This document shows, piece after piece, positions 1 to 64,000 of a stretch of 64,000 nucleotides of DNA. Position numbers and translations under genes: made by a program. Origin of the DNA: Deltaproteobacteria bacterium. GTDB lineage: Bacteria; SAR324; NAC60-12. Location: positions 7,042 to 71,041 of the forward strand of contig JAYPUA010000007.1 in the NCBI GenBank assembly GCA_038133845.1. Reading direction: 5' to 3'. The notes under the pieces were generated by a model. That model saw only the letters and a list, made by a program, of their open reading frames with translations. It was not told where the DNA came from and made no database searches. Every line of letters begins with the position of its first letter. Position 1 is the first letter of the stretch.

Positions 1-261
1 CAGGAGCAGAGCATCTGCTACGAGATGATCCGGATGGCGTGGGCGTCCAACGCCTGTCTGGCGATCGCGCCGCTGCAGGACCTCCTCGGGTGCGACTCGG
101 AGGCCCGGATGAACACTCCGGGAACCGTCGGGGGGAGCAACTGGAGATGGCGCTTGCGGGAAGGGGAAGTTGCGGGGGTCCAGGGCGACTGGCTGAAGCA
201 CATCACCCGAATCTACGGTCGGGCCGAAGTTCCGGAGCAGCTTCCGGAAACCATCGAGTGA
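1..261 (+). CDS. malQ: 4-alpha-glucanotransferase (amylomaltase), C-terminal fragment running in from the window edge
   Basis: Frame 1 reads from base 1 to the stop at 259-261. The translation (...MIRMAWASNACLAIAPLQDLLGCDSEARMNTPGTVGGSNWRWRL...) matches the conserved C-terminus of MalQ-family glucanotransferases. Confidence 0.6.
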   Translation, partial: QEQSICYEMIRMAWASNACLAIAPLQDLLGCDSEARMNTPGTVGGSNWRWRLREGEVAGVQGDWLKHITRIYGRAEVPEQLPETIE

Positions 262-267
262 GCAGCC

Positions 268-1257
268 TCACTCGGGAGGGTCGAAGACGGGAATCAGGAC
301 CTCGAAGCCGTTGACGTGATCCTCTGCGCCTACGAAGCGAATCACGCCTTCGTGAGCGTCAATGGTCTGCCGGGCCAGCAGAAACTCCAGCCCCAGAGTC
401 TCAGACTGCTGGAGCGCGTTCTCCAGCATCTCGGCCAAAGGCTCTTCGCTGGAGATTGGCCACGGAGCGTCGCTGGCCAGGAGGATCTGCATGCGCTGAG
501 GAAACTCCTCCGTCCCGGCGATCACCTTGAGCGTGATCTTCACCGCCGACTCCGGAACCATGCGCTGAAACTCGCGCAACAGCGAGAGCAGCGCCTCTCG
601 CAAGAGCGCTTCGTCAAACCAGATCACCTGCGGCAGCTTGGGAGAGGCGAACAGCCGCACGGTCTGTCCCATCCAGTTTTGCTGCCGGGCCAGCTCCTTG
701 AAAAACCCGAGCGTCTCCACCTCATCCACCTGAGGGCTCGGGGCGTTCTCCAGATCTGCTGCACAGGAAAGCACCCGACGGATCTGCTGCACCGTCTGCT
801 CCGAGTCATGACGGCAGCTGTGCAGCACCCCAAGAACCTCCGGATGTGCCTCCTTCAGGGTTGCCCGGGTGATCTGGTCATTCAGCCGGATCATCGGGGC
901 ATCGAGCTTGGCAAGCAGGCGGGTCAGCACTCGGCGCGGGTGGTAGGCAAGGATCTGCTGGATCTCGTCGTTGGACCGGGAACGGTGATAGTCCAGCTGC
1001 TGCTCCAGCGAGCGGATGCGCTTGTTCCGGGTGATCACTTCATCGGAAAAGCGCTGCTGGTGGCTCCGGAGGCGGTCCTCAATCGACTCTCGCTCCTCCT
1101 TGAGCGCCCGACGGTGCTCTTCACGCTCTTCTTCAAGCCGATAGCGCGACTCTCGCTTCAGGGCCTGCAGCTCTTCCTGGAGCCTTGCGTTCTCTCGACG
1201 CAACTTTTCCACCAAGAGGTCGGTTTCGTCCAGAAGAATGTGCTCAGTTGCTTCCAC
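268..1257 (-). CDS. Hypothetical protein with a long charged coiled-coil N-terminal region
   Basis: 329 aa ORF. The N-terminal 100 aa is rich in E/R/L heptad-like repeats (LRRENARLQEELQALKRE...). No catalytic motif recognised. Confidence 0.5.
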   Translation of the reverse strand: MEATEHILLDETDLLVEKLRRENARLQEELQALKRESRYRLEEEREEHRRALKEERESIEDRLRSHQQRFSDEVITRNKRIRSLEQQLDYHRSRSNDEIQQILAYHPRRVLTRLLAKLDAPMIRLNDQITRATLKEAHPEVLGVLHSCRHDSEQTVQQIRRVLSCAADLENAPSPQVDEVETLGFFKELARQQNWMGQTVRLFASPKLPQVIWFDEALLREALLSLLREFQRMVPESAVKITLKVIAGTEEFPQRMQILLASDAPWPISSEEPLAEMLENALQQSETLGLEFLLARQTIDAHEGVIRFVGAEDHVNGFEVLIPVFDPPE

Positions 1258-1334
1258 TTGTCTTCAAAAGTGAAGGTTTGTTATAGTGCTTTTCATGCAT
1301 TCCTCCTGATTCCCCAACACACGCTTGAGCCTGG

Positions 1335-2453
1335 ATGAACCTCCTGACCTATTCTCATTCTGCAGGAACTCTGCTCCGAACAGCATTTCGGCTGTATCAG
1401 CACCACTTCATTCCGATGATGGCGCTGGCCCTGGTGCTGCTGATTCCTTCTCTGCTGATCATGACCCTCCGGGGGCTTCAGGGCAACGACTCGCTGTTTC
1501 AGACCGAGCAGCTGGTGATCACCCTGATGATGGGGGTCCTGGAGTCGGCCATGGCGCTAGGGATCCTCTCGCTCGCTGCCGGTTCGATCTTCCCGACCTC
1601 CGGGCTGATCCGCATCCTGCGCTCACGCATGATCCTGGGCGCAATCCACATCGCAATTTTGCTCTACCTGATGCGCTTCCTGGGGCTGACCGGCATCATG
1701 CTGCCGTTTCCCATGAACTTCCTGCTGGTCGCCTTCTGGATTCTCAGCCACTTCTTCTTTGCCCTCGCTCAACCCGTGTATGCGATCGAGGGAGAGCGTG
1801 GGATGCGCGCCCTGATCCGGAGCTTCCGGCTAGTCCGGCAGAACCTCCCCCGCGTCTTCGGGATCACGGTCTTCAGCTACTCGCTGCAGATTGGGGTGCT
1901 GTTTCTGCTACTCCAGCTCTTCCTCCCGGACTTTGACTCGTCCATGGATGAGCTCTCCACTCTGGAGCAACTCTTCAACGCTCCGGAGCTGACAAACTCC
2001 ATCAGCTTGGCCCAGCATCTGACCGCGCTGATCTTCTATCCGTTCGCAGCGCTTCTGTCGGTACTCCTGTACTTCGACATTGCACATCGAGAGTCCGGAT
2101 TTCAGACCGCTCCTCTCGAGCACATGGCCCTCAGCCTCTTTGGCATCACTCCGAAGCAACCGGCCGCTCCTCAAACGGAAGAGTTCTCTCAGCCGGAAGA
2201 CGAGCCTGTTGAGGTTTCGGAAGAGCCCGAGAGGATCAGCCCCATGGCTCAGGATGAACCAAGGCCGGAAGGGGATTTCCTCGCGGAAGAGCCCAAGCCT
2301 GTTGCCGAAAAGCCTGACGAACCGGAGGGCATCCACCTCACGCCCCGGAGCGAGCCGAAGCCCGAGGAGTCGCCTGAGCCGAAGCCCGAGGAGAGCCCTC
2401 GTCCGGAAGATTCGGAAGAGGCTTCCAGGAAGCCTGACCCGGAGAAGCCGTGA
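1335..2453 (+). CDS. Integral membrane protein with a Pro/Glu-rich repetitive C-terminal tail
   Basis: 372 aa with multiple hydrophobic helices. The C-terminus carries EPKPEESP-type repeats encoded by tandem DNA repeats around 2330-2410. The gene overlaps engB by 4 nt. Confidence 0.55.
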   Translation: MNLLTYSHSAGTLLRTAFRLYQHHFIPMMALALVLLIPSLLIMTLRGLQGNDSLFQTEQLVITLMMGVLESAMALGILSLAAGSIFPTSGLIRILRSRMILGAIHIAILLYLMRFLGLTGIMLPFPMNFLLVAFWILSHFFFALAQPVYAIEGERGMRALIRSFRLVRQNLPRVFGITVFSYSLQIGVLFLLLQLFLPDFDSSMDELSTLEQLFNAPELTNSISLAQHLTALIFYPFAALLSVLLYFDIAHRESGFQTAPLEHMALSLFGITPKQPAAPQTEEFSQPEDEPVEVSEEPERISPMAQDEPRPEGDFLAEEPKPVAEKPDEPEGIHLTPRSEPKPEESPEPKPEESPRPEDSEEASRKPDPEKP

Positions 2454-3043
2454 AGGTCACCTCGGCCTCCTTGGTGTTGAGCGCAGCGTCGGTCCGGCAG
2501 TTTCCTCCAGAGGACCTCCCGGAGGTGGCTTTTGCCGGAAAGTCGAACGTGGGCAAGTCGACCATGATCAACTCCCTGCTCAATCGCAAGGGCCTGGTGA
2601 AGACCAGTTCCACCCCCGGAAAAACCCAGTTGATCAATTTTTTTCTCATCAATCAACGTTTTCATTGCGTGGATCTTCCAGGGTATGGATACGCCAAGGT
2701 CCCTGCTGCAGTGAAAGCGGGATGGCGAGCCTTGATCGAGTCCTACCTCTCTGAGCGGAATCAGCTTCAGGGAGTAGTGCTGATTGTGGACAGCCGGCAC
2801 GGACCGACGCGTGACGACCTCCAGCTCAAGGACTGGCTGGACTACCATCAACGCCCCGTATTGGTCGTGGCCAACAAGGTAGACAAGCTAAAGAGGAACG
2901 AGGTCAACAAGCAGCTCCGGAGCATCCAGCAAGCTCTCAACCTCCCAGAACTGCCCCTCCAGCACTCCTCTTTGGCCAAAATCGGACGTCCGGAGATCTG
3001 GAAAGCCCTGGGGTTCTGGCTCCGCGAGCCGGCGGGAGGGTGA
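2450..3043 (+). CDS. engB: Ribosome biogenesis GTP-binding protein EngB/YihA/YsxC
   Basis: GTG start. G1 motif GKSNVGKST, DLPGYGYA and NKVDK GTPase motifs. 197 aa. Confidence 0.85.
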   Translation: MKVTSASLVLSAASVRQFPPEDLPEVAFAGKSNVGKSTMINSLLNRKGLVKTSSTPGKTQLINFFLINQRFHCVDLPGYGYAKVPAAVKAGWRALIESYLSERNQLQGVVLIVDSRHGPTRDDLQLKDWLDYHQRPVLVVANKVDKLKRNEVNKQLRSIQQALNLPELPLQHSSLAKIGRPEIWKALGFWLREPAGG

Positions 3044-3051
3044 GCAGCTCC

Positions 3052-3080
3052 GTGCCAGCCAGCATCAGGCCCGCCGGCAC
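3052..3080. terminator. Imperfect GC-rich hairpin between convergent engB and ndk, a possible bidirectional terminator
   Basis: GTGCCAGCC...GCCGGCAC inverted repeat lying between the engB stop (3043) and the ndk stop (3090). Confidence 0.3.
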
Positions 3081-3089
3081 GAAAGGTCC

Positions 3090-3521
3090 TCAGCTTCCCG
3101 AGTTCACCAGTTCGGTTTTTGAAAAGAAGTAGGCAATTTCAATTGCCGCGTTCTCCAGGCTGTCCGAGCCGTGAACCGTATTCTCTCCAATGCTCTGGGC
3201 AAAGTCCTTGCGGATCGTGCCTTCAGCGGCATCTGCAGGGTTGGTGGCTCCCATCACCTCTCGGTGCTTGGCCACTGCGTTCTCTCCCTCCAGCACCGTC
3301 ACCACCACCGGACTCCGGGTCATGAACTCGGTCAACTCGCCGAAGAACGGACGTCCGCGGTGGACCTCGTAGAAACCTTCCGCCTCCTTCAGAGACAGGT
3401 GCTTCATCTTCGTGGACACAATGCGCAGCCCATTTTGCTCAAAGCGCTGCAGGATGCTCCCGATGAGGTTGCGCTCAACGCCGTCGGGCTTGATGATGGA
3501 GAGGGTTTGCTCGATTGCCAT
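3090..3521 (-). CDS. ndk: Nucleoside diphosphate kinase
   Basis: [21 protein letters not shown]... The active-site region NAVHGSDS (NxxHGSD) is present. Start taken at the internal Met matching the canonical Ndk N-terminus. Confidence 0.9.
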
Positions 3522-3563
3522 GGTTCGGTTTTCAGGATGGTTCGAGGTTGACAAAAAGCTGAC

Positions 3564-4175
3564 TCAGGTCAGCGTACAGAAGTTCTTCAGGACCTGAAGG
3601 CCTGCATTCTGGCTCTTCTCCGGGTGAAACTGAACGCCCCAGACGTTGTCTTGACGCACAACCGAGGCGAACGGGTAGCCATACTCCGTCTGTGCCAGCA
3701 CCTGCTGCGGGTCCTTCGGCTGCAGGTGGAAGGAGTGCACGAAGTAGAAGTAGCTGCCTTGGGGAATTTCGGCAAACAGCAGGTCCTCCCGGAGCGGGTG
3801 CACGGAGTTCCAGCCAATCTGCGGGATCTTGAGGTCGTGCCGGAAGCGCTGAACCCCCCCGGGAATCCAGCCCAGCCCAGGGTGAGGACCGTCCTCTTCT
3901 CCTTCCTCAAGGAGCAACTGTGCACCTACACAGATGCCCAGCAGCGGGGTCCCCTGCGACCGTCGGGTCTCAATGGCCTCCAGCATTCCGGAGGCCTGCA
4001 GGTGCTGCATGGCGGGGCCAAATGCACCGACTCCAGGCAGCAAGATGCGGTCGGCCTCAAGCACCTGATCCGGCGTCCGGACCACCTCTCCCGGAATCTC
4101 CAGAAAGTCCAAGGCATTCTTCAGGTTTGCGAGGTTGCCGACGTTGTAGTCAATGATGACGTTCCGGGAGGTCAC
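3564..4175 (-). CDS. hisH: Imidazole glycerol phosphate synthase, glutamine amidotransferase subunit HisH
   Basis: Class I GATase motifs: GICVGAQ with the catalytic Cys, and the HSF...HPE C-terminus. Overlaps hisB by 4 nt. Confidence 0.9.
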   Translation of the reverse strand: MTSRNVIIDYNVGNLANLKNALDFLEIPGEVVRTPDQVLEADRILLPGVGAFGPAMQHLQASGMLEAIETRRSQGTPLLGICVGAQLLLEEGEEDGPHPGLGWIPGGVQRFRHDLKIPQIGWNSVHPLREDLLFAEIPQGSYFYFVHSFHLQPKDPQQVLAQTEYGYPFASVVRQDNVWGVQFHPEKSQNAGLQVLKNFCTLT

Positions 4176-4765
4176 AGGACGCCCTTGGTCGAGGTGACCT
4201 CACCTCTTCGGGGATCCGGTTCCACAGCCGATCGCAACGCCCGGGCCAGCGCCTTGAACAGCCCCTCGCACTTGTGGTGATCGTTCTCTCCGTCCAGGAT
4301 TGCGAGGTGCAGGGTACTCCGGGAAGCAATCGCAAAGGACTTGAAGAAGTGCGGGATCAACTGCGTGTCCAGTTGCCCGATCATCGGCTGGGTGAAACCG
4401 CCACGCATCACAAAATCGGGACGCCCGGAGAGGTCGATCACGCATCGCAGCAAGGCCTCGTCCATCGGGATGTAGGCGTGTCCGTAACGCTGGATGCCCT
4501 GCTTGTCTCCCAGGGCCTCCAACACGGCACCTCCCAAAGCCAGCGCGATGTCCTCGGTCGTGTGGTGTCCGTCAATGTGCAGGTCCCCATCACACTGAAC
4601 CTCCAGGTCCAGCAGTCCGTGAAAGGCCAGCTGCTGAAGCATGTGGTCCAGAAATCCGAGCCCGGTCTGGACCTTGTGGGTTCCTGAGCCATCCAAGTTG
4701 ACCCGGATCCGAACTCGGGTCTCCTTGGTCACACGTTCCAGTTCCGCAATTCTCTGAGGCATCGG
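4172..4765 (-). CDS. hisB: Imidazoleglycerol-phosphate dehydratase HisB
   Basis: MPQRIAELERVTKETRVRIRVNLDGSG..., and the HIDGHHTTEDIALALG motif of IGPD. Start chosen at the internal Met matching the canonical N-terminus. Confidence 0.9.
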   Translation of the reverse strand, partial: PMPQRIAELERVTKETRVRIRVNLDGSGTHKVQTGLGFLDHMLQQLAFHGLLDLEVQCDGDLHIDGHHTTEDIALALGGAVLEALGDKQGIQRYGHAYIPMDEALLRCVIDLSGRPDFVMRGGFTQPMIGQLDTQLIPHFFKSFAIASRSTLHLAILDGENDHHKCEGLFKALARALRSAVEPDPRRGEVTSTKGVL

Positions 4766-4773
4766 GGCTTCCT

Positions 4774-6279
4774 TCAGAAGGAGTAGGTCAGGCGTCCGGC
4801 GACATGAGTCAGCAGCTCTCCGTTCGTCCCCAGACCCGGAGCAGCATCGGAGTAGCTGAAGGCAGGTCCGACCTGGAAGAGGTTGATGTCCAGGTCCGCC
4901 TGAAGGTGTCGGACCAGCGGGAAGGAGAAGGTGTTGTCCCACTCGAGTCCAATGTCCTTGACGTGCCTGCCATCCTGGTCGATCACCGACTGGAGGTGCT
5001 TGAGCTGGTAGAGGCCAAAGCGGTAGGTCAGGTCGCTCTCCGGGACGTTGTAGAGCAGCCGCAGCCCAAGCAACTGAGTGTTGTTGATCGAACGCCCAAG
5101 CCCAGTGCCGCTGTTCAGGTTCAGGCTTCCGCCGTTGAAGTAGAACTGAGTGCCTTGATAGGTTCCCGGGACGATCTCGTAGTAGCCCTCCAGACCCCGC
5201 TGGTAGTTGGCTGTGGCGTTGTCCAGCTGTTCGTCTCCCCGGGCGTTCATCCAGAGCAGTCCAAACTCTCCGGTCTGGGTCTTGTAAACCAACTCTCCCT
5301 CCGTGGCCACCCCGCTGAGCTTGTACAGTTCCTGAGCGTGGCGATCGGAGGCTACAAAGTAGCGGCGATTCCCTTGGTTGGACACCACGTCCGCATAGAC
5401 ACGCAGCTTCGACGTCTCCCAGAGAAAGCGCAGCCCAAAGTACTCCTGCTCGTGTGCGTTGTAGTACAAAGGCTGTCCGGCAGCATTGGTCAGGAGTCCG
5501 GTCGTGCTTGTGTTGTCTGCAGGACGGATGGCAGGATGCAGCCGGCTTCCCAAAGGAATGTCGTGCTCGCTGTACTTGATACGGAAGATCTCTGCCCGGA
5601 TCACGTTCACCGGGTTCTCCGAAGCGTCCAGTTCGTAGACAAACGGGTAGTCCAGAGAGAGCGCATAGAGCCAGTCGCCATCAACGGTGGAGAGCTTGTA
5701 GGCTCCGAATTCATAGCACCACGTTCCAGTGCGGCACTCCGGCTGCGCGAAGCCGGTCAGGAGTCCATTGAAGACCTTCCCCCGTCGATCCCCCAAGTTG
5801 ACTTCCTGCTTTCCAACGCGGAGGGTGTTCCTCGGGTTGAAGTTCAGGTCCAGGTACGACTGCCGGGCAACGACCCCGATGTTCTGGGAGTCCGCCTCGC
5901 CCACCTGCCGGGTTGAGCCGTCCCGCAGATCGGAGCGGTAGTAGGGCTCTTGTGCGGTGGAGAGCTCCAGAACCAATGAGGCCATTGGATGGACCACGGA
6001 CTTCATCTTCAGGCGCAACTCCTGATCCAGCGCGAACTCTTCCGGAGAGTTGGTCCCGGGACGTGACTCCGGAAGATTGCTTGCGCTCAAGAGGCTGGTG
6101 CGGAAGCGAAAGTCTCCGGAGAGTTGAACTCCCGGAGAAAACATCAGGCGCTCTTCCCGTTCCCGCATATCCCCACGCTCCAGCGGGATGAAATTGGACT
6201 GCGACCAAACCGGAGCAGGAAGCGCTGCCAATCCGATGATGCTGAAGAGAAAGAAACGAAGGGGGCTTCGAAGAAGCAA
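4774..6279 (-). CDS. Outer-membrane beta-barrel protein, porin-like, with a C-terminal Phe
   Basis: Signal-like LRFFLFSIIGLAALPAPVWSQ, alternating beta-strand pattern, terminal ...RLTYSF. The start is uncertain: a TTG at 6277-6279 preceded by AAGAG is proposed, and the raw ORF extends to 6408. Confidence 0.6.
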   Translation of the reverse strand: MLLRSPLRFFLFSIIGLAALPAPVWSQSNFIPLERGDMREREERLMFSPGVQLSGDFRFRTSLLSASNLPESRPGTNSPEEFALDQELRLKMKSVVHPMASLVLELSTAQEPYYRSDLRDGSTRQVGEADSQNIGVVARQSYLDLNFNPRNTLRVGKQEVNLGDRRGKVFNGLLTGFAQPECRTGTWCYEFGAYKLSTVDGDWLYALSLDYPFVYELDASENPVNVIRAEIFRIKYSEHDIPLGSRLHPAIRPADNTSTTGLLTNAAGQPLYYNAHEQEYFGLRFLWETSKLRVYADVVSNQGNRRYFVASDRHAQELYKLSGVATEGELVYKTQTGEFGLLWMNARGDEQLDNATANYQRGLEGYYEIVPGTYQGTQFYFNGGSLNLNSGTGLGRSINNTQLLGLRLLYNVPESDLTYRFGLYQLKHLQSVIDQDGRHVKDIGLEWDNTFSFPLVRHLQADLDINLFQVGPAFSYSDAAPGLGTNGELLTHVAGRLTYSF

Positions 6280-6475
6280 GATGACTCTTTGACAGATGGG
6301 AACGTTCCGAAGACCGGAACACTTGCGAAACACTGGAAATAAACATAAAAAGTTATGAAGTTCAGGAAAGAGCTTCAAGTTTTTTCCAAAGTTTCTCCGG
6401 GAGATCAAGGGATTCCAGACCCCGGAAGCGCTTGATCAGTCAGGATCCCCAACCCTCGCTCCTTCGCCTCCTCTG

Positions 6476-7168
6476 ATGCTTTACCTCAGCCACTGCCTCG
6501 CTGCAGACACACCACGCTACGGAAACTCCGGAGCGCTGGAGTTGAAACAGACCAAGTGCCTCCAGTGCGGAGACACCTCCAACAACACCGATCTGCTCTT
6601 TGGAGCCCACACCGGAACTCATATCGACGCGCCCCTGCATTTTGACCCGGAGGGAGCTCCGCTGGAGTCCTTTCCTCCCGAGTTCTGGATCTGCGAACAC
6701 CCTTGGCTGATCGAGCAGGAAGCGACCCCCGGAGAGATCATCGGGCTGGAGCGCTGGCTCTCGGCGCTGGAGCGCGTTCCTGAAGATACCGACCTGCTCC
6801 TGGTCAAGACCGGGTTTGAGCAGCATCGCGCTGAACCCGGAGCCTCCTCCACCTACATCTTCCAAAACCCTGGGTTCGCTCCGGAGGTTGGGCTGTGGCT
6901 GCGGGCGCACCGGAAGCTCCGGATGATCGGGTTCGACTTCATCTCGCTAACCAGCTACACCGATCGTCCGCTGGGACGCATCGCGCACCGAGCCTTCCTG
7001 GCTCAGAACCCGGAAGGCGCCTCCGGTCCCCTGGCCGATCCGATCCTGATCGTTGAGGACATGCACCTCGCAGACTTGACTGCAGTCCCGAAGCGGGTGA
7101 TCGTCGCTCCCTTGCGCTACACCTCTGCAGACGGTGCCCCGGTTACCGTGCTGGCAGAGCTTCCCTGA
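6476..7168 (+). CDS. Cyclase-family protein (kynurenine formamidase-like metal hydrolase)
   Basis: HTGTHIDAPLHF motif, characteristic of the putative cyclase / kynurenine formamidase family. Confidence 0.7.
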   Translation: MLYLSHCLAADTPRYGNSGALELKQTKCLQCGDTSNNTDLLFGAHTGTHIDAPLHFDPEGAPLESFPPEFWICEHPWLIEQEATPGEIIGLERWLSALERVPEDTDLLLVKTGFEQHRAEPGASSTYIFQNPGFAPEVGLWLRAHRKLRMIGFDFISLTSYTDRPLGRIAHRAFLAQNPEGASGPLADPILIVEDMHLADLTAVPKRVIVAPLRYTSADGAPVTVLAELP

Positions 7169-7187
7169 ACCCCTCCGGAGGTCCTTG

Positions 7188-8087
7188 ATGTTTCCCCAAT
7201 CTGTCCGAATTGTTGAAGTGGGTCCTCGAGACGGACTTCAGAACGAGACCGCCTGGGTTCCAACCGAGACCAAGGTGGAGCTGATCCGAAAGCTCGCTCA
7301 GGCGGGGTTGACCTCGATTGAAGCCACCAGCTTCGTCAGCCCCAAGTGGGTTCCTCAGATGCGAGATGCGCCGCTGGTCCTCGAGCGGCTTCATGATCTG
7401 GTCGGAGTCCGCCTCTCGGTTCTCACTCCCAACCTGCAGGGGTTTGAGCGGGCCATGGCCGCAGGAGCTGAGGAGGTCGCGGTCTTTGCCGCAGCATCCG
7501 AGACCTTCTCGCAAAAGAACATCAACTGCTCGATTGCAGAATCTCTGGAGCGTTTTCAGCCGATCCTCGAAGGCGCGCGCGCCTTGGAAATTCCGGTGCG
7601 CGGCTATTTGTCCTGCGTGCTGGGGTGTCCGTACGAAGGAGAGGTCGAACCTCAAGCAGTGGTCGACCTGGCCAAAGAGTTGATCCGTCAGGGATGCTAC
7701 GAAGTCTCTCTGGGAGACACCATCGGACGCGGCACACCGCTCAAGGCAAGACGCCTGGTCGAGCAGGTCGCGCAGGAAATCTCCTTGGAGCAGGTGGCCC
7801 TGCACTTTCACGACACACGGGGGCAGGCTCTGGCGAACCTGTATGCCTGTTTGGATCTGGGAGTTTCGGTGGTGGATGCCTCGGTGTCCGGACTCGGAGG
7901 GTGTCCGTATGCTCGTGGAGCCTCCGGGAACGTCGCGACGGAGGATGTTGTCTACATGCTCAACGGGATGGGGATCCGGACCGGAGTGCAGTTGGAGTCG
8001 CTGATTGAGACCGGGAGATTCATCAGCCGGGCGCTGGATCGCACCCCGCAGAGCCGCGTCAGCCAAGCATCCCCGGAAGTTCAGTAG
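7188..8087 (+). CDS. Hydroxymethylglutaryl-CoA lyase
   Basis: VRIVEVGPRDGLQNE N-terminal motif and the GLGGCPYA motif of HMG-CoA lyase. Start taken at the internal Met. Confidence 0.85.
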   Translation: MFPQSVRIVEVGPRDGLQNETAWVPTETKVELIRKLAQAGLTSIEATSFVSPKWVPQMRDAPLVLERLHDLVGVRLSVLTPNLQGFERAMAAGAEEVAVFAAASETFSQKNINCSIAESLERFQPILEGARALEIPVRGYLSCVLGCPYEGEVEPQAVVDLAKELIRQGCYEVSLGDTIGRGTPLKARRLVEQVAQEISLEQVALHFHDTRGQALANLYACLDLGVSVVDASVSGLGGCPYARGASGNVATEDVVYMLNGMGIRTGVQLESLIETGRFISRALDRTPQSRVSQASPEVQ

Positions 8088-9250
8088 TAGCGCGATGCCT
8101 GAAAGAGTGGGAGGTAGACAGAGAGCAGCACCCCCAACACGCCCAGGGCCACGAGCAGCAGCACCAGAGGTCCGAGCAGGATGTTGATCCGGTTGAGACG
8201 CCCCTGGACTCGCTCTCGAAGCTGCACCCCGAACTGCCGGAAACCTTCCGTGAGTGCTCCGCTCTCCTCTGCCAAATGGAGCATCCGGACCAAGGTGGGC
8301 TCGCTCCAAGGCACCTGCTGGAACGCCTCGGAGGTTCTCTTTCCGGAATGAATCGCCTGCTCCACCTCCTTCAGAGGCTGGCTCAACGCTGGAGGGAGAA
8401 TCCGGGCAACCAGAGGCAACGCCTCCTGAAGCTGCACCCCGGAACGCAGGAGCAACTCCATGCCTGTGCAGTAGAACATGATCCGGCTCTCCCTCAGCAG
8501 CGTGCCTCCTCCCGGAAGCAGGCTCCATAAGGCCTCCCAGCGCCAGCGATGCCAAACCCCTGCGGCCCCGGTGAGCACGCCTCCTAGCGCCAGCAGCGCC
8601 GAGACCGGATGCTCCCGGAGCAGTTCGCTGAGCTTGAGCAGGCCCCAGGTTCCCCAGAACAGGTCCTCTCCAAAACGCAGGTACAGGCGCTCGAACATCG
8701 GGATGATCAGCACCACAAGCCCCAGAGTGACTCCCAGAAAAAGCGCCAGCACCAGCAGCGGATAGCTAAGGACCTTTTGCTGTTCCCGGGCCATTTCGTG
8801 CTGAAAGCGATAGAACCCGGTCAGGTCGTCCACTACCTGAGGCAGGCGATCTGCCGCTTCGGCAACCCGGATGAGTTGTACCACAAAAGGAGGCATTCCC
8901 CCAAACCGGGCGAGGGTTTCGCTGAAGCGTGTCCCCTGGTGCAGACTCTCTCTCATGCGTCGGAGGCGGTAGCGCACAGCCAAGGCCGGATATGCCTCGG
9001 CCATCAAGCCCAACGCATCTGCCAACCGCAAGTGAGAGGCGAGGAGTTGCCCCAAATGAACAAGCCACTCCAGCACCTGCCGCTCTGACAATGAGCCGAA
9101 GACGTCGGCATCCGGGATGTTCCAGGATTGCACCTGGAACACACCCTGTTGGTTAAGATGCTGCTCCAGCTCTTCTGCCGACTCCCTCTCTTCAGCGCCT
9201 TCCAGGCTGGTTCCTTCCAGACTGGTTCCCTGCCAAAGAAAGTGAGCCAT
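8081..9250 (-). CDS. Type II secretion / type IV pilus platform protein (GspF/PilC family)
   Basis: 389 aa with the two repeated GspF-type domains and 3 TM segments (…LLVLALFLGVTLGLVVLIIP…, …LLGPLVLLLVALGVLGVLLSVYLP…). Lies 3 nt downstream of the der stop. Confidence 0.8.
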   Translation of the reverse strand: MAHFLWQGTSLEGTSLEGAEERESAEELEQHLNQQGVFQVQSWNIPDADVFGSLSERQVLEWLVHLGQLLASHLRLADALGLMAEAYPALAVRYRLRRMRESLHQGTRFSETLARFGGMPPFVVQLIRVAEAADRLPQVVDDLTGFYRFQHEMAREQQKVLSYPLLVLALFLGVTLGLVVLIIPMFERLYLRFGEDLFWGTWGLLKLSELLREHPVSALLALGGVLTGAAGVWHRWRWEALWSLLPGGGTLLRESRIMFYCTGMELLLRSGVQLQEALPLVARILPPALSQPLKEVEQAIHSGKRTSEAFQQVPWSEPTLVRMLHLAEESGALTEGFRQFGVQLRERVQGRLNRINILLGPLVLLLVALGVLGVLLSVYLPLFQASRYY

Positions 9251-9253
9251 CGT

Positions 9254-10596
9254 TCACTTCCTGGGCTTGGTGTGGGACTTGCGCTTGCGCCAGATGATCT
9301 TCAGCGGAGAGCCATTGAAGCCGAAGTGATGCCGGAATTGATTGACGATATAGCGATCGTAGGCGAAGTTGGTCTTCTCCGGATGGTTCGTCATCAGCAC
9401 GAATGTGGGAGGAGCGACCGCTACCTGGCTTGCGAAGTAGACCTTGGTCTGGCGGCCGTACATGGAGGGAGGGGGATGCTTGCTGACCGCCAGCCCCAGC
9501 ACGGTGTTCAGGTCTGCGGTCTGAATACGTCGATGGAACTGCTCGTGGACCTGGAGGATGGCCTCGAACACCTTGGGCACTCGCTGGTGAGTCAGAGCAC
9601 TTGTGAAAACGATCGGAGCAAAATCGAGGAACGCCAGCCGATCCCGGATCTCCTGCTCCTGGAGCTTCATCGTCTTGCTGTCCTTTTCCACCAGATCCCA
9701 CTTGTTGACTACCAGGATCAAAGCCCGGTCTCGCTCCAGCGCGTAGCCCGCGATGTGAGCGACCTGGTCGGTCACTCCTTCGGTCGCGTCGATCACCAGC
9801 ACAGCGACCTCAGCCCGCTCCATGGCCTTGAGCGCAGAGACGACACTGAAGCTCTCGACGCGCTGGCTGATGCGTCCCTTGCGCCGGATGCCTGCGGTGT
9901 CCACCAGCAGAAAGTCCTTCCCGTGAAAGCGGCACAGGGAGTCCACGGAGTCCCGAGTGGTGCCTGCAACAGAGTCTACCACCATGCGCTCCTCGCGCAG
10001 CATCGCATTGATCAGGGAGGACTTTCCGGCGTTAGGCTTGCCGATCACCGACACCCGAATCTGCTCGTCCTCCTCCGGAGCCTTGCGTGTTCGCAACGGC
10101 ACCCAGAAGTCGATCTCCTTGAGCATCTCGGAAATTCCGGTGTTGTGCTGTGCGGAGATCGCAAAGAACCGCTCCACACCAAGGGAGTAGAACTCCACAC
10201 TTTGCTCTTCCAGGCGGGAGCTGTCCGCCTTGTTGGCAGCAACAATCAATGGCTTCTTCGATTGGCTCAGAATCCGGTAAGTCTCTTCGTCTGCTGGAGT
10301 GAGGCCTTCTCGGGCGTCAACCAACTGGATGATGGCATCCGCTTCCTCCACCGCGAGCAAGGCCTGCTCGCGCATCTGACGCAGAATGTTGCTCTCAGAG
10401 ATCGGTTCGAACCCTCCGGTGTCGATCGCGAGGAAGCGGTAGGAGTCATACTTGGCCATCCCGTAGTTGCGATCCCGGGTGACTCCGGGGAAGTCCTCGA
10501 CAATCGCCGCGCGACGCCCAACCAACCGGTTGAAGAGTGTGGACTTGCCCACATTCGGTCGCCCCACGATGGCGACGACCGCAGGTCCTTTTGCCA

Positions 10597-10597
<1 letters not shown>
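9254..10597 (-). CDS. der: GTPase Der (EngA), double GTPase-domain ribosome assembly factor
   Basis: Two G domains (GRPNVGKSTLFN and GKPNAGKSSLIN) and a KH-like C-terminus. Its start ATG overlaps the gyrB stop by 1 nt. Confidence 0.9.
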
Positions 10598-14122
<3,525 letters not shown>

Positions 14123-14129
<7 letters not shown>

Positions 14130-15238
14130 TCAATTCGCAAAGGCATGATCACCGAGAGGAAGTCGTCCTTCTCCACATCCCGGATCACCGTGGGGCTCAT
14201 GGGGTTCTTGAACTCCAGCTTCACACTCTCCTCCTCCATGACCGAGAGGACGTCCATCAGGTAGCGCGAGTTGAAGCCGATCTGAAAGTCTTCAGCAGCG
14301 TACTCGACCTGCAGCTCGTCGCTGACCTCTCCATAATCGGTCTTCTCGCTCTCCAGAAGCATCTTCCCGGAGCTGAGCGTGAGCTTGACCGGACGCAGCT
14401 TCTCAGCACTGATGGACGAGACGATCCGCAGGGAGTTCATCAGCCGTTCACGGTCCAGGCTGCAGATCAGGGCGTTGTCCTTGGGAATGATCGGGTCGCA
14501 GTTTGGGAACTTGCCCTCGATCAGCCGGGTCTTGTAGACAATGTTCTCTCCAGAGAACTGCATTACCCGCTCGTCGAACGAGACATCAACCCGCTCTCCG
14601 AAAAGCTCCAGGGAGCGTCGGACTTCTCCCAAGGCCTTCCTGGGGATGATCACGTCTTCCACGTCCCCCATCTCCAGCGAATCGACTGAGATCAGGATCT
14701 GAGCCAGCCGGTGTCCATCCGTAGCCAGCCAGCGCGTTGCACCGGATTTTGCGGACAGGTTCACGCCCATCAGGTTCCGGCGAGACTCATTCGTCTGGGC
14801 CGCAAACAGCGTCATGTCTATGGCTCGCTTCAGGTCGTTTGTCGAAATGCTGACCTTCCCCGAGAGGTCCTCAACCAGCGTTTGCGGATAGAGACCGACA
14901 TCCACGGAAGGAAGCCGTAGCTGAGACTTCCCACAGCTGACGTGAATCCAAAGCTGCTCCGTAGACTGAATCCGGACCTCCTCCTCCACAAACTCCTTGC
15001 TGATGTCGTACATCTTCCGGGCGTTGACACACATGCTTCCTTCGGCACGGACTTCGGCCGGGAAGCGCTCAATCAGGGAGAGCTCATGGTCTGTTGCCAG
15101 AAACTCAACCATGTTCTGATCCGGGATTGTGCGCATCAGAAAGTTGGAGAGGATCGGCTTGGCAGAGCTTTTGTCAATAACAGGGATCAGGTTCTGCAAG
15201 GCTCCCTTGAGTACTTCCTGTTTAATTAGAATTTCCAT
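14123..15238 (-). CDS. dnaN: DNA polymerase III beta sliding clamp
   Basis: 371 aa with the three-domain beta-clamp pattern, C-terminal ...MPLRIEW (full length and the standard dnaN-recF-gyrB synteny also support the call). RBS AAGGAA lies upstream. Confidence 0.9.
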
Positions 15239-15483
15239 GGTTCCTTGTTTTCTAGTTTTAGTAGGGGCTGTCGATGGTGTTGAAAAGTCTGCAAATCATT
15301 GAAATGTAATTCAGTTTTAGAATACTTGGCTTTTGAAGCTTTGTTGATTTCAACAGGTGAGGTCTCACAAGATACCAAATCGACTACAAAAACCCAATAC
15401 CTGCTCCCGGGGGTGTCGATAAATTTTCGAAAGCCTGTCGAAAAAACTGCAGATTTGTTGAAAACCAATTCAACAGTTTGATC
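15239..15483. promoter_or_regulatory. AT-rich intergenic region upstream of dnaN with several short inverted repeats (dnaN promoter, possible DnaA-box-like sites)
   Basis: Visibly AT-rich relative to flanking CDS. TGTTGAttTCAACA at 15342-15355. GTTGAAaaccaaTTCAAC at 15457-15474. TGTCGATAA at 15414-15422 is one mismatch from the DnaA box TGTGGATAA. TGTCGAAAA at 15436-15444. Confidence 0.4.
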
Positions 15484-16134
15484 TTATTGAGAAATCCAGG
15501 TTCCAGTGACCACCAGGTCCGAAAGCAGCATCCAACGCCCCTGGCCAGAAAACCCTTGCGGGTAGACTCCGGAGAGATCCCGAAGGAGGGTGAAGTGAAA
15601 GGTGCGCTCCTGAAACATCACTTCGGCATCCTGGAAGCCAATCGTTTGAAGCACCTGAGGAAAGAGGCACTTGTAGATCGACTCCTTGGCCGAGAAGATC
15701 AGTTTGAGCCGGAGGTCTCGTGCGGTTTCAGGGAGGTGTTCCAAAAGCACTTCTTCTGCCGGAGTGCAGACGTGTCGGGAGATTCCGGGAGCGATGAGAC
15801 GACTCTGTGACTCCAGATCCAGACCAACTCCCCGGAAACTCCGGGAAGGCGCCAGCACCGCAGCGGCCACTTTCGAGGTGTGAGTGATGCTCCCCACCAC
15901 CTCCGTGGGCCAGAGAGGAGCACCGGTTTCCGGATCCCGGGAAAGCGGCCCTAACTCCAGTCCTAGCTGAAGAGCCGCCTGGCGCGCGCAGTAGCGACCT
16001 GTCAGGAACTCCTGCCTGCGTGAAGCGGAGGTTGCAGCCGAGATCGCTTGCAGTTCAAAGGGGTGGGGGGGGGCAGAAGAAGGGATCCCGGACCAGCACA
16101 AGCCGGTCCCGGGAGGAAAAAGGTTGGGGACCAC
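15484..16134 (-). CDS. 4'-phosphopantetheinyl transferase (Sfp/EntD type)
   Basis: GVGLDLE and FSAKESIYK motifs. GTG start immediately after the stop of the upstream OMP gene. Confidence 0.7.
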   Translation of the reverse strand: MVPNLFPPGTGLCWSGIPSSAPPHPFELQAISAATSASRRQEFLTGRYCARQAALQLGLELGPLSRDPETGAPLWPTEVVGSITHTSKVAAAVLAPSRSFRGVGLDLESQSRLIAPGISRHVCTPAEEVLLEHLPETARDLRLKLIFSAKESIYKCLFPQVLQTIGFQDAEVMFQERTFHFTLLRDLSGVYPQGFSGQGRWMLLSDLVVTGTWISQ

Positions 16135-16740
16135 TCAGAAAGCGAACTGGAGGCCAACCGTGGTCATGCCGCCGGTGTAGTTGCGCTCCTCGATGTTGTA
16201 CTGGGTGGCGACGTTGCTGGCGTATCCGGAGCCCTTGAGCAGGTCAACCTTGGCCATCGAGAACGCATGATAGCCCAAGTGAAACTCGATGAAGCTCCAA
16301 AGCGGCAGCCCGATCCGGATGAACCCTTCACTCAAGGGCACACTCTGAACTCCCTCTCCGGTGAGGTTCGTTCCCCCGTACTCGTTGGTGATCGAAGCAG
16401 ATCCCAGACCAAAGCCCAGCGCCATGGAGACCACGGGGAACGGAACATGGTAGAACAGATGATAGCTCTGAATCGCCATGGTCGTAGTGATCGTCGCCCG
16501 GTTGTTCGAGCTGTCGTAGTAGCTGGCCTCATCATCCTTGAAACGCAAGGTGCTGTAGCCCAGGTTGGGAACAAAGGGGACCGGGTGAGTGATGCCAACG
16601 CTCCCACCGCTCACCGTGCTTTGCGACATCGTGTAGCCGATGGCGCTGTCCACGCTGAAGCCAATGAATTGAGCATGGCTACTCGCAGCGCCCCCAAGAA
16701 TCAGGGCTCCCAGCAGCAAGGCTTTCCTGAGAATGTTCAT
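16135..16740 (-). CDS. Small outer-membrane beta-barrel protein (OmpW/OmpA-like 8-strand class), paralogue 1
   Basis: Signal peptide MNILRKALLLGALILGGAASSHAQ, alternating hydrophobic strands, C-terminal ...VGLQFAF. RBS GGAAAG. Confidence 0.65.
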   Translation of the reverse strand: MNILRKALLLGALILGGAASSHAQFIGFSVDSAIGYTMSQSTVSGGSVGITHPVPFVPNLGYSTLRFKDDEASYYDSSNNRATITTTMAIQSYHLFYHVPFPVVSMALGFGLGSASITNEYGGTNLTGEGVQSVPLSEGFIRIGLPLWSFIEFHLGYHAFSMAKVDLLKGSGYASNVATQYNIEERNYTGGMTTVGLQFAF

Positions 16741-16749
16741 CCGCTTTCC

Positions 16750-17283
16750 TCAGAATCCGATGCTGATGCCTACTCCGGCGACGTTTCCGCTGATATCATA
16801 CTCATCCGATCCAGACTTGGTTTTGATCTTCGAGTTGACCGACCGGTAGCTCACGTGAAAGTCCATGACCACGAACAGGGGGAGCCCCAAGCTGGCATAA
16901 ACCTGAGTTGCGGTTCCTGAATCATAAACTTGGGAACACGTTGCACAATCGAATTCGGTTGTTCCGGCGCCAACACCAATCGTCAGGTTGATGATCGGAA
17001 TCGGCAACAGGTAGAACAGGTCGTACATGGTCGTGTTAAGTTTGAGATCTCCATCACTCTTGATCGGAGTGTTGTAGTTCTCATAGCCGAGCCCCACCAG
17101 AATCGGGAGCTTTGCTGCAGCAAAGACACCGGAAGGCATCCCGTCAGATTCAACAACATCAGGATCTGAGAAGCTATGGCTGACGGGGACTCCGAGGCTG
17201 ACTGAGAAGAACTCCGCTGAAGCGCTTGAGGCAATGAACAGACTTCCCAACACAACAGTGAGGGCTGTGGCCAGTTTTTTCAT
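16750..17283 (-). CDS. Small outer-membrane beta-barrel protein, paralogue 2
   Basis: Signal MKKLATALTVVLGSLFIASSASA, C-terminal ...VGISIGF. RBS AGGAA. Similar architecture to the adjacent gene (GLGYxxY... and LFYxxP motifs shared). Confidence 0.65.
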   Translation of the reverse strand: MKKLATALTVVLGSLFIASSASAEFFSVSLGVPVSHSFSDPDVVESDGMPSGVFAAAKLPILVGLGYENYNTPIKSDGDLKLNTTMYDLFYLLPIPIINLTIGVGAGTTEFDCATCSQVYDSGTATQVYASLGLPLFVVMDFHVSYRSVNSKIKTKSGSDEYDISGNVAGVGISIGF

Positions 17284-17297
17284 GGTGATTCCTATTC

Positions 17298-17606
17298 TTA
17301 TTGGGATTCTTCCCGCCAGTCGTCAAAGCGACCCAATGGACGGGTGAAGGTGAATTCAAAGGGCTCTACCACCAAGGCGTCCCAAGCGTCTCCGGTGCTC
17401 CCGGAGGTCAGCGCAAACGGAAGCGCGACAACAAACACAGCTGAGGTCACCAGCGAAATTCCGAGGCTCAGAACCCTGAGAGGGAGGTCCGCCACCATTG
17501 ACATGGCTCCGGGACGTTCCCGTGGGGCCGCTTCGCTGGGACGGGTGAATGCAAGAAATGAGCAACATGCCAAGAAGATGACCAGAACTTTCCGGAATCG
17601 GTTCAT
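17298..17606 (-). CDS. Small secreted/membrane protein, hypothetical
   Basis: Start at the internal Met (MNRFRKVLVIFLACCSFLAFT...), which overlaps the xthA stop in an ATGA arrangement. Has a signal plus one TM segment. Confidence 0.4.
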   Translation of the reverse strand: MNRFRKVLVIFLACCSFLAFTRPSEAAPRERPGAMSMVADLPLRVLSLGISLVTSAVFVVALPFALTSGSTGDAWDALVVEPFEFTFTRPLGRFDDWREESQ

Positions 17607-18637
17607 GCGGTGGTCTCCAACTCGAAGGTGCACATGACGGGAGCGTGGTCCGAGGGTTTGGGCTGGGCCCGGTTGTCGAAATCGATCCAGCTGGATTTCA
17701 GACGGTTTGCCATCTCCAAGTTGCCGAAAACGTAGTCGATCCTCAAGCCTTCTCCGCGCTCGAAGCCTCGAGTTCGGAAATCCCACCAGCTGAACTGTCC
17801 TTGAGAGGGCTCTTTTCGTCGGAACAGATCTTCCAGCCCAAGTGCTTGAAGCATGGACATGCGGCTCAATTCATCTGGATGAAAGCTGACCTCTCCTCGC
17901 ATGGCTTCCACGGAGTAGACATCTCGCTCTTCCAGGGCAACGTTGAAGTCTCCCATCACCAGCACGTTGGTGTAGCTTTGCAATTCCTGCTGCAGCACCT
18001 GTTTCAGGTGTTCAAGAAACTCGAGCTTGTAGTGAAACTTTTCAGAACCCACCCGGCTTCCCTGAGGAACATAGACATTGATCATCCGGACTCCGGAGAT
18101 CGTGGCCCGAATCAGTCGGGCGTTCTCAGAATCCCAACCTTCCGGGAAGCCCCGGACCTCTTCAGAGATTGGATGTCGCGAGAGCAGGGCCACCCCGTTG
18201 TAGGTCTTCTGGCCAAGGTGAACGCTGTGATAACCAAGCGCCTGCAGTTCGGCAACAGGAAAGCGGTCTTCGGTGGTTTTGGTTTCTTGAAGCCCCACCA
18301 CCTCCGGCTTCTCGCTTTCAAGCCACTGCAGCATCAGGTTCCAGCGGGAGCGGATCGAGTTGACGTTCCAGGTTGCGACCTTGAAGGAAGATCCCTGCAT
18401 GGAGGCCCCGAGTCGAAGCTGGTCTCCTGGAAGCAGGCACGCTTCAGCGCTGAAGGGAACAGGTTCCGGTTCTTCAGTCCAGCGACGCAGAACCTGAAGA
18501 GAGCCAGCGCGCCAAGTTTGGTACAGTTCCGGAATGAGGAGTGAGGAAGGGAACTGCTTCAGCAGGGCTTCTGCGGAGACTCCCTGGTGAAGCTGTTCCC
18601 TCAGTGAGGACAGAGCCGCGTCAGCGGGCTCAGGCAT
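17603..18637 (-). CDS. xthA: Exodeoxyribonuclease III (XthA/APE family), possibly with a roughly 80 aa N-terminal extension
   Basis: The core starts at MQGSSFKVATWNVNSIR, with the EEP nuclease motifs (LQETK, GDFNV, SDHAPV). The ORF continues upstream for 80 aa of non-low-complexity sequence, so the start could be at 18637 or 18397. Confidence 0.8.
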   Translation of the reverse strand: MPEPADAALSSLREQLHQGVSAEALLKQFPSSLLIPELYQTWRAGSLQVLRRWTEEPEPVPFSAEACLLPGDQLRLGASMQGSSFKVATWNVNSIRSRWNLMLQWLESEKPEVVGLQETKTTEDRFPVAELQALGYHSVHLGQKTYNGVALLSRHPISEEVRGFPEGWDSENARLIRATISGVRMINVYVPQGSRVGSEKFHYKLEFLEHLKQVLQQELQSYTNVLVMGDFNVALEERDVYSVEAMRGEVSFHPDELSRMSMLQALGLEDLFRRKEPSQGQFSWWDFRTRGFERGEGLRIDYVFGNLEMANRLKSSWIDFDNRAQPKPSDHAPVMCTFELETTA

Positions 18638-18776
18638 CTGCTTGAGCAGACTCTTGCGAAAGCTGCTTGAGCAGGCTCAGGTTCTCCTGAACTTGCCGCT
18701 CACGCTGGAGCAGATTACGCTTGTTGGGAGTGTCTTTCTTCTTGCGACGGAGTTCCGTGCGTTGCTTGGGAGACAT
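18630..18776 (-). CDS. Small highly basic hypothetical protein (48 aa)
   Basis: MSPKQRTELRRKKKDTPNKRNLLQRERQVQENLSLLKQLSQESAQADA. Lies immediately upstream of xthA with an 8 nt overlap. No recognisable family. Confidence 0.25.
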   Translation of the reverse strand: MSPKQRTELRRKKKDTPNKRNLLQRERQVQENLSLLKQLSQESAQADA

Positions 18777-18860
18777 GCTTGCCTTTGTCAAGAGGATTGT
18801 AAATTGACCCAATGTACCAAACCTCTTTGAACTTGGCCACTTTTTTCTGAGATTTGAGTA

Positions 18861-19166
18861 ATGAGTGAACCGCAGAAGGATCCGTCTCTGGCTTCGCAGT
18901 TGGGGCGGTTGATGGACATGCCGATGACCGCGCGCCTGGTGCTGGGGAAGGCGGAGATGGAGATCGGGAAGATTCTTCACCTGGGGCAAGGCTCCGTGAT
19001 TCAGCTGGAGTCCACAGAGCGCTCTCCACTGGAGTTGTTCGTGGAGGATCGGAAGGTGGCCAGCGCGGAGGTGGTCACCCGGGAGAACGGGCTGCTTGCG
19101 GCTCGGATCATTGAGATCAACTCGGTAGAGAGCCGCTTCATGGGGTTGGCCCGCAAGGAGGGCTAA
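18861..19166 (+). CDS. FliN/SpoA-domain protein (flagellar motor switch / T3SS sorting-platform C-terminal domain), standalone
   Basis: The 101 aa sequence fits the FliMN_C/SpoA pattern: MPMTARLVLGKAEMEIGKILHLGQGSVIQL...ELFVEDRKVASAEVV...LAARII. Confidence 0.65.
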   Translation: MSEPQKDPSLASQLGRLMDMPMTARLVLGKAEMEIGKILHLGQGSVIQLESTERSPLELFVEDRKVASAEVVTRENGLLAARIIEINSVESRFMGLARKEG

Positions 19167-19175
19167 CCGCCTTCT

Positions 19176-19376
19176 CTAAGCCCAGAGGGCTCCGTCCACA
19201 TTGGGCTCATCAAGCCGGAACATCTTGATCAGTTCATTCCGATGATCCGGGCTCAACTGCTCTTCAACCAGCGCGAGTTGCTCTTCAATCAGCTCGTTGT
19301 CATAAGGAATCCTTCCACGCTTGATCACCTCATAGCCGATCAAGCGGATCGCGTTGTTCAGAATTGGAGCGTTCAT
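19176..19376 (-). CDS. Hypothetical small protein (66 aa)
   Basis: ORF convergent with the FliN-like gene. No recognisable motif. Confidence 0.35.
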   Translation of the reverse strand: MNAPILNNAIRLIGYEVIKRGRIPYDNELIEEQLALVEEQLSPDHRNELIKMFRLDEPNVDGALWA

Positions 19377-19458
19377 TGACCCTGTCTGTGCAGAAAATGG
19401 TTTTCAAAACTGGGAAAATCGTTTCACGGAATCTGAAAAATCTCAACCGGCAAAGCGG

Positions 19459-19734
19459 AGAAGTTCCGTGATCAAGCTCCTACTTCCAATCCTCCTGGTC
19501 CTGGGGCTCCGCTGGTTCTGGCGCAAGCGAGGCTGGAAGGAACGTTTTTCCCGATCCATCGACCTGATCTTGATGTTCTTGGGGGCCGTGTACGGTTCGG
19601 CCTTGGCCCTCTGGGGGCTGGGATTCGACCGGGAAGAGATCCCGTTCCTGGCCGTCATCTCCGGAATTGGGCTGCTGTTCGGGTTGGAGGTCCTCCTCCG
19701 GGGGATCGTCTATCTGCGGGAGAAAAGGGGGTAA
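19459..19734 (+). CDS. Small membrane protein, hypothetical
   Basis: GTG start preceded by GGAGAAG. Hydrophobic segments LLLPILLVLGL and LAVISGIGLLFGL. The longer ORF from 19354 would overlap the divergent gene. Confidence 0.35.
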   Translation, partial: RSSVIKLLLPILLVLGLRWFWRKRGWKERFSRSIDLILMFLGAVYGSALALWGLGFDREEIPFLAVISGIGLLFGLEVLLRGIVYLREKRG

Positions 19735-19868
19735 TTTGGGACTGCTGCTGGTTGCAATGGCCTTTGGGGCAATGGTGGCTCTCGGCCTCTGGGAGCGACG
19801 ACGCTCTCAGAAAAAATTCAGGGAAGCGTTACAAAAGTTGAGGGAAGTCGATGCGGTGACGGAGCCTC

Positions 19869-20126
19869 CTAATTCCGGCGCAGCTCCATCTTCAGAGACT
19901 TGAGTTCCTCAAGCATTTTGGCTCGCTTGGGAGGGACCGGTTGCTCTTGGGCCTGAGCCTGCCTCAACAGGGCTGCCACTGCCTTGGGTCGCGACAGGTT
20001 GTGCTGTCGCGCAAAGTCATCCAGTTGCTCCAGGACTGATTGAGGCAACCCCAGCAGGATCTTCTTGACGGGCTCCTGATACTCCTTTTTTCGTCCTGCT
20101 CCTTCTCTGTAGCCACCTCGAGGCAT
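19869..20126 (-). CDS. Ribbon-helix-helix (CopG/Arc-like) DNA-binding protein
   Basis: MPRGGYREGAGRKK... followed by KKILLGLPQSVLEQLDDFARQHNLSRPKAVAALL, a beta-strand-helix-helix pattern typical of RHH regulators. Start at the internal Met. Confidence 0.5.
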   Translation of the reverse strand: MPRGGYREGAGRKKEYQEPVKKILLGLPQSVLEQLDDFARQHNLSRPKAVAALLRQAQAQEQPVPPKRAKMLEELKSLKMELRRN

Positions 20127-20511
20127 GGATTCCGTACTAAAGAAATTCGGCAAGGTGCCGATAAGCAATACAAGAGGCACCCGGGGTCGTGGGGACCCTA
20201 GTGTCAGCAGATTCACCTTCTTCTGGAGCCCTCCATGAAAAAGACCACTGCAAGCTTCTTGCCGAATCGGCGCCTGGTTCACAGAATTCGCTGCTTCCAC
20301 CGACTCTCTCCGGAAGAGGTCATGGTCCGCAAAGGGTTCTGAAGCATTGGGTTATAGACAACTGAATAAGTATTGTCAATAATCATTCTTCGATCCAAAT
20401 CTGGGAGGCTCAGCATTGAAGAGACCTCCCAGGGGATCCCCCGATTGTTTTACGCTTGAGTAAATCGAAACCGGCCCTAGACTGCGTTTGCATGAATGAC
20501 GCTTCTAGAAT

Positions 20512-20808
20512 TTGGCTATGGAATCGAACCCCCACTTTGATGATCGCTACGATCGCCTCATCTCGATGAGCGAACGCCTCATCTCCATCAGTGAGCACCT
20601 CGTCCAGCAACATTCACGCGACCAGGAAGAGCGCCAGGAAATGCTGGAGTTGGTCCGGAATCTGGAGCATCTCCACTCACCAAAACCTTCGGCTTCTCCC
20701 GGGCTCGAAAGAGAGCCGGCACTGGAGGACTCTCTGCCCAGCGGAGCGGAATTTCTTCGAGAAAGTCCTCGCCCCAGACTCTCCCGTCTCTTTCTTCAGG
20801 GCGGCTGA
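20512..20808 (+). CDS. Hypothetical small protein in the serA upstream region (doubtful)
   Basis: 98 aa ORF with an internal RLISMSE/RLISISE repeat. It sits inside a 780 bp region with no strong gene, so it could be non-coding. Confidence 0.2.
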   Translation: MAMESNPHFDDRYDRLISMSERLISISEHLVQQHSRDQEERQEMLELVRNLEHLHSPKPSASPGLEREPALEDSLPSGAEFLRESPRPRLSRLFLQGG

Positions 20809-20910
20809 AGCCTTGTTCCTCAGGGTTTCTCTTCAGATTCAAACTTTATTCTCCCCCTGTTGTGTGGGATATTCAGAGTTTCTCCTAAACTCCCCCTTCA
20901 CGAACTGTCT

Positions 20911-22491
20911 ATGTACAAGGTACTGATCACAGGAGCGATCCACGAGTGTGGCTTGGAGCTCTTGAGGCAGGAGCCGGATCTGGAAATTCACTACCTCCCA
21001 GACCGTCCCCATGAAGAGTTGCTCGGGTTGGTAGAACCCTTTCACTGCATCCTCTCCCGCTCAGAGACGGCAATCACCCGAGAGTTGATCGACCGGGCCC
21101 CAAATCTCAAGGTCATCGCACGGGCTGCGGTAGGCATCGGCAACATCGATGTGGCCTATGCTACCGAGAAGGGGGTCCTGGTGTTCAACACTCCCGCGAA
21201 GAACACCAACTCTGCAGCCGAGTTGACCATGGGGCTGCTGCTCAGTGCTGTCCGGAAGATGGTCCCGGCCCACAAGCATATGGAAGATCTACGCTGGGAA
21301 CGCCACACCTTCACCGGGACCGAACTGTTGGGCAAGACCCTCGGAATCATCGGCCTGGGAAACGTCGGACACCGGGTAGCCCGATTTGCCCGAGCCTTTG
21401 ACATGGAGGTCCATGCTTTCGATCCGTACTTGGCGGATGAGGTGTTTGAGCGGCATCAGGCCCGGAAGGCCTCCTGGGAGGAGCTTCTGAGAGAGTCGGA
21501 CGTGATCAGCCTGCATGTGCCGAAGACGCGGGAGACCTCCGGAATGATTGGAGCGGCCGAGATTGAGCAAATGAAGCCCGGCGTGATCCTGATCAATGCA
21601 GCCCGAGGCGGAGTGATTGACGAGGTCGCCCTGCTTGCAGGGTTGAAGTCCGGGAAGGTCTCTGCGGCAGGAGTGGACACCTGGGAGATTGAGCCTCCGC
21701 AGGAGAACCCCTTCCGGGAGCTGCCACAGGTCGTCATGACCCCGCACATCGGCGCCTCAACCGTGGAAGCCCAGGTCCGGATTGCGGAATCCGTGGCCAA
21801 CCAGGTGCCTCGTGCGCTGCGCGGAGAGGTTGTGGACTCGCCGGTCAACATGCCCAACGTTCAGGTGATGAACAACCCGCAGGTCCGGGCCTATGCGGCT
21901 CTGGCTGAGCGGTTGGGGCGCTTTGCCTCCCAGTTTGTCAACTTTGTGCCCCATCAGGTGGAACTCAAGTTCCGGGGGTCTCTGGCTCGGAATGAAGGGT
22001 CCTTGCTGCGCCTGAGCTTCCTCAAAGGCTTCTTGTTGGAGAAGCATGAAAACGTCAGCTACGTCAACGCGGACCAGTGTGCCGAGGCGGCGGGATTGCG
22101 AGTAGAAGAAGTAGGGGACCCGGGCTTCACCGACTACGAGAGCGCGCTCAAGTGCACGCTCAGTGGTCCGGAGGGGCGCTTTCAGATCGGAGGGGTTGTC
22201 TTCAGTGGAGAGCACCCGCGCATTACGCTGGTCAATGAGTTCGTCTGTGAGATCGAACCTGCCGGCACGATTCTGGTGACCACCAACCGGGATCAGCCGG
22301 GCATGGTGGGCGTCATTGGAACCCTGCTTGGAGAGCACCGGGTGAACATCGATCAGTTCGAACTGGCCCGGAATACCCGGGGAGGCGAGGCCATGGCCCT
22401 GATCCGGGTGGATGATGGAATTTCCGAGGAGGTCGTGGAGGAGCTGCGTTGTCGCCCGGGGATTACCTCTGCTCGAAAAATTCAGCTCTGA
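20911..22491 (+). CDS. serA: D-3-phosphoglycerate dehydrogenase, long form with a C-terminal ACT domain
   Basis: Rossmann GIIGLGNVG, catalytic R/E/H of 2-hydroxyacid dehydrogenases, C-terminal ASB/ACT region. 526 aa from the MYKVLITG start. Confidence 0.9.
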   Translation: MYKVLITGAIHECGLELLRQEPDLEIHYLPDRPHEELLGLVEPFHCILSRSETAITRELIDRAPNLKVIARAAVGIGNIDVAYATEKGVLVFNTPAKNTNSAAELTMGLLLSAVRKMVPAHKHMEDLRWERHTFTGTELLGKTLGIIGLGNVGHRVARFARAFDMEVHAFDPYLADEVFERHQARKASWEELLRESDVISLHVPKTRETSGMIGAAEIEQMKPGVILINAARGGVIDEVALLAGLKSGKVSAAGVDTWEIEPPQENPFRELPQVVMTPHIGASTVEAQVRIAESVANQVPRALRGEVVDSPVNMPNVQVMNNPQVRAYAALAERLGRFASQFVNFVPHQVELKFRGSLARNEGSLLRLSFLKGFLLEKHENVSYVNADQCAEAAGLRVEEVGDPGFTDYESALKCTLSGPEGRFQIGGVVFSGEHPRITLVNEFVCEIEPAGTILVTTNRDQPGMVGVIGTLLGEHRVNIDQFELARNTRGGEAMALIRVDDGISEEVVEELRCRPGITSARKIQL

Positions 22492-22520
22492 GGTCGGACG
22501 TGCAGTCTCTTCAACCCTTG

Positions 22521-24446
22521 ATGGATCAGAACTTTCTGGAGTACGCCTCCTACGTGATCAAGGATCGTGCGATTCCAGACATTGGAGATGGCCTCAAGCC
22601 TGTGCAACGGCGCATCCTTCACACCATGTGGAAGATGGACGACGGCAAGTTCAACAAGGTCGCCAACGTGGTGGGAGAGACGATGAAGCTCCACCCGCAC
22701 GGAGACGCCTCAATCGGCTCGGCGCTGGTCGTGATGGCCAACAAGGAGTACTTCATTGAGAAGCAGGGGAACTTCGGGAACCTCTTTACCGGAGACCCGG
22801 CTTCAGCCGCTCGCTACATCGAAGCCCGCCTGACTCCTCTGGCCAAGGAGATCCTCTTCAACCCGGACCTCACGGAGTTCATCGAAAGCTACGACGGCCG
22901 GAACCAGGAGCCGGTGCTCCTGCCCTGCAAGATCCCCGCGACGTTGCTGCTTGGCGCGGAAGGGATCGCGGTGGGAATGTCTACCCGGATCCTGCCTCAC
23001 AACTTCAACGAGGTGCTTGAAGCGCAGATTGCCTGCCTCAATGGCGAGGAGCTGCCTGTGCTATGTCCGGACTTCCTGACCGGAGGAATCCTGGATGCCG
23101 AGCAGTATCAGGATGGAAACGGGAAGATCCGGGTCCGGGCCCGTGTCGAGGTTCAGGATGAGAAGACGCTGGTCATCCGCGATGTCCCCTACGGGGTCAC
23201 GACCGAGAGCCTGATTCAGTCGATTCAGGATGCGGCAAACAAGGGCAAGCTCAAGCTGGCCTCCATCAACGACTACACCACCGAAGAGGTGGCTGTGGAA
23301 CTGCGCGCGATGCGAGGCGTGAAGGCGGAGTCTCTGCTCAAGCCGCTCTATGCCTTCACCCAGTGCGAGGTCTCGGTCTCGATCAACCTGCTGGTCATCC
23401 GGGACAACCAGCCGGTGCTGATGACCGTGACCGAGGTGGTGGAGCACTCTACCAAGCGGCTGCTCACCTTGCTGGAGCTGGAACTCAAGCTGGAGCTGGA
23501 GCAACTGCGACACAAATGGCATCGTGGGCAACTGGAGGTCTACTTTCTTCAGGAGCGACTCTACCAGCTTCTGGAGCAGTGTGACAGCTACGAGGAGGTG
23601 CTTGAGCGCGTCGAAGCCGCCCTGCAGCCCTTGCAGCCAAAGCTTGATCTCCCCATCACGAAAGAAGACTTGGAGGCGCTGCTCTCCATTCCCATCAAGC
23701 GCATCTCGCGGTTTGATCAAAAGCAAGCGGAGGCGAACCTCAAGAAGCTGCAAAAGAGCATCCGGGAGGTCCGCAAGCACCTGCGCGAGCTGAGGCCTTA
23801 TGCCGTGAGCTACCTCCAGGGGCTCAAGGAACGCTACGGTGAGCTGTACCCCCGGCGCACCGAAGTGGAGTCCTTCGAGGAGGTCCGCAAGCGTGATGTC
23901 GCCGAAGCCGTTGAGGTCGGCTGGGACAAGCAGTCCGGCTTCATTGGAACCTCGGTGAAGTCCAACCACACCATTTCCTGCTCCAGCGTCGACAAACTCG
24001 TGCTGTTCCGCAAGGATGGGCGCTATCAGGTGATCAAGGTTCCGGAGAAGCTGTTTGTGGGCAAGGATGTGATGCGCATGGAGTTGCTGGACACCAAGGC
24101 GACCTACAATCTGATTTACGCTGAAGGGGAGAGCCAGGTCTGCTTTGCCAAGCGCTTCCGGGTGGAAAAATTCATCCTGGAAAAGGAGTACCGACTCTTT
24201 ACCAAGGCAAGGGGTGCAAAGATCCTGCACTTGAGTGCAGGCCCGGGAGTGATGCTGGAGGCGCTGTTTGTTCCGACTCCACGGCTCCGGAAGACGCGGG
24301 AGCTGGTGCTGTTCGACAGCCTGCTGGTCAAGGGCGCGCAGGCCCGGGGAAACCGAGTCTCGGACAAACCCATTGACAAGATCCGACAACTGGCTGCTCA
24401 AAACCTCGAATCCCCACAGCTCGGGTTTCCGGACTCTCAGAGCTGA
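22521..24446 (+). CDS. Type IIA topoisomerase subunit A (ParC/GyrA family), short 641 aa form
   Basis: AIPDIGDGLKPVQRRILHTM and HPHGDASIGSALVVMAN motifs. The catalytic Tyr lies in SAARYIEARLT. Only a short C-terminal region follows the coiled-coil, not a full beta-pinwheel. Confidence 0.8.
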   Translation: MDQNFLEYASYVIKDRAIPDIGDGLKPVQRRILHTMWKMDDGKFNKVANVVGETMKLHPHGDASIGSALVVMANKEYFIEKQGNFGNLFTGDPASAARYIEARLTPLAKEILFNPDLTEFIESYDGRNQEPVLLPCKIPATLLLGAEGIAVGMSTRILPHNFNEVLEAQIACLNGEELPVLCPDFLTGGILDAEQYQDGNGKIRVRARVEVQDEKTLVIRDVPYGVTTESLIQSIQDAANKGKLKLASINDYTTEEVAVELRAMRGVKAESLLKPLYAFTQCEVSVSINLLVIRDNQPVLMTVTEVVEHSTKRLLTLLELELKLELEQLRHKWHRGQLEVYFLQERLYQLLEQCDSYEEVLERVEAALQPLQPKLDLPITKEDLEALLSIPIKRISRFDQKQAEANLKKLQKSIREVRKHLRELRPYAVSYLQGLKERYGELYPRRTEVESFEEVRKRDVAEAVEVGWDKQSGFIGTSVKSNHTISCSSVDKLVLFRKDGRYQVIKVPEKLFVGKDVMRMELLDTKATYNLIYAEGESQVCFAKRFRVEKFILEKEYRLFTKARGAKILHLSAGPGVMLEALFVPTPRLRKTRELVLFDSLLVKGAQARGNRVSDKPIDKIRQLAAQNLESPQLGFPDSQS

Positions 24447-24478
24447 CCTTCCTCCGTTGTCGTCTCGAATCCTCTTCC

Positions 24479-25306
24479 GTGCTACGTTCAGGCTCTTCCT
24501 TCCAACTGCTTCCGGTCCTTGAAACAGAGGCTCCTCTGATCTCCGACTCGGACCTGACCTTCAGCCTGCAGGCGCTTGGGGTTCCGGAAGGGTCCCCGCT
24601 TTGCCTGGCCAACCAGGAGTTTCCGGATCTGGTCAAGCAGGCCCACCGGATCCAGAAGCGCTCTGGAGCACAGCTCTTCCGCGCCAACACCGCCGGAGCG
24701 TCGCTTTCCGAGCTGGAGCCTTTGGGGTGGGAAGATCGGTGCGAGGCTCTGAACAACTCAGGACGTGCGCTCCTCAAGGAGGCCCTGGACAACCAGGGCA
24801 TCCAGGCTGGGGTAATCCGGGCGATCGCTTCAGAAACTCAGGCCAACCTGCGCGAAGCCGCCTATGGCAACCAGGCCGTGTACCTCTCCGACACGCGTGC
24901 AGACCTGATCTGGCTCCGCGATTTTCCCTCTGTGGCCGAGCTTCGGCTGGCACTGCGTGTCTTGAAGAGAGTGTCTCAGACAGAGATCATCGCGTCCTTG
25001 AAGCCACAGACGTTCTCCGAGGAGGTTCTCCAGGAACTTCCAGAGTTGCTTCGGGTTGGTGCAAACTACCTCGGTCTCCAAGGAGCAGCAGACCATCCGG
25101 AACTGACTTCCAGCTTGAAGGCCCTGGTCGACACAATCGGTGTGGTTGGGATTGAACTGGATGAGAGATCGTCACAACCGGCCCCCTCTGCGGAGTTTGA
25201 GCAGGTGCTGGCCGCCGTCCTGGATCTTGGGGTAGCCTGGGTGGCCCTAGGCGCTCACACGACTCCGGATCACGTCCGATTGGCTCGGAAGCTTCGGGAT
25301 CTCTGA
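24479..25306 (+). CDS. Hypothetical protein (275 aa)
   Basis: ORF with coding-like composition and a GTG start. No confident family assignment. Confidence 0.45.
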   Translation: MLRSGSSFQLLPVLETEAPLISDSDLTFSLQALGVPEGSPLCLANQEFPDLVKQAHRIQKRSGAQLFRANTAGASLSELEPLGWEDRCEALNNSGRALLKEALDNQGIQAGVIRAIASETQANLREAAYGNQAVYLSDTRADLIWLRDFPSVAELRLALRVLKRVSQTEIIASLKPQTFSEEVLQELPELLRVGANYLGLQGAADHPELTSSLKALVDTIGVVGIELDERSSQPAPSAEFEQVLAAVLDLGVAWVALGAHTTPDHVRLARKLRDL

Positions 25307-25421
25307 TTTCCGCTATTTCCTTCCAAAACGCCGGATTTCCGGAGAAAACCGGCTTCCAGTTTTTCAGAAAATTTGATATTATTTTTGCTTTTATCTCTTA
25401 TTCCAGCAAAAAGTAAAAATA

Positions 25422-26825
25422 ATGAACCGCACCAAGATCATCTGCACGATTGGGCCGGCCACAGAGTCCTATGACATGTTGCAGAAGATGGCAGGCGCCG
25501 GAATGAATGTGGCACGCCTGAACATGTCTCATGGAGATCACGAGTGGCATGCTCAGGTCATTCAGCGCATCAAGAGCCTGAACAAGAAGATCCGGACTCC
25601 GATTGCCATCCTGCTCGATACGCAGGGGCCAGAGATCCGGACCGGCAACCTGGCAGAGGATCTCGACCTGCACGAAGGCTCGGTGATCACGATCAACGTG
25701 CGTGGAGAGAGCGACGTGGAGGAGACCTCGATCCACGTGGACTACGACGACCTGATCCGCACCGTGAGCCCCGGAGACAAGATCACCGTGGACAACGGCC
25801 TGATCAACCTTGAGGTGCTGGAGAAGCACGACCGGGAGATGCGCTGCCGGGTTTTGGACGGAGGTGTGCTCAAGAGCAAACGGCACGTCAACCTCCCGGG
25901 AGTCCGGGTCAACCTTCCAGCGATCACCATGAAGGACCGCCGGGATATCCTGTTTGGGCTGGAGTACGATGTGGACTTTATCGCCCTTTCGTTTGTCCGG
26001 GAGGCAAACGACGTGTTGCAGCTCAAGGAGCTGCTTGGAGACAAGTTTGGCAAGGTGAAAGTGATCGCCAAGATCGAGGATCAGGAGGGCGTGAGCAACC
26101 TGGACGAGATCATTCAGGAGGTCCACGGAGTCATGGTGGCCCGAGGAGACCTGGGCGTCGAGATCCCGAACCACACGGTTCCCACGGTGCAGCGGGAGAT
26201 CGTTCGCAAGTGTGCAGAGGCCGGACGTCGGGTGATCGTGGCCACTCACCTGCTGGAGTCGATGATCGAGAACCCGATCCCAACCCGGGCAGAGGTGACA
26301 GATGTGGCAAACGCGATCTACGAGGAGGTGGATGCCGTGATGCTTTCCGGCGAGACGACGGTGGGCAAGTACCCTCTGCGGTGCATCGATCAACTGGTCA
26401 ACATCGCCCAGACTGTGGAGGTCAATCCGGGGTTGCGCTTCGTCAACAACCTCCGACCCGGCTCCGACAAGCAGCAGCTCTCCACCTCCGCGGTCCAATT
26501 GGCCGAGTCTCTGGGCGTGCGTGGGATCGTGGTCATCACCCGTCGGGGCGTGATGGCCGACTACGTCAGCAACTGCCGGCCGGCCAAGAGCTTCATCTAC
26601 GCCTTCACCAACGTCAGCCAGGCACGCCGGACGCTGATGCTCAACCGAGCGCTCCGCTCCTTTAGGATCAACTTCAGCGATGAGCCGGAGAAGACTCTGC
26701 AGACCGCTTTTTCGGTGCTCCGACAGCGCGAAGGGTTCCAGTCCGGAGAGAAGGTCGTCGTGATCTCCGATGTGCTGGCGGGGTCTGGAAGGATCGACGC
26801 TCTCCAGATCCGTCACCTGCCCTGA
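25422..26825 (+). CDS. pyk: Pyruvate kinase
   Basis: MNRTKIICTIGPAT..., and the MVARGDLGVEIP motif. 467 aa. An AT-rich promoter region lies upstream at 25340-25421. Confidence 0.92.
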   Translation: MNRTKIICTIGPATESYDMLQKMAGAGMNVARLNMSHGDHEWHAQVIQRIKSLNKKIRTPIAILLDTQGPEIRTGNLAEDLDLHEGSVITINVRGESDVEETSIHVDYDDLIRTVSPGDKITVDNGLINLEVLEKHDREMRCRVLDGGVLKSKRHVNLPGVRVNLPAITMKDRRDILFGLEYDVDFIALSFVREANDVLQLKELLGDKFGKVKVIAKIEDQEGVSNLDEIIQEVHGVMVARGDLGVEIPNHTVPTVQREIVRKCAEAGRRVIVATHLLESMIENPIPTRAEVTDVANAIYEEVDAVMLSGETTVGKYPLRCIDQLVNIAQTVEVNPGLRFVNNLRPGSDKQQLSTSAVQLAESLGVRGIVVITRRGVMADYVSNCRPAKSFIYAFTNVSQARRTLMLNRALRSFRINFSDEPEKTLQTAFSVLRQREGFQSGEKVVVISDVLAGSGRIDALQIRHLP

Positions 26826-26907
26826 GTTTCTTTCAACACCACACGATCATTGACTTTTCAGGGGGGCAATGGCACTGTGATGGTTCTCCGAAGAGGGCTT
26901 CGCTCGC

Positions 26908-28083
26908 ATGAAGCCCGGCACGCTTTCCCCTGAAGCCTGCTCCTGTTCATCCCCTTTTCACGACCTCGTCTTGGCTCACGACCTCCCCTCGGCATCTTCA
27001 GTCCCTTCCAAAGACGCTCCAACTGAGGCTTCCCAACGTCCGTTCATTCAGGAACTGACACGTCTGGAGCTCAGGCTCTGGATGGAGTCGCAGGGATTTC
27101 CGGCCTATCGTGCGGATCAGGTCTTCGGCTGGGTCTACCAAAAGCGTGTCTCCGGATTTGGAGAGATGGGCAACTTGGGAAAGAAGGTCCAGCAGGCGCT
27201 GGAGCAGAACTTCCGGATGGGCGTTCTGGAAACGGGAGAGGAGCATCGCTCTGAGGACGGCTCCATCAAGTATCGCTTTGTTCTGGAGGATGGTCGGAGC
27301 ATCGAGTCGGTGCTGATGCCCCACACGGATCACTTCACAGTGTGCATCTCCTCTCAGGTCGGGTGCGCCATGGGTTGCGACTTCTGCATGACCGGAACCA
27401 TGGGGCTGATCCGGCACCTCAGCGTGGCCGAGATCGTCATGCAGGTCCTTGCTGCAGGGCAGGGACTTCCGGAAGGCGAGACGATCCGCAACATCGTCTT
27501 CATGGGCATGGGCGAGCCGTTTCACAATTATGAGAACGTGATGCGGGCGCTGGAGGTCTTTACCGACGAGCACGGGCTGAACCTGTCCCAGCGCCGGATC
27601 ACGGTCTCGACCTCCGGGCTGCTGCCTGCCATCCGGCGCTTTGGAAGGGAGCGCGTCAAGGCGAACCTGGCGGTTTCACTCAACGGGGTCACCGACGCCG
27701 TCCGCTCGCAGCTGATGCCGGTCAACCGGGCCTACAACCTGGAGAAGCTGGTTCAGGCCTGCAAGGAGTATCCGCTGGAGTCTCGCAAGCGCATTACCTT
27801 CGAGTACATCCTGATGAAGGGCGTCACCGACTCGCTGGAAGATGCGAAGGCCCTGATCAAGCTCTTGCACGGGCTCAAGTTCAAGGTCAACCTGATCCCG
27901 TTCAACGAGTCTCCCAAGAGCAAGTACCGCAAGCCGGAATGGGAGCAGGTCCGTGCCTTTCAGCAGTACCTGCTGGACCGGGGCGTGGTCGCTACGGTGC
28001 GCATTTCCAAGGGGCAGGACATCCAGGGAGCCTGCGGTCAACTGGTCGCTCGGAAGCCACAGCCGGAAGCCCTTCCAGCCTGA
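26908..28083 (+). CDS. rlmN: 23S rRNA (adenine2503-C2)-methyltransferase RlmN (radical SAM), with an N-terminal extension
   Basis: CxxxCxxC radical SAM cluster motif ([16 protein letters not shown]) and conserved RlmN N-region ([11 protein letters not shown]). About 40 extra N-terminal residues if the ATG at 26908 is used. Confidence 0.85.
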
Positions 28084-28115
28084 ATTCTCTCTACCTCGAA
28101 ACCAACATCGACCTC

Positions 28116-28736
28116 ATGCGAAAACCTGTCAAGATTGGGATCGGAGGACCGGTCGGCTCGGGCAAAACGGCCCTGCTGGACCGGCTCTGCAAGGCCATGC
28201 GGGATCAGTATCAGCTGGCCGTGGTGACGAACGACATCTTCACCCGCGAAGACATGGAGTTCCTGATCCGCAGCCAGGCCCTCCCGGAAGAGCGGATTCG
28301 AGGGGTGGAGACCGGAGGGTGCCCGCACACGGCGATCCGCGAGGACGCCTCCTTGAACTTCGAGGCGATCGAGAACCTGGTTGCAGATTTTCCCCAGCTG
28401 GACCTGGTGTTTGTGGAAAGCGGTGGCGACAACCTGGCCGCAAGCTTCAGCCCGGAATTGGTAGACGCCTCGATCTATGTCATTGACGTCTCGGGAGGAG
28501 ACAAGGTCCCGCGCAAGGGCGGTCCGGGAGTGACCCGCTCCGACCTGCTGGTGATCAACAAGATCGACCTCGCTCCGCAGGTCGGAGCCAGTCTTGAGGT
28601 GATGGACCGAGACGCCCGCAAGATGCGAGGAGAGCGCCCGTTCATCTTCAGCAATCTCAAGTCCGGAGAGGGGCTTGAAGTCATCATCCGCTGGATTCAG
28701 ACTCAGCTCCTCTTTGAAGAGGCTCCCGCCGGGTGA
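28116..28736 (+). CDS. ureG: Urease accessory GTPase UreG
   Basis: P-loop GGPVGSGKT, VTNDIFTxED, GGCPH metal-binding CPH motif, NKIDL. 206 aa. Confidence 0.85.
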
Positions 28737-29578
28737 GCGCGTTTTCTCCGGAGACGGTGGGGCGACAGGCTCGTTTGGAGCTGGTCTTCAAGCGCCAGGG
28801 GTCCCGGACTATCCTGGAGCGAGCCCACGTGGAGTCTCCTCTGAAGGTCACCCGCCCTTACTGGCCGGATGAGTCTGGACAAGCCCACCTGATCTTGATG
28901 AGCCCTGCCCCTGGAATTTTCGGAGGGGATGAGTGGGACCTGCAGGTTTCCGTGAAATCCGGGGCCTCGGCTCACATCACACCGCAAGGGGCGCTTCGCG
29001 TCCACCCCGACGTTCAGGCACAGACCGCACGGCAGAGGGTACACCTCAGGGTTGAGTCCGGGGGCACGCTCTTTTGGGAAATGGAGCCGGTGATCCCGTT
29101 TCGTGGCTCAAGCCTCCAACAGACCATTCATCTTGAACTGCAGGACGGGGCTCGGCTGTTTTTTTGGGACGGGTTCTGTGCCGGGCGGGTGCAATCCGGT
29201 GAGCGCTGGGAGTTTGCCCGACTGGAGCAGGATCTGCGGCTGGAGCGTGACGGCCAGCTGCTGCTGCTCGACCGCTTCCTCCTCGAGCCCCAGTCCCGTG
29301 AGGTGCCGCTTCATGACATGAACGAGTGCTTCACGGCGCTCTTGCATCCAGCCTCTTCCCTGAGCCAGCTGGATCCGGAAGGCCTCAGTCCCCGGCTTCA
29401 GTCTGCCGCATCCCGGTGGGGACTTGATGAACCAGCTCCGGGGCTGTTCCTGCTTCGAGGGCTGGTGCAGGAGGGCGTGACCCGTCGCCGAGACCAGGCG
29501 CAGTGGCGTGAGTTTCTCATTGACCAATGGGCCAACCCTCTGTCGACCCCAACTGCTTCAGGGGCCTCACAGAATTGA
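28733..29578 (+). CDS. ureD: Urease accessory protein UreD/UreH
   Basis: GTG start overlapping the ureG stop (GTGA). UreD-family pattern ([35 protein letters not shown]). Confidence 0.75.
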
Positions 29579-29648
29579 TCCGGATTTGAACTGGATTGTT
29601 TTCGTGTAAGAAATTATACCTGAGGGTCAAGCATCTTAGAGGTCCTGA

Positions 29649-30704
29649 ATGCCCGACATACTCCACTCCTTTGAAGACTACCTCCGGCAACCGCTGGAAG
29701 ACCGAATCCCGAACTACAACCGAGAGGGGCGGCTCTACCACGTGATGGTCGCCCAGCAGTTCAGCGAGCAGCTGCTGGAGGAGCTTTTTGATGCTGCGGA
29801 TCTGGTCAAGAGCCTGACTCGACGTCCCAACGGGATCGACTACCTGAAATCCCTGCTACGGCACCGTCGGGCGATGCTGTATTTCACTCAGCCCTCGACC
29901 CGGACCTTCCTCTCGTTTTTGACAGCGTGCCAGATGATCGGCGTGGATACGGGAGAGGTGCGGGATGCTGCACTGTCCTCGGAATACAAGGGGGAGAGCC
30001 AGGAGGACGGGGTCCGAGTCTTCAGCAGCTACTTTGACGCGATCGTGATGCGCGACCCGAAGCCCGGGTTTTGTGAGTACATGGCCTACTTGTTGGACCG
30101 GACGGGGCGGAGCGTTCCCATTCTCAACGGAGGGAGCGGGAAAGATCAGCATCCAACCCAAGCGCTGCTGGATCTGTACACCATGCACCGCTCCTTCCAA
30201 GAGCGTGGAGGGATTCGGGGAAAGCGGTATGCGTTTGTTGGGGACCTCCTCCGGGGAAGAGCCGTGCGCTCGGCCGTGTACCTGCTCAGTCAGTTTCAGA
30301 ACATCGAACTCTTCTTTGTGGCTCCCGAAGCATTCCAGATTGCTCCGGATCTGGAACAGCACCTCCGTGAGCGGAGTATCCCGGTTCACAAGTGCGACCA
30401 GATCCATCAGGTGCTCCCGGAGGTGGATTGTGTGTACATGACCCGCGTTCAGGATGAGTACGACCTCTCGGGAGAGTCTCAACTGATCGACCCTCGAAGC
30501 TACAGCCTGAACCGAGAGAACATCCGGATGATGCGTCCGGATGCGATCATTCTCCATCCGCTTCCACGCCGTGACGAGATTCATCCGGAGGTGGACTCCG
30601 ACCCGCGTGCGATGTATTGGCGCCAGTTGCGAAACGGTGTCTACATTCGTGCTGCCTTGATGCTGTACGTCTTCGGACGTTCGCACAAGCTGGCAGAATA
30701 CTGA
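29649..30704 (+). CDS. pyrB: Aspartate carbamoyltransferase catalytic chain (PyrB-like) with an N-terminal extension
   Basis: STRTF (variant of STRTR), MRDP, HPTQALLD, MTRVQ, and a C-terminal LHPLPRRDEI...NGVYIRAALM that closely parallels E. coli PyrB. Confidence 0.8.
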   Translation: MPDILHSFEDYLRQPLEDRIPNYNREGRLYHVMVAQQFSEQLLEELFDAADLVKSLTRRPNGIDYLKSLLRHRRAMLYFTQPSTRTFLSFLTACQMIGVDTGEVRDAALSSEYKGESQEDGVRVFSSYFDAIVMRDPKPGFCEYMAYLLDRTGRSVPILNGGSGKDQHPTQALLDLYTMHRSFQERGGIRGKRYAFVGDLLRGRAVRSAVYLLSQFQNIELFFVAPEAFQIAPDLEQHLRERSIPVHKCDQIHQVLPEVDCVYMTRVQDEYDLSGESQLIDPRSYSLNRENIRMMRPDAIILHPLPRRDEIHPEVDSDPRAMYWRQLRNGVYIRAALMLYVFGRSHKLAEY

Positions 30705-30736
30705 ACTCCAAGGCCTGAGCCCGGAATCGGATTGCC

Positions 30737-32236
30737 ATGAAGCCCCCTCTTTCCACTCCTGCTGCCCTCGTTCTCGTCTACGGACGTCCTCCCTTGGTCT
30801 TTGCTGGGATGTTGCTGGCCCTCTCTGTGATGATTCGCCCCAGCCCAGGAGTCTACACTGCAGGGGTGATGTGCTTGTTCATCTCCATGAGCTTTGATCT
30901 GGTCGATGGTTGGTTCTCTGCACGATTTCGTCCCCAGGCCAAGTTGGCACATCTTGCAGACCGGATCATGGACAAGGCGGTGTACTCGATTGTCTTTCCT
31001 CTGGTAGCCGTGGGGATGATGTGGCGCTATCAGCACCTCCCGGAAGGATCCAACGAGCGTCTGGAACTGCTGCATGTCCTGCTGGTTCTGGTGCTGGCCA
31101 TCACCGTGCTGATGCGGGACAACCTGGCGCACTTCCTGAGAAACTTTGCGCTTCGCAAAGGGGAGGAGGAGGAGATGAAGGAGGTGACTCGGCTGCGTAC
31201 TGTGGTGGCTGCTCCGGTGGGAGCGATTCTCTACGCCTACGCCTTCTACTTCCCCAGCTTTCCGGAAGACTCCACATACCAGTGGCTCGAGTCGTTGGGG
31301 CAGATGCCCACGAATCAGCTCATCTACCTGGAGGTGCTGTTCCTGATCATCAACTTTGGCTCCATTGCCGGATACATGCGCAAGTACGGAACCGCATGCT
31401 TGGATGATCTCTGCCTGGGAGACGTGGTGCTGCGCCGTCGGATTCTGGCGATCTTCCCCAACGCGCTGACCGTGATGAACGCGATGATGGGGCTGCTGGC
31501 GGTCTTCTTTGCCAGCCAGTCCCGGATGCACGAAGCCTTTCTCCTGCTCATTGGTGCGGCGTTCTTTGACAAGCTGGACGGCGCTCTGGCCCGCAAGCTC
31601 GGGCTGACAACCCCCCTTCCTTCTGCAAAGCCCAAGAAGCATCACGTGACCTTTGGAGGGATTCTGGACGACATCTCTGACGGAGTGAGCTTCTGCATTG
31701 CTCCGGCGCTGATGTTCTACATGCTCCTTGACCAGATTTCGGATCCTGAGGTGCAGGCCTTGCCTTACGGCTGGGTGGCGCTGGCCTATGCAGTTCTGGG
31801 AATTGTTCGTTTGATCTACTTCACGCTCGACCGAGCCAGCATCCCTGGCTTCTTCAAGGGGTTTCCCACCCCGGCGGCCGCGCTGCTGGTTGCCGGACCG
31901 TTCATCATGCTCGGGCAGGCGGCTGCAGAGCAGTCGGACCTGACGCTCTTCTGGGCCCAGTTCTGCCTCTGGAACATGGTGCTCACAGCAATTCTGATGA
32001 ATCTTTACCCGGTTCGCTATCTGCACGTCGGTCGCCTGATGAGCCGCAACAAGTGGGTCGGTCGGGTCACCTTGCTGATTGTGCTGACCTTTGTCTTCAC
32101 TCCCTACTTTGGCTATGCCGGGTTTGGCTACCTGATGCTCTATGCGCTCTCCCCCCTTTACACCTGGCGCATCAGCCCGGAAGTGGCGGCCCGGGAGGAA
32201 AGCAACGCTCGATCTTCGGAAAGGCTGAGCGCATGA
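30737..32236 (+). CDS. Polytopic membrane protein with two CDP-alcohol phosphatidyltransferase-like regions
   Basis: First region [10 protein letters not shown]...DRIMD is degenerate. Second region [12 protein letters not shown]...[10 protein letters not shown] matches the CDP-OH-PT signature with an insertion. Many TM helices. The antisense 534 aa ORF is rejected. Confidence 0.7.
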
Positions 32237-33270
32237 GCGAAGCATACGAAGATTCCGAGGAGCGTCTGGTCACCCCGGAGGAGCAGCCGGAGGAGCAGTA
32301 TGACCTCTCACTGCGCCCGGAGCGTCTGCGGGACTACATCGGCCAGTCCGAGGTCAAGGACAACCTCAAGGTCTTCATTGAGGCAGCCAAAAAGCGTCGG
32401 CAGCCGCTGGACCATGTTCTGCTGAGCGGACCTCCCGGGTTGGGAAAAACCACTCTGGCGAACATCTTCGCCCGGGAGATGGAGGCTCAGATTCGCTCCA
32501 CTTCCGGGCCGGTGATCGAGCGTCAGGGGGACCTGGCAGCGATTCTGACCAACCTGGAAGCCGGAACCATCCTGTTTATCGATGAGATCCACCGCATGAA
32601 CCGTGTGGTGGAAGAGGTCCTCTACAGCGCCATGGAGGATTTTACCCTGGACATCATCATCGGTCAGGGGCCAGCCGCCCGAACGGTCAAGCTCGACATC
32701 CCGCACTTCACCCTGGTAGGAGCCACGACCCGGGCCGGATTGCTCTCTTCTCCGCTCCGAGATCGCTTCGGAATTCAGTGCCGTTTGAATTACTATACTC
32801 CGGAAGAGCTTCAGGTGATCATCCTCCGCTCGGCCGCCATTCTGGAGATCGAAATTGTGGAAGAGGCCGCCATGGAGCTGGCCCGGCGTTCCCGGGGAAC
32901 TCCCCGAATTGCAAACCGGATGCTCCGGCGATGCCGTGACTTTGCCGACCTGGAGACCTCTGGGGTCATCACGCAATCGCTGGTGAACAGCAGCCTGGCT
33001 CGGCTGGGTGTGGACCTGGAGGGGCTGGACAACATGGATCGACACATCCTGATGACCATCATTGAAAAATTCAGCGGAGGCCCGGTGGGTTTGGGAACCC
33101 TGGCCGCGGCCGTCTCGGAGGAGAAAGACACGCTGGAGGATGTCTATGAGCCCTACCTGATGCTGCAGGGCTTCCTGCAACGTACCCCACGCGGACGCAC
33201 CGTCACTCAGCGAGCCTATACCCACTTGGGCCTGTCGGAACAGGGGACTCCGCAGATTCCGCTGTTCTGA
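32233..33270 (+). CDS. ruvB: Holliday junction branch-migration ATPase RuvB
   Basis: [12 protein letters not shown], Walker [10 protein letters not shown], Walker B FIDEIHR, sensor and arginine-finger regions. ATGA overlap with the upstream gene. Confidence 0.92.
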
Positions 33271-33300
33271 TCTTCTGAAAAACTTCCCCCTTCGAGGTCC

Positions 33301-34008
33301 ATGCGACTTTCCCTGCTGATGGAGTCTCAGCCTGATGACGTGACCTGTGGGCCGACTAGCCTGCATGCCGTCTACCGCTTCCTGGGAGACCCCATTTCCT
33401 TGCCCTCTCTGATTCAGCGCATCAATCAGCTTGAAGACGGAGGGACCTTGGCGGTGCTTCTGGGGATCGATGCGCTGCGGCAAGGGTATCAGGCGACTTT
33501 GCACTCCTTCAACCTCCAGCTCTTTGATCCAAGCTGGTCGATCCTCTCTGCCAGTGAACTGGCTGAGAAGCTCAAGCTGCAGCTGCACTTCAAGAAAGGC
33601 AAGAAGTTTACCTTGGCCACGGAGGCGTACCGGGAGTTTGTCCTCAGTGGAGGACAGCTTCGGCTGGAGCCCTTGAGCCGAGGACTTCTCCAGAAGTACC
33701 TCTCCCGGAAGCTCCCGATCCTGACGGGGCTCAGTGCGACCTATCTCTACCAGTCAAAACGCGAGTACACCAACGCCCGGGATCAGTCTGTGTTCGACGA
33801 CTTGAGAGGGGAGCCGATGGGGCATTTTGTGGTGATCCACGGAATGGAGCAAAACACGGTCTTTGTGGCAGACCCCTACCACGCGAACCCCCTCTCTCAG
33901 GACAACTACTACGAGGTCGATGTGGAGCAACTGATGCAGGCCATCATGCTTGGTGTCATGACCTACGATGGCAACCTCTTGATTCTTTCCTCTTCCCCGG
34001 AGACCTGA
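33301..34008 (+). CDS. Papain-fold / peptidase C39-like (BtrH_N-like) cysteine peptidase or transferase domain protein
   Basis: Candidate catalytic Cys in DDVTCGPTSLHAV, His in GHFVVIHG followed by VFVADPYH (the C39 / papain-like C...H...D arrangement). 235 aa. Its stop overlaps the next gene's start (TGATG). Confidence 0.55.
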   Translation: MRLSLLMESQPDDVTCGPTSLHAVYRFLGDPISLPSLIQRINQLEDGGTLAVLLGIDALRQGYQATLHSFNLQLFDPSWSILSASELAEKLKLQLHFKKGKKFTLATEAYREFVLSGGQLRLEPLSRGLLQKYLSRKLPILTGLSATYLYQSKREYTNARDQSVFDDLRGEPMGHFVVIHGMEQNTVFVADPYHANPLSQDNYYEVDVEQLMQAIMLGVMTYDGNLLILSSSPET

Positions 34009-35486
34009 TGCGCAAACTGTTGGTCGTGGATCAACCCGACCATTTCAAACTTCCCATCGAAGGAGTGGGCGTGGTTTCGGCCAAGGCCTACCTGACCCAG
34101 CCCGAGTTCAGTCAGCTCCCCAACCTGCGAGTGTTCAACCTGTGCAACGACTACCGCTACCAGTCCAAGGGATACTACGTGTCGCTGCTGGCAGAGGCAA
34201 GGGGACACAACCCGATTCCCAGCGTGAAGAATCTGCAAGACCTGCAGGCTCCCACGCTGTTTCGTAGCGTTAGCGACGACCTCGACACGCTGGTGCAAAA
34301 GTCCTTGCGCAAGCTCAAATCGGAAGAGTTTACGCTGAGCATCTACTTCGGACGAAACCTCGCCAAGCAGTATGAGCGGCTCTGTATGGAGCTGCACCGC
34401 CTGTTCCCGATGCCCTTCCTCCGGGTTCGGTTCATCAAGCAGAAGAAGCGCCTGCACACGGACTCTGAAACCTGGACCTTGCAGCAGGTCAAGGCCATCG
34501 CGTTCCGGGACATCCCGGAGTCTCACCTGGACCTGGTCATGGAGGCGGCCCAACGCTACTTCGGGCGCAAGCGCTACCAGGCGGCCAAGCCCACTCAGTA
34601 TGAGTACGATCTGGCAATTCTGGTGAATCGAGAAGAAAAGGCGGCCCCTTCGGATGCGGAGGCGCTGGAGAAGTTTGCAGAGGCGGCCACACGCCTCAAA
34701 GCCAGCGTGACCTTCGTTGACCGAGACGACTTGCACCGGATTGCCGAGTTCGACGCCTTGCTGATTCGTGAAACCACCAACGTCAACCACCACACCTACC
34801 GCTTCGCCCGCCGTGCTCAGGCAGAGGGACTTGCGGTGATTGACGACCCGGACTCCATCCTCCGTTGCACCAACAAGGTCTACCTGGCCGAGTTGCTCCA
34901 GCAGGGAAAGGTTCCGATTCCCAAGGGGATGGTGGTCCATTCGGAAAATCGTCAGACCGTCGGGGCCATTCTTGGATTTCCCTGTGTCCTCAAGCTCCCG
35001 GACTCTTCCTTCTCGCAAGGTGTGATCAAGGTTCGCGACGAGGCCGAACTGAAGGTTCACCTGCAGAAGATGTTCGCTCAGTCGGAGCTGGTTCTGGCGC
35101 AGGAGTACATGCCCACGGATTTCGATTGGCGGATCGGGGTGCTTGATGGGAAGCCGCTGTTTGCCTGCAAGTACTTCATGGCTCGCGGGCATTGGCAGAT
35201 CTACAACTGGGGGAGCCAGGATTCTGATGGACAGAGCGGGGAGTTCGAGACCATTGCTGTGGAGGATGCTCCAGACTATGTGGTCCGGACCGCGCTCAAG
35301 GCTGCTCGCCTGATTGGAAATGGGCTCTATGGCGTGGACCTGAAGGAGGTCCGAGGCAAGGCCTATGTCGTGGAAGTGAACGACAACCCGAACATCGACC
35401 ACCGCGTGGAGGATCTGATACTTGGAGACGAGATCTACCGCCGGGTTCTGAGCCACCTGTTTCAACAGATTGAGCAAAAATCATGA
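34008..35486 (+). CDS. RimK-type ATP-grasp ligase with a roughly 200 aa N-terminal RLAN-like domain
   Basis: C-terminal 290 aa has ATP-grasp motifs (FPCVLKLPDSSFSQGV, GLYGVDLKEVRGKAYVVEVNDNP). A long conserved-looking N-terminal extension is consistent with the RimK-like ATP-grasp N-terminal domain architecture. Confidence 0.8.
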   Translation: MRKLLVVDQPDHFKLPIEGVGVVSAKAYLTQPEFSQLPNLRVFNLCNDYRYQSKGYYVSLLAEARGHNPIPSVKNLQDLQAPTLFRSVSDDLDTLVQKSLRKLKSEEFTLSIYFGRNLAKQYERLCMELHRLFPMPFLRVRFIKQKKRLHTDSETWTLQQVKAIAFRDIPESHLDLVMEAAQRYFGRKRYQAAKPTQYEYDLAILVNREEKAAPSDAEALEKFAEAATRLKASVTFVDRDDLHRIAEFDALLIRETTNVNHHTYRFARRAQAEGLAVIDDPDSILRCTNKVYLAELLQQGKVPIPKGMVVHSENRQTVGAILGFPCVLKLPDSSFSQGVIKVRDEAELKVHLQKMFAQSELVLAQEYMPTDFDWRIGVLDGKPLFACKYFMARGHWQIYNWGSQDSDGQSGEFETIAVEDAPDYVVRTALKAARLIGNGLYGVDLKEVRGKAYVVEVNDNPNIDHRVEDLILGDEIYRRVLSHLFQQIEQKS

Positions 35487-36694
35487 GTGAGTATTCGCTG
35501 TTCGAGGTCTTTGGCGTGGAGATGGAGTTCATGGTGGTGGACCGGAACTCACTGAACGTCCGCCCGGTGGTGGATCGCCTGATTGAAGCCAAGCTCGGGG
35601 CTCCGGAATCGGATGTGGAGAACGGGGTGATCGACTGGTCGAACGAGCTGGTCAATCACGTGGTTGAACTGAAGTACCACGAACCCTACGCCTCCCTCGC
35701 CTTGGGAGCTGATTTTCATCAAAACGTTCAGGAGATCAATCAGCGTCTGGAGAGCCTGGACGCGATGCTCCTGCCTACCGGAGCCCATCCGTGGATGGAT
35801 CCAAACACAGAGACCCAGTTGTGGCCCCACGAACACAGCCAGATCTATCGCCTTTACAACCGCATCTTCGACTGCCGCGGGCACGGCTGGTCCAACCTCC
35901 AGTCGACTCACCTGAACCTGCCGTTCTCCGGAGACGAGGAGTTTGGCAAGCTGCACGCGGCGATTCGGGTCATCCTGCCGCTCCTGCCGGCGCTTTCCGC
36001 ATCCACGCCCTTTCTAGATGGACGCGCCACCGGAGTTCTGGACAGTCGATTGGATGTATACCGAACCAACCAAAAGCGCTTTCCGGTAATCACCGGGCTG
36101 GTGGTTCCAGAGCCGGTCTTTACCAAGGCTGACTATCATCGTCAGATCTTTGACCCGATCCGGGAGGTGATTGCCCCATACGATGAGGAGCGCATCCTTG
36201 ATCAGCACTTCCTCAACTCCCGAGGAGCGATTGCCCGTTTTGACCGGGGAGCGATCGAGATCCGGGTGCTGGACCTGCAGGAGTGCCCACAGGTAGACCT
36301 CGCGATCCTGGAAGCAACGGTCCGGGTTCTACGGAAGCTGGTGGCTCAGGACGACCTGATGGAGCGTATCCGGGCCTTCCCTACGGCACGGCTGGCGGAC
36401 CTGCTCCTACGCGTGATCGAGTCCGGGCGTCAGGCGAGTGTGGAGTGGCCAGAGCTGAACGAGGTGCTTGGCGTCGAAGCCTCCGCGACCACTGTCGGGG
36501 CGCTTTGGGAGGGAGCCCTGCGCGACGAGCCCTTTTCTCCGGAGGTGAGCTCCTGCCTGAGTCGGCTACAGGAACACGGATCGCTCTCAGAGCGAATTCT
36601 GCGCAGGCTTCCTCCAGATCCGCCGCGTGAGGCCCTGGTTGAGGTCTACCGCGAACTCGCAGCCTGCTTGCAACGAAACGAGATGCTGTCATGA
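35483..36694 (+). CDS. GCS2 / YbdK-family carboxylate-amine ligase (glutamate-cysteine ligase family 2)
   Basis: MEFMVVDRNS... N-terminus and overall pattern parallel E. coli YbdK (GIELEMQVV...). 403 aa. ATGA overlaps on both sides. Confidence 0.8.
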   Translation: MSEYSLFEVFGVEMEFMVVDRNSLNVRPVVDRLIEAKLGAPESDVENGVIDWSNELVNHVVELKYHEPYASLALGADFHQNVQEINQRLESLDAMLLPTGAHPWMDPNTETQLWPHEHSQIYRLYNRIFDCRGHGWSNLQSTHLNLPFSGDEEFGKLHAAIRVILPLLPALSASTPFLDGRATGVLDSRLDVYRTNQKRFPVITGLVVPEPVFTKADYHRQIFDPIREVIAPYDEERILDQHFLNSRGAIARFDRGAIEIRVLDLQECPQVDLAILEATVRVLRKLVAQDDLMERIRAFPTARLADLLLRVIESGRQASVEWPELNEVLGVEASATTVGALWEGALRDEPFSPEVSSCLSRLQEHGSLSERILRRLPPDPPREALVEVYRELAACLQRNEMLS

Positions 36695-39600
36695 ACCCAA
36701 TCCTCCTGGCAACGGAGAACTACCCCTTTCTCGCGGAATTTCGCCTGCTGGAAGATGCAGAAGACCGGGAGCAGCACCTTGATCGAATGCGCGTCTTGCT
36801 CCGGGAAAATCAGTCTCAGGAGGACGTGAGGGATGTGATTGAACACCTGGCTTTGAGAGAGCAGGTGTTTGCCCGGGTGGTTGCCGAGTACCACCGGGAG
36901 GAGCGTGAGGCTGCGATTCAGGCCAATCTCTCGGTGAAGAACTCCTTCCACATCCTGGCCCGCAACACGCACCTGCTCGATGCCATCCTGGCCATGGCGT
37001 TTGAGTACAGCCTGGAAGACCTTCCGGCCATCCGGGAAAACCTGGTGGAGCAGCTCCGCAAGGAGATCGACTACAAGCACCGGATGCTTCCGGAGAAGCG
37101 TGAGAAGTGCGAGATCCTGAAGCAGGAACTAGGGCAGTACAGCAAGCCCAGCACCACAGAGATGCGGCAACTGCAGAAGTACTACCAGCGCATCTACGAC
37201 GATCAGATGAAGGAGGTGAGCGTCCTGGAGGCTCGCCTTGAGGAGCTGCGGGAATCCTTGCCGCAGCTGGAAAAATGTGAGCTGAGCCGAGACTTTCTGT
37301 TGGGGCATATGGTGGTCTTTGCACGAGGAGGGTACGGACGCGCCGAGCTGAGCTTCGCTTCGGATCGTGACCTCGGGTACTGTGTAGACACACAGTCGCT
37401 CAACGCGGGTGAAACGGAAACCTGTCGCCAGCTGATCATGCGTATGGAGTACCTGCTCCGGGAAGCTGGAGTTCAGACTGCACATCAGTACTTTGAGATT
37501 GATGAAGACCTCTCCCGCTTCAGCGAACCCAACTCCGTCCACACCATCCCCTCGATTCTGGAGAGCCGGGTGCTTCTGGGAAGTCAGTCGCTATCGGAGG
37601 CCCTCAAGCGCCGCTTCTTCCACATCCTGCCTTACGAACCCTATGTCCTGAACAAGCTGGAGGAGTATCAGAACAGCCACCAGCCCACGCTCAACGAGAT
37701 GGACATCAAGGAGGACTTTGGCGGGTTGCGCACGCTGCAGGTCCCCCTGTGGATTGCGGCGGCGACCTATGGCGTCTTTCCTAGTCAGACCGCCGACCTG
37801 CTGGCCTTGATGATCCAGAAGCGCATCCTGTCTCCCCGGCAAGGCTACAAGCTCTGCCAAGCGCTGGAGTTTCTCTACGACCTGCGCAACTTCAGCGGCG
37901 CGGCACACCACTACTACGACGAGGAAGCCAAGGCCAGCGGGTGCGTGGACCGCAACCTGGAATCGAATGTGATCAACGACAGCCTGGAGCGCCTGTACCT
38001 GCTCAAGCGTCGGCGCTTCCGGAACGTGGACGAGTTCGATCGCTACCGCCTGCAAATGGTGGACAGCATCCGTGCGCTCTCCAGGATGATGCTCCGCAAG
38101 TTGATGGACCGAACCGTGGTCCGGACGTTCTCCGAGTTTCAGCTAGTGGTGCACCTGCGCAAGCGTCGCATTGTGGAGATTCACGCGCTCGAGGGGCTGC
38201 CTCAGGTTCCCTTGGCGCTGATTTTCAGCAACCCGATCGTGCTGTTGGAGCTGTTCATCTACATCGGCCAGTCCGGATACGACCTCTCGGTGGAACTCAA
38301 GGACGAGCTGGCCGAGTTGATCCCGACCCTCACTCAGGAGCGCATTCAGGTCTGCCGAGGGGTGCTCTATCAGAAGTTCACGGAGCTGATGCTGACTCCG
38401 AACACGGCCAGCGCCCTGCGCGTCATGTTCGAGATCAGTGACCCAATCAGCGAATCCAATCTGCCGGACACGCTGATCGGACGCTACATCCCGGAGTGCA
38501 ATCAGATGCGCTTTCTGTTGCGCAACCTGTCCTACCACCAGCACCCGGTCTGCATTCACTCCCTGAACGCGGTGGAGCGCTGCCAGGAAGAGCTGAAGCT
38601 TTTGCGTCAGAACTATCCGGAGCTGCACCACTACCTGAAGCCACAGCATGTCCTGGCGCTCAAGTGGGGCATGCTGTTCCATGACGTGGGCAAGATCGAC
38701 CCCACCTCCCGACATCAGATCTCCGGAACCCTGATTGCCGTTCAGGCACTGGAGCGTCTGGGATACCAGGACCCGGAACTCTTCCGGCTGGTCTCGTTGC
38801 TGATCGCGCACCACATGACCGTGGTTCAGCTGAGCAAGACCTCGGCCTACTTCGACCAGGCTCTGCAGAACTTCTTCGAAGTCGCCGACCGCAGCCTGGT
38901 GAACGTGATTCTGCTTTTCCTGGTCAACATCTCGGACTACAGCGCAGTGAGCGAGTCGAACGCCAGAGACACGCGGCACCTGCGCAACTTCTTTGAAGAG
39001 ACGTACCGGGTGTTCTCGGAGATGCGCTCCAGCGGAGAGGACTCCTTGGACTTCATCCACAGCTACCTGGACAACAAGAAGAGCGACCTGGAGTTCGACA
39101 CCCGCATCGACCTCTTGATCAAACGCAGTCTGCACAACGACTTGGACGAGGAATTGTTCGGACCCTTGGCGGAAACCAGCTCGAAGGAACGGGACCGATT
39201 GCGTCACTCCGAAGAGGAACTCCGGAGGCTGTGGCGGGTGCTCAAGGTGGGCTCTCTCGACTCCAAGGGCATTGATCAGCACACCGACCAGATGATCCGG
39301 ATGATCCGGCAGACCCTGAACAACAGCTCGATCATGGCCCTCACGGAGTCCTTCAACTTCATGATCAACTGGTTCTTCACGGCCTTCCCCAACCGGTTCC
39401 TGCTTAGTGCACCTCCGGATGTTCTGGCACAGAACCTCTCCATCTTTCAGCACATTGATCGCCCAGTGCTGGCCAACGTGCTGACGAATGCTCGGGGATG
39501 GGTGACGGGGCTGCTGATTTATGTCCGTGGGCAGGAGGGCATCCACAGCCGGGTGGCCTATGTGTTGAACAAGCTCAACCTGAACGTGGACTCCGCAAAG

Positions 39601-40095
39601 ATGAACCGCATCTGCTTCCACGAAGGCAACGAGGGCTACTGCTACTTCTTTGAGGTCTCCCGCCAAGGCAACGGGGAGATGATCTTTCCCCGAGACATTG
39701 AATCCGCGATTTTACGCGACTCCCCCCCTCCTCTGCGGATTCAGCCCAGCGAGTTCCGCTACAACACCCGTGTGCTGGTGGAGTATCTGGATGATGATGA
39801 AAAAGGATATCTTGTTTCAGAGCAAGAGCCAAAGACGGAGGGGGCTCCCGGACACTTCTCTCGGCGGCCCGCTCACTACCTGCGGGTCAAGATCACGGTG
39901 GAGGACGCTCCGATGGTGTACTTCAAGATGGCCCACGCCTTTGAGGCGGTCAACGTGCCGATCCAGCAGTCGCTGATTACCACCACCGGACATCAGGTGA
40001 TGGACATGTTCTACATCAACCCGGAAGATCTGGAGCGCCTGCAGCAGTCGGATTTTGAGGAGATCCTGCGCAACACCCTCTCAGTCAGCGGTTGA
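36691..40095 (+). CDS. GlnD-family nucleotidyltransferase / HD phosphohydrolase / ACT-domain protein (1134 aa), uridylyltransferase-like
   Basis: Pol-beta NTase motif FARGGYGRAELSFASDRDLGY. HD motif LFHDVGKID. C-terminal ACT-like region (VYFKMAHAFEAVNVP). The N-terminal extension has a coiled-coil insertion relative to E. coli GlnD. Confidence 0.7.
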   Translation: MNPILLATENYPFLAEFRLLEDAEDREQHLDRMRVLLRENQSQEDVRDVIEHLALREQVFARVVAEYHREEREAAIQANLSVKNSFHILARNTHLLDAILAMAFEYSLEDLPAIRENLVEQLRKEIDYKHRMLPEKREKCEILKQELGQYSKPSTTEMRQLQKYYQRIYDDQMKEVSVLEARLEELRESLPQLEKCELSRDFLLGHMVVFARGGYGRAELSFASDRDLGYCVDTQSLNAGETETCRQLIMRMEYLLREAGVQTAHQYFEIDEDLSRFSEPNSVHTIPSILESRVLLGSQSLSEALKRRFFHILPYEPYVLNKLEEYQNSHQPTLNEMDIKEDFGGLRTLQVPLWIAAATYGVFPSQTADLLALMIQKRILSPRQGYKLCQALEFLYDLRNFSGAAHHYYDEEAKASGCVDRNLESNVINDSLERLYLLKRRRFRNVDEFDRYRLQMVDSIRALSRMMLRKLMDRTVVRTFSEFQLVVHLRKRRIVEIHALEGLPQVPLALIFSNPIVLLELFIYIGQSGYDLSVELKDELAELIPTLTQERIQVCRGVLYQKFTELMLTPNTASALRVMFEISDPISESNLPDTLIGRYIPECNQMRFLLRNLSYHQHPVCIHSLNAVERCQEELKLLRQNYPELHHYLKPQHVLALKWGMLFHDVGKIDPTSRHQISGTLIAVQALERLGYQDPELFRLVSLLIAHHMTVVQLSKTSAYFDQALQNFFEVADRSLVNVILLFLVNISDYSAVSESNARDTRHLRNFFEETYRVFSEMRSSGEDSLDFIHSYLDNKKSDLEFDTRIDLLIKRSLHNDLDEELFGPLAETSSKERDRLRHSEEELRRLWRVLKVGSLDSKGIDQHTDQMIRMIRQTLNNSSIMALTESFNFMINWFFTAFPNRFLLSAPPDVLAQNLSIFQHIDRPVLANVLTNARGWVTGLLIYVRGQEGIHSRVAYVLNKLNLNVDSAKMNRICFHEGNEGYCYFFEVSRQGNGEMIFPRDIESAILRDSPPPLRIQPSEFRYNTRVLVEYLDDDEKGYLVSEQEPKTEGAPGHFSRRPAHYLRVKITVEDAPMVYFKMAHAFEAVNVPIQQSLITTTGHQVMDMFYINPEDLERLQQSDFEEILRNTLSVSG

Positions 40096-40151
40096 GTTGA
40101 AGGTGCATCCAAAAATTGACTCGTCATTTCGTCCGGTTTCTGACTGAATGA

Positions 40152-40171
40152 AAAGTTGTTTTTTCAACTTT
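40152..40171. promoter_or_regulatory. Perfect 7 bp inverted repeat with a T6 loop upstream of the DAHP synthase gene
   Basis: AAAGTTG-tttttt-CAACTTT, lying about 65 nt upstream of the 40237 start codon. Confidence 0.25.
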
Positions 40172-40236
40172 CAAGGCCAGCCAGCACCAGAGGAGGGAGG
40201 CGGCCTCGAAGGGGCCTCTCAAGAGTCACAAAAGTC

Positions 40237-41304
40237 ATGATTGAAGACCTGACCAAGCCTCATCCGCTGATTGATGATGTCCGGATCAAGAACCTCAGAC
40301 CACTGATTCCCCCGGCAATTTTGCTGGAGGAGATGCCGGCTACGGATGAGATTGCCAACACGGTCAGCAGGCATCGCCAAGAGATTCAGGGAATTCTCCG
40401 TGGGCAGGATCCTCGCCTGCTGGCAGTGGTCGGGCCGTGCTCGGTTCATGACGTTGAGGCGGCCAAGGAGTATGCCAATCGCCTGAAGGGGGTCGCCGAT
40501 GAGCTGCAAGACCGCCTGAAGGTCGTGATGCGGGTCTACTTTGAGAAGCCAAGAACCACGGTTGGCTGGAAGGGACTGATCAACGACCCAAACCTGGATG
40601 GGAGCTTCAAGATCAACCAGGGCTTGCACGTGGCGCGTGGACTGCTCATTGAGATTGCCAAGTCAGGGTTGCCTGCAGGCTGCGAGTTTCTGGACACCAT
40701 TACCCCGCAGTTCATTGCGGATCTGGTCAGCTGGGGGGCGATTGGAGCCCGGACCACGGAGAGTCAGGTGCACCGCGAACTGGCGAGCGGGCTCTCCTGC
40801 TCCGTGGGTTTCAAGAATGGAACCGACGGCCGGGTGAACATCGCCATCGACGCGATCCGGGCCGCCTCCAACGGACACCACTTCCTCTCTGTGACCAAGC
40901 AGGGCTTGGTCGCCATTGTGGAGACCGCCGGAAATCCGGACTGCCACGTGATCCTGCGAGGAGCAGATTCGGGCCCAAACTACGATCCGGAATCGGTCAC
41001 TCAGGTCGTGGATGTGCTCCGGAAGGCGGGGTTGCCGGAAAAGCTGATGGTCGACTGCTCCCACGGCAACAGCCGCAAGGACTACCGAAAGCAGCGGGAG
41101 GTTGTCGCCAGCATCGCCGAACAGCGCGCTTTAGGCAACAGCCCGATCTTTGGAGTGATGATCGAGAGCCACCTCGTCGAAGGGCAGCAGAAGTGTACCA
41201 ACCCGGAAGACCTGCTCTATGGCCAATCCATCACGGATGCCTGCGTTGGCTGGGAAGAAACCGTCGAACTCCTCCACACGCTGGCCTCTGTGGAAAAAAA
41301 GTAA
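40237..41304 (+). CDS. 3-deoxy-7-phosphoheptulonate (DAHP) synthase, class I (AroG/F/H family)
   Basis: Near-collinear with E. coli AroG: MRVYFEKPRTTVGWKGLINDP, GAIGARTTESQVHRELASGLSC, KNGTDG. Confidence 0.9.
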   Translation: MIEDLTKPHPLIDDVRIKNLRPLIPPAILLEEMPATDEIANTVSRHRQEIQGILRGQDPRLLAVVGPCSVHDVEAAKEYANRLKGVADELQDRLKVVMRVYFEKPRTTVGWKGLINDPNLDGSFKINQGLHVARGLLIEIAKSGLPAGCEFLDTITPQFIADLVSWGAIGARTTESQVHRELASGLSCSVGFKNGTDGRVNIAIDAIRAASNGHHFLSVTKQGLVAIVETAGNPDCHVILRGADSGPNYDPESVTQVVDVLRKAGLPEKLMVDCSHGNSRKDYRKQREVVASIAEQRALGNSPIFGVMIESHLVEGQQKCTNPEDLLYGQSITDACVGWEETVELLHTLASVEKK

Positions 41305-41432
41305 CCCCCCAAAGAGAACTCCCCAAGGTACCCCGCACCAAATGAATTGAACCCGATGCGCATTCCCCCGGAATGAGACTCTTTGTGGACTCAAACTAGT
41401 ATACTACCATTATTCAAAGGCACCGTTTGCAG

Positions 41433-42782
41433 ATGAACAGAACGAACTCAGGAGTGCTGACCTTGTTGCTGCTGGCTTTGCTGAGTCTCCTCGGAGGCTC
41501 GCTGCAGGCTCAGGATCAGGGAGACATGCAGCAGAGGGTGGACGAACTGTCAGAGACGCCGACTCGGGAAATCCTCAAGGCCGCTCAGGAGCGCGAAGGA
41601 GACTTTCAGGCCCGTCTGGAGTCTTCCGGGCCTGAGGAGATTCTGGTGTACACCACCGCTCCGCCGGTCACCAGACAGTCTACGGGGAGGCTGGTCCTGA
41701 ACATCAGCTCGTTTGCGTCGCTCTCCCGGGTCCGGGTCAACCAGGAGTTGGTCCTTCTGGATGCCGGGACGTTCGACACGGCCCTGGAGTTTGCGTACAC
41801 CCTGGCTCCGGGAGAGAACCTGTTCAACACCCGGGTCGAGTCTGAATCCGGCGTGCTGGAAAAGACCTTCAAGATCTTTTTGGAGACCGATGAGGTGAAG
41901 TATCAGGATCCGGCCAAGGCGCGCAAGTCGAGCTTCTCCTTCATCACGATTGCCGGGGTCGCCCGGGATGACAACATCAACAGTGCCTCAAGCGATCCCA
42001 AGGCGGCGACCAAGAGCAGCCTGACTCTGGTGGCTGTGAAGCAAATTGCCACTGGCTACACCTCTGCTGTGGTCCTGACCGGGATTGTCAATGCCGATGA
42101 CCAGTGGAATTCGGAGTATAGCTCTCGGGAGATCCTGTTCCGGCAGTTCAGCGCAGACTGGAACGACTCCGCGCTTGCCTGGGGAGACCTGACGGTGGGG
42201 CTGGGCTACAACGAGGTGGGACTGAGTGACCTCTCCCGGGCTTCCGGCCTCAGAGACTCCTGGAATGGGAGCTACAAGCAGGGAGGCAGCGAGACCTTCG
42301 CCGGGTTGCAGTTGAAGGTTCCTTTTGAAGGGGAGTTGCAGTGGACCTCTTCCCTGCGCCTGGGAATCAAAACCAACCCGGGAGTTGCCGAGAAGGATCG
42401 GACCAACAAGCTGGGGCAGAAGCTGGACTTTCAGTACCTGGGGCAGAAATGGAACTGGGCCGGAGAGTACTCGACCACAGACACTCCGCTGGACAGCACT
42501 GACTCCCGGACATTCAGCACGACCCTGAAGGCAAGCCTGCCGATCAAGCCGCTGAAGTTCGGATTCCAGCTGGGATATTCGGATACTCAGAACAAGGCAG
42601 AGGATGCGACGGGGATACGCAAGAAAAGCTCGAAAGCCTCCGGAACATTTTCTGTGAGCTATCCCTTGAAGCCCACCGTGATTTTGGACTTTTCGCACAA
42701 GTACGAGGTCCAGCAGACCAACGTTTCCGGGTCTGACTACCGCAAGAACCTGGATACCCTGAACCTGACTCTGGTGTTTTGA
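41433..42782 (+). CDS. Outer-membrane beta-barrel protein, hypothetical
   Basis: Signal peptide LTLLLLALLSLLGGSLQA, amphipathic strand pattern, C-terminal ...LNLTLVF. The track ORF begins at a TTG at 41427, and the ATG at 41433 is preferred. Confidence 0.6.
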   Translation: MNRTNSGVLTLLLLALLSLLGGSLQAQDQGDMQQRVDELSETPTREILKAAQEREGDFQARLESSGPEEILVYTTAPPVTRQSTGRLVLNISSFASLSRVRVNQELVLLDAGTFDTALEFAYTLAPGENLFNTRVESESGVLEKTFKIFLETDEVKYQDPAKARKSSFSFITIAGVARDDNINSASSDPKAATKSSLTLVAVKQIATGYTSAVVLTGIVNADDQWNSEYSSREILFRQFSADWNDSALAWGDLTVGLGYNEVGLSDLSRASGLRDSWNGSYKQGGSETFAGLQLKVPFEGELQWTSSLRLGIKTNPGVAEKDRTNKLGQKLDFQYLGQKWNWAGEYSTTDTPLDSTDSRTFSTTLKASLPIKPLKFGFQLGYSDTQNKAEDATGIRKKSSKASGTFSVSYPLKPTVILDFSHKYEVQQTNVSGSDYRKNLDTLNLTLVF

Positions 42783-42784
42783 AC

Positions 42785-43756
42785 ATGCGATACCTGCTCT
42801 CTGTCCTGCTCCTGCTGACGATCGGCTCTTCCGTGTTTGCCCAGGAGTCTTTTGTCCGGTTGCTCTCCGGGCGCCTCAAGCTTCAGTTGGGTCCCCAAGC
42901 CCGCTTCCTGACGCATCAGGATGCGCAAAATCCGCTTGAGGTCAAGCTGCTGGTGGGAGAGCGGATCCAAACGGGCAAGGACACCCAGGCCGAAGTCTCC
43001 TTGAGAGGCGGCGAAGAGGTGATTCAGCTTCGCTCCGGATCCCTGTTCACCGTCAACGACCTGAGCGAGAAACAGACGAAGCTCTCGATGCCGATTGGGA
43101 AGGCCAAGTTCAAGGTGGACCCTAAGCGAAAGCTCAAGCGAGGGTTTCAGGTCCGGACGACCACGGCCATCATTGGAGTTCGAGGGACGGAGTTTGTCAT
43201 GGGCGCCGGGGAGGGGCAGACCAGCATGCTGACCCTCTCGGGTGCCGTCGAGATGGCCTCTGTGGAGGCTCCGGCGGTCAAGGTCCGGGTCAACATCGGG
43301 CAGGCCAGTAAGCTGGTGGTCGGCAAGGCTCCAACTCCTCCGGTTTCCGTTCCTCCGGAGCTGCGGACTTCCATCGCAGAGGGCGACTCCACCGAGTCCT
43401 TCGAGGTCGTCTCCTTCCCTCCGGCTCAAGATATTGAGGAGGCCGCTGCAGAACAAGAGCAGGCCCAGGACGCCGAAGAAGAACCGAAACAAGACGCCGA
43501 AGAAGAGGACAACCCGGAGGAAGAACCCACTGATGAGGCTCCAGCGGAAGACGACGCGCTTCCCGCAGAAGAGGAGCCTGCCATGGAGACCCCAGAGCTG
43601 GAGGCCCCGGAGGAAATCGAGATCGACCTTGGAGAGCTGGACGTCCTGAATGACCTGCTTGAAGAGGTAAACGATACGGTGAATGATGCGGTCGAAGAGG
43701 CTGCTGAAGAAGCTGCCGAGACGGAGCGCACCATAAAAATCAACATCAACGAGTAA
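42785..43756 (+). CDS. Secreted FecR-domain protein with a highly acidic C-terminal tail
   Basis: Signal MRYLLSVLLLLTIGSSVFAQ. FecR-type core (TTAIIGVRGTEF). The C-terminal 100 aa is E/D/P-rich. Starts 2 nt after the upstream OMP stop. Confidence 0.65.
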   Translation: MRYLLSVLLLLTIGSSVFAQESFVRLLSGRLKLQLGPQARFLTHQDAQNPLEVKLLVGERIQTGKDTQAEVSLRGGEEVIQLRSGSLFTVNDLSEKQTKLSMPIGKAKFKVDPKRKLKRGFQVRTTTAIIGVRGTEFVMGAGEGQTSMLTLSGAVEMASVEAPAVKVRVNIGQASKLVVGKAPTPPVSVPPELRTSIAEGDSTESFEVVSFPPAQDIEEAAAEQEQAQDAEEEPKQDAEEEDNPEEEPTDEAPAEDDALPAEEEPAMETPELEAPEEIEIDLGELDVLNDLLEEVNDTVNDAVEEAAEEAAETERTIKININE

Positions 43757-43761
43757 CCACG

Positions 43762-45111
43762 ATGTCTCGAAACTACCTGCTCTTGCTGATGTTCCTTGCC
43801 GGATCGCTGGGGATTTTGAACTCCTGCGGCGACATCCCGGATGAATCTCCAAATTCGGTCAAGGTCTCGCTGGGAGTGAGCGACCATGCCCACCGGTCCA
43901 GAAACCTGGGGCGTTGGCCCTTCCGCTCAAACGCAGCCCTAGAGCTTTCATCGACTGACCAAGGGGTGGCCTACCTGTTTCAGACCTCTGCCTTTGACCT
44001 CACTCAGGAAAACGTCTCAGACCCAAGAGAGCTTGCCTACTCTTACGGAGACTACACCAGAACAAGCGGTCTCTCCGGAAGTGCTGAATTGACAGCTCCC
44101 ATAGGCGAGGAGGTCTTTGTTGCAGTGGGCTTCTCCGATGCTCAGGGTCAAGGGATTGGCCACTTCTTCACTCAGCCCTTTACCGTCTCCAGCAGCCAAA
44201 CATCGATTACAACCCAGATCGATCAGGTATTTTTGGACAACACCACGTCAGGAGGAGACAACTCCACAACGGACAACACGACTTCCAATCCTCCACCAAG
44301 TGGGAGCCCTCCGGCCGGTGTTTTCTATACGTACGACGATGGAATTAGCCTGAACGTTGCGACCTGGGACAACCAGAGCGCGAACTCCATCAATTTGTAC
44401 TCACCGGAAGCCCTGGATAACTCCAGCGTCGCCGTTGGAGCGTCGTGTAGTGCAAGTGATTCGATTGTGCTCCATGACAACGCGACAAATCAGTGCATCT
44501 CGTTGTCGCTGGCGTCTTCCGGGTACCCCATGGACAACGCAAGCAACGGGATGTACTTCAACTACTCCACAGCCACTGCTCTTCAGGCTGGGCAGGATTA
44601 TGCGCTCCAGCTCTCCAGCAGTATCCTGTATGACAACGGGAGCGCAGCCTTCCCCAGCGGCAAGGAGATCGCCTTCCGCCTTGTCTTCAAACCTTATGCG
44701 CCTTGGCCTCCGACAGAAAGCATCTCCATTTCAGGATCACCGCCTTCAATGGTCAGTTTGGGAGGGAACAGCTGGGATAGCTACTCTCTGACAGAACTGT
44801 ACCCGAGTATCCAGGCTCAGAGCATCAACCCATCCACAGTGAACACCTCAGAGAGCACAACGTGCTCAGGCTCGCTTCAACTGTACGACAACGCGAGCAA
44901 CGCATGCATCGGGCTGACGCTGACAGGCACACACTATCCTGACGATTCTGGGTCATATTTGAACATCGATGCCTTCGCCAAGCAGTCACTGGTTCGAGGG
45001 AACGATTACGCCTTGATCTTCACGGATGCAATTCAGTATGACAACGGAAGCAGCGTCTTTCCTTCCGGAGCGACGGTGAACTTTCAGGCTGTGGAGTTTG
45101 TGGAGTATTGA
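43762..45111 (+). CDS. Lipoprotein with a tandem roughly 105 aa repeat
   Basis: Lipobox LGILNSC. Two internal repeats, each with a Cys pair and LYDNxSN / YDNGS motifs, at roughly aa 200-308 and 340-446. Confidence 0.6.
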   Translation: MSRNYLLLLMFLAGSLGILNSCGDIPDESPNSVKVSLGVSDHAHRSRNLGRWPFRSNAALELSSTDQGVAYLFQTSAFDLTQENVSDPRELAYSYGDYTRTSGLSGSAELTAPIGEEVFVAVGFSDAQGQGIGHFFTQPFTVSSSQTSITTQIDQVFLDNTTSGGDNSTTDNTTSNPPPSGSPPAGVFYTYDDGISLNVATWDNQSANSINLYSPEALDNSSVAVGASCSASDSIVLHDNATNQCISLSLASSGYPMDNASNGMYFNYSTATALQAGQDYALQLSSSILYDNGSAAFPSGKEIAFRLVFKPYAPWPPTESISISGSPPSMVSLGGNSWDSYSLTELYPSIQAQSINPSTVNTSESTTCSGSLQLYDNASNACIGLTLTGTHYPDDSGSYLNIDAFAKQSLVRGNDYALIFTDAIQYDNGSSVFPSGATVNFQAVEFVEY

Positions 45112-45147
45112 ACTCAACAGGAGCGAGAGGGAAGGGCTTGAGGAGGG

Positions 45148-45483
45148 TTACCTCGGTTTTTCCGGGTAGATGGTCTTCATTCTGGTTTTGATGGGAGGGG
45201 GGAACTTGCGGCGCTCTTCCACGTGCTTTTGCATCTTGTCGTAGTCCAAGACATCCGGCTCGGTGCTGAAGAAAGAGGACTTGCTGCTGTTGTCCATGGT
45301 CGCGAGGGCTTTTTTCAGGCGTCCGTAGGCTGGGTCGGCCTCAACGCGTTGGCGGAGTCGGTCGTAGTTGAGCGGAGGGTTGACGGTGCCAAAGGCCGGA
45401 GGCACCTGAGCGCTGGGGGAGGGTGCTCCGGCAAGCAGCAGGATTCCACTCAGAGTCAGACAGAGGATAAAACGAGCGCGCAT
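45148..45483 (-). CDS. Small secreted protein, hypothetical
   Basis: Signal peptide MRARFILCLTLSGILLLAGAPSPSAQ. 111 aa. Confidence 0.45.
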   Translation of the reverse strand: MRARFILCLTLSGILLLAGAPSPSAQVPPAFGTVNPPLNYDRLRQRVEADPAYGRLKKALATMDNSSKSSFFSTEPDVLDYDKMQKHVEERRKFPPPIKTRMKTIYPEKPR

Positions 45484-45498
45484 GGTGTTTCTTCAGAC

Positions 45499-45696
45499 TC
45501 AATCTCTGTACCGAGCGGGGGCCCGGCATTCGTCAAACTTTTGGGGCGTGTAGCTGTAGGCGGTGCCACGGGTCTGGCGATCCTCTTCCAGAGCAGGAAG
45601 GCAGGCCTCATAGTTTTGGGAATCGTAGGATCGCAGGGTTCCGCACCCTCCAAGCAGCAGCAATGCAGGAATCCATCCCCACTTCAGGAGCGACAT
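45499..45696 (-). CDS. Small putative lipoprotein (65 aa)
   Basis: MSLLKWGWIPALLLLGGCG lipobox. Overlaps the 3' end of the cysteine desulfurase gene by about 13 nt in a different frame, so it is uncertain. Confidence 0.3.
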   Translation of the reverse strand: MSLLKWGWIPALLLLGGCGTLRSYDSQNYEACLPALEEDRQTRGTAYSYTPQKFDECRAPARYRD

Positions 45697-46847
45697 TGTT
45701 TTTTCCTGTACAGGCGGTGTACGTGATGCTCCAGCCGATTGCTGAGACGTTCGACCTCGGAGGTGGTGGTGTTCCACCCCAGGCTGACTCTTAGGCTGGC
45801 CTTGGCTTGCTCCCGGGAGCGTCCCTGAGCGAGCAGCACCGGGCTGGCTTCCAGAGCACCGGAAGAGCAGGCGGATCCAGTCGAAATCGAAACCCCCTCC
45901 AGATCTAGGGCAATCACCAGAGTCTCGGCACTGAGCCCTTCAAATCCGAAATTCAGCACATGCGGGAGGCCGCTTTTTTCCGGAGGGCTGTTCCGAAAGA
46001 ACCCCGGGAGCCTTCCCAGCCGGGACCACAGCTCTCGAGAGAGTTCCTGGTGTTTCCGGGCCAGGGCCTCCTGGTGCGTGGTGTACCACTCCACAGCCTG
46101 GGCAAAGCCACAGGCCAGCAAGACGCTCTCTGTTCCTGCGCGCCGTACGCGTTCCTGCTTGCCTCCGAAGAGCAAGGGATGCAGCGGCGTACCTTGGCGG
46201 ATGTAAAGCAGCCCGATTCCCCGGGGGCCGCCCAGCTTGTGAGCTGTCGCGGTAGCGTAGTCGAACGGAGCGAGATCAAGCGCCTGCTTGCCGAGCACCT
46301 GCGTGGCATCCGTGTGAAACAGGATCTGCTGGCTTCGGCAGAGTTGCGCCAAATCGGACACAGGCTGCAGGGCTCCGGTTTCGTTGTTTGCCGCCATCAC
46401 GGAGACCAGTCGGGTGTCCGGACTGAGCACCTCCCGAAGCTCCTCGGCCAGCACCACTCCGTGCTCATCCACCCTCAACAGGTGAACCTGCACCCCGGCG
46501 TGCGCCTTCAGGTCCCGGACGGCCTCCAGCACGGAGGGGTGTTCGATGGAGGAGGTGACCAGGTGCCGAGGTTCCGGGTGCTGAAGAATCTGCCGAATCG
46601 CCGTGTTGTTGCTCTCGCTCCCTCCGCTGGTGAACAGCAGCTCCTGAGCGGAGACCCCCAGTTGGCGCGCAATTCGCTTGCGTGAAGTCTCCAGCAGCGT
46701 CCGTGCGTCACGCCCTTCCCGGTGAGGGCTGGAGGGGTTGCCAAAAGCACCCATTGCCTCCAGCATCGCCTCCCGGACTTCCGGAAGCAGCGGAGTCGTG
46801 GCATTATGGTCGAGATAGGCAGATGTCTCGGATCCGTTATTCTTCAT
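45684..46847 (-). CDS. Cysteine desulfurase (NifS/IscS class V aminotransferase)
   Basis: Conserved PLP-lysine region (TATAHKLGGPRGIG) and catalytic-Cys region (SISTGSACSSG). 387 aa. Confidence 0.88.
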   Translation of the reverse strand: MKNNGSETSAYLDHNATTPLLPEVREAMLEAMGAFGNPSSPHREGRDARTLLETSRKRIARQLGVSAQELLFTSGGSESNNTAIRQILQHPEPRHLVTSSIEHPSVLEAVRDLKAHAGVQVHLLRVDEHGVVLAEELREVLSPDTRLVSVMAANNETGALQPVSDLAQLCRSQQILFHTDATQVLGKQALDLAPFDYATATAHKLGGPRGIGLLYIRQGTPLHPLLFGGKQERVRRAGTESVLLACGFAQAVEWYTTHQEALARKHQELSRELWSRLGRLPGFFRNSPPEKSGLPHVLNFGFEGLSAETLVIALDLEGVSISTGSACSSGALEASPVLLAQGRSREQAKASLRVSLGWNTTTSEVERLSNRLEHHVHRLYRKKQCRS

Positions 46848-46862
46848 TCAAAGAGTGCGTTC

Positions 46863-47696
46863 ATGCGTGGGTTTTTCGTCTTTTGGCTCTGTTGCTGGAG
46901 CACCGTCCTCTGGGCCCAGGGCACCGATTTCTTCTTCACGCCGAAGCCCGAACCCCCTGTACCGCCTCCGGTGGTCACACCGGAGCCGCCACCGCCGCCG
47001 AAACCTGAGCCTCTCCCGGAGCCGCCTCCCGCACCGCCACCTGTCCCGGAGGCCGTGGAGCCACCTTCAACGTCGATCTCGGATGTGATCTTCCTGCTCG
47101 ACACCTCCGGATCGATGGACGCGTTCCTCTCCGGACAGAGGCAGAGCAAGCTCTCTGCTGCTCAGGAAGCTCTCGACTTCTTCGCACGTCGCATGCAGCC
47201 CGGAACGCGTTTTCAGCTCTGGACCTTTGATTCCCGGGTGCGTCAGCTACCCAACTCTCCCGAGGCTCCGGCCTCCAGAGAGGTCGTGTTTGAGGTGATC
47301 GGACCGGAGGGCTCTGCGGTCCGCAAGCACCTGCAACAGCAGATTGCCGGACTGGAAACCCGAGGCGGAACGAACCTGTATCAGGCTGTGCACCAGGCGA
47401 TCCGCCACTTTGACAGCAGCACCTACCAGGTCCCGGAGAAGGCCATCCGAAAGCAGATCGTGGTGGTGCTCGCAGATGGGCAGGATGACAACCTCTCCGG
47501 GTTCACGCTCCAGCAGGTCCTGCAGGCTCGGCAGCGCTTCCCCGAGGTTCAGGTCCGGACCATCGGGTTCGGGGTGACCCAAAGTGACCCGCTCCAGCAG
47601 GTTCTCTGCCAGATCGCCGGGTCCGCCGAAGCTTGCACGCTGGCAAGGAGCGCTGAGGACCTCACGCAGATCATCCAGTCGTTCACTGAATCGTAA
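46863..47696 (+). CDS. Secreted von Willebrand factor A (VWA) domain protein with a proline-rich linker
   Basis: Signal-like MRGFFVFWLCCWSTVLWAQG. A PEPPxP-rich segment. MIDAS motif DTSGSM and VWA fold features. Start chosen at the internal Met. Confidence 0.65.
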   Translation: MRGFFVFWLCCWSTVLWAQGTDFFFTPKPEPPVPPPVVTPEPPPPPKPEPLPEPPPAPPPVPEAVEPPSTSISDVIFLLDTSGSMDAFLSGQRQSKLSAAQEALDFFARRMQPGTRFQLWTFDSRVRQLPNSPEAPASREVVFEVIGPEGSAVRKHLQQQIAGLETRGGTNLYQAVHQAIRHFDSSTYQVPEKAIRKQIVVVLADGQDDNLSGFTLQQVLQARQRFPEVQVRTIGFGVTQSDPLQQVLCQIAGSAEACTLARSAEDLTQIIQSFTES

Positions 47697-47800
47697 ACGA
47701 ATTTGTGCGCAACTCCAAGCAGCCTGTCCGGATTTTTCCCTCCCCGCCGGCCGCCGGAGATCAGCGCTGAAATCACTCATTCTTATACATGGGAAGTGCC

Positions 47801-49189
47801 ATGATCGCAATGATTCTTGCCGGCGGAAGCGGCACCCGCCTGTGGCCGTACAGCCGCACGATGAGCCCCAAGCAGTTCCTGAACCTGGGCTCAACCCACG
47901 AGTCGCTCCTACAGGAGACCGTACGCCGCCTGAACCCCCTGATTCCTCCAGAAAAGGTGTACGTGGTCGGTTCACGCACCCACGAGTTCGAGCTGCGCCA
48001 GCAACTGCAGCAGACGCTTCCAGGCCTGCCGGGCTCTCGGCTGCTGCTCGAGCCCATGGCCCGCAACACCGCGCCGGCCATCCTGTGGGGTCTGAATTGC
48101 CTGCCTGAAGACTGCTGGCAAGAGCCCGTGGTCATCCTCCCGGCGGACCATCTGATCCGAGCCGAGTCCCGTTTCCGGGACGCTCTGGAGCAGGCGGCGA
48201 AGCTGGCCGAGTCTGGCTACATCGTCACCTTTGGCATTCGTCCGGATCGTCCGGAAACCGGTTATGGCTACATTCAGGCCGGAGCCCCGCTGGAGGTGGG
48301 GTTTCAGGTGAAGCGTTTTCTGGAGAAGCCCGACCTGGAGACGGCGGAGCGGCTGATCCAATCTCCCGACCACACCTGGAACTCGGGGATCTTCATGGCC
48401 ACTCCCAAGACCCTCCGGAGCGAGTTTGCCCGCTGGACTCCGGAGCTGTTTCAGGCCTTCGAGGAGGCGCGGGAAGCCAAGACCTTGCAGGATCCGGAGG
48501 CACTGGAGGCGCTGTTTGAATCAGTCAATCCCGATTCCATCGACTATGCCCTTATGGAGAAATCCGAGGCGGTCGCCGTCCTCCCAGTGGAGATGGCGTG
48601 GAGCGATCTGGGGAGCTGGGAGAGCATCTTCGAGGTTTCGGAGAAGGACGAGAACAACAACGTCCTCCGGGGTAACGTGATCTCTCACGATACCCGGAAC
48701 TCACTGATCTTCAGCTCGAAAAAGCTGGTGACCAGCATCGGGGTGGAGAACCTGATCATTGTGGAGACCGACGACGCGCTGCTCGTCTGCAACCTGGACC
48801 GCTCCCAGGATGTGAAGAAGTTGGTGGAGACGCTGAAGGAGGAGGAGCGCTACGAGTACCAGTTTCACACGCGGGTGCTGCGTCCCTGGGGCTCGGCCAC
48901 CACACTGCATGAGCATCCGGGGTACTGCATCCGCCTGCTGGAGATTGAACCGGGAGGAGCGATCTCCCTACAGCGGCACCGGCATCGCAGCGAACACTTT
49001 GTGGTCCTCAGCGGGGCGGCGGATGTGGTTCGCGGAGAAGAACAGTTTCTGCTGACGGAGAATGAATCGATCCATGTGCCGAAGTCGGTGAAGCACCGGA
49101 TCGCCAATGAGGGCCGGATTCCGCTTCAGATCATCGAGGTGCAACAGGGCAGCTACCTGGGAGCAGACGATATCGAGCGCTTTGGCTGA
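47801..49189 (+). CDS. manC: Mannose-1-phosphate guanylyltransferase / mannose-6-phosphate isomerase (ManC/XanB/AlgA type) with a C-terminal cupin
   Basis: MIAMILAGGSGTRLWPYSR nucleotidyltransferase N-terminus. C-terminal cupin with the HRHRSEHF motif. Confidence 0.85.
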   Translation: MIAMILAGGSGTRLWPYSRTMSPKQFLNLGSTHESLLQETVRRLNPLIPPEKVYVVGSRTHEFELRQQLQQTLPGLPGSRLLLEPMARNTAPAILWGLNCLPEDCWQEPVVILPADHLIRAESRFRDALEQAAKLAESGYIVTFGIRPDRPETGYGYIQAGAPLEVGFQVKRFLEKPDLETAERLIQSPDHTWNSGIFMATPKTLRSEFARWTPELFQAFEEAREAKTLQDPEALEALFESVNPDSIDYALMEKSEAVAVLPVEMAWSDLGSWESIFEVSEKDENNNVLRGNVISHDTRNSLIFSSKKLVTSIGVENLIIVETDDALLVCNLDRSQDVKKLVETLKEEERYEYQFHTRVLRPWGSATTLHEHPGYCIRLLEIEPGGAISLQRHRHRSEHFVVLSGAADVVRGEEQFLLTENESIHVPKSVKHRIANEGRIPLQIIEVQQGSYLGADDIERFG

Positions 49190-49197
49190 GAGGCCCG

Positions 49198-49779
49198 TCA
49201 GCGCCCGGCGTTGTAGACTGGGCCACCGAGGTCGGCGTAAAGCTGCAGGATGCGGCGCCCTTCCTCACGCAGGCACTCCGGAACGATCCGGATGCCCCGC
49301 CGGGTCAGCTGCTGGTTGTAGTCCGGAGGGAGCGGGCCTTCGTCAAAACCGGCGATCGACTCCACATCCTCGGGTTCTGCTGAAGAGACCACCTCGGTCA
49401 CCCCGGACCAGCAGACGTTCCCCAGACACATCGCACACATCTTCCCGCTGGTGACCATCTGATGCTGGGGGAGCCCCGGAGCAGAGAGGTCGAAATGCTC
49501 TCGAGCCTTCTGAGCCAGCATCAAGGCCATCATTTCCGCATGGGCGGCAGAGCACTGCTGGGCCACCACCACGTTCACTCCCACGGAAACCAACTCCCCG
49601 GTGTCCTGCACGAAGACCGCTGCTCCAAATGGCCCGCCTGTCCCCTCCCGGATGTTGTGCTCCGTCATGGCCAGCACAAAGCGCATCCGCTCCTCAACGT
49701 CTGCGATTGGAAAGGTATACTGCGAAACAAAATCGCTCACCCAGTCCGGCAGGCTCAAGCTGATTTGGTGTTGTGGCAT
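49198..49779 (-). CDS. CMP/dCMP-type zinc deaminase family protein (guanine/nucleoside deaminase-like)
   Basis: Zinc-binding HAE (CSAAHAEMMA) and CAMC (PCxxC equivalent) motifs. Confidence 0.7.
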   Translation of the reverse strand: MPQHQISLSLPDWVSDFVSQYTFPIADVEERMRFVLAMTEHNIREGTGGPFGAAVFVQDTGELVSVGVNVVVAQQCSAAHAEMMALMLAQKAREHFDLSAPGLPQHQMVTSGKMCAMCLGNVCWSGVTEVVSSAEPEDVESIAGFDEGPLPPDYNQQLTRRGIRIVPECLREEGRRILQLYADLGGPVYNAGR

Positions 49780-49883
49780 AGCTCTCTGAAATGATGAAAA
49801 ATTTGCAAGGCAAGGGAGAATCTATCAGCAACCTGTCAGGCTGTCAACGCGCTTCTCAACCGCTGCACCAGGCGGCGGGAGGC

Positions 49884-50711
49884 TCAGCCTTCAGGCGCCT
49901 CCAGGGGCAACGGATTGCGCGGGTGCACTTTCCCAAAACGCCGGTCGCGTTCATGGAGCAGTTGCGCAGAGATGCTGATGGCAATTTCGTGCGGATGGTT
50001 GGTTCCCAGCGAGAGCCCGAGCGGGCAGGAGAAGGACTGCAGCTGTGCCTCACTGAATCCGGACTCACGCAGCTCCTTGCGCAGTGTCGCCGCCTTTGAC
50101 CGGCTCCCTATGACTCCGAGAAACGCCTGGCTGCCACGCTCCAGAAAGCGCGCGAGGATGGGACGATCGGTTGCGTGTCCCTGGGTCATGAAGAGCACGA
50201 AGGCCTCTGGAGGAATCGCGTTCACGGACTCCGAAAGCGCCTCCTCGTGACGGATCTCAAGCTTGGGAGACGAGGGCAGGCGCTCGAGCCACTCCGGGCG
50301 CGAGTCCAGGCAGATCAGGCGGCATTCCAGCGGGAGCAGCTGCGGAATCAGGGTCTGGGCCACGTGTCCGGCACCATAGATCACGATGGTCCACGGGTGG
50401 GAGCGATGCCGCTCAAAGAACAGCGTCACTGAGCCGCCACAGGTCATGCCGACGTCCTTGTTCAGGTTCCAATGCAGCAGGCGAGTGAGGGGAAGAGGTC
50501 GGGCCTCCTGTAGAAAGTCCGAGGCCTCCTGAAGCGCCTTGGCCTCCACACGCCCGCCTCCCACGGTCCCCCAATGTCTTCCGGAGGGAGTGACGAGCAT
50601 TCGGCTTCCGGAGTCCTGAGGCGTGCTGCCTTTGGCTTCCACCAGGGTCACCGCCACAAACGGGGTCCCGGAGTCCAGCAGAGTGGTGCACTCGGTCAGA
50701 AATTCACGCAT
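49884..50711 (-). CDS. XdhC/CoxI-family molybdenum cofactor insertion accessory protein
   Basis: Typical XdhC N-domain (LVEAKGSTPQDSGSRMLV...GTVGGGRVE) and a Rossmann-like second domain (IYGAGHVAQ). Confidence 0.75.
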   Translation of the reverse strand: MREFLTECTTLLDSGTPFVAVTLVEAKGSTPQDSGSRMLVTPSGRHWGTVGGGRVEAKALQEASDFLQEARPLPLTRLLHWNLNKDVGMTCGGSVTLFFERHRSHPWTIVIYGAGHVAQTLIPQLLPLECRLICLDSRPEWLERLPSSPKLEIRHEEALSESVNAIPPEAFVLFMTQGHATDRPILARFLERGSQAFLGVIGSRSKAATLRKELRESGFSEAQLQSFSCPLGLSLGTNHPHEIAISISAQLLHERDRRFGKVHPRNPLPLEAPEG

Positions 50712-50758
50712 GTGAACTCACTCACGGAAAAACGGAAAAGGGCGAATCGTCCCGGAAC

Positions 50759-51601
50759 CTACTGGGCGAGGAACTGTCGGATGCGGTGTCCGAACAGCTC
50801 GGAGCGGTCGATGCAGGGCAGGTGAGCGGCTCCTTCGATCAGGTCGAACTCGGCTCCTTCGATCAGGTCGGCCAGCTGCTTCCCAAGCTCCGGAGGAGTG
50901 GCGGCGTCTTCAGATCCACAGAGGACCAGAGTCGGGATCTTCAGGTTGCGAGTGGACTCTGTCAGGTCGGCATCGCGGAGCGCCGCGCAGGCACCCAGGT
51001 AGCCTTGCACTGGCGTCCGGAGCAGCAGGTTGCGCCACATCGGCAGCTCATCCTCTTGTTGCTGCCGATAGCCTTCCGGGAGCCAGCGCTCCAGGGAGGT
51101 GTCGGCGACCGCTTCCAATCCCTCGGCCTGCACCGTTTGGGTGCGCTGCTCCCAAAGCTCCGGCGGACCGATCACGTGTCCGGTGTCGCAGAGGACCAGC
51201 CGATAGACCCGCTCCGGGTTGCTCGCAGCCAGGGCCTGCGCGATCATGCCTCCAATGGAGAGGCCGACCACGGTAACGGAGGCGATCTCCAGATACTCAA
51301 GCAGGCGAGCCACGTCATCAGCCATCTCCGAGATCGTGTAAGGCCCCTCCGGCGCATCGGAAAGCCCGTGCCCCCGGTTGTCCATCCGAACAACCCGGAA
51401 GCGTTCTTCAAACCCGGGAACCACGCGGTCCCAGATGCGGAGGTCCGTGCCCAACGGGTTGAGAAACAGCACGGCGGGCCCTTTGGGGTTGCCGGTAATC
51501 CGATAGTGCAGTCCGATGGGGTTCAGGTTTGCGAAACGCACGTGGCCTCCTGCTGAGATGGGGGGAAGAAGCGCCTGAAAGTGGAGCCTCCGGGAAGTCA
51601 T
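50759..51601 (-). CDS. Alpha/beta hydrolase (3-oxoadipate enol-lactonase-like)
   Basis: GLSIGG nucleophile elbow. HG-type oxyanion region (VLFLNPLG). C-terminal His region. Confidence 0.75.
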   Translation of the reverse strand: MTSRRLHFQALLPPISAGGHVRFANLNPIGLHYRITGNPKGPAVLFLNPLGTDLRIWDRVVPGFEERFRVVRMDNRGHGLSDAPEGPYTISEMADDVARLLEYLEIASVTVVGLSIGGMIAQALAASNPERVYRLVLCDTGHVIGPPELWEQRTQTVQAEGLEAVADTSLERWLPEGYRQQQEDELPMWRNLLLRTPVQGYLGACAALRDADLTESTRNLKIPTLVLCGSEDAATPPELGKQLADLIEGAEFDLIEGAAHLPCIDRSELFGHRIRQFLAQ

Positions 51602-51626
51602 GCAATCCGGAGGCTCAACCGGGTGC

Positions 51627-52379
51627 TCAGAGGTGCTTTTTCAAAAAGCGGGTGGTTCGATCCCAGGCCTGCTTGGCGGAGCCTTCACGATACGCCCGGG
51701 TGTTGTCCTTGTTGGCAAAGGCGTGCCCGGCGTTTTCGTAGATGAAGATCTCATGGTCGCCTCCCTGCGTCTTCAAGGTGGCCTGAAAGGTTTTCACGTC
51801 GTCGACCTTGATCGAGCGGTCCTCGGCCCCGAAGTGTCCCATGATGCTCGCTCGCATCATGTTCAGGTCGTCCTCCGGGTTGAACTGACCGTAATAGATC
51901 ACAGAGGCACGAACTCCCAGGTCGTTCTTGGCCATCTGATAGGCCCAGCCGCCCCCGAAGCACCAGCCGACAGCGGCGACTCTGGAGGCATCCACCTCCG
52001 GATGGCTCTGCAGGTACTCAATGGCGCTCCGCAGGTTGCCGAATGCTCCATCCAGGTTGCCCCGAACGCTTCCGGCGAGCTTGCGAGCAACCTGCGGATC
52101 CTGCGTCGCCTCGCCGTTGTACATGTCTACCGCCAGGGCCACATACCCCAGGTCCGCAAACTCCTGGGCGAAGTCCCGGATGTTGTCGTTCAGCCCCCAC
52201 CACTCGTGGATCAGGATCAGCGCCGGCTTGGGGCCAGATTGATCCGGAACCACCAACGTCCCCTGAGCCTTCGGTTGTGCCGGGTCGTAAGACACCGTCG
52301 AGACCAGATTTTCCGCTTGCACGGACGCTCCCCACAAAACCAGACAGCCCACGGCCATCCACTGCTTCAATGCACTCAT
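51627..52379 (-). CDS. Secreted dienelactone hydrolase-family protein
   Basis: Signal peptide. The GWCFGGGWA nucleophile motif and the HEWWGL region are typical of the DLH family. Confidence 0.75.
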   Translation of the reverse strand: MSALKQWMAVGCLVLWGASVQAENLVSTVSYDPAQPKAQGTLVVPDQSGPKPALILIHEWWGLNDNIRDFAQEFADLGYVALAVDMYNGEATQDPQVARKLAGSVRGNLDGAFGNLRSAIEYLQSHPEVDASRVAAVGWCFGGGWAYQMAKNDLGVRASVIYYGQFNPEDDLNMMRASIMGHFGAEDRSIKVDDVKTFQATLKTQGGDHEIFIYENAGHAFANKDNTRAYREGSAKQAWDRTTRFLKKHL

Positions 52380-52529
52380 GCCACTCTCCTTGAGAATGAG
52401 GTTGGATTCACCTGTTTGGAAAAATTCGGTCCAGATCCGTTATGGCAGATTTTTCCGAAGATGCCTACCGGGGAAATGAAAATTTACCGTTTGTTTCACC
52501 TGGCAGCGGGGCTGGGGAGGCCAGAGTTG

Positions 52530-52556
52530 CCCCGGACCGGAGGGGGAGGTCCGGGG
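52530..52556. terminator. 9 bp GC-rich inverted repeat just downstream of the mrp-like gene (minus strand), a possible terminator
   Basis: CCCCGGACC-ggaggggga-GGTCCGGGG, lying 15 nt beyond the 52571 stop. Confidence 0.3.
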
Positions 52557-52570
52557 AGTGATTGCCGAGC

Positions 52571-53650
52571 TCAGCCGAGCTGTTCGAGAGACGCCACGAC
52601 GTTGTCGGCGATGGCGCGGAAGGCTCGGGTGGCAGCGGTGTCGATGCCTTGAGCCATCACGGGGGTGCCGGCGTCTCCCCCCTGGCGGACCTCCAGCTCG
52701 ATGGGGACCGCTCCGAGGAAGGGCACCTGGTACTGCTTGCTCGCCTCTTCTGCGCCGTGGCGGTTGAAGATGGGCGTCTCTTCCCCACACTTGGGACAGG
52801 CGAAGAAGCTCATGTTTTCCACAATGCCGACAATCGGGATATCGACCTTGGTGAACATGTTGACCGCCTTGGCCGCGTCGAGCAGGGCGACATCCTGTGG
52901 CGTAGAGACCACCACGGCTCCGGCCAGCTCGCAGAGTTGAGAGAGCGAGAGGTGTGCGTCGCCCGTTCCCGGAGGCATGTCGATGATCATGAACTCGCCT
53001 CCCGGCCACTCGGTGTCGCGCAGGAGCTGGTCGATGGCAGAGTGCACCATGGGACCTCGCCAGACCACGGAGGAGTCCTCCTCCACAAGGTTGCCGATCG
53101 ACATCAGGCTGATGCCGTGGGCCTCGATGGGGTGCAGTTTGTTGCCGTGAACCGCAGGCTTGGCCCCGCGCATTCCGGTCATGATTGGCATGCTCGGGCC
53201 GTAGATGTCGGCATCGAAGAGGCTGACCCGGAAGCCTTTTTGCTGGAGCGCCAAGGCAAGGTTGATGGAGACCGTTGACTTGCCCACCCCCCCTTTTCCG
53301 CTGGCAACCGCGAGCACGCAGTCGTAGTTTTGCAAGTAGGCGGTGCGTCGAGGCTGCTGTGCCGGGCGTGCGGCCTCCTGAGGCGCGGGCGATTCTTCCT
53401 CCGGAGCCCGGGCGACCACCTCCACGGCAACGCGCGAGACCGATGGGATCTTCAGCACTTCCTGCTCCACCTGTCCAGGGAGCGTGTTGCGAAAGTCCGA
53501 GCCCTCCGGGAGAATGAGCGTGATCTTTGCAAAGTCATTGTTGACGACACACCCATACACGATCTCGGTGTCGGACAAACGCTTGCCGGAATCATCCAGC
53601 ACAATGCGCCCAAAGGCGTCTTCAAACTGTTGTTGCAGCGAGGAGGACAT
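52571..53650 (-). CDS. Fe-S cluster carrier ATPase Mrp/ApbC/NBP35 with an N-terminal DUF59-like domain
   Basis: Deviant Walker A SGKGGVGKST. CPxC motif (CPKCGE). N-terminal MIP18/DUF59-like region. Confidence 0.88.
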   Translation of the reverse strand: MSSSLQQQFEDAFGRIVLDDSGKRLSDTEIVYGCVVNNDFAKITLILPEGSDFRNTLPGQVEQEVLKIPSVSRVAVEVVARAPEEESPAPQEAARPAQQPRRTAYLQNYDCVLAVASGKGGVGKSTVSINLALALQQKGFRVSLFDADIYGPSMPIMTGMRGAKPAVHGNKLHPIEAHGISLMSIGNLVEEDSSVVWRGPMVHSAIDQLLRDTEWPGGEFMIIDMPPGTGDAHLSLSQLCELAGAVVVSTPQDVALLDAAKAVNMFTKVDIPIVGIVENMSFFACPKCGEETPIFNRHGAEEASKQYQVPFLGAVPIELEVRQGGDAGTPVMAQGIDTAATRAFRAIADNVVASLEQLG

Positions 53651-53687
53651 GAAGGCTCTCGGCTTAATGGATCAAGGAAAGTAGCGC

Positions 53688-55085
53688 ATGGAAAAAGTAT
53701 ATCCCCTTGCGGAAATGAAGCAAATTTTTCATGGTCAGACGCAGCATGTGGACGAAACGGAGGGCATCTCTCGCTTCAGCACCGATACCCGAACCCTGCA
53801 GCCGGGAGACTGGTTTCTCTGCCTGCAGGGGGAGACGATGGACGGACACGACTACATCGCCCGCGCTCTTGAGGCCGGAGCAGCCGGAGTGATTGCAGAC
53901 CCGAACCGCATTCCTGCAGAGCTGCGGGAAGTCCCGTTTGCCCGCTTGCTGGTCGCAGACCCCAACTTGGCCCTTCGCCAGTGGGCCCGCGCCCACCGCA
54001 GCCAGTTCACCGGGACCGTGCTCGCGGTGACCGGAAGCAACGGCAAGACCTCCACCAAGGAGATCCTGGCCCAACTCTGTGGCCAGCTGGGAACAACCCA
54101 CGCGACCTCCGGAAACTTCAACAACTTCATCGGCGTGCCGCTGACGATCCTGGAGGCACCGCTGGAGGCCCAGTGGTGGGTCATCGAGTTGGGGACCAAC
54201 CATCCCGGAGAGATCTCCACGCTCTCGCAGATCGCCCAACCTCACGGAGGCATCCTGACAAACGTCGGAGAGAGCCACCTGGAGTTCCTGATCTCGACGG
54301 AAGGCGTTGCCCGGGAGAAGTCCGGGCTGTTCCACGGCATGGCCTCCGGAAGCCGCGTGGTTGTACCGCATGACCTGATGCATGCCGATCTGGTGGGGCA
54401 GCAGGCGCTCAAGCATGAAATCCAGCTCCAACCCTACGCGCTGGAACCTCAGGACAAGGCAACGGTCGCCTCCAAGGTCAAGTGGCAGGGGTCCGGAGTC
54501 CGATTTCACCTGTGGGAGATGGAGTTCCAAGCTGCCCTCCACAACCCGCTGCATCTGAAGAATCTGGTCGCCAGCCTGGTTCTGCTGCAGGCTCAGGGCT
54601 GCTCTGTCGAGTCCCTGAAGCAGGCGGCGGCTCAGCTGGAGGTCAGCGTTCGGGGACGCTTTCAGCAGCTTCCTCAGGACGGCTGGCTGCTGATTGATGA
54701 CAGCTACAACGCCAACCCGGACTCCTTCCGCAGCGTCATCCGCAGCGTGCGCGACATGTTTCCGGATCGCCGCCTGCTGCTTGCTGCCGGACCGATGGCC
54801 GAGCTGGGCGACTGGGCCCCGATGCTCCATCGGCAGGTCGCCCAGGCCGCCGCCGCCTGGGGCGTCTCCCATTTCTGGACGTTGCACGATCAGCGGGCAG
54901 AGTTCTACGAAATCGGCTGGGGCGAAGGGTCCGGATCCCCGGAGACCTTTCACCTCACTCCAGACCACGACACCCTCGCTGCTCAGCTCCGGAAATCTCT
55001 CCAACCTCAAGACATCGTCCTCGTCAAAGGCTCCCGCTCTGCCCGCATGGAACTCGTTGCCCAGGCCCTGCAAGCCTCCGCCTGA
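53688..55085 (+). CDS. murF: UDP-N-acetylmuramoyl-tripeptide--D-alanyl-D-alanine ligase
   Basis: Mur ligase P-loop VTGSNGKTSTKE. Mur ligase central and C-terminal domain features. 465 aa. Confidence 0.85.
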   Translation: MEKVYPLAEMKQIFHGQTQHVDETEGISRFSTDTRTLQPGDWFLCLQGETMDGHDYIARALEAGAAGVIADPNRIPAELREVPFARLLVADPNLALRQWARAHRSQFTGTVLAVTGSNGKTSTKEILAQLCGQLGTTHATSGNFNNFIGVPLTILEAPLEAQWWVIELGTNHPGEISTLSQIAQPHGGILTNVGESHLEFLISTEGVAREKSGLFHGMASGSRVVVPHDLMHADLVGQQALKHEIQLQPYALEPQDKATVASKVKWQGSGVRFHLWEMEFQAALHNPLHLKNLVASLVLLQAQGCSVESLKQAAAQLEVSVRGRFQQLPQDGWLLIDDSYNANPDSFRSVIRSVRDMFPDRRLLLAAGPMAELGDWAPMLHRQVAQAAAAWGVSHFWTLHDQRAEFYEIGWGEGSGSPETFHLTPDHDTLAAQLRKSLQPQDIVLVKGSRSARMELVAQALQASA

Positions 55086-55106
55086 TTCCCCCTGTTTGCA
55101 AATTTG

Positions 55107-55133
55107 TTAGCACTCTGATAAAGTGAGTGCTAA
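55107..55133. promoter_or_regulatory. CIRCE element (HrcA operator) in the clpB promoter
   Basis: TTAGCACTC-tgataaagt-GAGTGCTAA is a perfect match to the CIRCE consensus TTAGCACTC-N9-GAGTGCTAA. It is preceded by a TTGCAA -35-like hexamer at 55096-55101. A strong SD (AGGAGG) sits before the clpB ATG. Confidence 0.8.
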
Positions 55134-55186
55134 ATTTTGTTCCGACCTTCGGAACCCCGTGATTTGACGCGACAGGAGGAGGTTCC

Positions 55187-57790
55187 ATGAACGCGCAGAA
55201 GTTGACTCAAAAATCCATCGCTGCCATTGAGGCGGCACATTCCGAGGCGGTACGCCGCCAGCATCCGGAGATGACCGGGCTGCACTTGCTGCAGGCCTTG
55301 ATGACTCAGGAGAAGGGCCTGGTGCGGCGACTCCTGGAGAAGCAGGGAGCGGACGTCCGGGACGTGGAAGCCCGGCTGGAGCAGCAGCTGGGACAGCTGC
55401 CCGCGTTCTCTGGGAGCTCGGCCGGACGCGTTGCCGCCAGCGGTGACTTCAATCAGGCGCTGGTGCGTGCTGAAGATGAGATGAAGAAACTCGGAGACGA
55501 CTTTGTCAGCGTGGAGCACCTACTGCTGGCGCTGGTGGAGGACCGGAAGTCTCCGGCCGGGCGACTGCTTTCCGAGTCCGGGGTGGTCCGCAAGGAGTTG
55601 GAGGTGGCCCTCAACGACGTGCGGGGCGGGCAGCGTGTGACGAGTCAGAATCCGGAAGAGACCTACGAGGCGCTGGAGAAGTTTGGTACCGACCTGACTG
55701 AGCGGGCACGTTCCGGAAAGCTGGATCCGGTGATTGGGCGTGATGATGAGATCCGGCGGGTGGTGCAGGTGCTCTCCCGCAGGACCAAGAACAACCCGGT
55801 GCTCATTGGAGAGCCAGGAGTTGGCAAGACGGCGATTGCCGAGGGGCTGGCCCAGCGCATTTCGCGCAACGATGTCCCGGACAGCCTGAAGGACAAGCGG
55901 TTGGTCTCGCTGGACATGGGGGCTCTGGTCGCCGGGGCCAAGTTCCGGGGAGAGTTTGAGGAGCGCCTGAAGGCCGTCCTCAAGGAGGTTCAGCAGTCCG
56001 AGGGGCACATCATCCTCTTCATTGACGAGCTGCACACCGTGGTGGGTGCAGGAAAAGTCGATGGCGCGATGGATGCCGGAAACCTGCTCAAGCCGATGCT
56101 GGCGCGTGGTGAGTTGCACTGCATCGGCGCGACGACGCTGGACGAATACCGCAAGCACATCGAGAAGGATCCGGCTCTGGAGCGGCGCTTCCAGCAGGTG
56201 CTCGTGGGGCAGCCGGACGTCGAGGACACGATCTCGATTCTCCGGGGGCTGAAGGAACGCTACGAAATCCACCACGGCGTGCGCATCAAGGACAACGCCC
56301 TCATTGCCGCAGCGACGCTGTCAAACCGCTACATCACCGACCGCTTCCTCCCGGACAAGGCGATCGACCTGATGGACGAGGCGGCGGCACGGCTGCGTGT
56401 GGAGATCAACTCCATGCCGGCCGAGATGGATGAAATCTCCCGGCGTATCCTGCAGCTGGAGATCGAGCAGGCGGCCTTGAAGAAGGAGACGGATGCTGCC
56501 TCCAAAGAGCGGCTGGACAAGCTCGGGCGCGAGCTGGCAGATCTGCGCGATCAGTTCAACGCGATGAAGGCGCAGTGGGAGCAGGAGAAGTCCGGACTGA
56601 ACGCCGTGGCGCAGCTCAAGCAGCAGCTGGACGAGACGAACATTCAGATTGAGCAGGCGCGCCGTGCCTACAACCTGGAAGAGGCTGCCCGGCTGGAGTA
56701 CGGGGTGCTTCCAGAGTTGCGGCACCAGCTGGAGGAAGCTCAGGCGCGAGAACACGACGAGCCAAAGAACCGGCTCCTCAAGGAGGAGGTGGACGCCGAG
56801 GACATCGCGGAGATCGTGGCGCGCTGGACCGGAATCCCGGTCTCCAAGATGCTTGAAGGCGAGCACGAGAAGCTGCTTCAACTTCCGGAACACCTGCACC
56901 GGCGTGTTGTCGGACAGGACGAGGCGATTCAGGCGGTCTCCGATGCCGTCCAGCGCGCACGCTCCGGAATCAACGACCCGAACCGACCGCTCGGAAGCTT
57001 CATCTTCCTGGGACCCACCGGGGTAGGAAAGACGGAGCTGGCGCGGGCCTTGGCAGAGTTCCTCTTTGACGATGAGCAGGCGATGACTCGGCTCGACATG
57101 TCGGAGTACATGGAAAAGCACGCCGTCTCCCGCCTGATCGGAGCGCCTCCCGGGTATGTGGGGTACGACGAGGGCGGGCAGTTGACCGAGGCCGTGCGAC
57201 GCCGGCCTTATAGCGTGGTCCTGTTTGACGAGATCGAGAAGGCCCACCCGGACGTGTTCAATACCCTCCTGCAGATTCTTGATGACGGACGACTGACGGA
57301 TTCCCAGGGCCGGACCGTGGACTTCCGGAACACGCTGGTGCTGATGACCTCCAATCTGGGAAGTCAGCAGCTGATGTCGCTTACCGGAGGTGAGGAGTCG
57401 GAGGACGACTTCGTCAAGCTGGCCCAGCAGAAGTTTGCGGTCCAGGAGGCCCTGAAGCAGCACTTCCGTCCGGAGTTTCTCAACCGGATTGATGACACGA
57501 TCGTCTTTCATCCGTTGCGCAAGAAGCACATGCGAGACATCGTGCGGATCCAGCTCAACCGGCTAGGCCAGCGTCTGGCCGAGCGCCGCATTACTCTGGA
57601 ACTCCGTGAAGAGGCGCTCGACTTCCTGATTGATTCTGGATACGACCCCACGTATGGGGCACGTCCGCTCAAGCGGGCCATTCAGAAGGAACTGGAGACC
57701 CCGCTTGCCCGAGAGCTGCTCAAGGGCCGCATCCGAGACGGTCAGGCGGTGACCGTGGCGGTCGAGGGCTCAGAGCTTCAGTTTCAGTAA
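55187..57790 (+). CDS. clpB: Chaperone ClpB (Hsp104-type AAA+ disaggregase)
   Basis: 867 aa with a Clp N-domain, two AAA+ modules ([13 protein letters not shown] and [12 protein letters not shown]) and the coiled-coil middle domain. Confidence 0.95.
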
Positions 57791-57815
57791 GCAGCACCGG
57801 AGGCAGGTGGAACTT

Positions 57816-58670
57816 TCAGTCCACCTGCGGTGCGGGCCGGGTTCGACGGAGGAGGAGCACCACGAGCAGGACATAGAGGAAGCTGCGCAGCATCCCTTCA
57901 AAGACCTGCTCGGTGAGCAGCAACGGGGAGACGTCGTTGAAGTTGGCAAAGGCTGGAGCGAAGTCGGAGACGATGAAGACCAGCGAGCCCAGGACGACGG
58001 TCAGTTCCACGGCGCTCCTGAGGTACAGGCTGAGGAGCGGCCAGAGAACAAGGGCCACGAACACGCCTTGCAGGCTGAGGATCAGGATCTTCTCCTCCGG
58101 AGCCCACGGCGGGGTGGTCAGCAGCCCGTGAATGCGCTCCCAGAATCCCAGCGAGGCTCCGGACTCCTGAAACATCTCCCGAAAGGCGAGGGTCAGCGCC
58201 GCGAAGGCCACCCCACACAGGAGAAGGGCCCCGAGGTCTCGGAGGTTGCGATCGCGGAGCAGCCGCTTCCGAAAAATTCTCCCGGATACCGTGGAGTGCG
58301 GTGCCGGGATGAGGATCGGCCCGACCAGCGCCATGAAACTCATCGCGATGACCTCAACCGTCAGGCGGTCTCTGATCTCCTCATGCAACGCCCCCCGGAA
58401 CACCCACAATTCCACCAGGTGCTCCCCAGGACCGAGCACCAGCAGCAGCATCCCGAATACCCCCAGGGCCGAGGGATAAAACCAGTAGATGTTCTTCAGG
58501 AGCGGACGCAGCGAAAAGCCGATGAGGACTCCAGCCAGAAACTGCATGGTGAAGTCGGCCTGCATCGCCCATTCCGGGTCCATCAGCCGTAACGCCAACA
58601 TCTTGGCGATCGCGTATGCCGCGCCGAGTGCGGTGGGAGAGAGGTACTTGCCCAGGCTGGTCGCCAGCAT
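57816..58670 (-). CDS. Polytopic membrane protein, hypothetical
   Basis: Multiple TM helices. Start placed at the internal Met (MLATSLGKY) because the longer ORF would overlap the divergent fructosamine kinase start. Confidence 0.45.
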   Translation of the reverse strand: MLATSLGKYLSPTALGAAYAIAKMLALRLMDPEWAMQADFTMQFLAGVLIGFSLRPLLKNIYWFYPSALGVFGMLLLVLGPGEHLVELWVFRGALHEEIRDRLTVEVIAMSFMALVGPILIPAPHSTVSGRIFRKRLLRDRNLRDLGALLLCGVAFAALTLAFREMFQESGASLGFWERIHGLLTTPPWAPEEKILILSLQGVFVALVLWPLLSLYLRSAVELTVVLGSLVFIVSDFAPAFANFNDVSPLLLTEQVFEGMLRSFLYVLLVVLLLRRTRPAPQVD

Positions 58671-58812
58671 GAATGTGTCGAGAGAGTGGGTTTTGGATTG
58701 TGCCTTGCCGGGTTTTGCAGGAGCTTGGGAAGCTGCAACGCGATGAGTTGCTCTGTCCCTCAAACACTCCGGGAGCCGCTGAAGGAAGCTCTCGAACGCC
58801 TGCAAAGACTGC

Positions 58813-59679
58813 GTGGTCACGTCGATCCTGAAGCAAATAGAAGCCCAACTCGGAGAGCCGGTAGTGGATCAGTCGCGCGCTACCGGGGGCTGCATCGCTG
58901 ATGCACAGATACTCAGGCTTCAGTCCGGACGTCGCGTGTTCCTCAAGCAGGCCCGCCCCGGGCAAGACCGACAGATGCTTCATGCGGAGGCGCAGGGCCT
59001 GCGTGAGTTGCGGCGCTCCCAAACGGTCCGGGTACCGGAACTGATCGCTGGAGCGCCCGACTTCCTGCTACTCGAGTATATCCCATCTGGAGCGGCACGT
59101 CCCGGATCCTACCATCAGCTGGGTCGGCAGTTTGCTCGCTTGCACCAGTTCCGGGGTTCGAGGTTCGGATTCTCTGAGGACAACTTCCTGGGAGCCTCGC
59201 CCCAGTCCAATCGGGCAGAGTCCGCAGAGCAGCAGAACTGGTGCGCGTTTTATGCCACGCACCGGTTGGAGTTTCAGGGGCAACTGGCAGAGCAAAAGGG
59301 CTTGGCAACTCCGGAACTTCGGCGAGGCTTGACGCGTCTCTTGGAGCGCCTGCCTGAACTGCTTCAGGGGACGGAAGAGCCCCCTTCGCTGCTGCACGGG
59401 GACCTCTGGTCAGGGAATCACCTGATGGATGCCGAAGGGCAGGGCTGGCTGATTGATCCGGCAGTCTACTATGGGCATCGGGAGGCTGACTTGGCGATGA
59501 CCACGCTGTTTGGGGGCTTCCCTTCAGAGTTCTATCAAGGGTATGATGAAGTGTATCCACGCTTGCCCGGGTGGCAGCAGCGCGAACCTCTTTATCACCT
59601 GTACCACTTGCTCAACCACCTGAACCTGTTTGGCGGCAGCTATGCTGGACAGATTCAGCGCATCCTCTCCCGCTACTGA
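58813..59679 (+). CDS. Fructosamine/ketosamine-3-kinase family protein
   Basis: HGDLWSGN and IDPAVYYGHREADL motifs of the FN3K family within a protein-kinase-like fold. Confidence 0.8.
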   Translation: MVTSILKQIEAQLGEPVVDQSRATGGCIADAQILRLQSGRRVFLKQARPGQDRQMLHAEAQGLRELRRSQTVRVPELIAGAPDFLLLEYIPSGAARPGSYHQLGRQFARLHQFRGSRFGFSEDNFLGASPQSNRAESAEQQNWCAFYATHRLEFQGQLAEQKGLATPELRRGLTRLLERLPELLQGTEEPPSLLHGDLWSGNHLMDAEGQGWLIDPAVYYGHREADLAMTTLFGGFPSEFYQGYDEVYPRLPGWQQREPLYHLYHLLNHLNLFGGSYAGQIQRILSRY

Positions 59680-59741
59680 AGGTCCTCCTGAGACTCGAAC
59701 CTCCGTCGCTTGGCGACATCACCCGCATTTTCTGAAGATCC

Positions 59742-60185
59742 ATGATTGACAAAAAACTGATTGGCCACGTGTTTGCTCCGGTAGAACTTCCTGTGGAGGA
59801 AGGGCGCCTGAAGTTTGTGGCCAAGGCGTTGGGGCAGACCGACCCTGTCTACACCGATCGGCAAGCCGCTCAGGCTGCAGGCTACCCGAATCTCCCGGCA
59901 CCGCCGACCTTCCCCTTCATGCTGGAGGCGGACGCGTTGGACCTCATGGGGTTCTGTGAATTCCTGGGGCAGGATCTGGGAAGGCTGCTCCACGCGGAGC
60001 AGAGCTATACCTACCACCAGCCGATCTGCGCTGGAGACCGCATTACCTTTGTCAAGACCATCCGCGAGATCTTTGACAAGAAGAACGGGGCCCTGGAGTT
60101 TGTGATCTCGGACAACACCCTGACCAATCAGGACGGGGTGCTCTGTGCCGAGAGCCGAACCAACTATGTCTTCCGCAACGCCTGA
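59742..60185 (+). CDS. MaoC-like hot-dog dehydratase subunit (N-terminal-type partner)
   Basis: 147 aa hot-dog fold protein adjacent to a MaoC dehydratase. The arrangement resembles two-subunit (R)-specific hydratases. Confidence 0.65.
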   Translation: MIDKKLIGHVFAPVELPVEEGRLKFVAKALGQTDPVYTDRQAAQAAGYPNLPAPPTFPFMLEADALDLMGFCEFLGQDLGRLLHAEQSYTYHQPICAGDRITFVKTIREIFDKKNGALEFVISDNTLTNQDGVLCAESRTNYVFRNA

Positions 60186-60196
60186 GGAGCCTGAAC

Positions 60197-60610
60197 ATGA
60201 TGCCGAAATATGCCGAATGCAACGTAGGAGACGCGCTTCCTGCAATGACCACACAACCGATTTCCCGACACACGCTAGCCCTCTACTGTGGGGCCTCCGG
60301 GGATCACAACCCGATTCATGTTGATATTGACTATGCAAAATCAGCAGGCCTGGAGGACGTGATCGCCCACGGGATGCTCTCCATGGGATACGTCGCCCGG
60401 ATGCTCACGCAGTGGGTGCCTCAGCAGCAGATCCGCAGCTACAAGGCTCGCTTCACCGCAATGACCCACATCGGGGACACGGTAACCTGTACCGGGCGCA
60501 TTGCCGAGAAGTGGGAAGAGTCCGGGGAGCAGCGAGTTCGGGTAGAACTGTTTGCCGAAACCCCGCAGACACAGACCATCATCGCCGAGGCCGTGGTCGC
60601 CTTGGACTGA
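60197..60610 (+). CDS. MaoC-family (R)-specific enoyl-CoA hydratase/dehydratase
   Basis: Hydratase motif region GDHNPIHVDIDYAKSAG (D-x4-H). 137 aa. Confidence 0.75.
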   Translation: MMPKYAECNVGDALPAMTTQPISRHTLALYCGASGDHNPIHVDIDYAKSAGLEDVIAHGMLSMGYVARMLTQWVPQQQIRSYKARFTAMTHIGDTVTCTGRIAEKWEESGEQRVRVELFAETPQTQTIIAEAVVALD

Positions 60611-60724
60611 GGCCCACTTCCGTCCCGGTCGCTTTGGAGCAGAAAGGCGCCGCTCTCTCTGCTCCTGCGGCATTTCGGGCAATGGATCCCAACCCATCCG
60701 TTCCCTCTTCATCAAACCGTATCG

Positions 60725-61201
60725 ATGGCTCAGCAGCACCTGTTCCGGACCGAGGTCATCCCGCAGTGGCTGGATTACAACGGACATGTCCGGGACTCCT
60801 ACCACACCGTGATCTTCAGTGACGCCGTGGACACATTTATGGATGCGATTGGGGTGGATGATGCCTACCGCAAGCGCACCCGGAAGACGCTCTACACGCT
60901 GGAGCTGCACACGATCTTTCTCAAGGAACTTCTGGAGAGGACTCCGTTGCAGGTGGAAACTCAGCTGCTGGCAGTGGATCACAAGCGCCTCCACCTGTGG
61001 CAGGGAATCCGGAACCTGAACGACCAGGTGCTGCATACGGTCCAGGAAACCATGATGCTGCACGTCAGCCAGGAGCCAACCCCTCCTCGCTCAGAACCCT
61101 TTCCGGGGGAGATTCAGCAGCGGGTCGACTCTTGGTGGCAGGAACATCGGGAGTTGCCCAATCCCTCCGTGCGAGCCTCGTGCATTGGCCTGAGGCGCTG
61201 A
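60725..61201 (+). CDS. Acyl-CoA thioesterase (4HBT/YbgC-like hot-dog)
   Basis: DYNGHV motif near the N-terminus typical of 4HBT-type thioesterases. Confidence 0.7.
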   Translation: MAQQHLFRTEVIPQWLDYNGHVRDSYHTVIFSDAVDTFMDAIGVDDAYRKRTRKTLYTLELHTIFLKELLERTPLQVETQLLAVDHKRLHLWQGIRNLNDQVLHTVQETMMLHVSQEPTPPRSEPFPGEIQQRVDSWWQEHRELPNPSVRASCIGLRR

Positions 61202-61235
61202 CGGGCGACCGTTCGCCCCAGATCCAAGATCTGGC

Positions 61236-61265
61236 TTGAACGTGCACCCAAAGAATTATTATACT
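61236..61265 (+). promoter_or_regulatory. Sigma70-like promoter for pntAB
   Basis: TTGAAC (61236-61241), an 18 nt spacer, then TATACT (61260-61265), about 75 nt upstream of the pntA ATG. Preceded by two back-to-back hairpins (GGGCGAccgtTCGCCC and CCAGATCcaaGATCTGG) after the thioesterase stop. Confidence 0.45.
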
Positions 61266-61341
61266 GCCAAACAGTTCACTCCCCGCCTGCGCTTAGCCAA
61301 AGCCGCACTTCACTCCATCGCACCCATCCACAGATGTCTCT

Positions 61342-62904
61342 ATGATTATTGGAGTTCCCAAAGAGGTTGTTTCTCAAGAACGGCGTGTCGCCGTGGTCCC
61401 CGGATCCGTCGGTAGCCTGAAAAAGCAGGGGTTCACAGTGCTTGTGGAGGCTGGGGCCGGAGAGGCGTCAAACTTCCCGGATGAGCTTTATCAAGAGGCC
61501 GGAGCTACGGTGGTGCAAACTCCTCAGGAGCTGTGGGAGCAAGCGGGCTTGATCCTCAAGATTCATCCCCCACAGAGACACCCGCAGTTGAAAAAGTCGG
61601 AGGTCCAGTTGATGCGCGAGGGGCAGGTGCTGGTTTGCCTCCTGGCTCCGGGGCAGAATGCCAAGCTCCTTGGCCAGCTTGCACGGAAAAAGGTTACGGC
61701 CCTCGCCCTGGATGCGATCCCGCGGATCTCCCGGGCCCAATCCATGGACGTCCTAAGCTCCATGGCGAACATTGCCGGATACCGTGCGGTTGTGGAGGCG
61801 GCCAATCACTTTGGACGCTTCTTTACCGGGCAGATCACGGCCGCCGGGAGGGTCCCTCCAGCCAAGGTGTTGGTGATTGGAGCTGGGGTTGCCGGGTTGG
61901 CAGCCATTGGAGCCGTGCAGAGCATGGGAGCGATCGTCCGAGCGTTTGATACGCGTCCGGCGGTGAAAGATGAGGTCCGCAGCCTTGGAGCAGAGTTTCT
62001 GGAGCTGGAGCTGGAAGAGGACGGCGCTGGAAGTGGGGGCTACGCCAAGGAGATGAGCGCCGCCTTCCTTGCGGCAGAGATGGCGCTTTTCCAGAAACAG
62101 GCTGAGGAGGTGGACATCATCATCACCACCGCAGCGATTCCCGGGAGGCCAGCCCCCAAGCTGATCACGGAGCAGATGGTCCGGAGCATGCGTCCGGGTT
62201 CGGTGGTTGTGGACCTTGCGGCAGAGACCGGAGGCAACTGTGAGTTGACCCAGCCCGGAGAGGTGGCTCAGGTTCATGGAGTGACCATCATTGGGACCAC
62301 CAACTTGCCTAGCCGGCTGCCCACACAGTCCAGCCAGCTCTACAGCAACAACCTGCTGCGGTTCCTGCAGCATCTGGGAGATGCCGAGAGCTTCCAGCTG
62401 GATCTTGAGGACGAGATCACGCGAGCCGTCACGGTGACGCATCAGGGAGAGACCCTCTGGCCCCCCCCAGCCCCGGAGCCTCCGGCCCCGCCGCAGCGCC
62501 CGGAGACCGCTTCAGCCAGCTCGCCGCCTGAAATCCCCACCCCCGAGCCTATCGAACCGTCGCTGTTGGAGAAGTTCTTCAACCGCAAGGTCGGCTACGT
62601 GTTTGCCGCCTTGCTGGTGCTGCTGATTGGAGCAGGTGGCTCCTCGGAGTTCCTCTCGCATCTGACGGTCTTTGTGCTGGCCTGCTTTGTGGGGTACATG
62701 GTGGTCTGGAACGTCGCACCTTCGCTGCACACGCCTCTGATGAGCGCTACCAACGCCATCAGCGGCATCATCGTCCTCGGAGGAATCATTCACCTTGCAG
62801 GCAGCAGCCCCTTGCTTTCTGCGCTGGCGGTGCTGATTGCAACGGTGAACATCGTCGGGGGCTTCATGGTTACCCACCGGATGTTGGGGATGTTCCGCAA
62901 ATGA
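61342..62904 (+). CDS. pntA: NAD(P) transhydrogenase subunit alpha
   Basis: Alanine-dehydrogenase/PNT N- and C-domains ([13 protein letters not shown] Rossmann). Pro-rich linker and C-terminal 4-TM segment. Confidence 0.9.
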
Positions 62905-62944
62905 AGACGACCCTTTTCCCATCACTTTCCCCAGAGCGAGGAGC

Positions 62945-64000
62945 ATGTCCCCAGGATTGATCACAGTCAGCTACATTGTGGCAAGCGTTCTGTTCATCCT
63001 CAGCATCGGTGGGCTGAGTCGGCAGGAAACGGCCAGGCGTGGAAACCTGCTGGGCATGATCGGGATGGGCCTGGCGGTTTTGGCAACGCTGTTTCTTCCA
63101 GAGTCCGGCAACTACCTGCTGCTGCTGATCGTTTTGCTCGGAGGAGCCTTTCTGGGATGGAAGGCTGCGACTCAGGTGGAGATGACCCAGATGCCGGAAA
63201 TGGTGGCCATTCTCAACAGCTTCGGAGGTCTGGCTGCAGCGCTGGTTGGCTTTGCGAGCTACCTCAATGCAGAGGGGATGACCGGAGCAGAACTGATCAT
63301 CCACGAGGTGGAAATTCTGCTGGGAGTGATCATCGGAACCTACACCTTCACCGGTTCCGTGGTGGCGTTTGGCAAGCTCAGCGGTCGCCTGAAGAGCAAG
63401 CCCCTTGTCCTGCCCCAGCGCCATCAGATCAACCTGGGAGGCTTGTCCGTGGCCCTGATTCTAGGGGCAATCCTGCTTTCCGGGACCACCTCTGAGCACT
63501 GGTTCATCCTGATGCTGGTCGCCCTTCTGGCAGGCGCCATCGGGGTGCACATGGTCATGGCGATTGGCGGGGCTGACATGCCGGTGGTCGTCTCGATGCT
63601 CAACAGCTATTCCGGACTCTCCGCCGCCATGGCGGGGTTCATGCTCTCCAACAACCTGCTGATTGTCACCGGGGCGCTGGTCGGCAGCAGCGGAGCGATC
63701 CTCAGCTACATCATGTGCGTGGGAATGAACCGTCCCTTCCTCAGCGTGATCTCAGGAGGCTGGGGGGTGGAAGAGGGCACCGTGCTGGCCTCAACCGGGC
63801 AGTCTGGAGAGGCAATCCCGACCACTGCGGAGGAAGTCGCCGAGCACCTTCGGACTTCCCGGAGCGTGGTGATTGTTCCGGGATACGGAATGGCTGTGGC
63901 TCAGGCACAGCACGTGGTGCAAGACATCACCGAGACCCTGCGGGCCACAGGGGTGCAGGTCCGGTTTGCGATCCATCCGGTCGCTGGGAGGATGCCCGGA
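62945..64000 (+). CDS. pntB: NAD(P) transhydrogenase subunit beta, 5' portion running to the window end
   Basis: Manual translation from the ATG at 62945: MSPGLITVSYIVASVLFILSIGGLS... a multi-TM PntB N-terminal domain followed by the start of the NADP-binding domain. No stop before the window end. Confidence 0.85.
   Translation, partial: MSPGLITVSYIVASVLFILSIGGLSRQETARRGNLLGMIGMGLAVLATLFLPESGNYLLLLIVLLGGAFLGWKAATQVEMTQMPEMVAILNSFGGLAAALVGFASYLNAEGMTGAELIIHEVEILLGVIIGTYTFTGSVVAFGKLSGRLKSKPLVLPQRHQINLGGLSVALILGAILLSGTTSEHWFILMLVALLAGAIGVHMVMAIGGADMPVVVSMLNSYSGLSAAMAGFMLSNNLLIVTGALVGSSGAILSYIMCVGMNRPFLSVISGGWGVEEGTVLASTGQSGEAIPTTAEEVAEHLRTSRSVVIVPGYGMAVAQAQHVVQDITETLRATGVQVRFAIHPVAGRMPG

Follow-up and report, generated by a model that had tools for sequence, protein, structure and literature searches.

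The ureG-ureD pair in the window (the whole 64-kb stretch of DNA that was analysed, from an uncultured, non-marine, high-GC SAR324-clade bacterium) is very probably the relocated 3' end of an ordinary split SAR324 urease operon, the rest of which lies elsewhere in the genome. The first-pass annotation had described the pair as an orphan, to be explained either by scattered urease genes or by UreG and UreD serving a different metallocentre. At the genome level "orphan" is wrong, because the scattered-genes alternative proved right and the other-metallocentre alternative has no support. The pair is ordinary because a ureABCEF locus, without exactly ureG and ureD, is located elsewhere in the genome (contig JBMUDO010000013.1 of a conspecific MAG).

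The ureG-ureD pair and its neighbours

The region consists of the following features.

26908..28083, + strand: rlmN, the upstream neighbour (TIGR00048), its stop codon being the putative left edge of the ureGD insertion
28084..28115, + strand: rlmN-ureG spacer of 32 nt, without a promoter-like site (sequence, promoter scan)
28116..28736, + strand: ureG, predicted urease nickel-delivery GTPase, 206 aa (TIGR00101, solved-UreG matches)
28146..28169, + strand: P-loop GPVGSGKT, UreG residues 11-18 (translation; aligned with the H. pylori UreG P-loop, 4HI0_E)
28320..28328, + strand: Cys69-Pro70-His71 metal-binding motif of UreG (aligned with H. pylori UreG in 4HI0)
28733..28736, + strand: GTGA, shared by the ureD start (GTG) and the ureG stop (TGA) (sequence)
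28733..29578, + strand: ureD (ureH), predicted urease maturation scaffold, 281 aa, GTG start (PF01774, solved-UreD matches)
29583..29604, + strand: candidate remnant of the ancestral rlmN-pyrB spacer (its 5' part), directly past the ureD stop; possible right insertion edge
29649..30704, + strand: pyrB, SAR324-type aspartate carbamoyltransferase catalytic chain (PF02729 and PF00185, TIGR00670)
29895..29909, + strand: S83-T-R-T-F87 motif of PyrB (orthologue alignment)

The gene pair, the two UreG motifs and the overlap are present as first annotated. Judged by profile and structure matches, the product of 28116-28736 is a bona fide UreG. It scores 337.2 bits against the curated equivalog model TIGR00101 (cutoff 204.2), clearly higher than with the HypB/CobW models (80.7 bits for the HypB model TIGR00073, under its cutoff of 121.2), and matches the solved UreG chains 4HI0_E (H. 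pylori) and 5XKT_A (K. pneumoniae) with E = 2e-86 and 9e-86, respectively. With the UreG encoded in an intact ureABCEFGD operon of a sister genome (L006) it shares 93% identity. Its membership in the urease system is indicated by the adjoining ureD and by ureABCEF on the other contig of the conspecific MAG GCA_049459615.1.

The product of 28733-29578 can likewise be assigned as a bona fide UreD. Against PF01774 it reaches 145.4 bits (cutoff 27, E = 3e-42), with profile positions 1-153 of 201 covered, and it matches the solved UreD/UreH chains 8HCN_D (E = 1.2e-21) and 3SF5_B (E = 1.1e-15). The C-terminal third is too diverged for Pfam or PDB alignment, and full-length alignment is obtained with SAR324 UreDs: the identity is 52% over 258 aa to the UreD of L006, 48% to that of L009, and 40% to that of L012. 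The L006 protein, to which the window UreD is orthologous over its full length, is encoded within a complete urease operon. L006 and L012, both canonical operons, have a 4-nt ureG/ureD overlap as well, in the form ATGA, so the translational coupling of the pair is inherited. An antisense ORF within ureD (29108-29527, minus strand), favoured by GC3-based ORF picking, was dismissed as coding because the plus-strand frame has the strong UreD match.

The neighbours of ureGD in the window are housekeeping genes. The identity of rlmN, which ends 32 nt before ureG, was confirmed by TIGR00048 (405 bits, cutoff 290), and that of the PyrB-type gene downstream by Pfam and TIGR00670. The reported lack of ureA, B, C, E and F in the 64 kb also holds: tblastn queries with urease proteins from the related operons L006, L012 and L009 found none (no E value better than 0.03 with the proteins of the closest relative), and among 47 ORFs of the window scanned with Pfam, none belongs to a family of ureases, nickel transporters or other nickel enzymes. 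Neither Rfam nor tRNA scanning gave a match in the window, and a DnaA-box scan for a replication origin showed no enrichment.

No plus-strand site was found in a promoter scan of 25200-33400, and around ureGD neither promoter-like sites (1 vs 1.9 expected) nor terminator-like sites (7 vs 5.5 expected) rise above chance. Probably ureG is read through from rlmN, and ureGD would then be co-transcribed with it. That ureGD, relocated to 32 nt past rlmN and with no promoter detected, is expressed constitutively along with the housekeeping genes, uncoupled from a nitrogen- or urea-regulated ureABCEF, is improbable. Such expression, if true, could be a regulatory innovation that has the nickel chaperone complex pre-made, or could let UreG/UreD moonlight for another nickel client. 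No observation requires this reading.

PyrB passes TIGR00670 marginally (237.6 bits, cutoff 236.95). Both OTCace domains are present (PF02729, E = 2e-30; PF00185, E = 1e-25), and the protein matches the aspartate carbamoyltransferase 6YW9_A (Arabidopsis PYRB) with E = 2e-55. The motifs that align with 6YW9 (STRT, MR, HPTQ, GR.VRS, TRVQ, HPLPR) are those of carbamoyl-phosphate and aspartate binding, the sole deviation being F instead of R after STRT. This STRTF motif and an N-terminal extension of ~30 aa had been pointed out in the first-pass annotation, and both are there (OTCace_N begins at residue 31). The F is found in 24/24 SAR324-type PyrB orthologues covering the site (one further sequence has a base-call X); these orthologues are 50-86% identical to the window PyrB and all carry STRTF, while in more distant PyrBs the residue is R, Q, S or L. 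The extension is visible in the 23 SAR324-type PyrBs whose match reaches the N-terminus. From these alignments, both features are best described as a trait of SAR324-type PyrB. The suggested search for ureGD-pyrB adjacency in relatives returned 0/24 SAR324-type pyrB loci with ureG or ureD in the flanks. Since the relatives' PyrBs have STRTF and the extension with no ureGD nearby, the adjacency is incidental, as had been supposed, and a functional link between PyrB and UreGD was dismissed; pyrB is a neighbour outside the urease system.

The ureABCEF locus and the ancestral operon

Both parts of the urease gene set are found in the NCBI MAG GCA_049459615.1. Contig JBMUDO010000002.1 (L101) carries PK-rlmN-ureG-ureD-pyrB (proteins MGA1597498-501), the same locus as in the window, with 99.64% nucleotide identity over 8350 nt. 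Contig JBMUDO010000013.1 carries dioxygenase-Bmp-ureA-ureB-ureC-ureE-ureF (ureABCEF locus, MGA1597818-824), without exactly ureG and ureD; 28 nt past the locus lies a convergent RND pump, and no ureG or ureD is present. The arrangement of ureABCEF followed by the RND pump occurs in 16 independent contigs, namely JBMUDO010000013.1 and 15 further metagenomic contigs, gathered by the UreF cluster P0044/P0162. These contigs contain what was named at the outset as the finding that would make this an ordinary split locus: a urease operon located elsewhere and missing only ureG and ureD.

The two loci occur together in JGI samples 3300063924, 3300063996 and 3300064000, and in SRR26337514. The tetranucleotide correlation between one contig with the ureABCEF locus (L082) and the window is 0.978 (0.972 for the non-urease flanks alone), which is at the level of the self-correlation of the window (0.94-0.98) and above that of the sister genomes (0.92). 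The assignment of rlmN-ureG-ureD-pyrB and ureABCEF to one genome is based on MAG binning, their co-occurrence in samples, their composition, and the way their gene contents complement each other.

In the sister genome GCA_038150265.1 the operon is intact, with the order DIOX-Bmp-ureABCEFGD (L006, contig JAYOTF010000001.1). In the same genome (L013), and in a second relative (L033), rlmN lies directly beside pyrB with no ure genes between. By comparison with these closest relatives, the ancestral state is an intact ureABCEFGD operon and an rlmN gene adjoining pyrB. The proteins of both loci diverge from the L006 operon alike: UreA 93%, UreB 80%, UreC 94%, UreE 65% and UreF 60% identity for L082, and UreG 93% and UreD 52% for the window. 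In the urease literature the structural subunits and UreG are conserved and UreD, UreE and UreF are variable (PMC6737895); the divergence of both loci follows this pattern, and the match supports the split-operon explanation. Horizontal transfer from a distant donor was dismissed in view of the 93% identity of UreG to the sister-genome operon copy, and is also disfavoured by the best UreD matches, which fall within the same clade.

A trace of the junction may be retained. The 22-nt segment directly past the ureD stop, GATTTGAACTGGATTGTTTTCG, is identical at 17/22 positions to GATTTGGGCTGGACTGTTCCGG, which L013 and L033 have immediately past the stop of rlmN. The match is short, and is no more than suggestive of a spacer remnant at the right end of the inserted ureGD.

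The ancestral SAR324 operon had the order dioxygenase-Bmp-ureA-B-C-E-F-G-D, with ureG-ureD as its 3' end. The two genes would have moved as one translationally coupled block of 1.46 kb to a position just past the rlmN stop, upstream of pyrB, by translocation or by duplication followed by loss. The donor locus, ureABCEF, now placed against the convergent RND efflux pump, would have stayed elsewhere in the same genome. Jointly, the two loci would encode a complete urease system, from which urease activity is presumed. The standard mechanism is expected, in which UreD would bind apo-urease, (UreABC)3, and recruit UreF, followed by the GTPase UreG, which would take Ni from UreE via its Cys-Pro-His site; GTP hydrolysis would power insertion of the nickel at the UreC active site with its carbamylated lysine.

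Intactness of the genes and alternative readings

None of the seven ure genes is disrupted in the population variants. Full-length ureG and ureD, with no stops or frameshifts, are found in 8 independent assemblies, with 4 synonymous and 0 nonsynonymous changes in ureG and 5 synonymous and 5 nonsynonymous changes in ureD (8 variants). The ureA, B, C, E and F genes are intact in 14 variants, with mostly synonymous change (11 synonymous and 1 nonsynonymous in ureC). An apparent premature stop in ureE is a change inside the stop codon itself, all 14 ureE copies being intact (152 aa). Calls of a 90-aa ureE in some contigs reflect the start choice of the gene caller.

UreD may be under somewhat relaxed constraint, given its 52% identity to the sister UreD and a 5/5 ratio that reflects few changes. 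The same strong divergence, and the fact that half of the population changes in UreD are nonsynonymous, would fit ureGD as non-functional leftovers of a urease operon under loss. We consider such decay unlikely in the face of the uninterrupted reading frames in all 8 assemblies, the absence of nonsynonymous change in ureG, and the intact, mostly synonymously changing ureABCEF; moreover, UreE (65%) and UreF (60%) are similarly divergent, which is usual for such accessory proteins (PMC6737895).

Still less probable is a genome devoid of urease in which UreG and UreD deliver nickel or another metal elsewhere, possibly linked to the carbamoyltransferase. The window by itself would suggest it, with its housekeeping genes around ureGD and no urease structural gene in 64 kb; however, the same MAG, samples, and compositional class contain a urease operon from which precisely these two genes are missing, UreG shares 93% identity with its counterpart from a canonical operon, neither a further nickel enzyme nor a nickel transporter is encoded in the window, and the adjacency to PyrB is missing in 24/24 relatives. 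This possibility is already largely refuted. An assembly or binning artefact (a chimeric rlmN-ureG-ureD-pyrB junction, or a ureABCEF contig from another organism) is the least credible explanation: the data are all metagenomic and several Logan contigs end within ureG, but such breaks are expected in any highly conserved gene that has k-mers in common with other organisms, rlmN-pyrB is spanned in three independent assemblies (L088, L089, L101) with 99.6% identity to the window, and the flanks of L082 are closer to the window in composition than the sister genomes are.

The split-operon explanation would make this a recent, cleanly reconstructible operon split in a SAR324 lineage, with the ancestral and derived states both at hand, usable as a small worked example of how an operon splits; the relevance beyond annotation is little. 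A lone ureG-ureD pair on a contig, which is frequent in MAGs, is no evidence of a urease-independent function before the remaining genome or the population has been checked.

Comparison with known urease systems

At the protein level, the window UreG aligns end to end (E = 2e-86) with that of the H. pylori UreH-UreF-UreG complex (4HI0), and the P-loop, CPH, ESGGDNL, and NKID motifs are conserved between the two. The window UreD aligns over about 180-190 residues with the UreD/UreH structures (8HCN, K. pneumoniae UreD; 3SF5_B).

Split urease gene sets are known from cyanobacteria: Anabaena PCC 7120 has ureDABC plus ureEFG, and in Synechocystis PCC 6803 the ure genes are fully scattered (PMC6737895), with ureG shown to be required for growth on urea in the work cited there (PMC5991728). 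As in the window species, a complete urease system is distributed over at least two unlinked loci; the window species differs in its phylum and in the breakpoint (ureF/ureG), which leaves a G-D pair. Accessory genes are likewise detached from ureABC in the stand-alone ureF-ureG-ureD units of related metagenomic lineages (L009-L011, L087), which have a divergent gene and a spacer of about 280 nt upstream and a UreG 92% identical to that of the window, but in these units the breakpoint is upstream of ureF and not of ureG.

The closest counterpart, the canonical SAR324 operon L006, has the same gene families, the G-then-D order, and the 4-nt overlap, and carries dioxygenase-Bmp upstream of ureA, as does the ureABCEF locus of the window species (identities of 93% for UreG, 94% for UreC, and 93% for UreA). 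Unlike L006, the operon of the window species is cut between ureF and ureG, with ureGD placed after rlmN and ureF against the RND pump.

The ureG-ureD pair in the window

The gene content proposed in the first-pass annotation, a ureG and a ureD gene sharing a GTGA overlap between rlmN and a PyrB-type neighbour, is borne out by the ORF map and the family scans:

26908-28083, rlmN, ending 32 nt upstream of ureG
28116-28736, ureG, 206 aa (TIGR00101, 337 bits; cutoff 204)
28733-29578, ureD, 281 aa, GTG start (Pfam UreD, 145 bits; cutoff 27)
29649-30704, gene of a PyrB-type carbamoyltransferase, starting 70 nt downstream of ureD

The UreG protein carries a P-loop (G11-PVGSGK-T18) and the Cys69-Pro70-His71 motif, scores under the cutoff of the HypB model, and aligns end to end with UreG of H. 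pylori (4HI0_E, E = 2e-86) and of K. pneumoniae (5XKT_A). UreD matches the solved UreD/UreH chains 8HCN_D, 3SF5_B and 8HC1_C, and in GTGA its start overlaps the ureG stop. A minus-strand ORF of 139 aa antisense to ureD (29108-29527; GC3 0.77 vs 0.70 for ureD) misled the composition-based ORF picker; in all likelihood it is a shadow ORF that encodes no protein.

The absence of ureA, ureB, ureC, ureE and ureF from the 64 kb was confirmed, as tblastn with these proteins from three related operons gave nothing better than E = 0.03. The Pfam scans of 47 window ORFs detected neither a nickel transporter nor another nickel enzyme, only housekeeping functions (among them ndk, der, gyrB, recF, dnaN, serA, a topoisomerase A subunit, pyk, ruvB, DAHP synthase, clpB and pntAB).

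The region 15239-20850, beside the minus-strand dnaN-recF-gyrB genes, is sparsely coding and of lower GC (0.545-0.565), and the cumulative GC skew of the window reaches its minimum at about 14-16 kb; this region may be a replication origin. Matches to the DnaA-box consensus are not enriched (6 vs 4.8 expected), and no dnaA is adjacent. A lone FliN-like ORF is found at 18861-19166. The gyrase/topoisomerase IV A-subunit homologue at 22449-24446 (about 640-665 aa) is short for GyrA or ParC, with a Pfam match that stops at residue 447 and no adjoining B-subunit gene. At 33301-40095, a conserved co-directional cluster with partly overlapping stops and starts encodes a C39-like peptidase (235 aa), a RimK-type ATP-grasp protein with an RLAN domain (492 aa), a GCS2 carboxylate-amine ligase (403 aa), and a protein of 1134 aa whose only match, a weak one, is to GlnD-UTase. 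It looks like a putative peptide ligation or modification module.

Origin of the pair and the rlmN-pyrB site

The best homologues of the window UreD (52%, 48% and 40% identity) occupy the 3' ends of urease operons. On contig 1 of the sister genome GCA_038150265.1 (locus L006), urt transporter genes, a dioxygenase gene and Bmp accompany ureA-B-C-E-F-G-D, and the window proteins are 93% (UreG) and 52% (UreD, over 258 aa) identical to their counterparts in this operon. L006 and L012, both canonical operons, also have a 4-nt ureG/ureD overlap, here ATGA. The homology and the common overlap mark the pair as the vertically inherited tail of the SAR324 clade's own urease operon rather than a foreign or specialised paralogue.

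The closest relatives, found by a PyrB scan of species-representative genomes, are MAGs of the SAR324 cluster (Candidatus Lambdaproteobacteria), the nearest two PyrBs being those of GCA_038150265.1 (L013, 86% identical) and of an uncultured-bacterium bin (L033, 85%). The order methyltransferase-pyk-rlmN-pyrB-CDP-alcohol phosphatidyltransferase-ruvB is common to these two and the window, with proteins 80-92% identical, but in the two relatives pyrB comes directly after rlmN, some 70 nt downstream and without intervening ure genes. No UreG or UreD match was obtained in the fetched flanks of 24 SAR324-type pyrB loci (0/24), so the ureG-ureD block was inserted only in the lineage of the window, and the adjacency to pyrB is incidental, as had been guessed.

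Directly 3' of the ureD stop, GATTTGAACTGGATTGTTTTCG (29583-29604) agrees at 17 of 22 positions with the sequence that both sister genomes have immediately after their rlmN stop. The match is short and only suggestive, but it would place the entry of the block at the rlmN stop codon, with the old rlmN-pyrB spacer left downstream of ureD. The rlmN-ureG spacer contains no promoter-like site, and terminator-like matches are at chance level; in the simplest reading, ureG-ureD would be co-transcribed with rlmN.

The window PyrB narrowly passes the ATCase equivalog (237.6 bits; cutoff 236.95). Its substrate-binding motifs are conserved in alignments with ATCases of solved structure (Arabidopsis 6YW9, E = 2e-55; human CAD; archaeal and E. 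coli enzymes). The phenylalanine after STRT is found in every SAR324-type orthologue covering the site (50-86% identity); in more distant PyrBs the position is R, Q, S or L. Orthologues with 66-86% identity show the N-terminal extension of roughly 30 residues, and L035, the 50% match, begins only at residue 29. Both features, which had been judged probably incidental, are clade traits unrelated to ureGD, which reached the pyrB site only in the window's species. The SAR324-type PyrB (window 29649-30704; L013-L036) forms a distinct subfamily carrying FTQPSTRTFLSF, with F replacing the usual R after STRT, and the conserved N-terminal extension; members are also present in one Fibrobacteria MAG and in some with the label Desulfobacterales. 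The pyrB-CDPOH-ruvB synteny is seen in 19/19 SAR324 loci (L013-L028, L033, L034). Its middle member in the window (30737-32236) encodes a CDP-alcohol phosphatidyltransferase of 499 aa; the matches fall in two stretches, and the C-terminal half contains a PssA-like domain.

The complementary ureABCEF locus

The remaining urease genes were sought with UreF of GCA_038150265.1. A UreF cluster (P0044/P0162) 60% identical to it sits in the operon dioxygenase-Bmp-ureA-ureB-ureC-ureE-ureF, with a convergent RND efflux pump 28 nt beyond ureF and exactly ureG and ureD missing. This arrangement, represented by locus L082, is present on 16 independent contigs. MAG GCA_049459615.1 holds both parts: ureABCEF on JBMUDO010000013.1 (L091; proteins MGA1597818-824) and pyk-rlmN-ureG-ureD-pyrB-...-ruvB on JBMUDO010000002.1 (L101; MGA1597498-501), the latter 99.64% identical to the window across 8350 nt. 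Both loci are also contained in JGI metagenomes 3300063924, 3300063996 and 3300064000 and in SRR26337514. The tetranucleotide correlation of L082 with the window is 0.978 (0.972 without the urease genes), compared with 0.94-0.98 among window pieces and 0.92 for sister genomes. Relative to the sister operon, the L082 proteins are 93% (UreA), 80% (UreB), 94% (UreC), 65% (UreE) and 60% (UreF) identical, which, together with 93% for UreG and 52% for UreD of the window, reads as one operon; the pattern is the one published for urease proteins, with conserved structural subunits and UreG and variable UreD, UreE and UreF (PMC6737895). Occurrence in the same MAG and the same samples, composition, and matched divergence thus tie the ureABCEF locus to the window's organism. 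With a urease operon lacking only ureG and ureD found elsewhere, the pair is not the orphan it had been called; of the two explanations offered, scattered urease genes or a different metallocentre, the former holds.

The sequence after the ureF stop of L082, TGTCCCCGAGGACATGAT, is similar to the spacer between ureF and ureG in L006, TTTCCCCACGAGTCTGATATG, up to near the ureG start position, where homology ends. The match is again short and only suggestive. At L082 (4015-4736, 10719-15163), urtABCDE, upstream of the operon in L006, are lost, and the urease genes are flanked by RepB-RCR_reg/DCC1-like genes and the convergent RND pump; the urease neighbourhood was thus rearranged on both sides.

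No stop or frameshift interrupts the ureGD locus in eight population variants, whose identity to the window is 99.6-99.9%. Differences in ureG are 4 synonymous and 0 nonsynonymous; ureD has 5 of each, comparable with rlmN (7 and 5) and the gene of the CDP-alcohol transferase (3 and 5). Changes in the ureABCEF locus are mostly synonymous (ureC 11 to 1, Bmp 9 to 0), and ureE is full length in 14/14 copies. Nothing in these small counts suggests decay of the urease genes.

Expected function and known split ureases

Urease maturation has been established mechanistically for Klebsiella and Helicobacter. As the full UreABC-UreD-UreE-UreF-UreG set is encoded, standard maturation is expected on family membership: UreD would dock the apo-urease and recruit UreF, then UreG, the UreG dimer would take nickel from UreE at its Cys-Pro-His site, and GTP hydrolysis would free it toward the carbamylated lysine of UreC.

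Most marine SAR324 genomes reportedly encode urease (PMC8364033), and split or fully scattered urease gene sets are well known, for instance from Anabaena PCC 7120, Synechococcus PCC 7002 and Synechocystis PCC 6803 (PMC6737895). In a related metagenomic lineage (L009-L011, with ureF at 468, 251 and 198, and L087), ureF-ureG-ureD forms a stand-alone unit whose UreG shares 92% identity with that of the window; the same operon is broken there at another point than in the window's species. Upstream of this unit lie a spacer of about 280 nt and a divergently transcribed signal-peptide gene. In view of the documented split ureases and the stand-alone ureFGD units, the ureGD/ureABCEF split adds one more case to an arrangement already known; all that sets it apart is that both the ancestral and the derived state can be seen.

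Follow-up and report, generated by a model that had tools for sequence, protein, structure and literature searches.

A candidate peptide-ligase cassette probably inserted beside a resident GlnD homologue in a SAR324 bacterium

Downstream of ruvB in the 64,000-nt stretch of SAR324 DNA analysed here (the window) lie four co-directional genes for a C39-like peptidase, an RLAN-RimK ligase, a GCS2 ligase and a large GlnD-like protein (Table 1). Pfam matches for each protein bear out the four domain assignments made in a preliminary description of this DNA. That description also reported a stop-on-start overlap at all three junctions, and the coordinates and sequences agree: the junctions read CTGATGCG (peptidase/RLAN-RimK), TCATGAGT (RLAN-RimK/GCS2) and TCATGAAC (GCS2/GlnD-like), giving one 1-nt and two 4-nt overlaps. 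These overlaps are real, yet not distinctive, because an ATGA overlap at 32233-32236 also joins the CDP-OH transferase and ruvB genes, a pair in the same gene string that is unrelated to the first three genes. More such overlaps are present elsewhere in the window. The four genes are probably co-transcribed here, possibly within a longer string that begins upstream of ruvB; such co-transcription is a result of insertion into a compact genome and no sign of shared function.

Table 1. Genes and other features of the region, with the layout of the GlnD-like protein in residues.
Feature	Position	Strand	Length	Assignment	Evidence
ruvB	32233..33270	+		Upstream insertion boundary; last conserved SAR324 backbone gene before the slot	Pfam RuvB_N, AAA_lid_4, RuvB_C
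Spacer	33271..33300	+	30 nt	From ruvB stop to cassette gene 1; stands for ~110-245 nt of native ruvB/GlnD-like intergenic region
Cassette gene 1	33301..34008	+	235 aa	Stand-alone C39-like papain-fold cysteine peptidase	Pfam, homologues, model, Foldseek
Cassette gene 2	34008..35486	+	492 aa	RLAN (residues 25-179) fused to RimK-type ATP-grasp ligase (~204-465)	Pfam
Cassette gene 3	35483..36694	+	403 aa	GCS2/YbdK-type carboxylate-amine ligase, full length	Pfam GCS2
GlnD-like gene	36691..40095	+	1134 aa	Resident SAR324-type GlnD homologue, outside the cassette	hhalign, AF2, Foldseek, family distribution
GlnD-like layout				Helical N-terminal extension 1-200; NTase ~207-330; GlnD_UR_UTase helical region; HD ~600-750; helical insertion ~755-920; ACT-like domains 926-1009 and 1029-1131

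The 235-aa product of the first gene matches Peptidase_C39_2 (28.9 bits) and Peptidase_C39 (28.1 bits) in Pfam. Its AlphaFold2 model (pLDDT 89.2) has the C39/papain fold, the top Foldseek matches of the model include 3erv, PCAT1, LahT and ComA, and the Gln/Cys/His/Asp set expected of a C39 peptidase (Q10, C16, H175 and D191) is invariant across 30 homologous sequences; the earlier papain-fold call thus stands. We found at least 5,815 homologues. Among the matches listed, the best non-self identity is 62% and the named homologues come from Bacteroidia and Rhodothermales. No ABC exporter is fused to or associated with the peptidase, whose neighbours are the ligases, ruvB and the GlnD-like gene, and inspection of ORFs identified no precursor peptide gene for it.

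In the second product, an RLAN domain (PF14401, 159.8 bits against a cut-off of 25, 4.9e-47) is fused N-terminally to a RimK-type ATP-grasp domain (PF08443, 37.7 bits against a cut-off of 21, 2e-9, residues 289-465). The closest sequence relatives in the PDB are the RimK proteins of Pseudomonas and E. coli. The protein is not RimK proper, the ribosomal protein S6 L-glutamate ligase, as it scores below the cut-offs of both TIGR00768 (69.4 bits against 143.4) and NF007764, the S6-Glu ligase model (18.7 against 331). It has at least 8,000 homologues, the best non-self identity being 63% among the matches listed. The third product matches GCS2 (PF04107, 74.6 bits, 1.1e-20), and its C-terminus aligns through to the end of its homologues. 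All equivalog models score it far below their cut-offs, including that for the YbdK/glutamate-cysteine ligase family 2 (TIGR02050, 54.2 bits against 176.4), and judged by sequence this ligase belongs to the Pfam GCS2 superfamily only.

The 1134-aa protein was previously described as a GlnD-family NTase-HD-ACT protein with an extra coiled-coil insertion. The architecture holds, with the GlnD domain order NTase, GlnD_UR_UTase, HD, ACT, ACT: Pfam finds GlnD_UR_UTase at 29.5 bits (HD, at 17.1 bits, is under the Pfam cut-off of 22), and hhalign places query columns 206-1118 on columns 103-899 of the 933 in canonical GlnD (probability 100%, E 3.8e-45). The secondary structure of the AlphaFold2 model (pLDDT 85.2) has two C-terminal beta-alpha-beta-beta-alpha-beta units, so that two ACT-like domains take the place of the one originally proposed. 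The insertion is also there, as a helical segment rather than a coiled coil, and the protein has in addition an all-helical N-terminal extension of ~200 aa. Foldseek matches of the model are NTase-HD enzymes, GlnE, DrrA and ACT proteins. The key residues of the NTase motif GGYGRAELSFASDRDL (residues 213-228) are invariant in 20/20 sequences; the HD dyad, H664 and D665, is intact in the window protein and is kept across the family in 16/20 and 12/20, respectively. Its score of 129.7 bits falls short of the 519.4 required by the canonical GlnD equivalog, TIGR01693. It belongs to a family of ~85 clusters restricted to SAR324/'Deltaproteobacteria' MAGs, and the score falls from 433 to 82 bits between this family and canonical GlnD. 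A PII gene is absent from the window and from within 10 kb at 55 related GlnD-like loci. As a GlnD homologue, the protein would reversibly modify a PII-type target in response to ACT sensing, its NTase domain adding the nucleotidyl group and its HD domain taking it off. The catalytic residues of the cassette proteins are likewise invariant, and from their sequences and models both the cassette and the GlnD-like enzymes look functional.

How do these genes occur elsewhere? We examined gene order at 80 metagenomic RLAN-RimK loci (79 non-self), counting for each neighbour the loci with room for it. GCS2 lies directly downstream of RLAN-RimK, as in the window, at 54/60 loci, and a C39-like peptidase lies beside it, upstream as in the window, at 35/63. 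An FGase amidohydrolase is near at 27 of 50 loci and absent from the other 23, where unrelated genes come after the cassette. The order C39, RLAN-RimK, GCS2, FGase recurs in Cytophagales and in other contexts. The core of the cassette family is therefore RLAN-RimK plus GCS2, with the peptidase a frequent first gene and FGase a frequent fourth. A tblastn search of the whole window detected no FGase (PF05013) homologue or remnant (best E 0.21), making this the FGase-less form; FGase is accessory and not defining, since it is also missing from 23/50 other loci. The family is very widespread; Bacteroidota, Rhodothermota and Fibrobacterota supply the fullest sample of it, and our searches found no characterised member. 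The suggestion of a conserved amide-ligase module, so far uncharacterised, made up of the peptidase, RLAN-RimK and GCS2 thus gains from a gene order that recurs in other genomes, and the three-gene cassette is a further member of a computationally predicted, experimentally uncharacterised family of peptide-ligase cassettes. A GlnD-like gene accompanies RLAN-RimK at 0/48 loci with room, and canonical GlnD at none of the 80.

The view from the other side is the same, as none of 55 species-level GlnD-like loci has C39, RLAN, GCS2 or FGase upstream of the GlnD-like gene. The window order OTCase, CDP-OH transferase, RuvB, GlnD-like is kept in 22/55 loci, the closest relatives included, and three further loci, at a contig end, keep part of it; public gene calls for P0134 likewise place the GlnD-like gene directly after RuvB. 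In the closest relatives, L013 and L014 (GlnD-like identity 82/81%, RuvB 91/89%), the GlnD-like gene directly follows ruvB and the cassette is missing. Nucleotide identity to these two is ~78% up to the ruvB stop at 33270-33272 and resumes over the GlnD-like gene, from 36715 in blastn and from 36691 by the match at protein level and by the CATGAAC context of the start codon, which the window shares with its cassette-free relatives. Window positions 33273-36714 have no blastn counterpart in L013 or L014. We also compared the spacer with the intergenic regions of L013, L014 and L010, and found no promoter-like site in its 30 nt. Other genes have come to occupy this slot: an STT3/PglB-like gene fills it at four loci (L017, L038, L042 and L058), and at two of these, L038 and L042, it runs 4 nt into the start of the GlnD-like gene. 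The TGA stop of the window GCS2 gene falls within the native ATG-AAC start of the GlnD-like gene. The 4-nt GCS2/GlnD-like overlap is not specific, because the ATGAAC start is native and because the STT3-like and CDP-OH transferase/ruvB junctions do likewise. Within this housekeeping backbone the GlnD-like gene is a SAR324 resident passed on by vertical descent, and its ancestral place is directly downstream of ruvB.

Altogether, the block is likely a mosaic in which an independent three-gene cassette was inserted beside a resident SAR324 GlnD homologue. The cassette would have entered the ruvB/GlnD-like slot in the window lineage, after the split from its closest sampled relatives, and replaced the native intergenic region, which would be why GCS2 now ends at a TGA inside the GlnD-like start. 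Because its native upstream region was lost, the GlnD-like gene now appears to rely on transcription from upstream, and to that extent some regulatory coupling to the cassette does exist in the window genome. The best non-self identities, among the matches listed, are 62-63% for the cassette proteins versus 80-91% for the flanking genes, and in a rough NJ tree the window RLAN protein falls, on a long branch, within the FCB group. No cassette match above 63% appears in the protein database among the matches listed, the one basis on which we regard the cassette as absent from other SAR324 genomes. The cassette shows no compositional sign of transfer, because its GC3 and codon usage are indistinguishable from those of its flanks. 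Its insertion is not very recent, and intragenomic relocation may be an alternative to transfer.

It was tempting to read the four genes as one system, as had been proposed, where nucleotidylylation by the GlnD-like NTase/HD/ACT protein, triggered by a metabolite, would control whether a glutamyl peptide or tag is made or removed. In the window genome the genes overlap closely and probably share a transcript, at least four independent assemblies of the window organism show the same arrangement, and RimABK sets a precedent for a RimK operon that also encodes a protease and a signalling enzyme (PMC4741518, PMC7343187). However, the four-gene arrangement is found only in assemblies of this organism, and the preliminary description's own check, synteny of the four families in other genomes, fails at the 55 GlnD-like and 48 RLAN loci alike. 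Given also the closest relatives' GlnD-like gene without a cassette, the same 4-nt overlap made by an unrelated STT3-like gene in sister lineages, and a GlnD-like family that keeps the full canonical architecture and is inherited vertically in a housekeeping context, we consider a four-gene system very unlikely. The proposed system is an accident of gene order. The linkage might instead be old, and possibly functional, if the cassette was ancestral at this slot and every other sampled lineage has since lost it. The match of codon usage and GC3 to the host would fit such a history, as would the presence of some gene in the slot in several lineages, but it needs many independent, precise losses over 22 backbone-conserving lineages, L013 and L014 included. 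Other lineages hold a different gene there, and the best homologues are only 62-63% identical among the matches listed, the named ones being from the FCB group and not SAR324. Ancestry followed by loss is thus highly improbable.

The GlnD-like gene sits where FGase usually does, with the 4-nt overlap geometry of GCS2/FGase junctions and with no FGase gene or remnant in the window, and its HD hydrolase (or NTase) could be imagined to have taken over the missing FGase's role as fourth enzyme. However, the chemistries of an HD phosphohydrolase and an FGase-type metallo-amidohydrolase differ, cassettes that lack FGase and have unrelated genes after them are common enough (23/50 loci) that no replacement is needed, and the conserved motifs of the window GlnD-like protein are unchanged relative to cassette-free orthologues; we give such a substitution hardly any credence. 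It is also very unlikely, in our judgement, that a juxtaposition that arose by insertion has been retained, either because a single transcript responsive to nitrogen now covers both the cassette and the GlnD homologue or because the latter has acquired a second target, one of the cassette proteins or what they make. If true, glutamate-peptide ligation and nitrogen-status signalling would be at an early stage of becoming linked, in this lineage alone. A separate idea, held as doubtfully, is that the SAR324 GlnD-like family is no classical PII uridylyltransferase, because of the ~200-aa helical extension, the helical insertion and the degenerate HD dyad of divergent members.

For the cassette itself, substrates, products and chemistry are all predicted. 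The product of the two ATP-dependent ligases would be an amide or oligopeptide with glutamate in it, which could be a small molecule or else a tag attached to the C-terminus or a side chain of a protein. GCS2 would make one amide bond by way of an acyl phosphate; the RLAN domain would bind the acceptor, which the RimK-type enzyme would extend with alpha-linked L-Glu units. The papain-fold enzyme may trim, release or transfer the product, in the manner of RimB in RimABK or of phytochelatin-synthase-like transpeptidases, and FGase, where present, may deacylate or recycle it.

Among known systems, the nearest to the cassette as a whole are the RLAN-RimK/GCS2 (COOH-NH2 ligase)/papain-like peptidase/FGase neighbourhoods that Iyer, Abhiman, Burroughs and Aravind reportedly predicted by comparative genomics in 2009, the work from which we take the Pfam RLAN family to derive. 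The window shares their domain families in the order C39-like, RLAN-RimK, GCS2, and its proteins are 45-63% identical to members in Bacteroidota, Rhodothermota and Fibrobacterota. It differs in having no FGase, as do 23/50 other sampled loci, and in lying in a housekeeping gene string of a SAR324 genome, where it overlaps a resident glnD homologue. The window peptidase has its fold and Gln/Cys/His/Asp arrangement in common with the C39 bacteriocin-processing domains of ComA, PCAT1 and LahT and with the C39-like relatives 3erv, PeiR, CtaG and the phytochelatin-synthase-like Alr0975. It departs from them in being stand-alone, cytoplasmic-looking and free of an ABC-transporter fusion, in an insertion of ~80 aa that separates the Cys segment from the His segment, and in having ligases, not a double-glycine leader peptide, as its context.

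Canonical GlnD (TIGR01693) and the window GlnD-like protein align end to end in the same domain order, with the GGYGRxELxxxSDxD NTase motif invariant and the HD dyad present. Identity is only ~22-25%, however, and the window protein has the extra N-terminal extension and the helical insertion, the latter comprising ~100 aa with no counterpart in canonical GlnD by hhalign and a helical segment at ~755-920 in the model; more divergent SAR324 members have a degenerate HD dyad. How an ATP-grasp and peptidase pair works is best known from RimABK of Pseudomonas, in which RimK adds glutamate to the C-terminus of RpsF, the protease RimB is specific for polyglutamate and RimA, a c-di-GMP phosphodiesterase, serves as the 'trigger' (PMC4741518, PMC7343187, PMC10092738). 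Among solved structures, those of RimK stand nearest to the window ATP-grasp domain, and in both systems a RimK-type ATP-grasp is co-transcribed, presumably so in the window, with a protease able to trim its product. In contrast, the RimK of RimABK has no RLAN domain and no GCS2 partner, both of which the window cassette has, and its protease is retropepsin-like whereas the window peptidase has a papain fold. The regulator of RimABK is an EAL phosphodiesterase conserved in the operon, while the window GlnD-like gene is not a conserved partner of the cassette beside it.

The four genes lie on the forward strand at the positions listed in the table, and their junctions CTGATGCG, TCATGAGT and TCATGAAC are stop-on-start overlaps, one of 1 nt and two of 4 nt, exactly as in the preliminary description. 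Pfam also bears out the domain it had assigned to each product. The 492-aa protein joins an RLAN domain (residues 25-179, 159.8 bits) to a RimK ATP-grasp, the 403-aa protein has a GCS2 domain (74.6 bits), and the 1134-aa protein matches GlnD_UR_UTase at 29.5 bits and HD below threshold. In the 235-aa protein, Peptidase_C39_2 and Peptidase_C39 exceed the gathering score, with only the His-containing C-terminal segment aligned. None of the four proteins belongs to an NCBIfam equivalog; scores against cut-offs were 69 versus 143 for the RimK family, 54 versus 176 for YbdK and 130 versus 519 for GlnD.

Features of the window and of the loci compared with it
Feature	Location	Strand	Remark
CobW/UreG-type GTPase, ureD and carbamoyltransferase string	window 27939-30704		co-directional
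ruvB	window 32233-33270
C39-like peptidase	window 33301-34008	+	235 aa
RLAN-RimK	window 34008-35486	+	492 aa
GCS2	window 35483-36694	+	403 aa
GlnD-like	window 36691-40095	+	1134 aa
GlnD-like, helical N-terminal extension	window 36691-37290, residues 1-200	+	all-helical, confidently modelled
GlnD-like, helical insertion between HD and ACT	window 38953-39450, residues ~755-920	+	confidently modelled
Region after the GlnD-like stop, with DAHP synthase	window 40096-41304
FecR-domain protein and its two neighbors	window 41427-45111		co-directional
STT3/PglB-like	L017 7613-9922		in ruvB/GlnD-like slot
STT3/PglB-like	L038 7761-9980		in ruvB/GlnD-like slot
STT3/PglB-like	L042 3966-6185		in ruvB/GlnD-like slot
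STT3/PglB-like	L058 ~7588-9952		in ruvB/GlnD-like slot
Solo RLAN-RimK homologue	L041 8277-9776	-	49% identity
Tandem PII (PF00543) genes	L122 2509-2847, 2989-3327

Conspicuous as it is, the fourth gene proves in comparative genomics to be a bystander. We scanned one genome per species and recovered 55 GlnD-like loci; tblastn with all window proteins found C39, RLAN-RimK, GCS2 or FGase amidohydrolase upstream of the GlnD-like gene in none of them. The window's order of OTCase, CDP-OH transferase, RuvB and GlnD-like is kept in 22 of the 55 and partly kept, at a contig end, in three more, and public gene calls for one relative place GlnD-like directly after RuvB; more distant members have unrelated gene contexts. 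In the two closest relatives, L013 and L014 (GlnD-like 82 and 81% identical, RuvB 91 and 89%), nucleotide identity to the window of ~78% runs to the ruvB stop and resumes over the GlnD-like gene, with no counterpart of the cassette in the alignment. Synteny with both genomes stops exactly at the GlnD-like stop, DAHP synthase following in the window only, so a second rearrangement breakpoint lies immediately downstream. Further on, two ~450-aa proteins without a Pfam match flank a FecR-domain protein, a trio also found in other assemblies of the window's organism. L041, whose GlnD-like gene is a distant member of the family, has an RLAN-RimK homologue ~3-4.6 kb further downstream. This was rejected as a linked cassette: it is solo, on the opposite strand and followed by a DeoC/LacD-family aldolase gene.

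From the cassette side, the RLAN-RimK protein has at least 8,000 homologues, the best non-self one 63% identical. We counted neighbors in 79 non-self metagenomic loci, with loci having enough flank as denominators: GCS2 lies downstream of RLAN-RimK in 54 of 60, C39-like upstream in 35 of 63, FGase downstream in 27 of 50 and GlnD-like nearby in 0 of 48, and canonical GlnD is likewise absent from the metagenomic loci. The order C39-like, RLAN-RimK, GCS2, FGase occurs on a Flammeovirgaceae/Cesiribacter-type contig, in Pontibacter and on two further contigs. Where FGase is missing, the genes that come next share no relationship (DctP, LamG, a T9SS-tail protein, DUF2254, a glycosyltransferase), so lack of FGase is normal variation of the cassette and no other gene stands in as a fourth partner. 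The large ORFs after GCS2 in loci L127 and L140, considered as divergent NTase partners, have no Pfam match and are probably spurious high-GC ORFs, and tblastn of the window with two FGase queries, in search of a remnant elsewhere, reached no E value below 0.21. In locus L122, a C39-like/RLAN-RimK pair that is followed by a glycosyltransferase in place of GCS2 is preceded, at a distance of ~2.7 kb, by two tandem PII genes; as a single case among 79 loci, this is probably coincidence. Conserved co-occurrence of the four families, which the preliminary description had suggested checking, is not borne out from either side, and the four-gene arrangement was seen only in assemblies of the window's own organism.

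How, then, can the tight packing be explained? The GlnD-like start context, CATGAAC (Met-Asn), is also present in cassette-free relatives, GCS2 is full length with its end coinciding with the ends of its homologues, and gene calls in canonical cassettes show the GCS2 stop overlapping the FGase start by 4 nt. These observations argue that the ATGA overlap reflects a GCS2 gene terminating in a TGA embedded in the native GlnD-like start. Four other SAR324 lineages carry, in the slot between ruvB and the GlnD-like gene, a membrane protein of ~740-770 aa with Pfam STT3-PglB_core and STT3 domains, an oligosaccharyltransferase homologue; the end of its gene overlaps the GlnD-like start by 4 nt in L038 and L042. 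Insertion into this slot appears to have recurred. The window's CDP-OH transferase and ruvB genes, which have no functional relation, share an ATGA overlap as well, the spacer between ruvB and the cassette is 30 nt, and no promoter- or terminator-like signal above shuffled expectation separates the genes. Judged by individually verified overlaps and public gene calls, tight packing therefore characterizes this gene string and genome and does not mark out a four-gene module. In a compact genome, a functional module cannot be deduced from co-directionality and stop-on-start overlaps.

The nearest relatives of the cassette (62-63% identity) are, where named, from Bacteroidota, Rhodothermota or Fibrobacterota, and in a rough NJ tree the window RLAN-RimK forms a long branch inside this radiation. 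Among database proteins, those of the L013/L014 MAGs included, the identity of RLAN-RimK and C39-like proteins to the window's does not exceed 63%, and on this sampling the sister genomes thus appear to be without close orthologues. A compositional sign of horizontal transfer was sought and rejected; GC3 and RSCU do not differ from those of the flanks, and the acquisition is therefore not very recent. Relocation within the genome is a possible alternative origin for the cassette's position. Our best explanation is that an FGase-less member of the cassette family came into a variable slot between ruvB and the GlnD homologue, a resident gene that SAR324 inherits vertically. The four genes are likely co-transcribed in this genome, incidentally. 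The idea of a GlnD-gated four-gene system fails on gene-order comparison, and the three-gene ligase/peptidase module within it holds.

The GlnD-like proteins form a compact family of ~85 clusters (~1130-1160 aa, 29-100% identical) whose named members are from the SAR324 cluster or "Deltaproteobacteria" MAGs, and a score drop from 433 to 82 bits separates them from canonical GlnD. Profile-profile alignment to canonical GlnD (probability 100%, E 3.8e-45) extends from the NTase through both ACT domains and leaves ~200 extra N-terminal residues and a ~100-aa stretch without a canonical counterpart. The AlphaFold2 model (pLDDT 85.2) has a helical N-terminal region, an NTase core, an HD region, a helical insertion and two C-terminal beta-alpha-beta-beta-alpha-beta units, with NTase-HD enzymes, GlnE, DrrA and ACT proteins as fold neighbors. 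The NTase-HD-ACT order described earlier was right, but it had missed the second ACT domain and the N-terminal extension. An FGase fused to the N-terminus was rejected, as this region is all-helical. The NTase motif shows no variation across 20 family members, while the HD dyad, intact in the window protein (residues 664-665), has eroded in the divergent ones (H kept in 16/20 and D in 12/20 overall), which suggests that removing activity has been lost in part of the family. Neither PII (glnB/glnK) nor canonical glnD was found near the gene in the window or the 55 related loci. The upstream string includes a CobW/UreG-type GTPase gene and ureD, overlapping by 4 nt, and an ornithine/aspartate carbamoyltransferase gene, loosely nitrogen-related surroundings for a GlnD homologue. 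The protein probably carries out ACT-regulated nucleotidylylation and denucleotidylylation, with a PII-type protein as its presumed target. That the SAR324 phylum carries a strongly divergent GlnD homologue is a general point, neither new to this locus nor made more testable by it.

The papain-fold assignment of the 235-aa protein, which has at least 5,815 homologues in a database search, proved correct. An alignment of 30 sequences shows no variation at Q10, C16, H175 or D191, and the AlphaFold2 model (mean pLDDT 89.2) resembles C39-like 3erv, the peptidase domains of PCAT1, LahT and ComA, as well as PeiR, CtaG and the phytochelatin-synthase-like Alr0975. Since the matches include transpeptidase and transacylase members, the model leaves open a transfer rather than purely hydrolytic role.

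The C39-like/RLAN-RimK/GCS2 (± FGase) cassette is extremely widespread, with thousands of clusters. This is a general point and not new to this locus. RLAN-RimK/GCS2/peptidase neighborhoods were reportedly first described by Iyer and colleagues in 2009. We found no experimentally characterized RLAN/GCS2/C39/FGase system in the literature, and the cassette here is a member of this predicted, experimentally uncharacterized kind. An anti-phage defense annotation was rejected, as PADLOC gave no hits save a weak generic HD/Cas3 match. We infer the substrates, products and transcription unit of the cassette and GlnD-like genes, and the cassette product, be it a glutamate-containing peptide, a metabolite or a protein tag, is not more testable through this locus. 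By the general chemistry of ATP-grasp and glutamine-synthetase-fold ligases, and by analogy with the RimK/RimB pair of the RimABK system (PMC4741518, PMC7343187, PMC10092738), the cassette probably synthesizes and trims an amide or oligopeptide containing glutamate, as a metabolite or a protein tag.
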